Assembly (NCBI GenBank): GCA_030295235.1
Contig: AP026149.1
Span: forward strand, 744,001-808,000
From: Fistulifera solaris
Taxonomy: Eukaryota
DNA length: 64,000 nucleotides
Reading direction: 5' to 3'
Shown here: piece after piece, positions 1-64,000 of the stretch
Layout of the letters: each line of letters opens with the position of its first letter
Position numbering within the stretch: position 1 is the stretch's first letter
Notes under the pieces: generated by a model
What the model was told of the DNA's origin: nothing
Seen by the model: the letters and a program-made list of their open reading frames with translations, nothing else
The model's database searches: none
Made by a program: the position numbers and the translations under genes

Positions 1-672
1 AGACAATGTCGGAGCCGGAGTTGGAATCGGTTGCACCTCATTCGGTTTGACGACAAACACAAAGACCGCCATTCCAGCAATGCCCATGAGCGACAAGAAC
101 GTACAAGTGAGCGAAATGGGCAAAAGATACCGTGCATATTTGGGAGCAGACACCGCTTCTCCTTGCACGACAGGTGCGTGTAGAATCTCTAACAATTTTG
201 CTTCCTGTTGCTCATCGACAGGTTCCGCTTGTATATCGGGAGGCAACATGTACGTTTCTTTGCTTAGGACAGGATCCACATCGTCGCTATTCCCTGCTTC
301 CACAGTGCAAGCACTACTCCTGTTCGAGTGAAGACTTACAGTCCCCAATTCTTCGACGGATGGAGGTCTTTCTTCGTCATGTTGTTGCTCCTCATTATCA
401 TCTTCTTCATCGCTTTCTTCCAAATCCCAGGCATCCTCTTCTTGTTGCTCCGCAGTCATGACGCGACTCCCAATCATATGCACTGCACCCGGTTGAGAAG
501 GCAATTCTTCTCCATCCGGAAAAACATCGACACGAGAAGGCTTAATATCCGAATGACTTTCGTGCTGTGATTGTTGTTGATGCTGTTGCTTCAAACAACA
601 CGATGATGGTATGCCTGCATGAACCGTCAGTGTTCCTTGTTGATGATTGTTTGTTTCAGGTGCAGTTGTCAT
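1..672 (-). CDS. 5' part of a single-pass membrane protein, probably the same LRR-type family as 3490..6178; runs off the window edge
   Basis: Manual translation from ATG at 672 is open to base 1: MTTAPET...QPGAVHMIG...acidic region...YLLPISLTCTFLSLMGIAGMAVFVFVV (TM)...PIPTPAPTLS. The PGA motif / TM / PT-stalk layout matches the 3490 gene. Not in the ORF track because there is no stop in the window. Confidence 0.7.
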   Translation of the reverse strand, partial: MTTAPETNNHQQGTLTVHAGIPSSCCLKQQHQQQSQHESHSDIKPSRVDVFPDGEELPSQPGAVHMIGSRVMTAEQQEEDAWDLEESDEEDDNEEQQHDEERPPSVEELGTVSLHSNRSSACTVEAGNSDDVDPVLSKETYMLPPDIQAEPVDEQQEAKLLEILHAPVVQGEAVSAPKYARYLLPISLTCTFLSLMGIAGMAVFVFVVKPNEVQPIPTPAPTLS

Positions 673-1245
673 GATTCTTTTAACGCTTTCTATTAAATTA
701 AATAAAATAGCTTGAAAACGGAAAGAGAGAGTGTTGCTTTTGAGATGTTTTTTTTTGTCACGACGCAGTTTCAAACAACGCGGTTTCGCTCGTCGCTCTT
801 TGCTGTTTAGCCTTTTTCTCCTTGGTTTCATTTGTTAGGTTACCTGGTACAGTCGGTACAGTATGCTTTTCACGACAAACGAAGCACGAATACTATAATG
901 TTGATGAGTGGTTTGAAATGACAGCGGTTCGCATGGCACTGTCTTGTAGAAAGCACTAAATGACTCCTCCTTCCTTCAAAATCTACTATGGGTTAAGAAT
1001 GCTCTGGGCACAATGTTTGCTAAGTATAAAAATAGTCTTCCATAGTACAAACTCTATTCTTGTCGTAGTCAGTCACGTTGACGTTTGATGCGTTGAATAA
1101 GTGGCAGATCCAGATCATAATTTCACTCCCTTTTTCTGCTTCCGCGTACAAAACAGTCCATTGGTTTGCAAAAGCACGAATCAATCTCGACGGCTGAGCG
1201 TAGCTTCTCTTCATCAAATAATAAAAAAAGTAAACGAGAAAGAGA

Positions 1246-2298
1246 ATGACGCTTAAAACAGTGGAAGTACTAGCACCCGGCAATCTTCCGGAAGGATATG
1301 TTTTTGATGCGACAGTCGATGGTGTTATCGTGAGTCTCCTTTCTCTTCTAAAAGTGAATAAAACGAATGAATATTCTCATGTTGTCTTTCCTTTCTCTTT
1401 CAACTAAGTTCGCTGTGACTGTTCCCGAGGGAGGCGTGGAAGAAGGACAGCCGATTCGTGTTGCCTATCCCGTTCCGTCCGCTCCCATCCTCGTTGCGGC
1501 GACACCGATTGTAGAAACGCCAAGCACATCCTCGTTTCTACAACCGGATGGAACACGCGTTACCGAAATCAAGAATACTGATGGGACGAGTACGGTCATT
1601 CGAGAGACGCCTCGTATCGAGGGCGGCTCAGAATATCAACCGTTGGCTCCAACGGGTCGCTTTCGCAACGGCATGTGCGATTGTTTCGAAGTATTTTGTT
1701 CTGGAAGATTTTGGGTGAGTTTTTGAGTGCGATTCTGACGTAGTGATTTTCCTCTCGTCGCTTCATACTGATGCATTTTCAAATCCTTTGTCACGCAGAT
1801 GGCTTGCTGTTGCATCGGCTGTTACATGGGACAGATTATGCAACGATTCAAATTGAATCCTTTCGGTGCACCGGGCAATTATCAAAACACGTGCTTGATC
1901 TGCACCGTTGCTTTCACCATCCTTATTATAGTGTCGTGGATTCTGACGGCTGCGTTTGGGACAAACTGTAAGTAGTTGATACGTGGTTAGATATTTGATG
2001 CGAGTCGAGAGGACACTCACTCGTATCTTTCTGGCCATGAATCGGAACGGGCAGTGAATGTTATTGTTTTAATTTGGATGACAATTGCTATTACTTTGAC
2101 ACACAGGGAATTTCGCAAAAGTACATGATTCCGCCCAAGTGCTGCGGAGAATCATGCTGGGGTGATTGTTGTTGCGCCTTTTGGTGTGGATGTTGCTTGG
2201 CCATTCAGATGGATCGACACACGCATGATGAGAAAATCTACAAGTACCAATGTTGCACGAATACCGGTTTGTCGCAAAGTGCTCCCGAAATTGTCTAA
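1246..2298 (+). CDS. PLAC8-family Cys-rich membrane protein, 4 exons
   Basis: MTLKTVEVLAPGNLPEGYVFDATVDGVI|FAVTVPEGG...GRFRNGMCDCF...FW|MACCCIGCYMGQIMQR...WGDCCCAFWCGCCLAIQMDRH. GT-AG introns at ~1330-1408, 1715-1798 and ~1968-2053. One apparent indel in the A-run near 2117. Confidence 0.8.
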
Positions 2299-3489
2299 AA
2301 AAGGAATATTAGTGGATGAAAAAACAAGGCTCGGATCACATGGAATATAGTTAACGTACGATAAAGCCGACACAATAACAGCCAACTTTTTGACTGAAAA
2401 CTGAATTCAGGTCTATGTGAATCATCAATTACTGATAAAAAGACGGGGAAAGATTTTTCGCCAATGATTCGCAGCTCAACAATGACTGGAATTTTAGTCA
2501 CGGCTCGTGGCATTAGAATCCATCTCTTGTTTGTACATACGTTGCTTTTTCCAATCACAATAGCTGCAAATAAACTGCTGCTAATCAAATCATTAGGTTT
2601 GCACATTACAATATTCTCTGCGTTAAAATGTCTCCTTGATACGGAGTAATACAGTTTTATAATTACTATAGGCCTAATATGTTGTCTGTTTTTCGGCGCG
2701 ACAGGATTTCAGTCATGAGTCATGAGATATTTTTGTTTGCACCCTTTTGCCGTCCATTTTTCGCAAGTTTATGACTTATTACCACTAAAGCTGCATTGCT
2801 TTGCAGCAACTTCTCACGAGAAGCGACGTTAGACTTAGAAGAAGTATAACGAATACTCTCTAGTGCGTGCGTTTCAACATTTCTTCACGACGCTGGCCAG
2901 AATAGACGCTGCAAATCAATGCATGTCCTTCCATGAGTTATCTTTTGACGAAGTAGAGCTGTAATCTATGATATTCATTGATGATTTAATCTTTGTCGTA
3001 CATTTGCAATAAGTGAGGCAGTTATCGACGTCGCAATTCCCTTCTAGAATAGTTCGACTAAGATAGTATGCTACCAAAATGTAGGCGACACTTTACCACG
3101 ATTGCTTTTAGTCATGAGGCCAGATAGTGAGTCAGAAACGATATGACGGGAGACGGAAGGAGCGACATCTGGAATCTGGAGCCCGGAGCCACTTGGTAAA
3201 TGACAGAGAATTAGATAGTAGAATGTACCGCCATTAATGCCCAAGACTACTATCAACTATAAACGGTACGGTAAAAAGAGGAGTAAGATTTTTCAATGGT
3301 ATTTTGCGGAGGCGTCAAAGGTCAAAGCGACGAAGCCAAGCAGCACGAGCAAGAGACAGAAAGAAGTTACTTTCAAGAAGATTATTGAGTGGAATTCGTT
3401 CCACGAAATGAAAGATTAGTAAAGCAAACTCAAAGGAACCAAGCAGAAATAGGGTTTAAATGAAGTGAAAGGTCCACTTAGCAAAGCAC

Positions 3490-6178
3490 ATGAAAAAGTC
3501 TCAAAGAATGAATCAAACGACGGAGGACGACTCCTCGTCGACGATGAACGACAGCAAAGAACCGCTGCCCGCAGAGGCCAATCAACAATCTCTCCACAAA
3601 ACAATAAATTATCTAAGCTTTCAATCGCTAACATCAAAGAAGAAAACGAAAAGGCTATATCCCAGCGATATGACGGACCGCTTTTCCGCCTTTCCATCCT
3701 CTTGGTCGTACGACGTTCACGAAAGGGTCTCTTCGAATCAGAACTTTCCCTGCTGCAACAGCAATCACACGACTGCGATTGCCGCCATAGACACGGAAAA
3801 CGGAACTGAAGCGAAAAGTATGGATAGCGACTCTTCTTCCGGAGATCCGAAGGATTGTATACGAATGTCACAAAACGCCGACAATAGCGCGTGCGAGAAT
3901 CGAGATATTCTTTTTCTGTGCCCAGCAGCTACCGTGTCTGAAAGAAAGGGAGTTGCTACTTTGTCGTTGGAAAGTAGAAGAAAACCCTCTTTGCTGGATA
4001 CATCGACAGATGATGAAGAAGAAGAGTGCCGGACACGGCCGCAAGATAGAATACAGGCACCATGGGATGACGAAGCTTACGGATCTTTTGGTAATATTAG
4101 CCCAGAAGTAACAACGAGAATCAATGATTCAAACCAAAGAAGATCCGGATCCGGTTCGCAGTTAGATGACAGACAAAGGCGGACAGTAATGAGAGGTCTC
4201 GATTACGAAGACAACAACAAAAGACTCTGGGATGATGAATTCATTCTCGAAAACCCTGAAGTGACGGAAGAAGCTATTCGGCAACATTCTATGATGTCGG
4301 TTCCGGGTGCTATTGCGGTTGCGGGCATCAACGCGAGATTCTCTCTGGGCGATTTTTCGGACAATCACACCACGATTTCGATGCAAGAAGCACTGAGACA
4401 AATATCTGCAACTGACGCGAGAAATCTCGGTGATCACGATGAGAGTGTTAATATGGAGTTGACAGAGTTTATTCGGCACCAATCTATGCTGTCAGTACCA
4501 GGCGCGATTGCAGTGGATGGTATTCAAGGAAGGTTCGAAACGGATGCCGACTCGGACAATGAGACAACTACTTCTATGAGACAAGCAAGGAGATGTAGTT
4601 CAAATATGGACCCTAATGATATACGTGTACAGGGAATCTTGGCAGCAGAAGAAACTGATGTGGGAGCTTTTGTATCTGTGTCGGTTATCAGACAAGCTCC
4701 TGTTATCGACGCCGAAGGTATACAGGTAATAAACGTGGAGGATGACGAGCTGGGTGAAACCGACGCTACTTCGATCAAAGTCAATCGCTGGGGAAGCGGA
4801 TTGGTTTTTATGGTGGTCATGGCTGCTCTCGTCTGCATAGTCATCTTTCTTATAGTTGAAAATCAACAACCAGAGGCAAAACCGCGCTTGGCGTCCACGG
4901 AAAGCCCGACGTTCGTACCAACGCTCTCTCCTACCAGCGCGCAGCTGCCAAAGCTCATTGACATACTCAAGTCCATTACCGACGAAAATATTTTACGAGA
5001 CCCTTCTTCGCCGCAGTTCATGGCGGCAGAGTGGCTCTCGCGAGATGTTGCCGAGAAAGACCTGACAGAGGAAAAGCAAATCCAGCGGTATGTTTTAGCG
5101 ATCATGCAATTCGCGTATGGCATCACAGCCGTGTGCGACGAAAAGTCATGTACTTATGACCGATCATCCACCCCGTTTTTAAAACCATATGATGAATGTG
5201 CGTGGGATGGTGTCACATGCAACGATGACGGAAAAGTGACACAAATTGTCTTGTTTGGCCGTCCGGCCGATTCCCTTCTGAATGGCATTGTGAAATGGAA
5301 GCAATCGTCACAAAAGTGGGCATGTTAACCTCTGAAATCAGGACGTTAACTGAGTTGTCGGTGTTGGTCATCGAAGGCTTTGATCTTTCAGGCTCAATCG
5401 ATCATGTTATCAATCCGAGTTTAAAGAATCTTCGAACTATTCGACTCGGGGGAAATTCTCTGACCGGATCACTCCCTGGTCAGATTTGGAGAATCTACCC
5501 GAACTTGGAAGTTTTAGATCTCTCTAACAATGAACTTAGTGGTCCAATACCCCAAAGCATAGGCCGTATACCCTCACTGAGTAAGTCACAATCATCTCTC
5601 GTTCGCGTACAAGGGCTATGTTCATTTTATTCGTTTCTTACAGAGTTATGTGTACAGAGACGTTAAACTTGCGGAAAAACAAAATTACAGGTCAGATCCC
5701 TTCTTTTATTGGGTTACTAACATCCCTTGAATTATTGAATCTCGCCCAAACACTTGTGGAGGGTTCTTTGCCCCGAGAGATTGTAGGATTTTCAGAGACA
5801 TTGCAGACTTTGGATCTCAGCAACACGAAAATGAGCGGCCCACTTCCAGTGGAACTTGAATTATTTACTTCTCTGCGAGCACTTAACTTGAAAGGGTGCG
5901 ACTTTTCCGGGACCATCCCAGAGCTGTCGTGCAGCAACGCTTACATGATTCGATTGAGCGATAATAATTTCTCGGGCACGATTCCTTCCTCCTTGGGCCA
6001 ATGTACCTCGTTGGAGCAACTAAAGTTGCGAAGTAATCCTCAGTTAACGGGGAGAATACCTGAGGCTCTTTGCGGTGACGCCTGGGATTATATTCAGCAG
6101 TTTACAAGTTATAGCGTAGACTGTGGCGTTGAATGTGATTGCTGTGATTTCAACCCACTCTGCGACGATGACTGGTAA
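3490..6178 (+). CDS. Single-pass membrane protein with a disordered N-terminus and C-terminal plant-type LRRs
   Basis: TM GLVFMVVMAALVCIVIFLIV, PT stalk, SPQFMAAEWL, QRYVLA, ECAWDGVTC cap, then LxxLxLxxNxLsGxIP repeats and a CGVECDCC end. Frameshift near 5293; intron 5581-5657. Confidence 0.85.
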
Positions 6179-8134
6179 CAATAAGTGCTGCGACAGGAAT
6201 CACTAGCTATATACATTACCAGTAATAACTTTACTTTTGCATTAATAAAGAATGGTCATGAACAAAGTAGAAGACTCCTTTGACCCATCACCCTTGAACA
6301 GTTATTTCTTTCATTGACTTTCTAATCAAACGAAGCAGACTTGGTGGACATCAAGTCTGTAGTGAATCGCACACATATCTTACAACAGCCACTGCAAAGG
6401 CTAGCAATACAAACATTTTATTCGAAAGCAAGCTGAGTCTTAGCAGAAGTAACAGTTTATCGAATATCGGAAGCACTCCTCATTCTTTATCCAGTGATTT
6501 TCGGAGAGAAGCCCTTATTTCATGACAGCTTTTGTTGGGAAGTAATGTACCGGTAAGGAAAATATGTAATGCGCACCTAAACTCGCAAATGATCTGATAA
6601 AATTATACAAGCAAAGAAGATGGTGAGAGCCATTTTTCTTTGTCAAGAGACAAAGTGTATCATACAGGCACAGCAAGACAAGGAATGAGATTTTGCATAT
6701 CCGAACTTGCTGTTGTAAAGTATGAGCACAGAAAGGTCCTAACTTTCCACTAGACAACCAAAGTCATTCGTCCTTCTAGGGCTTTTATGACCGCATGCGG
6801 AGACTTTGTAAACTCACGCTGCGGTAGAAACCACCCGTCACTACATATTATAGTCATAACACAGCATTCTGCAATATCGCTTACCGTTCACGACACCACA
6901 TGGCTCAAGGAGTGTCGTCCATTCTCGTTCGTTCTATGTTCTATCTTGCTTTCTCTTTCGATTGATCCAAGAGAAAATAGAAATCTATTAGAGCCGCCTG
7001 ATGATTCGGATCCCAGAACGAAGAATAATACATCAACGATTAATAACGATCGTATACTTGGAATCTTATGACGATCACGTGCGCGTCGTCAACAACTTTG
7101 GTACCGGCACGGTACCGGTACCGGTGTGTCAAAGAGCGAGGTCAAGGTTGAGTGTCGGACTGAAAGATTTATTCAGTCATGAGTTGACACGTCATCGGAT
7201 GTCGGAATGGTTCGAAATGACCGTCTAGTTTATTGGGAAAGGATTCTATTCGTGAAAGGAGTCTCGGATGTGTTTCGAACTATATGTTTGGGGATTTGGA
7301 ATCACGGAAGAATCCAGTATGCAATTATGGATGATGACTGTTGCTAGTTGCTAAGGAACATGCAATAATGGAGAATCTGGTGGATTGGCAGAAAGGGCTA
7401 TTTTATCCTAAAGTTGTTATTGGAGAAATGGACTTGGCAAGATCAGATTATGATCAGATCAAGATCAGATCAGAGACCAGTGAAAAGAGGAAAGCAAAAG
7501 TAATCGTAGGAAATCGTCATAATTCTGTAAACGAGTGTTTGGAGCAAAAGTTCGTTGTTTCAATAGTCTTTCGTCTTGGGTGTGTGGAGTCCCCGATAGC
7601 CGAGAGCAGTTACAGACCGCGGTAGAAATTTCAACACTGGTGTTCCCCGTTCACCTACTAGCTAGAGTACAACTTTACGTTTGAACACTTTCATTGCATC
7701 CAATGGACATGGACCGCATTTTTATTAATTTTCACCAAACGGAAGGACGAAAATAGATCACAGCAGACAGCAGCAACGTAAAGTACGAGGTACCTCTGCC
7801 GGTCGCCTTTACAAGCAAAATGAGTCGAATTCAATTTAACTTGATATTCTTCGATGTTTTCGGTGATGCCTCCTAGTGGGCTTTCTCATCATCAAATTGA
7901 CACACGACTACTCATATCTATTTACAGATCGTGTGTGAATGTTTTTTTACTTTTGTTCGTTAACCATCTATCTACCTGCAGGATGTAGTTTCTTGTTTCT
8001 TTTCTATATTCCAGTGTTCGTCCGTACAGTCGTAGAAATGCCCATTGAAAAAGGAGCGGGCATCGCACATTAGTGAGTGATTATGTAAATGAGATGCGTA
8101 CATGGAGTTTGATCTAACAAGGTCCACAGAGTTG

Positions 8135-10449
8135 TCACTTCCCATCATGGCCATTTATAGTAACAGTCCCGGTCCCACTTGGACCGACTTGTGGCGCTGC
8201 TTGATCTGGTGGCGCTGCTTGGACTGGTGGCGCTGCTTGATCTGGTGGCGCTGCTTGGACTGGTGGCGCTGCTTGATCTGGTGGCGCTGCTTGGACTGGT
8301 GGCGCTGCTTGATCTGGTGGCGCTGCTTGGACTGGTGGCGCTGCTTGATCTGGTGGCGCTGCTTGGACTGGTGGCGCTGCTTGGACTGGTGGCGCTGCTT
8401 GGACTGGTGGCGCTGCTTGGTCTGGTGGCGCTTCTTTGACTGGTGGCGCCTTGCAGATTCAGTTAACCATTCTTCCGATCCAGTTAACCATTCTTCCGAT
8501 CCAGTCAACCATTCTTCCGATCCAGTTGTTGATTCGGGCAACCAGTAGTTCGATCCATTGTTCAACCACCCGTCTAAAGATATAACAAACAAAGCCGACA
8601 ATGCAACCTGTTGCTCCGCCAGATATGCCTAAGATAATAATATCCCAGGGTGTTTCTTCCTGTGGATTGGGTGCCGAAGATGTTTTTTCTTCTTTCGACG
8701 GTTCGGAAGGGGGGAGGGGGGCAGCTACTACCGGGACGGCCGTAGGAATCAAGGTTGGCTTGGAAGTCGGGCGCAACGACGGCGGGGTAGTGGGTGCGGC
8801 ACTAGTCACTACCGGAGATCTCGTAGGAGTGGCAGTTACCACATTCATAAAAGGAGGGAGAGTGGGCAAAACCGCGCACCCGCAGCATCCGCGCTCCTGG
8901 TACGTGAGACCTTCCATATTGTTGTTCTCCTTCAAATTCGTGGGTAGTAAGCTCGCAGGCGGACAGAGCGGTAGAACTGCCTGCTGTATGTTTTCCAAGC
9001 ACTCGCTCGCTGGCGAGCATTGCGATCCACCGGTAGCATACCGGATCGCTTCCAGCTCACACGGTGTGGCAGTGAATCTCGGACAAGATTCTATGGATCT
9101 TCTTGCCAACCGACTTATGGCCTCGTCGGCATCTACGAAAGCGCCTATCAAGGGCTTTTGTAGGATGTCGATACCTACCACACCGATGTAGCGCGCTGGT
9201 GTTACGGATCGGTCGTACACGGCAGCCGACACAGTAATGCCGATCTCACCGTTCCAGAACTCGTACGGCTCGGTCCAAGCCGTTCGTTGCGAGTTCTCGG
9301 ACGAGCTCAATCCAGCCGCAAATACCAAGTTGTATCCGGACATTGCTGCGACGATATCTTTGTCACTTTGAATTGGTGCCCAAAACCCGTCCACTAAGCA
9401 CGCCAGTTCGGCCAGAAACGGATGGTTGCTTTCTTCTGTTTCTTCTCCGTTTGTAACCGAGTAGGTGAACAGCTTGAGAGGATTCCCTCTTGCTGTCGCG
9501 TTCTTGATGCGCTCCTCCACCATACCTTTGAGCATGTCCGGACCGTCAGTATCTGATGGTTTTACTATACCGTCGGATATAAAGAGAATTGCGCTGTTGC
9601 AATTCACCGCCACGCCGTTGTCACGCGAATCATCGAGAATGTCGAAGGCCTTTTTCAGACCTCCGTACATGTCGGTACCGTCACCTTTTTCCTCTTTTTC
9701 TATGAGGCTGACAAGGATTTGCTTGTTCTCCTTAGTCGCTGGTAAGAGATACTGGCCTTGATCCGCCAGAGCGTTTACCGCCTTGTCGAAGAAGACGACC
9801 GCTACCCGATCGCTCGGGGTTAGAGTATTGATCACTCTTGCGGCGGCGGCTTTCATCAGACCAAATCGCTGCCCTTGCCCCATAGAACCACTCTTGTCGA
9901 GCACCAGGACGACATTCCTGGCCCCCCGCTTACGCCGCCGTACCAATCCCTAGTGGTACAGTCGTAAGCATCACACACTTTGGAGGGGCGTCCAGGGACA
10001 ATCTGGAACGCTCCCTCCTTTGACCCGAAATAAGCCGCCCACGGCTTCACACCTAACTCATCGTCTTGTTGCAATTGATCCTTGAACCAATCCGCCACTA
10101 CTCTGCCAAGGCAGATGTCCTCAATGAGACGCTGGTCCGTTAGAGTCCTGTTGGGGGCGGCCGATAGATGCTGGTGGTTTCGTCCATCCACCCCGAACAT
10201 CCTTCGCCGCATCCCTCTAAGGTATCATTGGTAAAGGGGCATGTCGGGTTCGGTAGCTCTGAGTCGCACTCGTGGTAGTTTTTACCCTCGCATGCCGCCA
10301 GAGAATCACATCGTATCGTGAATTCATATTCTATTCTGTCGCGTAAAGCTAGGACCTTCCTCTCCCACAAAAAAAGCCGTATCGTCGAAAGAGGTCGTGT
10401 TCAGTCCAATGACGAAGGTTCCTGTTAGTAGGACTGTCAGTAGTTTCAT
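8135..10449 (-). CDS. alpha2delta/CACHD1-like VWA + Cache type I membrane protein, divergent copy 1 (possibly a pseudogene)
   Basis: N-terminus MKLLTVLLTGTFVIG; MIDAS motif LVLDKSGSM; Cache-like WTEPY..G.TVS..VYDR...IGVVGIDI; stalk; TM. Three homopolymer frameshifts (~10370, ~10155, ~9925). In-frame TGA at 8459-8461 precedes a repeat tail whose frame ends at 8135. Confidence 0.8.
8190..8449. repeat. 18-bp tandem repeat, ~14 copies, encoding (Q-A-A-P-P-V/D)n on the minus strand
   Basis: tggtggcgctgcttg(atc/gac) units read directly. Confidence 0.95.
8459..8526. repeat. 21-bp tandem repeat, 3 copies, encoding WIGRMV(N/D)
   Basis: agt(t/c)aaccattcttccgatcc x3. Confidence 0.9.
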
Positions 10450-11587
10450 GTTCTCCCTCTTACTTTTGAAATGAATGAAGAAAGAAGATTTGTTGTAGTG
10501 TTCCGAAGGATAGCATTTTGCTCACCGAAATAGGGTGCGCAGCGCGCATCCACTTGCAACGTGCAACACAGGTATGTCGCCGGTACTGTTCACGGTACTG
10601 TGAATTGACACTCAGAAAAGATTTTGCGTTGCGACCGCGAGCCCCTTGTTAGACACGATTCAGGTTCAGGAGTCCGCAGCTAGGTAATACGGAGCTGGGC
10701 ACTAGGCACCTGTGAACCTGTGAAGATTTGCTCCGTTCCCCGTTCCCGCTCCTTTCATCTTTCATAGTTCAAAATCTTCATAATTAGTCAAAAGCGAATA
10801 ATTAATGCTTTCGTGATTCAGAAATAGCCAATAGCCACTATTGCCCCCAGCCCCACTGGGCCCTGGGACCTGGGACTTGTAACCAGACACCGAGACACCG
10901 TTTTTCTGTCTCACGCGCGTCAAGGTTTACTTTCAAGTCCGTAAGATCTTGACGAATTGTTATGTCGTTTCTCGTTTCGTGATTCATTTTCTCGATAGGT
11001 AGTGTAGTAGAGTGTGGCGTTTCCCACGCCTGTATGATATGCCCTAAGTACAAGCTATCTCAACAAGACTGTACACTGCACTGCAACCATCTTATTTGTT
11101 TGTTTCTAGTTTCGTGATTCATTTTCTTCATTGGTAGTGTAGAATTTCAAAAGACGTGAGATACGCCCTCAGTACAAGCTATTTTGCTGTTTTGCTATTT
11201 CGAACGAAACTGTACTGCAACCGAAGGAGGAACAATAAAAAAATCCTACTTCGTAATATTTATTCCTAATTTCCTAAAGTCAGTACCTTTTTGTCTGGCA
11301 CGTGGCACGTTCGACTTCGGAGTGTCAATTTTCATGTCAACGAGCCAAGATGTTGCCTGTTGCCTGTTGCCTGTTGCCATGCTACAAAAGGTTTGTTCGG
11401 CATACCGACGTGACGCAAGACGCAAAGGAGTATATACGGCGTGCAGTATTGTTTTCCTTTGAAACGACATATATCAAGGAAGACATGGTTTTAAAAGTCC
11501 GAACGGCAAGTATTGGAAGACGGGTTGGTATACATGTTCGAAATCATGGCAACCAATTTCATTGCGGATGTTACGGACGACTTCCTG

Positions 11588-11893
11588 TCAGCAAATTTCG
11601 TGGACGGCCATGGAATCGATAAAAGATATTGGGTCATCCGTTAGATCCATAAAGACAGGAACGTTCTTGGCGGAAGATTGGGAAAATGATTCACTGTATC
11701 GTTGACACAATCGCAACTGAGCACGTCGCAACACATGCCATTCGTCTTCGACCGACTGATTGGTTAATATTTCTTTCATGAGGCGCGTCGCGTCGTGCAG
11801 TGTTGCCAACGCTTCTTTGAATAAATGGCGATGTAGCATCTCCACACCCATGTTGTTGAGCGCCATTGCGGTGCGTGACAAAACGGGTGACAT
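11588..11893 (-). pseudogene. 3'-truncated copy of the 260-aa TPR-like gene
   Basis: Near-identical to the 16558..17340 gene up to ...FIDSM (~11610), then unrelated sequence and an early stop. Confidence 0.8.
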
Positions 11894-13166
11894 GTTTTCA
11901 GAGTCTGAGATTAAAAAAATGTAAATAATATTATGAATCGAATATCGGAAGCACTCCTCATTCTTTATCCAGTGATTTTCGGAGAGAAGCCCTTATTTCA
12001 TGACAGCTTTTATTGGGAAGTAATGTACCGGTGAGGAAAGTGCAATGCGCACCTAAACTCGCAACAGGAAGAGAACAAATAATGATCTGATAAAATTATA
12101 CAAGCAAAGAAGATGGTGAGAGCCATTTTTCTTTGTCAAGAGACAAAGTGTATCATACAGGCACAGCAAGACAAGGAATGAGATTTTGAATATCCGAACT
12201 TGCTGTTGTAAAGTATGAGCACAGAAAGGTCCTAAACTTTCCACTAGACTACCAAAGTCAATCGTCCCTCTAGGGCTTTTATGACCGCATGCGGAGACTT
12301 TGTAAACTCACGCTGCGGTAGAAACCACCCGTCACTACATATTATAGTCATAACACAGCATTCTGCAATATCGCTTACCGTTCAGGACACCACATTGCTC
12401 AAGGAGGGTCGTCCATTCTCGTTCGTTCTATGTTCTATCTTGCTTTCTCTTTCGATTGATCCAAGAGAAAATAGAAATCTATTAGAGCCGCCTGATGACT
12501 ATTACATCAACGATCAATAACGATCGTATACTTGTATTAATAGTATGACGATCACGACATGCAGCAACAAAAAGGATGACGACTGATGACTATCGCGTCG
12601 TCAACAACTTTGGTACCGGTGTTCCCCGTTCACCTACTAGCTAGAGTACAACTTTACGTTTGAACACTTTCATTGCATCCAATGGACATGGACCGCATTT
12701 TTATTAATTTTCACCAAACGGAAGGACGAAAATAGATTACAGCAGACAGCAGCAACGTAAAGTACCAGGTACCTCTGCCGGTCGCCTTAGCAAGCGAAAT
12801 GAGTCGAATTCGATTTAACTTGATATTCTTCGATGTTTTCGGTGATGCCTCCTAGAGTGGGCATTTCTCATCATCAAATTGACACACGACTACTCATATC
12901 TAACTACAGATCGTGTGTGAATCTTTTTTTTACTTTTGTTCGTTAACCATCTATCTACCTGCATGATGTAGTTTCTTGTTTCTTTTCTATATTCCAGTGT
13001 TCGTCCGTACAGTCGTAGAGATGCCCATTGAAAAAAGGTGCGGGCATCGCACATTGGTGTGTGATTATGTAAGTAAGATGCATAAATGGAATTTCATCCA
13101 ATGACGTCCACAGAGATGTCAATTCCCTCCCGACAAGTGCTTTCGCGGCTGATTGACGGAGTTATA

Positions 13167-15177
13167 TTATTTCTTGCCGAACCAGCCATGGAACCAGCTA
13201 TATTGATGGAGATGTATAGTAACAGTCCCAGTCCCAGTCCCACTTGGACCGACTGGTATCGCTTCTTCGACTGGTATCGCTTCTTCGACTGGTATCGCTT
13301 CTTCGATTGGTATCGCTTCTTCGACTGGTGGCGCTTCTTCCTCATCTCTTCTTCCCCGGTTGAAAAATCTGTCCACCAATTTTTCGATCCAACGATCTCT
13401 TATCTCCAAGTAAATGCCAACAACAATGGCAATAAAACCACTTGAACCGACAATTCCGCCAACAATTGCTTTGACTTTTTCCACGGGTGTATCTTCCGAT
13501 GGCGTTGGTGCCGTAGATGATTCATCAGACCCTCCATTCGTCGGTTTTTTCTTCTTTCGACGGTTCGGGAGACGGGGGGACAGCTACTACCGGGACGGCC
13601 GAAACCCCGCTGGTCGGACATTCGAAGGAAACACGTTTTTCGTAAGTAAGCCCTTGCAAAACGGAGTTTGCTTTCAAATCCGTGGGATGCAAGAAGGGCG
13701 CTGCACACGTTGTCGCTTCAAACTGCCCTAAGGTAGAAAAACAAGTTGTGTCCTCCCGGCATATGGATCCTCCCGTAGCGTAGCGGATTGCTTCTCGCTC
13801 ACAAGGGTTGGTGGTAAAAGCTGGACAAGTTTGGCTTGATCGTCTAGCCAAAAGCTTAATGGCCTCGATGAGTTCTTCTTCTGTGTACTTGCCAATCAAG
13901 GCACTTAGTAGTATGTCGACACCTACCACACCTATGAAGCGCGCGGGCGTCACCGTACGGTCGTAGACGCCGACGGACACTGTCGTGCCTCTCCCACCGC
14001 TCCAGAAATCATAGGGCTCCGTCCAGGACGTCCTATTGGAGTTCTCGTCAGTGCCGAAGGTATTGGCAAACGCCTCATAGTAGTTGCCTAAGGCCGCGAT
14101 GATCTTCTCGTCAGAGTCGATCATCGTCCAGAAACCGTCTGCCAAACATGCCAGTTCCATTGGCAGAGAATGGACATCTCCATCTGCCTCGGGGTTTGTT
14201 ATCGAGTAGGTGAAGAGTAACACCGATTTGCCACTGTTACTTTTCGTCTGGTTGAGGCGGTCCATGACCATTGCCTTGAGCTCCTCCGGACCTATGTCCT
14301 CGGTCCGTTTCATCAATCCATCCGTCAAAAAGATGACAGCGGAGTTGCAATCCACCGCCACACCATTATCAATGGACGCATTTAGAATGTCGAAGCCCTT
14401 CTTCAGGCCATCGATCATGTTCGTCCCTTCGCCGACCTCAATCGACTTAATGAAACTGACTAAGGCGTTCTTGTTCTCCTTAGTTGCTTCAAAGAGGAAT
14501 TGGTCATCCTTTGCCAAGACGTTGACCGTCTCGTCAAAGAATACCACTGCAACCCGATCGCTCGGTGTGAGCGTGTTGATGATTCGGATGGTAGCTTCTT
14601 GCATGAGCTCCATACGGCCGTTGGTCCCCATCGATCCAGACTTGTCGAGAACCAATATGATATTCTTCGAGGCGGAACTTCCACCGATATACCAATCCCT
14701 CCCAGTGCAGTCGTAAAGACCGCACTCTTGGGATGGGCGACCAGGAAAAATTTGGAAGGCGCCTTCCTTACTACCGAAGAAGGCGGCCGAAGGACTAACT
14801 CCTAATTCTTTGAAAAAGGGTTTCATATTCTGCGCGAGCCATGGGTCCATCTTGCGACTCATGCAAATATTCTCAATGAAACGATGGTCCGAGGTATTCG
14901 TGTTCGGGGATGCGCGGAACACGCTCGTGGTCTCATCAATCCACCCCAGATTTGCATCGCAAGTCGGATGAGGCAATCGCGAGTCGCACTCATGGAAAGC
15001 TTGGCACCCATCCAACGCGGAGCAGCCTTCTTTGATATATCTTTCGATTTCATCTCGTAATGCGAGAAGGAATTCCTCAAGTTTCTTAGCGACTTGATCG
15101 AACTGCGCCGTGTTGAATCCATTGACTGAGGTAGCCAATGAAATGATGAGGTAAAAGAATGCTCTTTTAAAATTCAT
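13167..15177 (-). CDS. alpha2delta/CACHD1-like VWA + Cache type I membrane protein, copy 2
   Basis: Signal peptide MNFKRAFFYLIISLATSVNG; DKSGS MIDAS motif with FLTDG; WTEPY...FIGVVGVDI; TM AIVGGIVGSSGFIAIVVGIYL; EEAIPV tail. One homopolymer indel near 13548 that is absent from copy 3. Confidence 0.88.
13254..13340. repeat. 18-bp tandem repeat x5 (EEAIPV); counterpart at ~18703-18789
   Basis: tggtatcgcttcttcgac units. Confidence 0.9.
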
Positions 15178-16557
15178 GATCTCCCTCTCGATTTTGAAAT
15201 GAATCAAAGAAAAAGGATTAGTTGGGGTGTTCCGAAGGATAGGATATAGGATAGCATTTTGCTCACCGAAACAGGGTGCGCGGTGCGCATCCACTATCCA
15301 CTTGCAACTTGCAATACAGGTCACAGGTCACAGGTACGTCGCCGGTACTGTTCACCTTCACGGTACTGTGAATTGACACTCAGAAAATATTTTTGCGTCG
15401 CGGGTGCGAGCCCCTTGTTAGACTTCATTTTGTTAGACACGATTCCGGTTCCGGAGCCAAGCACTGAACACTGGGCAATGGGCACTGTGAAGATTTAGAT
15501 TTGCTATTTGCTGCGTTCCCCGTTCCCGCTCCTTTCATAGTCCAGAGATCTTCATAAGTCAAAAGCGAAAAAATCTTTCGTGATTCATAAATAGCCAATA
15601 GCCACTATTGCCCCTAGCCCCACTGTACTGGGACTTGTAACCAGACACCGAGAGACCGTTTTTCTGTCTCACGCACGTCAAGGTTTTGTTGCAAGTCCGT
15701 AAGATCTTGACGGATTGTTATGTCGTTTCTCGTTTCGTGATTCATTTTCTCGATAGATAGGTAGTAGTAGAGTGTGGCGTTTCCAGTTTCCCACGCCTGT
15801 ATGATGTGCCCTAAGTACAAGCTATATCAACAAGACTGTACACTGCACTGCAACCATCTACCATCTTATTTGTTTGTTTGTCGTTTCTCGTTTCGTGATT
15901 CATTTTCTTTGTTGGTCTTTTCCGAAGACGTGAGATACGCCCTCAGTACAAGCTATTTTGCTATTTGGAACAAAACTGTACTGCAGCCGAAGGAGGAACA
16001 TTAAAAAAATCTTACTTCGTAATATTTATTCCTAATTTCCTAAAGTCAGTACCTTTTTGTCTGGCACGTTCGAATTTCGAATTCGGAGTGTCAATTTTCA
16101 TGCTGCTGGTATTTTCGGCTTTTCATCTACTGAGACGGGCCAAATCGAAAATGGAAGTTAGCCGGAACCAAAATTGTAAATTGTGCTTTTTTGGTGCAAT
16201 GTCTGCATGACAGAGAGAAAGGCTCACACTTGACACTTGGCTCTGTGGGCGGCTCTTTCTAAATTATTTATGGTTGGTAGGCGAACGATTCCATCGTCGT
16301 CGTTGATTGCGCTCTCTCCATTCTTCCGTCCCTCCCCGCTTGCTTTTGTAGGACGGATATGTCTTCCCTCATACCTGGTATTGTTGCATGAAGTTCTGTA
16401 TGTTTTCATGATCACTGTTATAAAAAAAGGTCTCATAATTCGCACAAGAAAAAAGTCGACGGTACCAGGTAGACCGAGAGCGTTTCGGATCCTCCGCTGG
16501 AGCGCCTCGACTGCGTATCGCAGAGCCACTGATGAGTCGATGGACTCCAACACACTT

Positions 16558-17340
16558 TCAAGAAAGGATGTTCGTGAGCGTATGTGACGGGAACACATGC
16601 AGAAACGATGGATGGAAAAAAAGTAGAATAATGTCAACAATCAGTGCGCGATGCGCGACCAAAAGACGGTTGATTGTCGGGAATATTGTGGGTATGAAGA
16701 CGCAATCTTGTCGCGCTTTGTTCCCTTCCAATTCCCGCGCTCTGGAAGGGAGCTCTTTCGACAGATGCGACAAATAAGGAATCGTTGAACAGCAGTGCCA
16801 GATGGCCAATTGAATTGTTGCCGCCTGAACGAAAAGGTCGTTCTCTTCTGGTGTGATTTGTTGTAAAAGCCTATCCGCAAGCTTCATCAACGAGGGCATC
16901 GTTGAGTGGTAATGCATAGCAAAGTGATTCGCTAAGCCAGTATTGTACAGCAGAATGGCAGATTGCATGTCAAGATCTTCGTAGCAGGCTGTGTCGATAT
17001 CGCTGATACGAATTGTATACAGCGTAGGATGATGTTGACGACATTGAGTGTTCTTCATGGAATCGATAAAAGATATTGGGTCATCCGTTAGATCCATAAA
17101 GACAGGAACGTTCTTGGCGGAAGATTGGGAAAATGATTCACTGTATCGTTGACACAATCGCAACTGAGCACGTCGCAACATATGCCATTCGTCTTCGACC
17201 GACTGATTGGTTAATATTTCTTTCATGAGGCGCGTCGCGTCGTGCAGTGTTGCCAACGCTTCTTTGAATAAATGGCGATGTAGCATCTCCACACCCATGT
17301 TGTTGAGCGCCATTGCGGTGCGTGACAAAACGGGTGACAT
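16558..17340 (-). CDS. Uncharacterised helical/TPR-like protein, 260 aa
   Basis: Intact ORF with ALNNMGV...EALATLHDA and SAILLYNTGLANH helical motifs. Confidence 0.65.
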   Translation of the reverse strand: MSPVLSRTAMALNNMGVEMLHRHLFKEALATLHDATRLMKEILTNQSVEDEWHMLRRAQLRLCQRYSESFSQSSAKNVPVFMDLTDDPISFIDSMKNTQCRQHHPTLYTIRISDIDTACYEDLDMQSAILLYNTGLANHFAMHYHSTMPSLMKLADRLLQQITPEENDLFVQAATIQLAIWHCCSTIPYLSHLSKELPSRARELEGNKARQDCVFIPTIFPTINRLLVAHRALIVDIILLFFHPSFLHVFPSHTLTNILS

Positions 17341-18615
17341 GTTTTCAGAGTCTGAGATTAAAAAAATGTAAATAATATTATGAATCGAATATCGGAAGCA
17401 CTCCTCATTCTTTATCCAGTGATTTTCGGAGAGAAGCCCTTATTTCATGACAGCTTTTATTGGGAAGTAATGTACCGGTGAGGAAAGTGCAATGCGCACC
17501 TAAACTCGCAACAGGAAGAGAACAAATAATGATCTGATAAAATTATACAAGCAAAGAAGATGGTGAGAGCCATTTTTCTTTGTCAAGAGACAAAGTGTAT
17601 CATACAGGCACAGCAAGACAAGGAATGAGATTTTGCATATCCGAACTTGCTGTTGTAAAGTATGAGCATAGAAAGGTCCTAAACTTTCCACTAGACAACC
17701 AAAGTCATTCGTCCTTCTAGGGCTTTTATGACCGCATGCGGAGACTTTGTAAACTCACGCTGCGGTAGAAACCACCCGTCACTACATATTATAGTCATAA
17801 CTAACACATTCTGCAACATACTTACCGTTCAGGACACCACATTGCTCAAGGAGGGTCGTCCATTCTCGTTCGTTCTATGTTCTATCTTGCTTTCTCTTTC
17901 GATTGATCCAAGAGAAAATAGAAATCTATTAGAGCCGCCTGATGACTATTACATCAACGATCAATAACGATCGTATACTTGTATTAATAGTATGACGATC
18001 ACGACATGCAGCAACAAAAAGGATGACGACTGATGACTATCGCGTCGTCAACAACTTTGGTACCGGTGTTCCCCGTTCACCTACTAGCTAGAGTACAACT
18101 TTACGTTTGAACACTTTCATTGCATCCAATGGACATGGACCGCATTTTTATTAATTTTCACCAAACGGAAGGACGAAAATAGATGACAGCAGACAGCAGC
18201 AACGTAAAGTACCAGGTACCTCTGCCGGTCGCCTTAGCAAGCGAAATGAGTCGAATTCGATTTAACTTGATATTCTTCGATGTTTTCGGTGATGCCTCCT
18301 AGAGTGGGCATTTCTCATCATCAAATTGACACACGACTACTCATATCTAACTACAGATCGTGTGTGAATCTTTTTTTTTACTTTTGTTCGTTAACCATCT
18401 ATCTACCTGCAGGATGTAGTTTCTTGTTTCTTGTCTATATTCCAGTGTTCGTCCGTACAGTCGTAGAGATGCCCATTGAAAAAAAGGTGCGGGCATCGCA
18501 CATTGGTGTGTGATTATGTAAGTAAGATGCATAAATGGAATTTCATCCAATGACGTCCACAGAGATGTCAATTCCCTCCCGACAAGTGCTTTCGCGGCTG
18601 ATTGACGGAGTTATA

Positions 18616-20624
18616 TTATTTCTTGCCGAACCAGCCATGGAACCAGCTATATTGATGGAGATGTATAGTAACAGTCCCAGTCCCAGTCCCACTTGGACCG
18701 ACTGGTATCGCTTCATCGACTGGTATCGCTTCTTCGACTGGTATCGCTTCTTCGATTGGTATCGCTTCTTCGACTGGTGGCGCTTCTTCCTCATCTCTTC
18801 TTCCCCGGTTGAAAAATCTGTCCACCAATTTTTCGATCCAACGATCTCTTATCTCCAAGTAAATGCCAACAACAATGGCAATAAAACCACTTGAACCGAC
18901 AATTCCGCCAACAATTGCTTTGACTTTTTCCACGGGTGTATCTTCCGATGGCGTTGGTGCCGTAGATGATTCATCAGACCCTCCATTCGTCGGTTTTTCT
19001 TCTTTCGACGGTTCGGGAGACGGGGGGACAGCTACTACCGGGACGGCCGAAACCCCGCTGGTCGGACATTCGAAGGAAACACGTTTTTCGTAAGTAAGCC
19101 CTTGCAAAACGGAGTTTGCTTTCAAATCCGTGGGATGCAAGAAGGGCGCTGCACACGTTGTCGCTTCAAACTGCCCTAAGGTAGAAAAACAAGTTGTGTC
19201 CTCCCGGCATATGGATGCTCCCGTAGCGTAGCGGATTGCCTCTCGCTCACAAGGGTTGGTGGTAAAAGCTGGACAAGTTTGGCTTGATCGTCTAGCCAAA
19301 AGCTTAATGGCCTCGATGAGTTCTTCTTCTGTGTACTTGCCAATCAAGGCACTTAGTAGTATGTCGACACCTACCACACCTATGAAGCGCGCGGGCGTCA
19401 CCGTACGGTCGTAGACGCCCACGGACACTGTCGTGCCTCTCCCTCCGCTCCAATAATCATAGGGCTCCGTCCAGGACGTCCTATTGGAGTTCTCGTCAGT
19501 GCCGAAGGTATTGGCAAACGCCTCATAGTAGTTGCCTAAGGCCGCGATGATCTTCTCGTCAGAGTCGATCATCGTCCAGAAACCGTCTGCCAAACATGCC
19601 AGTTCCATTGGTAGAGAATGGACATCTCCATCTGCCTCGGGGTTTGTTATCGAGTAGGTGAAGAGTAACACCGATTTGCCACTGTTACTTTTCGTCTGGT
19701 TGAGGCGGTCCATGACCATTGCCTTGAGCTCCTCCGGACCTATGTCCTCGGTCCGTTTCATCAATCCATCCGTCAAAAGATGACAGCGGAGTTGCAATCC
19801 ACCGCCACACCATTATCAATGGACGCATTTAGAATGTCGAAGCCCTTCTTCAGGCCATCGATCATGTTCGTCCCTTCGCCGACCTCAATCGACTTAATGA
19901 AACTGACTAAGGCGTTCTTGTTCTCCTTAGTTGCTTCAAAGAGGAATTGGTCATCCTTTGCCAAGACGTTGACCGTCTCGTCAAAGAATACCACTGCAAC
20001 CCGATCGCTCGGTGTGAGCGTGTTGATGATTCGGATGGTAGCTTCTTGCATGAGCTCCATACGGCCGTTGGTCCCCATCGATCCAGACTTGTCGAGAACC
20101 AATATGATATTCTTCGAGGCGGAACTTCCACCGATATACCAATCCCTCCCAGTGCAGTCGTAAAGACCGCACTCTTGGGATGGGCGACCAGGAAAAATTT
20201 GGAAGGCGCCTTCCTTACTACCGAAGAAGGCGGCCGAAGGACTAACTCCTAATTCTTTGAAAAAGGGTTTCATATTCTGCGCGAGCCATGGGTCCATCTT
20301 GCGACTCATGCAAATATTCTCAATGAAACGATGGTCCGAGGTATTCGTGTTCGGGGATGCGCGGAACACGCTCGTGGTCTCATCAATCCACCCCAGATTT
20401 GCATCGCAAGTCGGATGAGGCAATCGCGAGTCGCACTCATGGAAAGCTTGGCACCCATCCAACGCGGAGCAGCCTTCTTTGATATATCTTTCGATTTCAT
20501 CTCGTAATGCGAGAAGGAATTCCTCAAGTTTCTTAGCGACTTGATCGAACTGCGCCGTGTTGAATCCATTGACTGAGGTAGCCAATGAAATGATGAGGTA
20601 AAAGAATGCTCTTTTAAAATTCAT
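18616..20624 (-). CDS. alpha2delta/CACHD1-like VWA + Cache type I membrane protein, copy 3
   Basis: Near-identical to copy 2. Single homopolymer indel at ~19776 (4 A versus 5 A in copy 2). Confidence 0.88.
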
Positions 20625-22001
20625 GATCTCCCTCTCGATTTTGAAATGAATCAAAGAAAAAGGATTAGTTGGGGTGTTCCGAAGGATAGGATATAGGATA
20701 GCATTTTGCTCACCGAAACAGGGTGCGCGGTGCGCATCCACTATCCACTTGCAACTTGCAATACAGGTCACAGGTCACAGGTACGTCGCCGGTACTGTTC
20801 ACCTTCACGGTACTGTGAATTGACACTCAGAAAATATTTTTGCGTCGCGGGTGCGAGCCCCTTGTTAGACTTCATTTTGTTAGACACGATTCCGGTTCCG
20901 GAGCCAAGCACTGAACACTGGGCAATGGGCACTGTGAAGATTTAGATTTGCTATTTGCTGCGTTCCCCGTTCCCGCTCCTTTCATAGTCCAGAGATCTTC
21001 ATAAGTCAAAAGCGAAAAAATCTTTCGTGATTCATAAATAGCCAATAGCCACTATTGCCCCTAGCCCCACTGTACTGGGACTTGTAACCAGACACCGAGA
21101 CACCGTTTTTCTGTCTCACGCACGTCAAGGTTTTGTTGCAAGTCCGTAAGATCTTGACGGATTGTTATGTCGTTTCTCGTTTCGTGATTCATTTTCTCGA
21201 TAGATAGGTAGTAGAGTGTGGCGTTTCCAGTTTCCCACGCCTGTATGATATGCCCTAAGTACAAGCTATATCAACAAGACTGTACACTGCACTGCAACCA
21301 TCTACCATCTTATTTGTTTGTTTGTCGTTTCTCGTTTCGTGATTCATTTTCTTTGTTGGTCTTTTCCGAAGACGTGAGATACGCCCTCAGTACAAGCTAT
21401 TTTGCTATTTGGAACAAAACTGTACTGCAACCGAAGGAGGAACATTAAAAAAATCTTACTTCGTAATATTTATTCCTAATTTCCTAAAGTCAGTACCTTT
21501 TTGTCTGGCACGTTCGAATTTCGAATTCGGAGTGTCAATTTTCATGCTGCTGGTATTTTCGGCTTTTCATCTACTGAGACGGGCTAAATCGAAAATGGAA
21601 GTTAGCCGGAACCAAAATTGTAAATTGTGCTTTTTTTGGTGCAATGTCTGCATGACAGAGAGAAAGGCTCACACTTGACACTTGGCTCTGTGGGCGGCTC
21701 TTTCTAAATTATTTATGGTTGGTAGGCGAACGATTCCATCGTCGTCGTTGATTGCGCTCTCTCCATTCTTCCGTCCCTCCCCGCTTGCTTTTGTAGGACG
21801 GATATGTCTTCCTCATACCTGGTATTGTTGCATGAAGTTCTGTATGTTTTCATGATCACTGTTATAAAAAAAGGTCTCATAATTCGCACAAGAAAAAAGT
21901 CGACGGTACCAGGTAGACCGAGAGCGTTTCGGATCCTCCGCTGGAGCGCCTCGACTGCGTATCGCAGAGCCACTGATGAGTCGATGGACTCCAACACACT
22001 T

Positions 22002-22784
22002 TCAAGAAAGGATGTTCGTGAGCGTATGTGACGGGAACACATGCAGAAACGATGGATGGAAAAAAAGTAGAATAATGTCAACAATCAGTGCGCGATGCGC
22101 GACCAAAAGACGGTTGATTGTCGGGAATATTGTGGGTATGAAGACGCAATCTTGTCGCGCTTTGTTCCCTTCCAATTCCCGTGCTCTGGAAGGGAGCTCT
22201 TTCGACAAATGCGATAAATAAGGAATCGTTGAACAGCAGTGCCAAATGGCCAACTGAATTGTTGCCGCCTGAACGAAAAGGTCGTTCTCTTCTGGAGTGA
22301 TTTGTTGTAAAAGCCTATCCGCAAGCTTCATCAACGAGGGCATCGTTGAGTGGTAATGCATTGCAAAGTGATTCGCTAAGCCAGTATTGTACAGCAGAAT
22401 GGCAGACTGCATGTCAAGATCTTCGTAGCAGGCTGTGTCGATATCGCTGATACGAATTGTATACAGCGTAGGATGATGTTGACGACATTGAGTGTTCTTC
22501 ATGGAATCGATAAAAGATATTGGGTCATCCGTTAGATCCATAAAGACAGGAACGTTCTTGGCGGAAGATTGGGAAAATGATTCACTGTATCGTTGACACA
22601 ATCGCAACTGAGCACGTCGCAACACATGCCATTCGTCTTCGACCGACTGATTGGTTAATATTTCTTTCATGAGGCGCGTCGCGTCGTGCAGTGTTGCCAA
22701 CGCATCTTTGAATAAATGGCGATGTAGCATCTCCACACCCATGTTGTTGAGCGCCATTGCGGTGCGTGACAAAACGGGTGACAT
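22002..22784 (-). CDS. Uncharacterised helical/TPR-like protein, 260 aa (the copy retaining its native upstream region)
   Basis: Intact ORF, two amino-acid differences from 16558..17340. Confidence 0.7.
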   Translation of the reverse strand: MSPVLSRTAMALNNMGVEMLHRHLFKDALATLHDATRLMKEILTNQSVEDEWHVLRRAQLRLCQRYSESFSQSSAKNVPVFMDLTDDPISFIDSMKNTQCRQHHPTLYTIRISDIDTACYEDLDMQSAILLYNTGLANHFAMHYHSTMPSLMKLADRLLQQITPEENDLFVQAATIQLAIWHCCSTIPYLSHLSKELPSRARELEGNKARQDCVFIPTIFPTINRLLVAHRALIVDIILLFFHPSFLHVFPSHTLTNILS

Positions 22785-24379
22785 GTTTTCAGAGTCAGAG
22801 ATTAAAAAATGTAAATAATATTATGAAGAAGCGAGAGTTGCTTGGGGCTAGGCAGTTTTGATTATTCATTCAGGATGACTGGTCAATGAGTATCGATGTG
22901 AGAAGCGCGACATGCGTTTTCTTCCTTCCTTCGTTTCTTCATCAACGAAACACGAAACGCCGAAGTCCGAAGTGGGAGAGATAGAACGAGAAACAAGATC
23001 AAAGAACTCCAACACGGTTATTCCTTTTGGTTTCCTCAGAATTCCACAAGGCCCTCTCGAAATCCGGATCAAAAAAATACGCACGAAAACTACATAGTAG
23101 TGGCATATGCCTGAGATCCGGAGAACATATTTGACGGAAATAGAGTCTTTTCTGCTTCGCGGGCCCGCAGACTACGATTAACGATTATCGATACGATGAT
23201 CGATGATTATAGTTCGACAAATATCGATATTTCGATTTTTACCGAATATCAATATCGTATTATACGATATAATAACCGATATTAATATCGGCGACCGTCT
23301 GTCTTCGCCCGCAAAATACAGACATTTTAGCGTAAATGCCTCAAATCCGTCTGTCAGGCGTACGAATATCGATAAATATCGATATTGGGAAAAATGGCTC
23401 TGATATAATACGTTATTATAACGTGAATATCGGTATTCGTTATTTGTTATTTTGGAGTGTGTCGAACTATGTCGATGATCGATGATGCCGCGGAAAACGC
23501 GGAAAAGCAAAGGGATTTTGTACACGCAAGCAGAACTAAAAATCGGAACTAGGGGCGAGAGAACAAAAACCAAAAGTTCGTTGTCGAAGTTCGGAGTTTC
23601 GTTGGTTTCTGTATCGTGAATTATGTAATATGTTTCGTCCTATTGAATCCGAAAAAAACAGAAGAGAAAAAAAGCCAAAAAGTCAGTTGTCCCTCTAGAG
23701 CCCCAACACTAAAAACGAAAATGTGCATTGAAGTGAAGTCTCGAGTCAGTCTCGAGGTCCACCTTTTCCTTTTACCTGGCTTTCAGCTTCGCAACATTGA
23801 AGAAGCCAAATTTTCACAAGAGAACGGAATATGACTATCATTTTGGATGATCGGCAATGGTTGGAGAGCGTTGTTCGTTATTCTGCAAGCGCTTTTGTCC
23901 TCGGAAGTCGGGATTTGAGTTCAAGCTATCTGCTGGGGGTATCATCACTCTAGAGTGAAGGCTTGGCGCCTTTGCTTCCTAGGTACCCCTATTATTCAGC
24001 TCTTTATCTTCCTTCTGCTCTTGGTTTAAACTATCGCCAGCAAATTTGTAGCCCATGGCAAAGATTTGGTCGCTTATAGTTGCTTTTTGGAGCAAAGAAA
24101 CTAAATACTGCAGATGGCTTCAGACAAAAACGTACAGGTTTCCATTTACATCATCGCCGACCTTCTTCTAAACGATTTAACCAAAGTGCATGATAGACAC
24201 CGACACTAAAAAAAAATTCAATTCTTTCGATGCGACACCACAATCTTTGTCAAGCTCATGCTGTTAAAAATGCTGGAAATAAGTTGACATCGCTTATGCG
24301 ATTCAAGTAAACCTTGGATCGTTCATCTTCTGGGTATTATGAACATGATGAGAGTTCGAACAATTCATGTTGAAACCAT

Positions 24380-26491
24380 TTAATCTTGATTTCGGACTGG
24401 TCGTGGAACCGTTATGGTATATTGCGACGGATCTTTTGAAAGATTCAATTTCATGATGGAAAAAGTGCCAATATCATCACGATTTCGACCTGAACTCGCA
24501 TCCTCGATCCATACATTACCTCTACAAAATATAAAGTCTTCGGCGTCATTTTTGTTGCGTGACTTCAAGTCTTCCAATGCAGGAATACTAAATGTGTTAG
24601 AAGGTAACGGCATAGCCTGTCCTTTCGTTGACAAGCGTTCCAGTGCCCCTTCCATCACAAGGACGCGCTCTTTCTTGGGCGGGATCTGTAGTCGAATGAG
24701 CAATCGGGCCGTCGCGTCGGTTTCTCCGGAGAAGGCCCATGTCCCACCAGCGGCTTTCTGTTGAGTTTCTGGATCTAAAATAGGACCTCCCGCTGTCGTT
24801 CCATCAACGCGCAAAATCAAGTTTTCTGACTGGTCCTTGTTATTTTCCATTGGTTCAAATCCTGTCGGAGAACGTACCATACGCCAAAATCCCACCAAGT
24901 GTTCACGACTAGGATACGGAGGAAGTACTGGCGTTTGTGTAGATGGTGCTTGAGACTTCTCAGCGATTAAGGTCCCGTTCTTATACTGAGCAAATATTGG
25001 ATTGTTTTCAATGGCAGGTTTGTCTTTCTTGGTAGAAAGTTGTTGCAAACTACGTTCACGAGCTCGGGAAGCGATGACGTTTTGAATTTTTTCCCGCATC
25101 CATCCATCCAACGCGGCCGGGTCTGGAGGAGACTCCGGTTTGTTCGGCTCGAGTATGGAGTCAAGTTCCACATTTTCTCGGTCGTCGACGTTCGACAATG
25201 CGTCGTTAGACTTAGCTTCAGATACACTTTGCCCGTATACTTGTTCCAATCGCTGTCTTGTTTTTGATAAGATAATGTCGTCCTCCTCGCTGTGCCTCGG
25301 TTCTGAATAAGCATTGCGTGGTTCTTCTTGGTTTTCTAGTTGGTTCGAATTCTTCAGCGACTTTTCAGCTTTTTGGATTCGTCCTTCTTGATAATCCTGA
25401 AATTCTCGTTCACGTCGCAGTATCGTTTGATTTGATCCAACGGGCAAAGGCCACGTTACACTTGGCCATGAAGCAAGCGCTTTGTTCTCTCCAGACAAGG
25501 CATAAAGTCCGATTTCCGGCAATCGCAGGTGATCTAGTCCTAATGCATCATCCATGTATTGTATCCAAAACAAAGGCGAAATCCCATTCCCTCCTTGATC
25601 TGATGTGAGTGTATATCGTTGATTGTTGTCGTCGTCTGCAGTAATATTGTGTGCGCTTTTTAATATCATTTCCCAGTCATCGGGTAACTGCAGGAAGGGA
25701 AGACGTAATTCTGTCTCTTGCTTCTGTTCCCGAGCCCAGGATAAAGTCCAAGACGACGACTGCTGAAGCAATGTTTGGTTCAAACTTTGCACAAAAGAGT
25801 TAACGCAAGGACTGACGTAGTCCGAAGTCGCAAACAAGACACTATTGTCGACGTTGTTTCCCTCCAATCCTTTCCACGACACCATCCACGGTTCCTGCTG
25901 CAATTCCGGTTGTTGTAATACAGTTTCGATGCATTCCTGCAGTTGCTGCAAAGCCTCATTCGGAACTTCTTCCTTCTTCATTTCGAGTTGCAATAAAGGC
26001 AGACGCAAAGCCGCCGCAGGGATGCACGCATGCACCAAAATGGGACAATGGTAGAGAATAGCGCGTTGGATGCTTTCCAATTCAAGTGCTAATTCGTGAC
26101 ATGTCTCCATCGGAACAGCAATCAAGTATTTTTGTGTTGATTGTTGACGGTTCATTTTCATGTTCTTTTTCCTGTCGTTGCTCGTCCAGTCGTCTTTATG
26201 GTTTTCATTCAAAAAGTTGCGAATGAATTGAGACATTTGTGATGATTCTTCGGGTCGTTGGGATAAAGCTAGAGGTGACCTTGTCGACACTTGATGTCGT
26301 TTTGATTGTTGATGAGGAAAAACCGTCCATCCTCGAACGGCATTCACCGCAAAAAGAAGGAAAAGCAATTTCGTGTTTGTGAGGAGAATGAAAGACATGA
26401 TTGCTTTACTATAAAACATTGAGATAATAAGAATCATCATCATGATCGTCGCGAGTCGCGAGAGGCGAGTTATGGCGTTTTGATTATACAC
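24380..26491 (-). CDS. Uncharacterised, probably plastid-targeted protein: degenerate AKAP7/2H-like region plus a C-terminal beta-rich domain
   Basis: 703-aa ORF. The true start may be the downstream MSFILL...AVNAVRG-WTVF (signal peptide followed by an aromatic residue). Domain calls are by eye. Confidence 0.75.
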   Translation of the reverse strand: MYNQNAITRLSRLATIMMMILIISMFYSKAIMSFILLTNTKLLFLLFAVNAVRGWTVFPHQQSKRHQVSTRSPLALSQRPEESSQMSQFIRNFLNENHKDDWTSNDRKKNMKMNRQQSTQKYLIAVPMETCHELALELESIQRAILYHCPILVHACIPAAALRLPLLQLEMKKEEVPNEALQQLQECIETVLQQPELQQEPWMVSWKGLEGNNVDNSVLFATSDYVSPCVNSFVQSLNQTLLQQSSSWTLSWAREQKQETELRLPFLQLPDDWEMILKSAHNITADDDNNQRYTLTSDQGGNGISPLFWIQYMDDALGLDHLRLPEIGLYALSGENKALASWPSVTWPLPVGSNQTILRREREFQDYQEGRIQKAEKSLKNSNQLENQEEPRNAYSEPRHSEEDDIILSKTRQRLEQVYGQSVSEAKSNDALSNVDDRENVELDSILEPNKPESPPDPAALDGWMREKIQNVIASRARERSLQQLSTKKDKPAIENNPIFAQYKNGTLIAEKSQAPSTQTPVLPPYPSREHLVGFWRMVRSPTGFEPMENNKDQSENLILRVDGTTAGGPILDPETQQKAAGGTWAFSGETDATARLLIRLQIPPKKERVLVMEGALERLSTKGQAMPLPSNTFSIPALEDLKSRNKNDAEDFIFCRGNVWIEDASSGRNRDDIGTFSIMKLNLSKDPSQYTITVPRPVRNQD

Positions 26492-27014
26492 TTCGCGCTT
26501 TTGTTTGTGGTCAGTGGCGTTTCAGGGTCAGGTGACTGAAATTTAGTCGCGATCGCGTACAACCAACACTTTACCGTTATAGTGAAAATGGCAGTCGACG
26601 ATACGGGGGCTTTCGACACAGATAGTTGCGTTTCGAGTGAAGAGGATAGTTAGTTCATGTATTGGTATTTTCATGGCATTTATACTGATAACTATTATGT
26701 AATTATGTAAGGATCAGTTGATGTCATCGTCGTCTTGCAGAGAAAGAAAGTATTGATGACATCCAGGCCTACAGGACGATAGGTTTTAGCAAAATACACA
26801 GGGTATGAGATCCCGCATGGGTTGGGTGATCCGGTCTCGGCTAAAGTAGGCCTGTACGTAGTAGTGCATGCGGGTGAAAAATAGATCCTGCTATTCTTAT
26901 CTTTCGAAACAAAGTTCGATCCAGCAATGAAAAAGCCCTCCAAGTGAAAGTGAAACTCGACATGCAGTGCACACGAGGGGAACACACGTGACACGAGACA
27001 TCTTGACACATGGT

Positions 27015-27065
27015 GATTGTTCAGCAGCAATTTGTTTGGTTTGCATGTTGCTGCGTCATTCATAG
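27015..27065 (-). promoter_or_regulatory. Candidate SECIS element in the 3' UTR of the UGUU gene
   Basis: Minus strand reads AUGAC-GCAGCAA-CAUGC-AAA-CCAAACAAA-UUGCUGC-UGAA: an AUGA/GA core, a 7-bp perfect stem, and AAA 12 nt above the core. Confidence 0.6.
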
Positions 27066-27123
27066 GGATAGTTCAGCTGAGATTCGGAATTCGTTCGTTC
27101 TTGTGCATAATTTGGACTACTTG

Positions 27124-27830
27124 TTAGAGCTCATCACCCGCAGTGGACTCGGTCTTTCGTGCAGCAATCATCTTGGAAAGGATGCGACGGCGACGTAGAT
27201 TCCATTCTTGTAATCCCTCTTGCAATCGCTCGACATCCATACGCGAAATACGCTGATACTCCTGCTCAATTTCCTCCAACGTTTTAGGACTCATGCGCTC
27301 CAAGTAATCAACTTCATGCTGATTGCAATTGGTGTTATCCAATCCACACAAAACCGTCTTTCCGTACTCTTCAATGTAATCGACCATGGCATCAAAGGTA
27401 CCGAGTTCATCGCAGATGGATTTGGTTGTTTTCTTGACATACGAACCACCTTCGACACCCGTTTCACTCGTAAAGTAACGAATGGTCGGCCAACCGCCAC
27501 TGCCCGGATTGTGAGGAGATCCTCTGACATCGGAGCCGGCTTCGGCTAAATTGATGTCGCCTAAGACGACATCGTTGTTCCCCTGAAACGCCCGCACGGC
27601 ACGATTCCATGCGGGCGCTTGCTTTCGTCATCACCCTCATCTCGAACTGGCTATCCAGCGAACGAAAGCGGTTTTGCCGTTGGAAGAAGCTGCCGTGACA
27701 AAGTTTCGAGCGCTTCGCGATCTTGGATTTCCTTCACTAGCGAAAAGTGTCCTTCGGGGTAAATGGCTTGCACAACAGTCATCGAGCACAGCCAATAAAT
27801 GACCGCGAGGCCGCTGCTAAACGCCTTCAT
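27124..27830 (-). CDS. Secretory thioredoxin/PDI-like selenoprotein with a U-G-U-U motif
   Basis: Signal peptide MKAFSSGLAVIYWLCSMTVVQA, then ...GKTAFVRWIASSR-TGA-G-TGA-TGA-RKQAPAWNRAVRAFQGNNDVVLGDINLA...GGWPTIRYF...TAGDEL. The TGAs at 27637-39, 27631-33 and 27628-30 are in frame with ORF 27124..27597. One missing base in the A-run near 27701. Confidence 0.85.
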
Positions 27831-28074
27831 CGCTTTATTTACACGTCTCCTGTCGCTTCTCTTTCTTATGAGCTGTGAAAATATTACGCACCGATAAGGA
27901 ACGAGCAGTCTTTGTGACAACAGTTTTGGACTCGAATCTTCTCTCTTTGATTGTCACCAAAAGTCGGCAAAGCAGCAAGACTGTGACCGTTGGTGTTGTA
28001 TTGTGTGTTGTGGCGGATCAGGTCGGAAAACAACGTACGTCGACAGACTGTACCGCTGCGACAGAGAACAAAAA

Positions 28075-29539
28075 CTAGATACCATCGGCTTCGAACGTAA
28101 TAATTCGTCCACAATCGTCCATAAGTTGATTCATGCGCAAAGATGGTTGATCGGTTACATCAATGAAGCTTCCAATGATTCGCGCCGGTACTCCTACTGC
28201 CACTGAATGTGCAGGAAGATCGGCAATCACCAAAGTTCCAGCTCCAATTTGACATCCGTCCCCTTCAGCACGACACAAAGTTAGTCAGTATCAACTAAAG
28301 ACATGACCCATGAGTATCAACGTATCTCATAGTTCTTACCGATACGAACGGGACCGAGCAGTGTGGCACCTGCTCCCAACAAAACACCATTTCCGACTTT
28401 GGGATGTCGATCGACGCCTTTCTTTCCCGATCCGCCCAAAGTTACATGATGCAAAATACTGCAATTGTGACCAATAGATGCCTGTAAAGCACGAAATCGC
28501 GTGCGTATCCAGAAATTAGACTCGTGGAATGACGTCGAAATGAGACTCTTTTTCGTCTTACCGTAGATCCAATCACAACACCCGTCCCATGATCGAGTAA
28601 AATACCGCTCCCCAATGTAGCCGCTGGATGAATATCAATTTGAAATGTTTGTGAACTTTGTGATTGCAAAAGAGTGCTTGCGTATGTTTTCCCTGACTCC
28701 ACAAATAATGCGCGACGCGGTGGGTTTGGAGAGCGTGAAAGCCCTTAAAGTACAAAAAAAGCATCGGGCAAGTAGCTGCAGGCAGGATCACGATCCCGTA
28801 CAGCCATAATATCTGCTCGCAAAGATCGTCGAAACACTGGACTGTGTTGCAGAGCATCCAAAACGAGCGATTGCAACTGTGTTGAAATCATCATAGCAGG
28901 GCTTTGTAACCGATTGGCTAGCAAGAAGGCCAGTGAACTTTCGAGAGATGGATGATTGAGAATCGTGCTGTGCAGAAACGATACCAGTAGTGGCTCTCGG
29001 TTGGCTTGCTCGTAAGCTTCATGGCGGAGGAGATCCCAAACGCGATCAATTTTGCCATCTTGACTGTAGACTGTTTCGGGGATGCTGAGATCAATGTCGG
29101 GATAAAGGGGAATTATCGATGCCTTCACGTCTTCAGACGACAACGTCAATGACGATGAAAGTGTATTGTCTGGATTCGTAGCGGCAAAGTGTTGTTCGTC
29201 CCATAATGCCGAACGCAAAGTCTGTGATGTTTCATCGTGGGCTACCACATGATGTGTTGTCACGACAGAAACGTTGGTAGTCGTTGCTGTAGCTGTGTCT
29301 TCCGAAGACACTGAAGCAAGGCTGACATACGATATCTTATTGTGGACAAGAGATGGCTTTTCCACGGGGAGAGGAGCAATCCAGTGTTTTGCCGCATCCG
29401 TGTTGTCATCATCTTCTCTTCCTAGTTTGTAGCGAACACCGAAAAGAGAAAATGATATTCTTGCGAACGATGCATGCAGAGGAAGCCACGCCGCCGTCAG
29501 TGCGGGAAAAAGGAGGCGCAGTAGGTATAAAAACTTCAT
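28075..29539 (-). CDS. cysE: Serine O-acetyltransferase, probably plastid-targeted
   Basis: EPLLVSFLHSTILNHPSLESSLA, DRDPAC, YFKGFHALQTHRVAH, DIHPAATLGSGILLDHGTGVVIG, HVTLGGSGK..DRHPKVG, AVGVPARII. Introns 28482-28561 and 28263-28339. Two homopolymer indels (~28757, ~28670). Confidence 0.92.
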
Positions 29540-30237
29540 GATGTAATAAAAGTAAAAGATTAGAATAAGCACGGCTGATTATGATGATTTGATATTTGAT
29601 TGAAGATCGGACTGCGAGAACTTCATATTCATCAAGACTGGATTTCAGTCATGAGAGGAGAACGATTCTTTTTGTGCGCGCATAACCCGCGTTGTTGTGT
29701 TTGCAACTTACGTATACTTTCATGCCTTAGGTGAGAATATGATTAAAACTTAATATGAGTAACATCGATTTCAACTGATGAGGTAAAAAAAGGAAAGATG
29801 CACCGCTCTTAAACTTAACGTGATTTTGCGCTTGGCCGCCGTAGCATATTCATCGATGTCTGAGGCAAACCCGGATGTGCTCCCTTTTCACCACTCCATT
29901 TGTAGACCTGCTTTTGCACCAAAAGTAAGTTTCACTTTCACCAACATTAATAGGCTTACCGTCAAGCAACGAGAAACAGCTATTTTAACTGATAAGGTAA
30001 AATCGAGGAAAGTTGCACCGCAACGAGAATCTACGTGTGTTTCACGTCCGCCTCGCAAAACTTATCGATGTAAGGGTTACCCGGATCATTGCATTGAGTA
30101 TCTCGACATCTCCATTTACAAGCCAACTTGACACCAAAATCGCTTTTACTTTGACTGACATCCTTAGAGTGGCATCGATTTCAACTCAAACGTAGCAAAT
30201 TGGTAAGACGCAACGCTTTTACGTACTACAGGAAGGA

Positions 30238-30545
30238 ACGTTAAAATTCTGCCTCCCATTACAAGATTCTACGTAGCGTCTACGACAAGGCAGAATTTTA
30301 ACGCCGTTCCCAGGAATGGTACGGACATTTGTTTATCGACTGAGCGAAAGAGATTTGCCAGAAAGTCGTACAGGTACCCGTATCCCTTAAAAATCATACT
30401 CACATGCTTTAACCTTTTTTACTGGGAACTGGGAAGTAGAAGTCCTATAGTCCTACCGGTAGTACCGTACCTTGTACGGCGTTAAAATTCTGCCTCGTCG
30501 TAGACACTATGTAGAATCTTGTACTGGGAGGCAGAATTTTAACGT
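30238..30545. mobile_element. MITE-like element with ~70-bp terminal inverted repeats, each internally palindromic
   Basis: 30238-30307 is the reverse complement of 30476-30545 with 4 mismatches. Each arm is bounded by cgttaaaattctgcct...aggcagaattttaacg. Mobility is inferred only. Confidence 0.6.
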
Positions 30546-32639
30546 CCTGCGCGTACGGTACTACGTAGTAGTAGAAAAGTGTTCGACATACAAAGTACCA
30601 TACCATGTATAGAGACCATAGGTAGCACGAAGCCGCGAAGCCTCGAAACCCCGAAGTAAAACGCGATGAAGATCTCGCGGTGGTCTTTGCTCATAAATAA
30701 TGATCTTGACTATTATTGACTCGTTTGATATGTATTTTGGGTCTACCTTGCTAGCGATCAATCCCGTTTTCGTCGGAGATGCAAATTGGCGATCGAAAAC
30801 TGGTCTCGAAAACGGAAACGGCCGCGAAAACCGCTCCCCGCACGACACTCGACAATCAACCATTTGCCATTTGCTGCCTCTTTTCTTCTCACAAATCGCA
30901 CGTTGTGTCAAATCACACACGAAGTGCGATTTGTCACTAACGAAGCAGTGCATCTTGTCACTTGCTCACCTTGCTCTTGTTTCTCATTTGCTTATTGCAG
31001 TCAGATATTACAATGATCTTCGTCCGCAGGGAACCACACCTTACCGACGGGTAGTGCACGGACCCTGCGGAGTAGCCCCTACCACAATGGGAGCAAGAGA
31101 AATCGCGTGTGCCTTGAAGCCTCCGTCCTTCTCTTGCTCTGGAGAGAGGCCGAGTGATGTGCTGAGCCCTGAGGCCTTCACCGCTCCTCGCCTCAAGTTC
31201 TCTGTGTCAAGGAATTAGTGATGTGCTGTGCCTCGGTGCCTTCGCCGCTCCTCGCCTTGATTCTCTTTTTTCGATAGACCATGGCAAAGACCATGGTCAA
31301 AGTGCGGCCTGAGGGTAACTTCAGTGCTGGTACCAGCGTATGCGTGGCAGGGTGCGGAAGTAAGAGGAGAGTCGCTTACTCGACACCCATAGATGGTGTC
31401 GTGCTGGAGGAAAAACTCCAAGCACAATAAATCCACGGTGACGACCTGGTATGCAATCACTCCGTAAAGTTGCCATGGAAATTCCACGACAGAGGAGGAT
31501 GGCACCAACGGCGACGGCCTCTAAGGAGGACCGATACGACCGTTTGCGATGACCATACCTAGCCCGGTGGCGTCCCCCAGATTGGCGGCCGACCCCCGCT
31601 AAAGGAGGGCCGGCTGGAAACCAGCTGGAAGAGGTTAGCTCCATATTAAGGCAGCATGGTAGAAATTCCACCCGAAGGATAACCCCGGCGACAAAAGTCG
31701 ACTGAGAAGGCATACCTTGAGGTGGCGGCCCCGTGTTGAGGCCAAGACCCAACATCGAGAAGGCTCGCTCTACCCGACCCCAATTGGGTTGTTTGATTGC
31801 ATTTTAAGCATACGCGTCCTCCGTCCGACAAAGGGCGGCGCCTAAAAAAAGGTGGAAAATGGATCACAAAAGTGTAAGCTCTCTTCCACACTGTCTCAGT
31901 CAAAGACTGAGACTGCGCCAGCCAAAGCTGGCTCATAAGATCAATCTGAAGCAAAAGTAAAAGTTACATAAATAATACATAAACTAGAATCAAACAAGAC
32001 AAAAAAGAAAGGTTTTAGTCTATGTCTAGTTGCAGCAGTAGTTTGACTTCATTCCCTCGAAATAGTTGTTACGAATTGCATCGCTTTTAAACGGCGTGTG
32101 CAACATCATCGTGCAGGAAGCGTTGAATATTGACTCGAGTGAAAAACGCACTTCGTCCCCTTGCCTTCCGGTCAGCGCTCCTATTAGCAACAGCAATGCG
32201 AGTACTTTGCTCTCATATACAGCGCTTCTTGCGTCAACATCAAATCAACGATCGATCGCACTCCTCGAACGAAAGTAATAAAATTCATTTGTCAATAGGA
32301 TTTTGTCTGTGTCAGCGCGATGCCTGATAAAGCCAGCGGAGCGGGTTGCGGAAGGATTTATCAACAATGCCTTCAGGAACTCAAACGAATTGCACGGTCT
32401 TTGTCGTAGGATTTGGTTGACCTTTTTGATCCTTCCACTCTCTTGACATAATTAAGATCTCCTTTTGATTATCAAGACAGAAAAGCAAAAACTATCGATC
32501 GATTCGATCGGACGATGAACGTGCCAGTGGTCTGAACTGTCGGGGTTCTCTCAAGCGCGAAAACCATTTTAGATACTTTCAAAAATCCTTCCCTCGAAAA
32601 CGTTTCACATTCCGGCGTCTGTTACAGTTAACCCGCTTC

Positions 32640-32970
32640 ATTGATTTAACGCTGTGTCTGCTCGTCTCACAACGCCAAGTGTAAATTCAGTGATGTTTCA
32701 TCGTGGATTATCACGCATCAAGCTGAAAGGAAAGCCACGTTTGCAGCCGTTGTTGTAGCTGTATTTTCCGGACGGGGTCGACTGCAGAACAGAAAGAGGT
32801 GATACGGAATGCTCTGCCGCAACCGCTGACGTTGTCTTCGTTATTTCTGCGCGGAATGATGGGTGGTGTGCATAAATAACAGCGACGAATGCAAAGGAAG
32901 CCACGCCGCCGTCAACGACTTCAGTTGTGAATTCCCTGGATCAGTCGGGAAAAAGTGAACGCAATAGCGA
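32640..32970 (-). pseudogene. Degenerate duplicate of the 5' end of the serine acetyltransferase gene
   Basis: ggaagccacgccgccgtca (~32897 versus 29481), tgatgtttcatcgtgg (32691 versus 29225) and tgtagctgt (~32754 versus ~29289) occur in collinear order. Confidence 0.55.
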
Positions 32971-34074
32971 CCCAACCTTTCGGATATAACGGTTCTTGTG
33001 ACAATCGCAGGGCCGTACGCTCGTAAATAGAATCATCATTCACTTGAACACGGATAGCATTCGACCGAAATCTCCCATTCTTTTCCCGCTACCTTGCATC
33101 GCATTAGAAGAAAAATCTGTGACAATTCGAAAATGTCCCGTATTTATCTTAGTTCGGACGAACCCATCTTGTATACCCAGGTACATTATTCGGTAAGACT
33201 GTCAGTAAAATCGTTTCGTCATTCGAAATGTTTAACGGAGAAGAAAAGGAAGGATTAAAAATGGTCGAGCATCGATATGAGCTTGACAATTCTATACGAT
33301 CAAAACTCCTTTTGTTACAGAGAGAACGCAATGGCAAAGAATTAACAGGTAGAGCGCCGAGGGCAAGAAACGAGGGAGAAAAGGGCTTTGTATCGTGGTG
33401 ATTTTCGAAGATTCGGTCACAATAAAAAAGGCTGAGATTTTTTAAGCTGGGTCATCGGACAGAAGTCAGAATATTGGTAAATTCTTCCATATATCGTGTC
33501 TTTTGGGTCCCCAGAAAGTCTGGGGACGCATACATTTTGGGTGATCGAACGGAAATCTGTTTTACCAATAATCAGAGTAGCATTATTTCAAGGCATGATG
33601 GCGCGCTGTCAATTGTTCTTCATGTAACGTTTATTCACTTCAAATTCTGCTCCATGAGAACGAATGACAACAGGAGAGGTACCTGGTAGGCATGTTTTTC
33701 GCAAGGAAAAGGATAATTGTTCCATCGATCTGGGTTGGTTCCATGGTTCCATCTCCTATCGTCCTTCGACTTGCGCAGTCGAACGTCGAACACCAGACAG
33801 ACGGGAAGAGCAAGAATGCAGCACATGTGGGTTTAGACTGGCGTGATGTGTCAATAAATAATAATAGCGATGATCTTGTACTTTTTTCTAGGCAGTCTCG
33901 CCATGTAACATTTGCAGAGCTGCAAACCGCAAACGGCAAAGATTCAATAGGAGTAGCTCATACCGGTAATATCTTTAACTACTTGTACTCTGCAACTTTG
34001 TTCAATCAAATAAATAATCATTCATTAAATAGTTTCGCAGCACAGAGGGAAAGAGGCTCTTGATTTCATGCATC

Positions 34075-37000
34075 ATGTGGAAAAATCTTTTTACGGGAAG
34101 GCAAAACCATGCAGATGCAATGGGCCAAGAGGAATTGCCGAGCAGTGCCTCTGCGTAAGTACTTTTCTTGCATACTATCTCCTTGAAAGGACAAGAATAA
34201 TCCATCTCATCTTCGATTCATATTTCATGTTATGTTATGTTATGTATATTACAGTGAATCTCCGGGTCGTAATAGCAATGAAAAGCCACAATCGCAACGC
34301 TCTTTACAACTCCGCGCGAGTGAGACAATTCAACTAGAGCGAAAAGTGAGTATGGCGGCTCGCGAATTAGTCGAAAGCGTACAAAGTATTGTTATTGAAG
34401 CAAAAGAGAAGAAACTTGACTGGAAAGAAAGCCTTTTGCTGTTGCTGGGGGAGACATCGACCGCCGAGGAAGAAGAGGAAAAAGTCGAGGCACCGATGAC
34501 AGTTTTATTGACGCACCGCAAAACGTTACCCACCTTTGCAGCACGCTGTATCGAACAAGAGCTGCCTCCCAATCTCATTCACTGTTTGCTTCTCCTGCGG
34601 GTGCTTGAGTTGAAAAACACGGATACCGAAACGCCAGCGGCGTTCAAGGCAACACGCAACACGCTTCACCTCCTCATGGCTCTCTGTACTACTACACAAA
34701 CAGGAGAGCAATTACAGTCGCACTTGTTCGGATTACTAGCATTGAGTGGAGCTAGTTATCCAGAGACGGGATTAGCGGTCGCGATGGCGGCTTCCTCGGT
34801 CATCATAGCATTGGCGCAATACTGCTGGACGCCGCAAATTGTTTGGTATATTCACGATCGAAAGATGATCTTTCACATGACCGATGACATTAAAGATTTG
34901 ATGCAATTATCGACTGCCACTTCTGCTCCGGCTAGTACATCCTCAAATGCGTCGGTGGGTGACGGAGGAAGTATTGTTTCAAATGAATCGTCGGCTACGA
35001 ACGGTTTGGTCGGCGCTGCGGCAGAAAAGGCAGGATTGTGGAGTATGGCACTGAAGACGCTCGTTTCGTTGGTCCATTATTCCACCCAGTACGGCAGTAC
35101 TTCTTTGGTAGAGGATTTCGTGGCGGCTGGAGGTTTGGCTGTTCTTAAAACGGCTCTGGAACAATCGACAGCACCTCACGGGCGTGAGCTGGTCGAACTA
35201 ATTCCATTGTTGGTGTGCTGTGGATATCGAGTGGAACAAACCAATTTGGATGAGATTGTTCCGAATCGCACTCAACAGGCGTACGATTTAAAGCTCGTGC
35301 AACACCCGGTAGCGTTGGAGCTCTTTCAAACTCTTTTGCAGGAAACAAACCCGCTTTTCGATGAAAAGAAACAGTTCAATCATTTGTTTTCCCGGAAGCT
35401 CTTTCCGCGCTGACAAGCCGGTCCTTGACTCGCGCCTCAAATGCTGAGTGCCAACCTAAATATGCCTTTGACCTTCAAGGCGAATTTATGAGCATCTTGT
35501 TACGCTTATTTGCAGACCACCCTGACAACTACGAGCTGCTGGAGGAATCATACCATGCATTGACCTTTAGCGTTTTAGCTTTACCATGTATGCCTGTTGA
35601 CACGAAAAATCTTGTTCTCAAAACGCTAGAGTTTGTTTTGACGGGTGTTGGTGTGAAACAGCAGCTGTCACCGGTTCATGCTTGCGTGGAAATCTTCATG
35701 GCGTTGATTCACGGAACGCTCACCGAGAAAGACGACAAGTGGGTAGATGACGCAGCTCTCATGGCAAGTACTTTGGAAAAATGGCTGCAATTTGATCAGC
35801 GCGTTGCGCCACTTTTGCTGCAAAGCGGTATGATGACGGCGAAACTAGAATCGTTACTGGGATGGCTAGAACCGCAAGTCGATTTGTCTGAATCGTCCTT
35901 ACATGTTTTGCCTGCTTTGAATATCGTTTGCAGGGTGTATCGGTTGCTAGTACTACATGTACCACCACCAGAGCCGAATGTGCGGCATCCGTTGCACAAG
36001 CTACTCGAAATGACTGTTCTGCGAGATTGGAGTTTGGACGCCTGTCAAATGGTAGCTGGGGTCATAGAAAATTTTCTGATGGTACATCCACAGGACATAG
36101 TATATACCTTCGATCTTGTGATGATGATAGAAAATTCTCAGTCAAAGAAATCTATTCTCTTGTGGAATATGATTCGAAATGTTCTCGAAGTGGCAGGCAA
36201 AGACTTGTTTAGGGAGTGTGGAGGCTTCGAAAAACTTCTCGAGTGCGAAACGTTACCTTTAAATATCCTGTTGTCGGTGGTGGAGGCAGCACTGGGGCTA
36301 TCGAAAGCGGTGTCGAATTCAACTGGCAAGAAGGACGGTTTGTATTGGCAACCGTCATGGGTGGATCCCTACAGCAGTCAACTCGTTCCTTGGAGTGATA
36401 TGACTCGAAATCGATGTCATTTACTTCAAACGGATTTCTATTTTAAAGTAGCCAAAAGGGTCAATGCGGAATACGAGAAAGCATTGGACGCTGCGTTTCA
36501 ACACGTGAGACGTGACAAGGATACCATTCGAAACCCTGATGCAATCCGCTTACTAATTGCTTTAGTGAATACTCGGCCACCGCCAGAAACAGCGGCCTTT
36601 GGAGCTGTACAGCAGTTGTTGGAATGGACTGACTCGCCGAGCCTTCTGCAGCAACTTGCAAGTATGGGGCTAGTTCACTTTCTTACTGACGGAGAATGGT
36701 GGCAACCTATTCGACTTCGACTCGCAAGTTATCGTCTGTCGCTTACTGATTTTGTCGACTTGCTGCGATCCCATGCCGGCCCTTTGTTGCGACAACAAGA
36801 ACGCATCAAGGTACCCATTATTTCTGGGAGCAGTCGTAGAAGGACTGTGGGTGAGTTTGACGAGGGTCATGTAGTCGCTTGTTTGCAAACATTGGTTGAG
36901 GCTGCCCGTGCTTCTTCCCAGGCTATGTCGTCTGTGATGTTAGGAGGAGATTCAATTAATAGTTTAGCGGTGCTGAGACACGATGTCCCTTTGGTCGATC

Positions 37001-40000
37001 GTCTCCGAGCTGTTGCCGAAGAAGGCCGTCTGCATTACATGGAATTGGAGGCACTATCGTCTGCTGAAGAAAACGTCGAATCTACGCTGAATAGTAGTGG
37101 CTTTTCCTACTCACTTTGGTTTCGTCACTCGTCGGATTTTTCTAAAGCACAAGGTAATCTTTATGTTTTGGACCTGGCAAGCTCTCTTCCCGCGGAATCG
37201 ACAGCAGCAACGCCAGCAACGAATCAAGTATCGTACTTGACCGTATGGTATGACGTTTCTGACCAGCGATTCAATGTGTGTACGTCAGCGCGCGGAGAAA
37301 GCATAGGCTTTCCAGTTACGCCGCTGGCTCCTTACGTCTGGCATCATCTTATGTTAACTTACAGCCCGGCAAAGCGAAGCATGATGTCGCGAAAGAGCAC
37401 TGTCAGTTTGTACATAAATGGTCGTTCCCTCGAAGCTGAGGTCCGCGTTGACGCTGTAACCTTTCCGAGCAAATCAAAAATTTCGATTGGAGTCCCTAAT
37501 CCTACTTTGGCTGTGAGTGGTATCGTACGAGGACGGATGCCAACATGGGAGGCCGGCAATTTACTCCTTTTACAACAGTTTTGTTGGATTATGACGCCAC
37601 CGCCATCTATTGCTACGGGCCTCATTTTCCTGGGTTGCTATGGGGTGACCGACCGCAGCGCACAAGCCTAGCGGCCACCGCAACATCATCTTTGCGCAAT
37701 TTGCACTCAATCAGGAACCTGGAAGCTTAGCCAGTGCTCTACGCAGGCGTGATATAGTTAAAATGGAACGAGCTGGTTATTCGAAACACAGCGACGAGCT
37801 GCAATCCCTTCATTTGTACTGTCAAATTCCACCAGACGTTCTTTTAGCAGCATTCCAACCAGGAACGGCGCAGCGGACTAATCATCGGATCATGCAACAT
37901 CGCCTCAATAATCTTGCGGCGCTGTCAGGATCGGAGTCAGTCGCCAGTGATGCTATATTAGTGGGGCTATCTCCGATCATGGTGCGACATCCTTCTTGGT
38001 TTGCTGACGCTTTATGGCAAGCAGGTGGACCAGACTTACTTGTGCCCCTAATTCACGCCGCGCCCTCGAGTGTAATTTTGGAGCAATGCTTAGCATTGAT
38101 GCGCTTCGCCGTTCGTGGTCACATCCCGAATTTAAGTCGGTTACAATCAGCTGGCGGTTACCGAGTTCTGGGTGTCCTGCTGCAAGAAAAGCATGCTGTT
38201 GATGTAAACTGTATGGATCAGTGTCTTGCGTTCGCCATTTTCGATTACTTCCAAGAAGGGAACTGGACTTCGTGGATTCTGCAAGATTTGGATGCGATGA
38301 AGCATTTGTTGTTGAATCACAAGGTTTGGGACTTGCGTAAATATGGACCAGAGGTACCGTTGAGGCTCCTCAGGGCACTTAACCTATTGGTGGATCACCG
38401 TTCAATACACAAAGCATCCAATGCTCGTCGTCTACATCAGGTTGGTATAGTACGTTGGACCATTCATTTAATGATTGAAGCAGCAGAACTTTACATGAAC
38501 GACAAAGAGAAAGCATGGGTCTGCGACAGTCCGCTGGTGACTGAAATCACTGTGGGTGGAGATCCAGGGAACATGTTCTTGTTGGAATGCAAGAGTCTTT
38601 TGAGACGAGTGTTGACATTCATGTTGACGCCTGGCGATCTAGGGGCTTTGGCTGAAGCTTCAATTTACACAGTAAGCATCGCAAAAACAACGCTCCTAGA
38701 GACAAAGCCGCAAACGATATCTATATGCAGCCTTCGTCTATTATGCGACTGCATTTAGTGAGATTGATGGAGGAATTAATTGTCGATGGCGTCAATGAAA
38801 TTGTCGCTTCGCACACCATGAATACTGGGAAGGCTGATCGAGGACGTGACGCGGTATTCCAACCGCACAGTGGAGGTGTTGCTAGCCCCGGTCAGCCATA
38901 CTTTTCAACCCCTAATCGTCGTGGTATTCAAGCCGATGGAGTGACACTACACCCCAAGCACCAACAAGCGCAGGCCTTCCTAGCAGCGTTTTCGGGATTT
39001 CTCACCCCTGTTTGGTTCGCAACTTTGCTGGAAGGTGGCCGCGAAGAAGCAAGTGTTGCGGCTACTTTTCGATTGATGATCTTGTTATTGCAGGGCTCAA
39101 GTAGTTTTGAGTCAAGCTTCCAACAAGCTGGTGGATTCACTCCATTCGTCTTATCGGTTCCGCGTTACTCTACTTCTCCAGGCCTTGCTATCGCAATGCT
39201 GAGTCAATTGTTAAACGTTCCGATCTTGCACTTGCATTCTTTACCATATCTGGACCCTGACCAGCTCTGTGAGCTGTTTGATGCCGAAGGAGACGCTTAT
39301 ACCGAAATCCCTGTTGACGACGATCCTTCAGCTGGAATTTTTGCTTTATTGGCAGAGTGCCTAGGTCGGAACATAAAGATTTCGTACGATGAAACATCGG
39401 ATTTATCTGTCCGAGCTACTGATACCAATCAGGCAATCTTTCAGCTGCTACTGCATCGATTCGACGTATCGCCGAATTTCCGCGAGTTTTGTGCCAAAAA
39501 TTCTTTCTGTGTTCCCTTATCGCAGACGTTATGCTCAATCTTGGGTTCGAAGCTTCCGATCAAAGTAAGCGCGACGTTGGCAGAAGCGCCGCAAGGACCT
39601 AGCAAACCCTCTGAAATGTTCATCGGGAACAACCAAGATAAACATGCTCAGGGTATGGGCTTGGTTCGATTGCTGCGTCGTATTTTACTATCGAGTATCA
39701 AGGATATTCCCTTAACAGCTGCTACAACTGTTCGAACTCTGTTCCGTAGTTTTCCCATCCATGCAACGCCCGACCAAGCCCAAGCGTTCCATCTGATTCT
39801 ACTAGAGAATTGTTCGTTCTCGATGGAAAAGGTATTAGAGGAGGGTGATGCAATCGCTGTTGCGAATTGTGTTGGGATAGGCTCCGTTTTGCTGGAACTT
39901 GTCGTGCAAGGATTTTTTTCTGGACAGGCATTACTGCAGGCATTTCAAATCACAGCCGGGGTTTTGGACAAATTAGTTAAATTCGAAACCAATTCTGTTC

Positions 40001-43000
40001 ATTCTTTGTCCAATGCGGAACATTCTTTCATGACGCACGACGCAGCACACATCACTCAAGCCATGGCAGCAGTAGCCTTACAACAAAGCGCGATTGCACG
40101 CCCTTACTTGCGAATGGGAGACGAAGATCTACAAAGTGCTCTTTTGCAAGAACTAACTGAGCGAGTAGACATCGTGCTTCTCGTGCCGTCAAGCGATCGG
40201 CGCCATGCGCGGCGCATCCCAGCTCACAAGTTTCCACGCCCCGCACCAGGAAATAAAATGTACCGACTGTGGCTGTCGACGTCTGTAGCTCGAGTCATAG
40301 AAACCAGATTCTATCCCGATTTGGCTTCCAGTGAACGCCCTGATTTAGCAGTATTGGCGCCTTTACTCGTGGTTGTCTACCAACTACTCGTCGACGGACG
40401 AGATGATATTCGTGGAATGTGTATCACTATTTTGGTCCGTCTATTAAAGCATCGCGAAAAGGCGATGACTGAGTTACTCGTTGCTCAATTTCAACAGTCA
40501 GATGGAACCGTGGAGCGGGTCGACATTGTGACACGCGGGGGTTTTCGTGCTCTTTTGTTGGCGTACGAAGAAGGAGGGACGCCCCAAAGCCTACAACGGC
40601 GTTATGCATCTTTTTTCGAGTGGTTAGATCGTCAGGGTGAGCAAGTCGACGTTGTTTTTGATTCTGTCCAACGTGTTAGCAATGATCTGTTTCCAGCGCT
40701 TTCGAGGTATTCCACAAGCAGTCAGTCGCCAATCTATGCTATAGAAGCAGAGCAAAAGCGTATGCTGCTCAAACTGACAGCCGAAGACTCTGATCGTACT
40801 ATCATCGGAGGTCTAGAGCGCTCTGAATTATCCCGTCACTGTAATGAACGAACATTAGAAAGGCACAATCGATGGAAGCGACAAGGTTTTGACGATTTAG
40901 CTTACGGTGCCATGGCACTCAAGATCTTACTTCGAAGATTAAAAGGCCCTTTTAGCGTATGGGAAGGCAACCAATTGCCTTTTGAAGACGTAAAACATTG
41001 GAAATTAGACATGACTGAAGGGCACGAAAGACAACGACGGAGGTTGCTGCCGAACTACGAATTTCATGACTTGTATAACTTAGACGTGACTATCCAGGAG
41101 GATTCGCCTGTTGCGGAAGTAGGCATCGAACAAGAAGCCGAAGAGTCGATTATTGAAGAACGCGTGGTTGCTTTGGAAGCTACGGCTGAGTTACTAAAAG
41201 ATTTGAAACTGAAGCGAGCTCAGCATCGCGATGTGGAAGACGATTTGGAAGAGTTCAATGAAGATGCTGCTGAAGATGTAACTGTCGCGACCACAGCAAC
41301 GGCTGCTAGTTCCATGGATGGTAGCACTCTTGCTGATTCTGAAACAAATGAAAAACCCGCCGAATCGAAGGAGGAAGTTTCGGACGAGGAGAGCGAAAAG
41401 AAGGTCCCAGCAACGACGATTCGTACGAGCTGGTCATTGGATTACTGCGAAAGGGAGACTGGCCATTGAAGAGTTATAATTGTCGACGCTGTACTGGTTT
41501 AGAGGTTATGCAAGCACTTTTCTTGTTCTGTCAGGAAGCTGTTTACATTATTGACGGTTTCGAACAAATTAACGGAGAAAAGATTTCACGCGTTGAGCGG
41601 GAGAAGTCCTCATACCATGTCTCGCTGCGACCGAAAGATTTTAAGACAACGGAGGAAGAGGATGCAGAAAAGGGAGGAACAGCCAAGGCAATTAGTAGCG
41701 TAAAAACTCGGGAAAAGGATACAAAGAGACACCCCGGCGATTTGACTGCAGAAGTCTTGCACCAGCATCGGAGTCAGCGCATCGAGTTTTCGCAGCTATA
41801 CTCAGTTTTGCGAAGACGCTACCAGTTGCAGCAGAGCGGACTCGAGTTCTTTGATATTCACAAAAATGCCACCTTAATTGCTTTTGATAATAACAGCGAT
41901 CGCGAGGGAGGTTCTTACCAAAATTCTCTCCAGCCAATTGCACCCGGATAGCATTTTTTCCGTTTTCGGTTCTTCCAACTACGTCAAAACGATTTCGAAT
42001 TACAAGCAACGGATCATTTCTCAATGGATGAAAGGTCAAATGACGAACTTTGATTTCCTTATGCATCTCAACAGTCTTGCCGGCCGTTCGTTTAACGATC
42101 TCACTCAATATCCTGTGTTTCCATGGATTATCGCCGATTACGATTCTGAAGAAATTGATTTGCATGATCCCAAAACATACCGTGATTTGAGTAAAAACAT
42201 GGGGTCACTGGGCGAGGAGCGGGCACAGCAATTTCGCGAGCGATACGAAGCACTTGAGTCGACCTACTTCGGAGAAGACGATCCACCACCGTTCCACTTC
42301 GGTACTCACTTTTCCTCTGCAGCTTACACACTTTACTATCTCATGCGCCTTGAGCCATTCTCAAGACTTGCGTTAGCTCTTCAAGGGGGTCGATTCGATG
42401 TAGCAGATCGTCTGTTTCACGACATTGGTCGGTCTTGGAAAAGTGCATCCTCCGAGAACCTGCAAGATGTTCGCGAACTTATTCCCGAGTTCTTTTACTT
42501 ACCAGATTTCCTCACCAATACAAATGGATTTGATTTTGGTGTCACACAGAAAGGGAAATCAGTTCATGACGTTACCTTGCCGAAGTGGGCCAAAGGCGAC
42601 CCTGAACGATTTGTGAGAATCAATCGACAAGCGCTTGAAAGCACGTACGTGAGTCAACACTTACATCAATGGGTCGACCTGGTGTTCGGATATAAGCAAC
42701 GCAGTATTGAAGATTTAAACGTCTTCGTACATGTAACATACGAAGGAGAAGTAGACCTGGAAAGCATGACCGATCCAATTCAACGAGCAAGTACAATTGC
42801 GCAGATCCAAAATTTTGGACAAACTCCTAGTCGTCTAGAGCGAAGACCTTTCCCGGCTCGTCAAGTCGTCTCTGTTGTTCGTGATAGCATGATCGATTTC
42901 AGTGTCTTGCCGCAGCTGGCCTTGATGACTCCGCCGCTTTGTGTAATGGGTGCACCACACCTAGTAAAGCTAAGCATGACACACTCTGAGACTGTGAGGT

Positions 43001-43935
43001 TAGGTCTGTTTGGACAAGTCGATCGAACGGTTGGCGATTTGTTTTTGGTGAAGGGGCAAGTCATGGGCGTCGGTCGCATGTGCACCATGATGATGGCTCA
43101 GAAGAAGTACATCCGCTATGGCGGCTTGACAAATGGCATCAGCATTTACAATTGCGCAGCACCAAACCGTCACCGAGAAGGCGGAAACTTATTCAGTTTA
43201 CACGATGGGTTACACCGTATGCCCATATCTGCTGCCAAAGCAAGCGTGCGCGGAGATTGGATGGTGACCGGTAGCTTGGATTCAACAATTCGCGTTTGGC
43301 AACTCACATCCGATAAGCTTCATTATCAAGCCGTCCTCTCGGGGAATGACGGTTACCCGATAACTTGTCTCGATTTGTGCACTGAGTTTAGCATGATCGT
43401 GAGTGGTTCAGAAAAAGGTCGCGTTATTGTTTGGGATCTGCGCTCGTTGAGTTTCGTCCGCCACTTGCCAACTCTTGAAGGAAAACCCGTTCACAGTGTT
43501 TCCATCAACAACAAGAACGGGAATATTTTGAGTCTCGCAGGGTCACAGCTTATGCTAACCACTATCAATGGCAAAGTACTTGGCGAACGAAAGTCATTTT
43601 CTAGCCCTCCTACCTACGCTGTGGCAACCGATTGTCCAGAATGGATGGAAAACGGCGTGGTAGCAGTGACAGGACATGCTTGTGGTAAAGTGTGCTTATG
43701 GAGCTTAAATATTCAAGCGCGTGACTTTATCTTGCGTCACACGCTTGAAGACAGTCCACACAAGAATGCCATTACTTGCGTGCGAGTAGCTGGGGATACG
43801 CGACAGGATCATGTTTTGGTCGGAGATTCCAGCGGCAGGATGTCTTGCTGGAAAGTCTTGCAACTGGAAATGGTGGACGCGAATGAGTTGGAAGTCATCA
43901 CGGAACAAATCATTAATGATCGGCCTTACATTTAA
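34075..43935 (+). CDS. Large BEACH-domain protein (ConA-like, PH, BEACH, WD40; WDFY3/LvsA/SPIRRIG-like)
   Basis: WKLDMTEG..RQRRRL, RRYQLQQSGLEFF, MTNFDFLMHLNSLAGRSFNDLTQYPVFPWII, DVRELIPEFF, WVDLVFGYKQ, NFGQTP, then WD40 repeats. First exon MWKNLF... splices in frame over intron 34155-34254. About six apparent frameshifts split the ORF. Confidence 0.92.
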
Positions 43936-44547
43936 AAATATCAGCTATAGACATAAACAGCTTACCATCATTGAATTCTAAAAGGGTCTGTTCACGGAAG
44001 GTTTGACGGGAAATTACTTTTCGTCACCCGCACGTACCGGGACTGAAAATTGGCTGAGTCGTAGAAAATATGTGCCTACATTTTATGAGTTAGTGAATAT
44101 CTTGCCATCCACTCGTAAGCACCAGAGAGAGGCAAACGCAATGAACACAAATACAATTACAATGTTCGATTAACGGTATCTGGCTTGAATGGTATCGATA
44201 TGTCGTTTGTAAAAAGACGCCTCGTTCTTGCGCTCCTTGACGATTTTCAAAGATCTAGTTAAGTACCGGTACGATTTAAAATAAAGATCCAAGTTACGTG
44301 CGTCAGTTGTCTGGCAGCCTGTCCTTCCAAGAAAGACACGTTTTTGGACAACAGCTTTGTGGACAGTACTGAAACGCAGCAGCATTTGACACCCATCAAT
44401 TTTCGACAGTAACTAAGAACAAGAACAAGAACAACAACAAAACACCAAAAACCCAAAGCAAAAGCACAGAACAGTTGCGGCTCATCTCGTTCTTTATTTC
44501 TCTCTCAATAATAATCGTCTTCATTATTCAATCCCTCTTCATTTAAG

Positions 44548-46355
44548 ATGAAGTATTCATTCTTGGTATTCGCAATCACTTTGGCTTTGTCGTGCCCTTC
44601 TAGTTTGACGTTTACGCTCCTTCCGAAATCGCAAAGATGCTTTTCATTCTCGCCTTTGCACATGGCTGATACAAGCAATCGCGCCGTAGTCACTCGTTTG
44701 CCCGACTCAGCGGTCGAAATTCAAATCCCTGTTCCTGGTAGTGCTACGAAAGCCGCTTACGAAAAAGTGGCCGCCGAATTGTCAAAAACTATTGCTGTTC
44801 CGGGCTTTCGCAAGGGTAGCAAGATTCCTCCACAAGTACTCGAGCAAGCCATGTCGGCAAAGGGAGGAAGAAACGCTTTAAAAGTACAGGCAATAAACGA
44901 ACTACTGCGCGAGCTCGTAGAACCAACTTTGAAGCAAGAAAATCTAGATCCCATCGGACAAGCTACATTGCTAACCCCTGCCGAGACTCTAGCCGAAACC
45001 TATGTTCCTGGACAAGATATTACTTTACCTGTGCGTTGTGATGTATGGCCCGAAATCAAGTTCAGTGGACCTTATACCGGATTGAAGGGATCCTACACCC
45101 GAAAGCCCTTTAATCAAGAGAAATTAGAGAAGGCTCTCTTCGATTTGAAGGAACGATACGCGAAACTGGAAGCTATCGAGGATGCTTCTTACGCTTTGCA
45201 AATGGGCGATGCCTGCACAGTGAATATGGAGGGTTATATGGGAAATGGAGATGGTTCCAAAGGCGAACCTTTGCCGAACGCTGCTTCGGGTGACAATGTA
45301 GAAGTTATTTTAGGGCCGGGAAGATACATGGAAGGTCTGGTGGAAGGATTAGTAGGAGCCAAAGTGGGTGAAACACGAACTGTATCGGTGGCCTTCCCCG
45401 AGGTAGGTGAAGTTTGGATCTGACAATATCTTCGGCTTTCTATGCAATGTCTGACACTGCTAAATTGTGTACGTTGCAGAAACTTCGTGACAAGAGTCTG
45501 GCCGGCAAGAAAGCGATTTTCGATGTCGAGGTGTTGCAAGTAGCAAAGCGTGTCGTACCTGAACTCACGGATGAATTCGCCGCTCAAGTAAAAGCGGGCC
45601 TGACCAAAGAAACGCTCTTGAGAGAACTTCGTAAGGCTATTGACGAAGAGGATGCTAAGGAATTTCTTCCTGCAAGAAATAAGGCACTCGGTGAAGCTCT
45701 CTCTAAAATCGTGGAAGTGGATGTTCCCGACACACTTGTCACAAACCAGGCAAGAGAGAAATTTGCCGTCATGATGGCGGATATGCGTGATAATGGAGTC
45801 GCAGACGCCGAAATTAAACGACAAATCAACCCAGAAAACTTTGCCAAGTACAAGGAGATTGTAAAAGATGACATTATCCGAGATTTTAAGGTCAGCATGG
45901 CAACAGATGAAATTGGCCGACTAGAGGGTATTACAGTTCCTGATTACCAGGTCGAGGAGCAAATGCAGTCAATCCAAAAAGATATGCAAAAAGGAGAAGA
46001 GTACGACGAAAACATGATTCGAGCACGAGTGCAAGCAACGCTGGAACGACAAGCCGTCATGAATTGGTTGGCAGAAAAAGCTGATTTGGAGGTGATTGAA
46101 AAGACGGAGGAACAATTCGATGCGGATTTAATGGAAAAGTTGGCTCAAGAATCGTTGGAGCGCGAACAAACGCTGGCGGCCAAGAAGGTAGACGAGACTG
46201 CCACCCAGGCACCACAGACCGGAAAGAAATTGGAGGATATGACGTTGGAAGAAAAGGCCTTTCAAGCTCTTGTTGATGCCGGTGCTGTAAAACCGAATGA
46301 CGATCCCAACAGCCCCGACTACGATCATTCTACTGATAATGAAATTGCGTCGTAA
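44548..46355 (+). CDS. tig: Trigger factor, plastid-targeted
   Basis: Signal/transit peptide, VPGFRKGSKIP ribosome-binding motif, FKBP-like YMEGLVEGLVGAKVGETRTVSVAFPE|KLRDKSLAGKKAIFDV. Intron 45403-45479. Confidence 0.93.
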
Positions 46356-46463
46356 CTTTCCTTTAGTTGAGGGATAAGTTGCACCACTGCGTTCTACTAA
46401 CTTTCAATTAATGAGATAAGTAACACTACCATTATCGTTGACATCAAAAATGACAAAGAGTGC

Positions 46464-48524
46464 TTAACGAGCAAAGATGAGGCTCATGCTGGCCCGTCGC
46501 CCACGTTTATGAGACCCACTGATAAGACTTCGTGCTTCGGACTGAGCATCTGAGATTGTGTTTAGAGCTTGTCCTGTCCCCTTTGCTGCATCGCTAGAGT
46601 CTCTCTTATTGTTCTCATTTGCTTTATCAATAAAAGCTTGGTCACGAACAAAAATCTTTCTACATTCAGCCTGGAAGTCGTCCTCCCGAAGCTCGTTCCC
46701 CTTCTTCGATTGGCTTTTCTTCTTAGTCGTCGCGGTTATGCTTTTAACTCTCTTCGATGGACTAACATTTCTGACGGGACTCGAATGGGCCGACGAACTA
46801 TTTTTGCCCAAATACTTCGAAGTTTTTGCCAGCAGTTTGTCCACTTTTTTCATTTTCTTGGCCTGGACATCACTATTGTCGTCTGAATCACTTTCGGAAC
46901 AGTAAGAAAAGACCGGATTTTTTGTAGCAGCCCCGCCTTGGTTCACTGAAGATGGCTCTGAAGCATTCGGCATGGGTTTGCTGGATATATCACAGTCTAC
47001 GGTTGCATCTACCGCACACTCCTGGTGCCAAGAGCTTTCGCGCAAAACATTTTCTAGGGAGCGATCGGAATCATTGCAATGAGAAAGTAGCCGTTGAGAC
47101 AGAAGAAGAGCATTGCTGCTATCTCCATCCGAATACTGAAAATCTGAACATGAAAGGACTTCCAATAGTGTGATTGTTTCACCAGAATCAAAGAAATTTC
47201 TCAAGGAATCCGGTTCAATCTTCTGGACATCCAATAGCGTCAGATCTTCCCCTTCCATAGTACTTTCCATCATAGCAGCAAGTTCTGCCTTTGCTCTCGC
47301 AATTTGGCGTTGTAGTCGCTCGATAACCAATTTCTTTTCGTATTGCGCCAAAAGCTTTCTCCTATTTTCCTCCCATACTTCTTTTTCAAAATCGATTCGA
47401 TGAGCGTCTTTGATTTGATCCTGCATGATTTTCAGCGAACCCACTTCAGTTCCTTTCATTTCGTGATGCAAGTTAAAAATATTGTCGATCGCTCTCATTT
47501 TCTCTGCAACCGTTTCTCCACGTGTGACTCCATTTCCGACCGAGCTACGCCTTTTTGCCTTTGCGGTATGTGTCACGTAATGTTGCATGATGGATTCTTC
47601 TTCCCGTGTCAGCTTGTTGAGCTCCTCAAGTTTTTGTTTTAACACCGGGCGTGGCTGTGGGCTAGAAAGTAGATCACTAAAGGGAATTGAACCCGGACCG
47701 CATGTTTGGTCGGTGCGTTTCTTAGCTTGATCTTCCGCTTTTTGTTCAGAGGAGTTCAAATTGACAAAAGGCAACTGATAGAGTCGGTTGTCCTGCTCAG
47801 ATCTACTGGAATCTGTTTTTTCAAAAATATCAAAAGCCGGTTTGATAGATGCCGGTAGCGCTTTTCGACGTGGAGAATTAAGCGGCCTATCGGAGTGCGA
47901 GCCGGCTGTTTGATCTTCTGAGCCGTCCACTGTCACTTTTTCCCATACTTTTCCTCGTTTGACGAATCGAGCCGTTTTTGTCGGTGATAAACTTGTTGCC
48001 CTAGGAGGCCTATGTTCAAAATGACCTTTGTTTGTCCCGTATTCCGACGACGAACTTATATTCACAGGCATTCCCGTTGAGTTACGACGATTACGAACAC
48101 ATCGCTGAGGCTCATCCCTTTGATTGACATCACCGTATTCGAAAACAGCAAGTCTGTCTACTATAGAACCCTTGCCATGTCGCGAAGGCTCACAAGCATT
48201 CGTAGGCTGTGAAGAATCATCGCGGAGTGTCGTGTCATGGCTTTCAAACAGAATAATCTTTTCTGACACGGAGCCTCTACGATGCCTTGATGATCTGTAT
48301 GTCGAAAGTGAATCATCTCTGCGTGTTTTTTCGGTGGAGTCGTATAAACTGCTCCGATCCGCTCCAATACTTCTTCGCCTTGATCGAATCTGAGAGTCGA
48401 TTGTGTTCGTAATAAAGTCCTCCGTATTATAACAAAAAGTCGATTCCGACGTCGAATGATCATCCACATTATCGTTTTCGGTGACTGAATGCAACGACAT
48501 AGGAAGCGACGACATAGACGACAT
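46464..48524 (-). CDS. Uncharacterised, largely disordered protein with a coiled-coil core (paralog of 49359..52087)
   Basis: 686-aa intact ORF sharing three conserved blocks with the neighbouring gene. Confidence 0.8.
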   Translation of the reverse strand: MSSMSSLPMSLHSVTENDNVDDHSTSESTFCYNTEDFITNTIDSQIRSRRRSIGADRSSLYDSTEKTRRDDSLSTYRSSRHRRGSVSEKIILFESHDTTLRDDSSQPTNACEPSRHGKGSIVDRLAVFEYGDVNQRDEPQRCVRNRRNSTGMPVNISSSSEYGTNKGHFEHRPPRATSLSPTKTARFVKRGKVWEKVTVDGSEDQTAGSHSDRPLNSPRRKALPASIKPAFDIFEKTDSSRSEQDNRLYQLPFVNLNSSEQKAEDQAKKRTDQTCGPGSIPFSDLLSSPQPRPVLKQKLEELNKLTREEESIMQHYVTHTAKAKRRSSVGNGVTRGETVAEKMRAIDNIFNLHHEMKGTEVGSLKIMQDQIKDAHRIDFEKEVWEENRRKLLAQYEKKLVIERLQRQIARAKAELAAMMESTMEGEDLTLLDVQKIEPDSLRNFFDSGETITLLEVLSCSDFQYSDGDSSNALLLSQRLLSHCNDSDRSLENVLRESSWHQECAVDATVDCDISSKPMPNASEPSSVNQGGAATKNPVFSYCSESDSDDNSDVQAKKMKKVDKLLAKTSKYLGKNSSSAHSSPVRNVSPSKRVKSITATTKKKSQSKKGNELREDDFQAECRKIFVRDQAFIDKANENNKRDSSDAAKGTGQALNTISDAQSEARSLISGSHKRGRRASMSLIFAR

Positions 48525-49358
48525 GGCTAATATGCACGTCTCAACGAGGATTCACACTCGATGCCGATCCGCAGAAGCAGTGACGATAATTTGTATTTAG
48601 AAAAGCACGATCAATCAGCGGCAACAGACAAGAGGTTGTCCTGTTGTTGGTTGTCGTTTAATAGATGATAATGAACGGACCTTTTCAGGAACAAGAGGCA
48701 TGCGTTCCCGGTACCGGTACGTGGTACTGTAATTATACTATTTCTAGAATTTACTACAGTAATTGAGCTGGAAAAGCCCCCCGCAAAATCAACTACAGCC
48801 TACTTTCTTGTTGACTGTGACTTCGTGCAGGAAAACGCTCGTCCAAACTTTTTATCACTGAATGAGGCAAGACAAGACAAAAAAAAACAACCGACATATT
48901 TTAGAGTCTATCGACCCCTCAAGAAAATATCAAGAATGGCTTTGAAGTGGTGTAAAATCACTTGAAAATGACGCGGTTAACAATGAACGGTCAACGGGCT
49001 GTAATTGGACCGACAAGTCATCGTCATCGTCATCGTCATCGTCGTTCTTTCCTTTTTTTCTGCGATCCTTCATTGCAAAGCCCAATGAACACAACCAGGA
49101 CTTTCATTAATGCTCTGAATCGTAGCAATGCTCTTGAACTTATTACTTTACTAAAGTATCGAGGAGAAGGCAAATGATAACGATTGACTTCTCGAGAACT
49201 ATCTCCTTTGGTATTGTCGGTCCGATCGCGGCGAAATCGTTCTTGTGCAAATTGATATCCTTTTACTTGTGCGAACGACAAACAAGCTATCAGGTACAGT
49301 AAACGGTCGGCCATTATTCTAATACAAAACAATTAACGTTACGCGTCAATTTGACGTT

Positions 49359-52087
49359 TCAGCTGCTGTTAACTTGATCACTTTCACGATTACTAAATAT
49401 CACTGATTTTCTTCTTTTCTCGCCTCGTATCCTTCGTTCTATCTCGCCGCTTATTAGTGTCATCATCTCTTGAACTTTTCTTATGCTTGACGTGCTTTTT
49501 TCTTTTCGTCTTTTTTTGTGCTGCTTTCGCTGTTTCTTATCATCTCGATCACCGCTTCTTGAAATGGGGACGCGACGCACAGGCACGGCTTGTTTCCCAT
49601 GCTCGGACAAGTACTTTGACGTTTTATTGATAAGAGCATTAATCTTTTTGTTGGCAGCATCGCTATCCGAGCTATAGTCAGAACTGGACCCAGACACCAC
49701 GCTGCTATTGTCTGAACAAGCTGAGTCGTTATAAGAGGGAGAGAAGCAAAAGCTGAAGATCCATACAAGCTGGATTTGTTGAGCTCGGATGCAGAAGCAT
49801 AAAAACCTGCAGTAGAGGCATTTGTTAGATCCATGGATGTATTGGCACTTTGATCATCGACCTTCAAATAAGCCGAATCATTTATGTCGGGCCTATGGGA
49901 AGATGTTTTGCTTTTGACTTCGTCGTCCATATGAGGTTTATCACCAAACGAGTCGCCTCTTGTCATACCAGGACGCAGACCCGAAACACGATGCGAGCGA
50001 CTCTTTCGTTGCTGATTCTCGTCTTGGTCATAATCTTCTGCAGCACGTTGCACAGCGGAATCGTTCAGTCTATTTCCATAAGAATCGCCTCTCGTCATTC
50101 CTGGTCGCAGGCCCGAAACACGATGCGAGCGACTTTTACGTTGCTGGTCGTCAGCTTCATCGTCGACATCGCCAGCGCGCTCTTGATAGGAATCGTCCAA
50201 TCCATTTCCATAGGAATCGCCTCTCGTCATTCCTGGTCGCAGGCCCGAAACACGATGCGAGCGACTTTTACGTTGCTGGTCGTCAGCTTCATCGTCGACA
50301 TCGCCAGCGCGCTCTTGATAGGAATCGTCCAATCCATTTCCATAGGAATCGCCTCTCGTCATTCCTGGTCGCAGGCCCGAAACACGATGCAAGCGACTTT
50401 TACGTTGCTGGTCGTCAGCTTCATCGTCGACATCGCCAGCGCGCTCTTGATAGGAATCGTCCAATCCATTTCCATAGGAATCGCCTCTCGTCATTCCTGG
50501 TCGCAATCCGGAAACATGGTGTGATCGATGATTTCGAGATTTATCCGCGCTATACTCATCGTCTGCACCATGTTGTTCATAAGAGTCCTCTAACCCGTTG
50601 CCATATGAGTCACCCCTCGTTATCCCAGGGCGAAGACCAGAGACCCATTTTGCCCTGTTTCCACGCTTAACAAGCGTTTGTATTGATAAGGGACTAAGGT
50701 CATCATGATCGTTTCCCAAGACCGCGGGCAGAGAGCCGCATGACGCATTGTAATCAAGGTGATCAGCTACGCCCAAACTTTGACGCTGATATTCATGCCG
50801 AAGTTGCATGATTGTAGCATTATCCCGTTTTTGTATCCTTGAGGTAAGTCGGTAACAACATGCATGGATCTTGCAATAGTTTGCCTTCGACTCATCTTTC
50901 GTGACAAAACTTCCGCTTGCTGCACAGATTTCTTCACTACCTTCTTGTTTATGAGGTCGGATGTTTCCATCATTTGCCTAGCAAGCTCTTCTTCTTTTCT
51001 TAGCTTTCTCTGAACTTTTTCCATGCGTACGTTCGTTTCATATCGATCGAGCAGCTCTTTTTTCTTGGCTGCGCGGACTTCCTTTTCAAAGTCTTCACGA
51101 TGCGCACACTTGATTTGCTGTTGCATCTCAGCAAGGCTCCCAATCTCCGTTCCTTTAATTGCATGATGTAAATGAAACATTGCATCAATACGTTGCATCT
51201 TTTCCTCCACAGTTCTGCCACTAATGGTGCCGTTACCAGCAGAGCCTCGACGTTTTGCTTTTGTTCCCAGCGTTCCGATCTGATTTTGAAGATCCTTCTT
51301 CTTTTCGCTAGCTGACTTAGCTTTTCAAACTTTTGCAGTGTTGTTCTTAAATTTCCAACAGGTTTTCGGTAAGTACCACGATGGTCATAATGGCCAGAAT
51401 CACTGTCGTCGTCATCGTCAACATCAATAATTGACCCGTCGTCGTCCTCGACACTATTTACTGGTCCTCGCATCAAGTCGCGCACGCTAGCTCTTTGAAC
51501 ATCGTCTTTTTGATACATTCTTCGACCTTCAAAGACATTAAGAACCGGCTGAAGAGCCTCGGGAAGGGCTTTTCGTCTCGGTGAACTTAGCACGGGTTGC
51601 TGTTGGTCGGCCTTTGAGCTTTTCTCGTAGAGCGAGGCCTTTTCCCAAATTTTAGTTCGTTTCGCTCTCTCAATGGCTTTGACAGGCGATACGAGAAACT
51701 CCTTTGATGCAGATGACTTGCTGGGGCTTGATAGGTCAGCGGGTACTGAGCTAGCCTGAATTTCGTGCCCTGACTCCTGAATTCTTCGACTGACGGCGTT
51801 TCCCTTTGCAACAATACGCCTTGGCGAACCAAAGTCGCTCTCGGATTCATCCCTACACGAAAGGTCTTCATACATAGTGATCTTTTGGGAGATTGCTGTT
51901 GGAATTTGTCGTCCTGCTTTGAAATATGCGACAGACGGTTCCGAGCCACTCGAGGAGTCGTCAGAATCTAAGACAACGCATATTTCGTCTTCTTTTGCGT
52001 TCTCCTGCAAAGAGCGTGCGCGTTATTCGCTTGAAAAGGATGCCTAGATGGAGGAGTTGTCATTTTGTGGTATGCTTCAGCATTCAT
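49359..52087 (-). CDS. Uncharacterised disordered protein with a coiled-coil core and six ~44-aa repeats
   Basis: Reassembled from ORFs 51000..52010, 50767..51210, 49481..50809 and 49359..49700 across about 4 frameshifts, guided by collinearity with 46464..48524. Probable ATG at 52087. Confidence 0.7.
49945..50645. repeat. 132-bp coding tandem repeat (VSGLRPGMTRGDSYG...), 6 motif copies, central ones near-identical
   Basis: cata(g/a)gaatcgcctctcgtc at 50077, 50209, 50341 and 50473. Confidence 0.95.
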
Positions 52088-52769
52088 GGAGCCGCCGTCG
52101 CTTTTGAACTCAACAAGATGATGATCGAGATGCGCTTCCACACATAGTCAAAGCCGTCAAAAATGAGAAATAATATTCTCAAAGCGACTACCTGGTACGA
52201 CCGACGACGCAGAGAAGAAAGGAACGAGAGAAGAGAGAAGAGAGAAACGAGAGAAAAAGGCCCAACGTGAATATTATGTCTCTGAAAACTGAAAACATAC
52301 GTAGTAAGTAGTAAGTGATTGGACACTGGACAAGCCATTGGTCACTGGGTTCTCTGAATATGAATCGTAATGTACTACTGTTCTTCAACTAGTTCGTTGT
52401 AGGAAAATAGAAAGCAGGATTGCGGATTGCGGATTGCGGGTCATTGCGTTCCACATCGTGAATCATGATGACTCATGACTCACGACTCATGTTTTCTCTC
52501 TCATCACCTCATCGCTCATCGAGCAGGACCACCTTGCCTCGAATGAAAAATGAAAGTGGTTTCTAGGTTTTCTGGTAGTTTCTGAAGTCAAAGGATGAGT
52601 GCATCATAGATCCTGCTCCTCTAAACATAATTCAAATGAAGTACAACAGTTGCTCCTCTCACCAAGTTTGCAGCACAAATAATACAAAGTATGGAGGTAA
52701 GGTTAGGCATTTAAGGCAATAAATAAAATTGACAAAAGGGGCCTGACGTGAATGATGCAAGTGAAAAAC

Positions 52770-53385
52770 CAAGCCCCACATTTTCTGGGTACGTGAAAAT
52801 AACACACGCCCACATTTTCTGGGTACGTGAGTACAAAGTACGGAGTACGTGAAAATACTACACCCCCACATTTTCTGGGTACGTGAAAATACTACACCCC
52901 CACATTTTCTGGGTAAGTAAGTACAAAGTACGGAGTACGTGAAAATACCACACACCCACATTTTCTGGACACGTGAAACTACTACACACCCACATTTTCT
53001 GGATACGTGAAAATATCACAAATCACAACCCACATTTTCTGGACATGGGAAAATACCACACACCCACATTTTCTGGAGACGTGAAAATATCACAAATCAC
53101 AACCCACATTTTCCGGACACGTGAAAATACCACACACCCACATTTTCTGGCGACGTGAAAATAACACACTCCCACATTTTTTGGATATGCGAAAATACCA
53201 CACACCCACATTATCTGGAGACGTGAATATACCACACACCCACATTTTCTGGAAACGTGAAAATACCACACACCCACATTTTCTGGCCAAGTGAAAAAAT
53301 ACCACACGCCCACATTTTTTGGATATGCAAAGATACCACACACCCACATTTTCTGGAAACGTGAAAATAACACACAACCAGATTT
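52770..53385. repeat. ~34-bp minisatellite, ~16-17 copies
   Basis: Consensus acacacccacattttctggNNacgtgaaaatacc; cccacatt at 53171, 53205, 53239, 53273 and others. Confidence 0.93.
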
Positions 53386-53607
53386 TATGCGGACGGATGC
53401 ATATTGTGCTGCGCATTGGCTTCAACCGATTTTTCTGAGCGCAACAAATGCGTCATGCGTTTAATATCGCACATCCTCGTCTCTTTTACGAACATAACAT
53501 TCGAATACTCCGGTTCGTCGAAATCACAGGCGAAGTACTCGAGCGAGGGGAAACAGATACCTGGTAATTCTTGATATTCTTTCGAAAAAAGTCGAGGCGG
53601 ACGAAGA

Positions 53608-54582
53608 ATGCAGCTAATCATACTGCCAGGATTGTTGAAAACCACATCACGAGGGAGTCGTAGCAACGGGAAGTTTATGCGCCCAGGCAACAACTGTCAT
53701 GTATCTTGCAAGGACCGGCCGAGACGTCAATCTGCTACTTATCATTCACCGTCTTTATCGCCTAATCCTTCTCGACCTGTTCTACCTCATTCATCACCAT
53801 CGTACGATTCCTTATCAGTGTCATCCAAATTCTGGATTATAGCACCACGTGCTATCCTGGCTGCCGGTTGGGTGTATGTTGTTCGAGAGTATTGTTTCGA
53901 TTTCACACAATGTGAAGGTCCGAGTATGTACCCCACTCTCAAGCCCTTTGGAGAAATCATTTTACTGGAAAAGTTCTGGTGTCGTCGTGCCATGGCGGGT
54001 GGTAGTACCGGAAAAAGTCGCATTCGATATGCTCAGCAACAGCAAGGAGAGGAGGAGCAAGCCGTTTGGTGGGAACCCAAAGTTTCGGTCACGGAATTAA
54101 ATCGCTATCAACCACTTTCGTTATGGGGTAAACTCCAACACTTCTTTTCACCACTCAGTGTGGGTGATTTAGTCGCAACGTGGCATCCGAATCGACCAGG
54201 AATGATTTGTAAGCGTATTTTGGGATTGCCTGGCGATCAGATTTTGTTGTCTCGGGAACAAGCGGAACGATTCCATCTACCTCCGCACCAACGACTGTTG
54301 GTGATTCCTGACGATTATTTGTGGTTAGAAGGTGATAATCCATTAAATTCGTCGGATTCGCGTGATTATGGTCCTGTACCCACGGAGCTGGTCATCGGAC
54401 GTGTTCTATTGCGGCTGTGGCTCATTCGGAAACGAGCGTGGTTTCGTCGTGGCGAGCCTCCCGTCCTTCCTCATACTTATGGAGCCGAGTCGACAGTTTT
54501 GCCAACCGGTTATCAAGGACAAATGATTGTTCGGAGCATTCCGCCACAACCGACAACTAGGAATAAACAACAAAAGACATGA
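53608..54582 (+). CDS. IMP1: Mitochondrial inner membrane protease subunit (S26 signal peptidase family)
   Basis: CEGPSMYPTL (catalytic Ser), ICKRILGLPGD (catalytic Lys), WLEGDNPLNSSDSRDYGPVP. Start codon uncertain. Confidence 0.85.
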   Translation: MQLIILPGLLKTTSRGSRSNGKFMRPGNNCHVSCKDRPRRQSATYHSPSLSPNPSRPVLPHSSPSYDSLSVSSKFWIIAPRAILAAGWVYVVREYCFDFTQCEGPSMYPTLKPFGEIILLEKFWCRRAMAGGSTGKSRIRYAQQQQGEEEQAVWWEPKVSVTELNRYQPLSLWGKLQHFFSPLSVGDLVATWHPNRPGMICKRILGLPGDQILLSREQAERFHLPPHQRLLVIPDDYLWLEGDNPLNSSDSRDYGPVPTELVIGRVLLRLWLIRKRAWFRRGEPPVLPHTYGAESTVLPTGYQGQMIVRSIPPQPTTRNKQQKT

Positions 54583-54693
54583 AATTTAGGACACAGTAGA
54601 CAGAAGCAGCACTTTACTTTTCTTTTAGCTAGACATCTTTAAGCTAACGGCCGGCATATCATATATTATTATTTGGTTCAGAGACATAATGAT

Positions 54694-55485
54694 TTAGCCC
54701 ATCTTGAGAAGACCCTTTCCAGCGTTAACGGCGAAGAAAGTATCCGCAAAGACAAGAGCCAAGACGGCCTGCAACTTCATGACAATGTTCAAGGCTGGTC
54801 CGGACGTGTCTTGGAACGGATCACCCACAGTGTCACCGACAACCGCCGCCTTGTGAATGTCCGATCCCTTGCCCTGAAGTTCACTGTCCGGAGAAGCTTT
54901 TTCAATATATTTCTTAGCATTGTCCCAAGCACCACCCGAGTTGGACATATGTGGCCAACTGAATGGAAGCGATCAAAGAACCAACCAAGAGACCCGAGAC
55001 AGCCGAAACTCCAAAGAAGATACCGGTCAAAAGAGGAGTGAAAATAACCATGGCCGCAGGGGGAACCATTTCACGAAGAGAAGCCTGAGTACTGATGGCA
55101 ATGCAAGCATCGTAGTCCGGTCGTTCCGTAGGGTTGGCATCCAAAAGATGAGGCTTTTCGTCAAACTGACTCTGGACTTCCAAGACCATAGCCATGGCGG
55201 CTTCACCAACACTCTTCATGGTGAGAGCAGCAAAGGCGAACGGGATCATACCACCCACAATCAAGACCACCCACAATCAAGAAGGCAAACGTAACAGGCT
55301 CCAACATATTGACACCATCGGCAAAGACTTCGTCTCCGGAAGCATGGCGAATGCGTGTAACGAAGGCACCAAAGAGAGCGAGAGAGACAAGAGCCGCGGA
55401 ACCGATGGCGAAACCCTTTCCGATAGCAGCAGTCGTATTACCAGCAGCATCCAAAGCATCGGTCTTTTCGCGTTCGGAAGGATAT
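54694..55485 (-). pseudogene. C-terminal fragment of a H+-translocating pyrophosphatase (V-PPase)
   Basis: [60 protein letters not shown]. No upstream coding part is visible. A 16-nt tandem duplication at 55250-55281 and a further frameshift near 54950. Confidence 0.85.
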
Positions 55486-56032
55486 TGCGTCATGAGGAGT
55501 CATGACTCTTGACTGAAGTGCAGTGTGCAGTGGTGTCCTCCTACAGCGTGGGTGTACAAGGATAGAAGGAGGTAAACGCTGGTTGCAATATTCTCGATGC
55601 TCATCAACGCAAAAGCTATTGCCTGTCGTAACATCATAAGCTTGAGAAAGTTTCAGAATGGACAGAGGATTGGGTGCGATCCGGCTCGAAATATATTACG
55701 GAGTACTCCGTATATCCATTCGTATATGCAAATGAACGTCAAATTTGCATTCTGTCTTGAGGAAATTAGGAATAAATCATATTATACCTGGTAGTAAAAA
55801 AAAATCGTCTTCGTAATTCGTGACTGAAAGCACTCGTGGCGGAAAGTCGCGTACACTTTAGTGCAGTATCAGTATCAGTATCAGTTTAATGTTGTAGGGT
55901 ACACCAATCATTCGCGGTCATCTTTCTCGTCGGCAATCAAAACAACAGAAACAAAAAGTCATCTTCGCAACGCGATATCCTGACAATATGAAATAATAAT
56001 GATTCGATCATCCCTGAGAAATATATAATATC

Positions 56033-58573
56033 GTGTTACAGATGAAGTCCACATGTGGTGAATCGATTGCGGCGAAGTTGGCACTCTTTGAAGCAACGAT
56101 TGCGACAAACGATGAATCGACTTCCCGTTCGTTCATTGCAAATTTCGCGAAAAAGGAAAGAGGCCAAATGCGCCGAAGGTCTTTAGCTTCTTACCCTCCA
56201 TCAGTTCCCGTTCAAGTCGAATCTCTGGAAATTGTAGAAATGAGCGAAGTCACAGAAACAGAAAGAGGCGAAGACATCTTGGAGTACTCGAACAGAGAGC
56301 GCTCCGGAAACCAGCGTCGTCTTGTCCCCGAGCATTTCGAGCCCAGAGCTAGGCGACATAGCATGACAATGACCAGTAGGAAGCAAAGTTTGACGGATTG
56401 CCGACATAGTTTGACTGGTTCTCTGTACAAGTTAGACGCAAGTACCGATGATTCGCATGATACAAGTGCATTTTCGCGACAAGACACGGTCAAAAGCATA
56501 GCCAGGCAATTCGAGGCACAGCATGAAAAGGATGACTCGACATTCGACCTTGTTCAGCCTGCAAGACACACGTCTGCTGCTTTACAGCCAACGATTGAAG
56601 CCTTTGAGTCAGTGCAACCGGTCAAACATACCGATGACTACGAAAATTACAAAGAAGAGCTTGCACAGACTTGCTCGGGGTTATTAGACCAAAATCGAAG
56701 AGTATTTCTCATACAGCCAGAGGAAGCGCGGGAAACGAACTCAAGACTATACGTGAGAAAAAGTTCTCGCAGAAAGACTGATTCAAGTAGTGTAAGGCCT
56801 CATGGATTGGACGAAAGAGCGGACGAAGAGTCATTATCAAGCTCGGAGGAAGACAACGACAGTTCATTTTCGAGCCATTCATCCGATGATCAAAGCCATA
56901 CTGAGCCGAGCAATGGTGTAGACGACCAGTCTTGTAAGCGTATTCACTCGTTAAGACCGGGAATGGAGAGAGGGCATAGTATCGAAAATCTAAATGAAGA
57001 GATGCATTTGATGCACACCCACGAATTGACAGGAAGTTCTGAGTATCAGGATGGAGACTACGAGCGACCCCGTAGACGCGTCAACGCTCTTCGCCCAGGA
57101 ATGGAAAGGGGGCATAGTGTCGAGAACCTCTCAGAAGAAATGAAACTGGTAGAAACTGCTGCAACAAGGAAAGGGAGCCCTGCCATTCCGGATGGAATCG
57201 ACGAGCGACCCCGCCGACGTGTCAACCCACTTCGTCCGGGAATGGAAAGGGGGCATAGCGTTGAAAACTTATCAGAAGAGATGCAGCTGGAGAGAAATAC
57301 TGGAATGGAAGAGAGTTATTACAACCTGGATGGAAAGGAAGAGCGTTCTGGTAGGCGTGTCAACCCGCTTCGCCCAGGAATGGAAAGGTGGCATAGCGTC
57401 GAAAATCTATCAGAAGAGATGCATTCAATGCACAACTCTGAAACGCGAAAAAATTCTTCTGAAGATGAATACCCAAATAAAAAAGAGCGACCTCGAAGAG
57501 GTGTCAACGCACTTCGCCCAGGAGTTGAGAGGGGGCATAGTATTGAGAATTTGTCGGAAGAAATGAGCTTGTTGCACATATCTGCAACGGAAGATATTTT
57601 CGAAAATCGATATGGCGTGGTCGAGCAACCCCGTACACGTGTCAACGCTCTTCGACCGGGAATGGAAAGGGGGCACAGTATTGAAAACTTATCGGAAGAA
57701 ATGCAGTTGTTGCATAGCTCTACAAGCAGAGAAAGCTCTGATCATCAAGATGCAGTAGTCGAACGACCCCGTAGACTTGTCAGCTCTCTTCGACCGGGAA
57801 TGGAAAGGGGACACAGTTTCGAGAACCTGTCGGAAGAGATGCAATTGCTGCATAACTCTACAAGCGGAGAAAGTTACGAACATCAAGAGGCAATAAACGA
57901 GCGTCCCCGTCGACGAGTTAACGCGCTTCGCCCGGGAATGGAAAGGGGACACAGTTTCGAAAATCTATCCGAAGAGATGCAGTTGATGCACAATTCTACA
58001 AGTGGAGAAAGTTACGATCTTCAAGATAGAACGCACGAGCGTCCTCGTAGACGTGTCAATCCTTTAAGGCCGGGAGTCGAGAGGGGACACAGTATTGAAA
58101 ATTTAGTGGAAGAGATGCAGCTAGGGCACCAATCTGAAAAGGGAGCAAGTTCTAGTGGTCATGATGGATACGACGAACAAAGTCGGAAACGTGTGAACCT
58201 TTTAAGACCGGGAGTGGAGAGGGGCCATAGTATTGAAAACTTATCGGAAGACATACATTTGTTGCAGACTTCTATAACGGGAGAAATTTCAGGTGGTAAC
58301 GATGCAAGGGATGAGCGACATCGTAGACGGGTCAATACGCTTAATCCAGGCATAGAAAGAGGCCATAGCTTTGATGACGATGTAGAGGGCCTCGTCGCCA
58401 TGCAGTCCTCCTTTGCAGAGGTTGGCGTCGCCGATGATATGAGTTCAGCTTACTCTTCATCATCTGACGAAAGTGATGACTTTCCGATAAAGGAGATTGC
58501 TTTTAAGCGTCGCCGCCGCAGAAGGAGAAGAAAATATTGGAACGACTCACATGCGGCGAGAGAAGCTGTTTAA
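56033..58573 (+). CDS. Uncharacterised disordered protein with eleven ~46-aa repeats
   Basis: 846-aa ORF (first ATG at 56042). The repeat core RVNALRPGMERGHSIENLSEEM is conserved with synonymous variation. The C-terminus could be affected by an indel. Confidence 0.85.
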   Translation: MLQMKSTCGESIAAKLALFEATIATNDESTSRSFIANFAKKERGQMRRRSLASYPPSVPVQVESLEIVEMSEVTETERGEDILEYSNRERSGNQRRLVPEHFEPRARRHSMTMTSRKQSLTDCRHSLTGSLYKLDASTDDSHDTSAFSRQDTVKSIARQFEAQHEKDDSTFDLVQPARHTSAALQPTIEAFESVQPVKHTDDYENYKEELAQTCSGLLDQNRRVFLIQPEEARETNSRLYVRKSSRRKTDSSSVRPHGLDERADEESLSSSEEDNDSSFSSHSSDDQSHTEPSNGVDDQSCKRIHSLRPGMERGHSIENLNEEMHLMHTHELTGSSEYQDGDYERPRRRVNALRPGMERGHSVENLSEEMKLVETAATRKGSPAIPDGIDERPRRRVNPLRPGMERGHSVENLSEEMQLERNTGMEESYYNLDGKEERSGRRVNPLRPGMERWHSVENLSEEMHSMHNSETRKNSSEDEYPNKKERPRRGVNALRPGVERGHSIENLSEEMSLLHISATEDIFENRYGVVEQPRTRVNALRPGMERGHSIENLSEEMQLLHSSTSRESSDHQDAVVERPRRLVSSLRPGMERGHSFENLSEEMQLLHNSTSGESYEHQEAINERPRRRVNALRPGMERGHSFENLSEEMQLMHNSTSGESYDLQDRTHERPRRRVNPLRPGVERGHSIENLVEEMQLGHQSEKGASSSGHDGYDEQSRKRVNLLRPGVERGHSIENLSEDIHLLQTSITGEISGGNDARDERHRRRVNTLNPGIERGHSFDDDVEGLVAMQSSFAEVGVADDMSSAYSSSSDESDDFPIKEIAFKRRRRRRRRKYWNDSHAAREAV
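56935..58380 (+). repeat. ~138-bp coding tandem repeat, 11 copies
   Basis: Equivalent positions at 56943, 57081, 57222, 57360, 57504, 57642, 57780, 57918, 58056, 58194 and 58332. Confidence 0.93.
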
Positions 58574-58896
58574 CTATACTTTACTGCAATTATTGATGGT
58601 ATCGATCAAATATCTAGTGCAGTCTTTCATTGTTAGCCAAGCTATAAGATCATTAGAAATGCCTCAGATCATGTTGTGTCAAGCTTGGCAACCGTAGATC
58701 GTCTTAAAAAATCAAACGACACCAGACATTGATAAAGCATATTGTTTTGATCTCTAACCCGTTCCATCACTCTAGTTGAAAACAGGAGTATGGCTGAGAC
58801 ACATTGTCGTCATTAAAAAATCGCATGTCCGAACAATATCCTCCTTTTTGTAGTCACAAATGTCAGTAGACAACATACTCCCCTTTAAAGTCGGTT

Positions 58897-60028
58897 CTAG
58901 GTAGCCGATGCCTCCTGCTGAGAATGCTGCGCTATCTTCTGGGTGGCTTGCCTTGTAATCGCCACAGGACATGCCTCATCGCCTTTCTCTGCTGCCGCAT
59001 ATTCATGAGGGCACAAATTACGTCCTTTGTTTCGAACGGCATGAACAGTGTCATGCAAGTACCGTACGACTGGATCGTTCATCTCGTCTTCATCCCATAC
59101 TTTTGAATGCAATAAATACAACATAAGCCAGCACGGCAAGTACCAAAGAGACGTCAGAAAAACCTTGCGAGCGTTTGAGTTTGTTTGCTCGTTACAAAAC
59201 CTTCGAGCAATTTTCATCGCGTAGGCGTTCAAAACAATACCTTCCAAAGCAAACATATTACTGGTCATTCCGGCCGCAGTAGAAATGAATGGTAGCGTAG
59301 CCAAATACCATGTGTACCGCACAATTAGTTTCGCAGCTCTGTCCGGATCTACACATGAGAGCATCTGAAAGCCACCGCGGGCATAATCAATACGATGCAT
59401 ATACGACAAAGCGAAAAAATGCGGCATTTGCCAGACATACAACGTCGTCCCTAACAAAATAGCTTGAGCATCTAATGCACCTCCCGTGGCGGCTGAGTAA
59501 CCAATCTGCAGTCAAGTCGCGAGGGTAAGAAACGACCGATGAACATGCATGATGTGAAATCGCAAACAATAATCTTACCAAAGGCGGTACTGCTCCAACA
59601 ACAGCTCCCACCCACGTATTTATAACGGATCGAGGTTTTAGGTATGTGTACACCCCCGAGTAAAGAAGAATATTGCCAAACCCCAGCGCGGCGGCAATAG
59701 GGTCGGTCATAGCCAGAAGCGCAGTCCCACCAGCACCCCATAACGTTGCGGCAGTTTTAGCTTCAGCGATAGAGAGTGCACCAGTAACAAGCGGGCGTGT
59801 CTGAGTCCGTTTCATGCGAGAGTCTTTATCTACTTCAAATATTTGATTTAATGCGGCCGCACTACTACTGCAGAGCGCCGTTCCCATCATACAAAGCGCA
59901 AATTCAGACGTTAGAACAGGACCAGCAGCAGCCACATATCCTGCTGCGCTTGTTGTTACAACAAGAGCTGAGAGTTTGGCTTTAGCCAAATCTGAGTATG
60001 CCGCGAGCATTGAAATTCGAGGGCGCAT
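58897..60028 (-). CDS. COX10: Protoheme IX farnesyltransferase (heme O synthase)
   Basis: LAKAKLSALVV, ALNQIFEVDKDSRMKRTQTRPLVTG, YTYLKPRS..NTWVGAVVGAVPPL|IGYSAA, WQMPHFFALS...DYARGGFQML. Intron 59506-59578. The 5' end is unresolved and may extend upstream. Confidence 0.92.
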
Positions 60029-61012
60029 TGAGTTTTCAGTCTCAAAGGATGATTTAGATGAACTAGCAAACGGTCTGGAGAAAGCAGACGTTCCGCAACC
60101 AGCCTTTCACTGTATACTCTATGGATTGAACCGACAGTCTTCGTATTCTTTCCATTGAGGATTGGCATATTCGATAAAGTACGAATGAATTCACGATCGG
60201 ATAAGCGAAGAATCGGTGCAAACTAACGACGCAATTGTTTTCTCGAGTAAGTCGAAGCTCCAATGACTCGCCCAGCTGACGCAATGAATCACAACAAGCA
60301 GAAAAGATTGACTCTCCGAAATGAAGCAAAGAAAAAAGTTAATGATGATGATTAGTCTTCAGTCAAAACATCGCGTTTTTCCGCAGCAAGACGCGAGCGA
60401 TGAGGATGAGGCGAGCAACGAAACAACGACGGATGACAAGCAGACCAATGGTTGTCTCTGCCGCCCGTAATCCTTATTGTAGAAAGTACTTCGTGGAAAT
60501 ATCGACTGCACTATAATATGTCGAACGCACGACGCTTCGAATGTTTACGAACTCTCACCTAGCTCTGGTAGGGAATTAGAAAACAAAACGTTGATGGAAC
60601 TAGTCACGCAACGCTTCAAATGTCTACCTACGTTTACGTAGCTTTCCTACGGAAATTTATCGACCTAGGGATACCCGGATATCGTGTAATTTTGGTCCCA
60701 CTATTATTCGGGTCTTTTGGACGCCGATGTCAACATTACTTTGCCCGGTATCAAACAATAATTGACTTTGAATTGAGAGCAATGGAGAGTTTCTAATTCA
60801 TAAAAAAGTAGTTGCAATGAAGTAATGAATACGTTTTTGCTAATATCTCTTGCTCCGTCCGCACCGGTCCGGACATTTCACAGTAGGGACTTATGAAGGA
60901 AAGAAAGGATACTGCGTAGTCTAATTAAGGTATATTTGCCAAGCGACATTAGTGAGGAACACATTCCAGCGCTTCGTAGGCCAGACTGTGTTGAAAATAT
61001 TATCGTATATCG

Positions 61013-62983
61013 CTAAAATTTCGCGGACTCGTCAATGCCACAATCGGCGTCCAGCACCAAAGGGGTGTGCAGGAACAACTTGAGCGCCCTTACTCCCTTC
61101 CATGTAATATCCGTGTTTCGAAGACACAACCATTTCAAACTTGAATGTCCCATAATCGCCTTGGCAATGTCCAGAGCAGCCACATCCGTAATACGATTAC
61201 CATCAAGGCGAAGGTCTTCCAGCTTTGAAATACAGTAAAGATGAGATAGTCCTGCATCATTTATCCGGTTGTTTGCGACGTTCAGCGAAATCAAACTAGG
61301 GTGATTCGTTTTATCTCCAAATACGCTTTTGCATATCTCTTGAAAGCCGAGGTCGCCAATGGAATTCCCTTCCAGATCGAGTCGTAACAAAGAGGCATTG
61401 TCGGCCAGCGCCCGCGCAATCTGCGATGACCCGTCCCCGAGATCACATCGTTTCAAAGAAAGGCAGCGAAGTGTTGTATTCTTTATCAGAGCTTTGGCCA
61501 ATGCAACAGCTCCGTTAAATCCAAGTGGCGTATCTTTAATGTAAAGTCGCTGCAGATTTACTTGATTTGCCGCAACGACACACTCGGAAAGCCTCCCGAC
61601 ACTGCGGCGCGAAACCATTGATCCTCCAAATGATGCGCTCGTTACACACGGTTTGAACTTCGCCAGACTGACCATGATAGCCAGCAGCTCTTCGTCGCCA
61701 TGCTTTTTCTTCGTCAAATCGAAGCAGATCATTTTCTTTTCCTTAATATCCCGCAATATCTTTCCTAACCAACCTTTTTTATTTTCTCGAAAAGCAAACG
61801 CAGCATGGAGTTGATTTTCAGCTTCATCCGTCAAGACATTCTGCTCGAAATAGAGCGTCTTCAATTTGATCGGGTGGCGGCACACGACATGAATGAATGG
61901 TGATGGATCTCTCATTTGATTTCCAACCAAGTTCAACTCCTCGAGAGCCATGTCGGCCTTGAGAGACTCGGCTAAAACCTTAATTCCGCTATCACAAATG
62001 AAGTTACACTTCAGATTCAAATGAGTTAGCGCTGAGTTTTGCATCAGCATTTCTGCCAAGAACCCAGCGCCCGCGTCTTTAATACCATTCCACGATACAT
62101 CCAAACATTTCAAGCACGTGTCGTCGTTTTCAATGATTCCCTGAGCGACCAACCGCACACCATTATCGCCAATACTATTCCGAGATAAGTTCAATTCTCG
62201 CAGGGTGTGATTGAATTTTAAGACAACGCCAAACGCTTCGGCCCCTTCGGTCTCGATGTTATTATCCATCATGTTCAACATTTTCAACGCCTTGTTGTGT
62301 CCTTTAATAAATGCGTCCGCTAGATGGTAAGCTCCGCTATAGCCAATTTTGTTGTTGCTTAGATCAAGCTCTTCCAGTAAGCATTCGGGTGAAGCTAGCA
62401 CTTCACCAATGATATGCGCTCCCCTGTCTCCCAGCTTATTTTGCGATAAATCTAGACGCACGAGACGGCCGAGATAGAGCCCCATACTCTTTATAGATCT
62501 TCCAAAACTGTTATGCGAAAGGAAAAGTTCACGTAAAGAGTGTTCTGATCTCAAAAGCGAGGCAACGACCGATGCACCTTTAGCTCCTAGCTTATTGTTG
62601 GATAAATGGATCGACTCCAAACGACATGTCGGCAACAGCAAGGCGTGGTCGAGCAAGTATGAGAGCCCTTCCGGCTTGATTTCATTATCTGATAAATCGA
62701 TTTCACAAAGAAGTTCAGTTTGTTGAATAATGCGAGCCAGCGAAGGAACCGATTCTGTTGTCAGGCCATTCTTGGGTAGCCTGAGAGACCTTAGTTTGAC
62801 TTTTTCATGATTTTCGAAGAGAATAGTATGTAACCTCGCAATATCTTTATTTTGAAAAACGTGCGAGCAATGAATCTTCTCAATATGCGCAATGTTGTTT
62901 TCGAGATACTGAAGGATTTCGTCGCTATTAATAAATGATTCGTCAGAAGGTATCTTGTCGAATTTTGCGACGGCTGTATTCAT
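61013..62983 (-). CDS. Ribonuclease-inhibitor-like (NLRC3-type) leucine-rich repeat protein
   Basis: Many ~28-aa repeats of the form LxxLxLsxNxIgdxGaxxla. Confidence 0.88.
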   Translation of the reverse strand: MNTAVAKFDKIPSDESFINSDEILQYLENNIAHIEKIHCSHVFQNKDIARLHTILFENHEKVKLRSLRLPKNGLTTESVPSLARIIQQTELLCEIDLSDNEIKPEGLSYLLDHALLLPTCRLESIHLSNNKLGAKGASVVASLLRSEHSLRELFLSHNSFGRSIKSMGLYLGRLVRLDLSQNKLGDRGAHIIGEVLASPECLLEELDLSNNKIGYSGAYHLADAFIKGHNKALKMLNMMDNNIETEGAEAFGVVLKFNHTLRELNLSRNSIGDNGVRLVAQGIIENDDTCLKCLDVSWNGIKDAGAGFLAEMLMQNSALTHLNLKCNFICDSGIKVLAESLKADMALEELNLVGNQMRDPSPFIHVVCRHPIKLKTLYFEQNVLTDEAENQLHAAFAFRENKKGWLGKILRDIKEKKMICFDLTKKKHGDEELLAIMVSLAKFKPCVTSASFGGSMVSRRSVGRLSECVVAANQVNLQRLYIKDTPLGFNGAVALAKALIKNTTLRCLSLKRCDLGDGSSQIARALADNASLLRLDLEGNSIGDLGFQEICKSVFGDKTNHPSLISLNVANNRINDAGLSHLYCISKLEDLRLDGNRITDVAALDIAKAIMGHSSLKWLCLRNTDITWKGVRALKLFLHTPLVLDADCGIDESAKF

Positions 62984-63409
62984 CGCTTTTGTAGCAAATT
63001 AAATCATCACATACTCCGTGCTGCTTTGGCAATTGCACCTAGTAAGCAGCAAAACGAGCGCACTGACTGTGTTTGTAACCTGAAAAATATCACTTTCGAC
63101 GAGAATGAAGACACTCCGTAATCCGTAATGAATATATAATTGGTTTGGTTGCTTGATTGTTGCTGTTCAACGCGAGCGCGAGGCTCGTTGTTTGTGGTTG
63201 AGCGGACGGCGTTCCAGAAAAAATCGTAAACGAATCTTAGCGGTACTTGTCTCCTTGTGACATGTGACATGCAATCCGCGCCTTTTTCTCCGCAACAAAT
63301 ACTCCGGAGTAAATAAACGACCCGTAACCCTTGGTTTTCTAATTTTCCCCGCATTCGCATTCAGCACATTCATTATTCTTTTTGATCAAAGAATCATTCA
63401 TTTCATTAT

Positions 63410-64000
63410 TTGTTGCTTCGCATAACCATAAAATCTTATGTCGTGCTCTTCTTGGCTGCGCTTGCTATCCTTCGTCTGTTATTGTTGCTTTTTTTTGGCT
63501 GCAAAGTCCATCGACGGCGTCCCTTGCCTTCATCTCTTCACATAACAATATTCATCGTAAGCGATCAGCTTCTCCGTTACGACAAGAGCCACATCAACAA
63601 GAAGAAAATATTCAAGTATCAGATGCACCAAAGGAATGTCCTTATTCGATGCGGTTCTCACCGCAACGGATTAATTTGACGCGACCCAAACAATTGCCTC
63701 GCAAAAGATCCTCGGATTGACCTCCTTCTTTCCGGGACGTCGGAGTCGTTTCGAGCAAACTATTTCCTGTGAGCGATTAGAATGGTGCAAAGAAACAGAT
63801 GGTCTTGCTCTTCTTGCTAGACTTTTTCATACAGCAGCCACCGCAACTGAAAACAATCTTGTCATGGCGTTTCCGGATGCGTCGGCTTATTCATTGCTCC
63901 AAAATGCTGTTGAGATTCTTGGCCCATACGCTACACAATGGGATCTACAAATGATATGGGAGCCTCTGCCGCATATCAAATTCAATAAAACAGTCAACTC
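63410..64000 (+). CDS. Possible 5' part of a type II membrane protein; frameshifted and running off the window
   Basis: Hydrophobic VVLFLAALAILRLLLLLFF, a stem region, then an open frame ...RSRFEQTISCERLEWCKETDGL...WEPLPHIKFNKTVN to the edge. Needs about 2 indels and the start is uncertain. Confidence 0.4.

Follow-up and report, generated by a model that had tools for sequence, protein, structure and literature searches.

Two ancient VWA gene lineages within young shared flanks in a tandem array of the diatom Fistulifera solaris

On chromosome 13L of Fistulifera solaris, an allodiploid diatom, a young tandem array combines VWA genes from two ancient paralog lineages. Type 1 occupies unit 1, and the other two units carry type 2. 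The coding bodies are old and the flanks that enclose them are young. We hold it to be more likely than not that this pattern is a recombination mosaic, in which non-allelic gene conversion or unequal crossing-over was at work. The window analysed is a stretch of 64,000 nucleotides from contig AP026149.1, to which all coordinates refer. The comparison covered the three units of this one genome, the proteins of the collection, and contigs of public runs (X1, X2, and X4).

Layout of the array and gene models

Self-BLAST and three-way MAFFT alignment reveal three units of about 5.4 kb each, arranged in tandem on the minus strand between 6459 and 22827 (Table 1). The initial annotation had described two units, both of which are real, but missed the third, which is 99.2% identical to unit 2. 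Specifically, units 2 and 3 share 99.17% identity over 5781 columns in self-BLAST (11609-17384 versus 17056-22827) and differ by a dS of 0.011. The same E|A junction is found at all internal unit borders (11937 and 17384). Hence, the flanks are related by duplication.

Table 1. Features of the VWA array in window coordinates
Feature	Position	Strand	Partners and basis
Unit 1	6459-11936	-	self-BLAST, MAFFT
Unit 2	11937-17383	-	self-BLAST, MAFFT
Unit 3	17384-22827	-	self-BLAST, MAFFT
Block A, unit 1	6459-7079	-	partners 11937-12556, 17384-18003; 17/599 substitutions
Dispersed repeat, unit 1 only, solo-LTR-like (TG...CA ends)	7125-7636	.	alignment, X1 depth
Block B, unit 1: 3'UTR and downstream flank	7636-8137	-	partners 12615-13166, 18062-18615; 30/508 substitutions
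VWA-1 tail remnant, Pro-rich 18-nt repeat	8138-8458	-	in frame behind TGA; sequence, repeats, alignment
VWA-1, type 1, 663 aa (FisN_13Lu031)	8459-10449	-	frame path
Near-identical CDS island (AVPVVA..EPSKEEK)	8682-8742	-	partners 13544-13601, 18994-19049
Block C, unit 1: upstream region and 5'UTR	10450-11336	-	partners 15178-16102, 20625-21546; 92/846 substitutions
Segment D', unit 1	11337-11608	.	unalignable to 953 nt at that place in units 2/3
VWA-2a, type 2, 669 aa after deleting one extra A at 13545	13167-15177	-	frame path
Gene X, 260-aa ORF	16558-17340	-	second copy 22002-22784
VWA-2b, type 2	18616-20624	-	frame path; one A missing from window at 19774

All three VWA genes have open reading frames. 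The frameshifts seen in each of them are homopolymer assembly errors, since in the public-run contigs the frames are open again. Unit 1 has three such length errors, units 2 and 3 have a single one apiece, and the flanks contain further ones. Those in VWA-1 are near 10369, 10152, and 9921; X1 contigs carry exactly these corrections, and the corrected protein is identical to P0002. For VWA-2a, the X1 contig 13277-15386 omits one base at 13545, and for VWA-2b an X2 contig inserts the A at 19774. The poly-T loose end of the latter at 18358 gives the VWA-2b poly(A) site at about this position. Contig depth over type 2 is about twice that over type 1.

VWA-1 is composed of a signal peptide, a predicted alpha2delta-like VWA/Cache ectodomain, and a TM helix. 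Its stop codon (8459-8461) lies where the TGG of a 21-nt repeat reads TGA, and the remnant behind it is a homolog of the tail encoded by VWA-2. X1 record 2 (8390-9101) spans the stop region with 0 other letters. The VWA-1 ectodomain is 83% identical (438/527) to that of FisN_18Hu091, its H-subgenome relative on chromosome 18; three presumed homoeolog pairs, of which only FisN_31Hh069/31Lh069 is named as such, are 85-90% identical. Both FisN_13Lu031 and FisN_18Hu091 bear a 'u' tag, which we read as denoting genes without a syntenic homoeolog.

The flanks are less simple than the plain non-coding DNA of the initial annotation, as they include 3'UTR, a spliced exon with its intron, a repeat, and the neighbour gene X. 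Block A contains part of a minus-strand transcript, namely an exon and a GT..AG intron of 291 nt (6594-6884); the splice joint 6593/6885, with ends CT..AC, is present in contigs of X2 and X4. The dispersed repeat is absent from units 2 and 3 in the three-way alignment; over it the X1 contig depth rises to 406, as against about 15-30 in the neighbouring sequence, 12 other letters are listed, and each edge has loose ends. Gene X has no Pfam family, and its closest protein is FisN_13Hu013 (88% identity). Unit 1 retains a truncated gene X with only the first 95 codons (11588-11893, tblastn), and segment D' stands in place of its 3' two-thirds, as judged by three-way alignment and tblastn.

Divergence of the coding body and its flanks

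The coding sequence is far more diverged than its flanks, as the initial annotation had stated, and self-BLAST, substitution counts, and four-fold sites agree on this. Between units 1 and 2, self-BLAST gives 90.7% identity over 642 columns with gaps counted (6459-7079 versus 11937-12556), 93.8% over 513 columns (7636-8143 versus 12615-13127), and 79.4% over 970 columns with gaps counted (10445-11336 versus 15173-16102), whereas the coding body gives 66.0% over 1059 columns (9024-10059 versus 13766-14808). Counted as substitutions only, the two units differ at 1/328 sites in block E and as listed in Table 1 for blocks A, B, and C, compared with 601/1548 sites (39%) in the CDS body. Four-fold degenerate sites of the ectodomain differ at 79/127 positions (62%) versus 139/1953 in the flanks (Fisher p 1.4e-50). 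Equality of flank and synonymous divergence had been named beforehand as the outcome that would speak against the claim; these counts are unequal, and the finding therefore stands. The peptides quoted in support of it are present in our translations.

The flanks themselves diverge to different degrees, from 0.3% in E to 10.9% in C. Block B is about 97% identical to unit 2 up to 8071 and 78% identical in the final 50 nt adjoining the gene. The description of the flanks as matching base for base does not hold for block C, which has many indels and about 7% substitutions with pairwise alignment versus 10.9% in the count of Table 1. Heterogeneity among the blocks is significant (chi-square 35.8, p 1.7e-8), but only moderate after the alignment was optimised, with about 2.9% in A and B and about 7% in C. 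The coding body and its flanks differ in age.

The type 1 and type 2 coding sequences have a dS of 1.10, which is saturated, and a dN/dS of 0.36 over 637 codons, and their proteins are about 52% identical. The dN/dS ratio is 0.1-0.4 across ectodomain windows and near 1 in the TM region. In the tree, the path from unit 1 to unit 2 is 1.01, and the presumed homoeologs P0003 (without locus tag) and P0004 are 0.136 apart. The ectodomain is under purifying selection, and the two types are ancient paralogs. The idea of old divergent paralogs or alleles between homogenised flanks, already raised in the initial annotation, fits a dS of 1.10, a four-fold divergence of 62%, and flanks at 3-11%.

Within the CDS, a short island breaks the divergence. 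BLAST aligns 8682-8742 to 13544-13601 with 88.5% identity over 61 columns. The island has 64/70 matches and lies between two old segments, and its score was reached in 0/5000 site shuffles and 1/5000 codon shuffles. The CDS thus contains at least one short exchanged tract. Where the old segments end, identity takes intermediate values: 86% just 5' of the ATG, 78% just beyond the ancestral stop, and about 82% for the tail. The island, these edges, and the uneven flank divergence together point to repeated exchange between the units.

Origin of the mosaic

In the mosaic that we favour, conversion and unequal crossing-over between units would keep alike, or would have made alike, the promoter/5'UTR, the 3'UTR, the cytoplasmic tail, and the intergenic DNA. 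The ectodomain and TM segments would stay apart as they are, at about 60% DNA identity, too diverged to recombine, and distinct function, acting through selection, probably also shields them from exchange. That gene conversion was the agent, and in which direction exchange ran, is what we infer from sequence comparison. Homologous recombination between sequences of about 60-65% identity is mechanistically hard, which counts against such a mosaic.

Two variants of the mosaic have about even chances. The genes may be long-standing neighbours whose flanks were homogenised again and again, or a type 1 gene from elsewhere may have taken the place of the coding body in a recently duplicated unit. 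The replacement is suggested by the 83% identity of the VWA-1 ectodomain to FisN_18Hu091, near the range of the homoeolog pairs, together with the 'u' tags. It is weakened because no transplant donor is found: the protein collection contains no second protein at least 90% identical to unit 1 (the P0002 cluster has one member). Repeated homogenisation is in turn weakened because about 2 kb of non-coding DNA must stay alike while synonymous sites are saturated. Moreover, the H-subgenome relative of type 1 is on chromosome 18 and not beside the gene X homoeolog on 13H, which argues against long-term adjacency. Coding bodies saturated at synonymous sites and only about half identical in protein can no longer be crossed by conversion, and a transplant is an equally good reading. 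All of the 49 metagenome loci are at most 38% identical, save for two short matches of 44% and 48%.

An unlikely but serious alternative is that the two types are ancient, idiomorph-like alleles of one locus, maintained by balancing selection in an outcrossing ancestor and later captured in tandem. Allelic recombination would have homogenised the flanks, illegitimate exchange in a heterozygote would have led to permanent heterozygosity, and type 2 would have been duplicated later. The sharp boundaries, about 50-60 nt from the start and the ancestral stop, the single E|A junction shared by the units, and the equal divergence of blocks A and B (as one capture event predicts) are in line with this, and the intermediate identity beside the old segments matches the classical picture of linked divergence decaying around a balanced target. 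However, the overall dN/dS ratio comes with no replacement excess in the ectodomain, a recognition role is not known for any family member, and a separate type 1 gene on chromosome 18H makes paralogy the simpler account. The stronger form is more doubtful still. Here the types are ancient balanced haplotypes of one receptor locus, comparable to mating-type or allorecognition loci, whose ectodomain and TM segments have been separate since before the two parental species arose, and the array is a captured heterozygote. If true, no earlier locus of this sort would have been based on an alpha2delta-like VWA/Cache receptor, and raphid diatoms would have in it a candidate system for cell-cell recognition. 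The initial annotation had linked the locus to self/non-self, mating, adhesion, or pathogen recognition. This link finds no support in the sequence. The family is alpha2delta/CACHD1-like by our assignment, and the CDS is not bracketed by repeats resembling recombination sites: the repeat search found no direct or inverted pair around either CDS.

It is quite improbable that unit 1 is an assembly chimera with a type 1 gene stitched into repeated flanks. Homopolymer-length errors do occur in the window, near-identical 5.4-kb repeats assemble poorly, and X1, the best DNA source, may come from the same strain, so that its independence is incomplete. Yet the unit 1 flanks are no copy of those of unit 2, given their substitutions, their many indels, and a repeat insertion of their own. 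X1 record 4 (10174-10618) bridges the VWA-1 start codon with 0 other letters and reproduces unit-1-specific sequence, 7637-8143 has no listed other letters, and contig depth agrees with a single copy of type 1 and two of type 2. Less probable again is that the flanks are alike from extreme functional constraint on shared regulatory or RNA elements. They do contain the 3'UTR, the promoter/5'UTR, and a spliced exon, but the likeness extends over about 2 kb at 93-97%, intron and intergenic DNA included, and coexists with many indels and a 512-nt repeat insertion; no Rfam match lies within 5500-23500. We know of no precedent for ultraconservation this extensive beside saturated synonymous sites. 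The diversifying selection proposed in the initial annotation, here taken as strong positive selection after a recent duplication whose flanks keep their young age, is the least credible of all. It could draw on pN > pS in C-terminal codon windows 550-600 and 675-700 and on the TM ratio near 1. The C-terminal ratios are from tandem repeats, where one change is counted repeatedly, and partly from beyond the unit 1 stop. No ectodomain window has dN/dS above 1; the windows stay at about 0.1-0.4, below the overall value. We reject this explanation because selection on amino acids cannot saturate synonymous sites, and those of the ectodomain are close to saturation.

Protein family and comparison with known systems

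The sequence and model comparisons assign the VWA proteins to alpha2delta/CACHD1-like type I membrane proteins. Their match to Pfam VWA_2 reaches 50-58 bits, where 27 is the cut-off. In both types the MIDAS motif DxSxS is intact as LDKSGSM and aligns to DVSGSV of alpha2delta-1; GTNM/GTDM and LTDG/ISDG are also present in the translations. The Cache family MCP-like_PDC_1 stays at 19 bits, under its cut-off of 27, but a Cache fold with an inserted VWA domain is supported by a profile match to alpha2delta-1 that extends to either side of the VWA domain (residues 154-474). The diatom family profile matches alpha2delta-1 (E 6.8e-35) and CACHD1 (E 1.1e-28) over the N-terminal Cache/VWA region. The AlphaFold model (pLDDT 75.7) matches 8if4_A (E 4.3e-21, TMq 0.60), and Foldseek aligned 433-471 columns with TMq 0.55-0.60 and TMt 0.33-0.38. 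The diatom ectodomain, at about 550 aa, is about half the roughly 1000 aa of animal alpha2delta. The second double-Cache module and the C-terminal delta part were not found, the match being limited to alpha2delta residues of about 154-502. Unlike alpha2delta and CACHD1, the diatom proteins have a TM helix as their anchor, with a Pro-rich repeat tail behind it. The partner of alpha2delta is the Cav alpha1 subunit, and that of CACHD1 is Frizzled/LRP6. One survey reports finding alpha2delta homologs in animals only (PMC4202318); diatoms carry an expanded alpha2delta/CACHD1-like family.

At this locus, non-coding DNA that is far younger than the enclosed genes is seen in unusually clean and extreme form, with flanks at 3-7% versus saturated synonymous sites and boundaries about 60 nt or less from the start and stop codons. 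It offers a tractable system for non-allelic recombination and for promoter/UTR sharing in an allodiploid diatom. It also warns that duplicate ages taken from flanks alone and from coding sequence alone may differ more than tenfold. The corrected gene models are a practical gain, which we judge smaller.

Dissimilar cores within conserved flanks are known from yeast MAT/HML/HMR, fungal mating-type idiomorphs, and MHC exon 2 versus its introns. The diatom array resembles such cassette, idiomorph, and balanced loci in its unrelated-looking cores, near-identical flanks, and sharp boundaries, but differs in having neither bracketing repeats nor replacement excess, and in this one genome it gives no sign of silent and active copies, of allelic segregation, or of recombination enhancers. 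Tandem arrays specific to the species have been described in F. solaris for LPAAT and enoyl-ACP reductase; according to the part of the report available, they needed long reads and are absent or different on the homoeologous chromosome (10.1101/2021.11.10.468027). That part does not mention the VWA locus. Those arrays repeat one gene, whereas the VWA array sets two ancient paralog lineages in shared flanks. The primate L/M opsin array is also comparable, as its tandem paralogs are more alike in non-coding DNA than in the decisive coding parts. In the gibbon arrays, exons are reported to be more divergent than introns owing to gene conversion and selection (PMC3213168). Both the opsin and the diatom arrays have discrete conversion tracts and disagreeing flank and coding trees. 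The opsin exons, however, are only a few percent diverged in otherwise near-identical genes, whereas dS between the diatom types exceeds 1.

Array layout, gene models, and assembly quality

The tandem array spans 6459-22827, as delineated by self-BLAST, and all its genes lie on the minus strand. Over 5781 columns, units 2 (11937-17383) and 3 (17384-22827) share 99.17% identity; 51 alignment columns differ, and 7 of these are single-base run-length differences. The differences cluster at 12189-12373, 13769-14164, and 16738-16963. At 13769, 13792, and 14164, the contig over unit 2 from the public sequencing run X1 carries the unit 3 letters, which is not so at neighbouring variable sites; the pattern could come from exchanges of short stretches, from noise in the assembly, or from a third haplotype. 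Unit 1 shares blocks A, B, and C with units 2 and 3, and between B and C the DNA identity drops to 55-70%. Each unit encodes a protein of ~660-670 residues, which has a signal peptide, a VWA domain, a Cys-rich stalk, one TM helix, and a Pro-rich tail of 18-nt repeats.

Features of the array (window positions). Identity is that of unit 1 with unit 2; its classes alternate along the unit.
Feature	Position	Strand	Identity	Remark
VWA gene, unit 1 (type 1)	8459-10449	minus
VWA gene, unit 2 (type 2)	13167-15177	minus
VWA gene, unit 3 (type 2)	18616-20624	minus
Frame breaks, unit 1	10369, 10152, 9921			all in homopolymers
Frame break, unit 2	13545			homopolymer
Frame break, unit 3	19774			homopolymer
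Block A of unit 1	6459-7079			common to units 2/3
Solo-LTR-like dispersed repeat, 512 nt	7125-7636			unit 1 only; TG..CA ends
Block B of unit 1	7636-8143		~97%	common to units 2/3
Last 50 nt before ancestral stop			78%
Tail			~82-95%
TM region			~56%
Island inside CDS			64/70
Ectodomain			55-70%
50 nt upstream of ATG			86%
Block C of unit 1	10445-11336		~93%	common to units 2/3; indels numerous
Block E			99.7%
Gene X, 260-aa ORF	16558-17340, 22002-22784; unit 1 copy 11588-11893			no Pfam family

Read across its three frame breaks, the unit 1 product is identical to FisN_13Lu031 (P0002) of F. solaris, which places the window on chromosome 13 in the L subgenome of this allodiploid diatom. Contigs of the public runs have compensating indels at exactly the breaks of the three units; hence, the reading frames of all three VWA genes are intact, and the breaks come from errors in the assembly. 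We considered unit 1 as a pseudogene disabled by three frameshifts and a stop. The frameshift part is ruled out by the same contigs, and the TGA at 8459 is real, being the annotated stop of FisN_13Lu031. Other copies of the 21-nt repeat have TGG in the place of this stop, which removes the Pro-rich tail from type 1. Aside from the five homopolymer-length mismatches that disrupt the reading frames of the VWA genes, the window and the public-run contigs also mismatch in this way at 12568, 16366, 18371, and 8709. At 8709, the X1 contig omits one C of a C6 run found in both the window and P0002; the loss would shift the unit 1 frame ahead of the TM helix, and is probably a homopolymer error. The breaks fit a long-read assembly, presumably the nanopore assembly of F. 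solaris described in a preprint (10.1101/2021.11.10.468027). The unpolished window assembly is unsuitable for pseudogene calls.

X1 behaves as genomic DNA, its contigs totaling 51.6 M letters and covering intergenic DNA. No run with this sequence is on record as RNA; runs X2-X4 behave as RNA, showing a spliced joint and, at 18358, a loose end of poly-T. Their contigs fall on type 2 (units 2/3), neither contig nor depth is listed on the unit 1 CDS bins 7752-11255, and they are uninformative on expression. The X1 depth is 7-24 on type 1 and 33 on type 2, which fits a single copy of the former and two of the latter, and an X1 contig runs across the unit 1 start codon without mismatch. A chimeric assembly is therefore unlikely; X1, however, is perhaps not independent of the window assembly.

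The window is eukaryotic, judging from its fragmented ORFs and from a trigger-factor gene that carries a normal 77-nt GT-AG intron. A large BEACH/WD40 gene (34187-43935; BEACH domain E 2e-114) is spread over five ORFs, the junctions of which may be introns or more homopolymer errors. Further internal tandem-repeat regions are at 49936-50528, 52761-53395, and 56930-58374. Two of the three are within long Pfam-less ORFs (49481-50977, minus; 56018-58573, plus), and possible products of the regions are repetitive proteins, either secreted or part of the wall.

Divergence of the coding body and its flanks

We counted substitutions between units 1 and 2, leaving indels aside. Blocks A, B, C, and E have 17/599, 30/508, 92/846, and 1/328, respectively, and the coding body has 601/1548. 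The Nei-Gojobori method over 637 codons gave pS 0.58, a saturated dS of 1.10, dN 0.40, and dN/dS 0.36, compared with a dS of 0.011 between units 2 and 3. Differences affect 79/127 four-fold sites in the ectodomain and 139/1953 sites in the flanks (p 1.4e-50). These figures confirm and quantify the initial annotation's observation that the coding sequence is more diverged than its flanks, and flank divergence does not equal synonymous divergence of the CDS. Saturation at synonymous sites, together with a deficit of replacements, excludes diversifying selection, one of the causes suspected there. The GC3 values of type 1 (0.533) and type 2 (0.547) give no sign of foreign origin in base composition.

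The island inside the CDS has a score equalled in 0 of 5000 site shuffles, and the flank blocks are heterogeneous in divergence (chi-square 35.8, p 1.7e-8). Together with the alternating identity classes, these results indicate that the units exchanged sequence more than once, at different times. No repeats bracketing the CDS were found.

The flanks themselves are partly transcribed. Block B contains a 3'UTR of ~258 nt (poly(A) at 18358), and block A contains part of a minus-strand transcript, namely one exon and an intron of 291 nt, with the joint 6593/6885 in X2 and X4. This spliced transcript (6254-7053) begins in block A and exits the array into unique DNA without a long ORF; block A of the inner units sits upstream of gene X. 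The solo-LTR-like repeat has an X1 depth of ~406 versus ~15-30 nearby, and is also present in X2-X4. Block E is the start of gene X, which is located between the units and is shortened to 95 codons in unit 1. The protein closest to that of gene X is FisN_13Hu013 (88% identity), encoded on the homoeologous chromosome. The family is small and Fistulifera-centred (FisN_13Hu013, FisN_31Hh069/31Lh069), with no Pfam domain, and the array copies lack its conserved C-terminal '...LLPH.A.SAAAA' end. Rfam gave 0 matches over 5500-23500.

Protein family and age of the coding split

The family profile matches both alpha2delta-1 (E 6.8e-35) and CACHD1 (E 1.1e-28). When the AlphaFold model (pLDDT 75.7, pTM 0.74) is compared with structures of alpha2delta-1, E is ~1e-20 and TMq reaches 0.60. 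Both types have an intact MIDAS motif. Because only the first half of alpha2delta is matched, we call the protein alpha2delta-like and do not count it as a full family member. A 2014 survey reported finding no homologs of alpha2delta outside animals (PMC4202318). The alpha2delta/CACHD1-like VWA-Cache membrane protein family is sizeable in diatoms, with 17 protein matches and 49 metagenome loci. Judged by title or abstract, none of the literature matches listed concerns an alpha2delta-like family in diatoms, and the papers matching diatom proteins with von Willebrand and Cache domains are bacterial only.

The tree, built from 19 members of the family, places the unit 2 and 3 proteins as sister to a group of the unit 1 protein, FisN_18Hu091, and P0005, and FisN_10Hh399/P0003 comes next. 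The latter two are taken to be homoeologs, although P0003 has no locus tag. The path between the unit 1 and unit 2 proteins is 1.01 changes per site versus 0.136 for FisN_10Hh399/P0003; hence, the type 1/type 2 split long predates the split of the parental genomes. The unit 1 ectodomain is 83% identical (438/527) to FisN_18Hu091 on chromosome 18, near the 85-90% of three presumed homoeolog pairs, of which only FisN_31Hh069/31Lh069 is named as such and the other two include proteins without locus tag. FisN_13Lu031 and FisN_18Hu091 both carry a 'u' tag, which appears to mean 'non-homoeologous', judging from the counts that PMC5935921 gives for H/L and for homoeologs. The 17 protein matches include no type 2 protein besides the window's own, and the C-terminal 89 residues of unit 1 have no relative but themselves. 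A metagenome scan with the family alignment yielded no close relative, the 49 loci having identities of at most 38% except two short matches (44% and 48%).

Origin of the mosaic

Saturated synonymous sites between low-divergence flanks support the earlier idea of old paralogs in homogenised flanks; the suggested link to recognition loci is unsupported. We take non-allelic recombination to be the probable maker of the mosaic; it would have involved gene conversion and unequal crossing-over in the array, and perhaps an ectopic paralog as well. The array could instead hold a captured pair of ancient balanced alleles, which would account equally well for the sharp boundaries; the coding sequences show no replacement excess, and we regard this origin as much less probable.

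Non-allelic recombination could have acted in two ways, which we hold to be about equally probable. A type 1 coding body may have been transplanted into a type 2 unit that had duplicated not long before. In favour of this, the units share a single junction, A and B are equally diverged, and the type 1 relative on another chromosome has no L partner. Alternatively, the flanks of long-standing neighbours may have been homogenised repeatedly, as favoured by the intermediate-identity edges, the internal island, and the precedent of opsin arrays (PMC3213168). The locus is a striking single-locus case of an evolutionary process that is already known, and does not represent a new kind of system.
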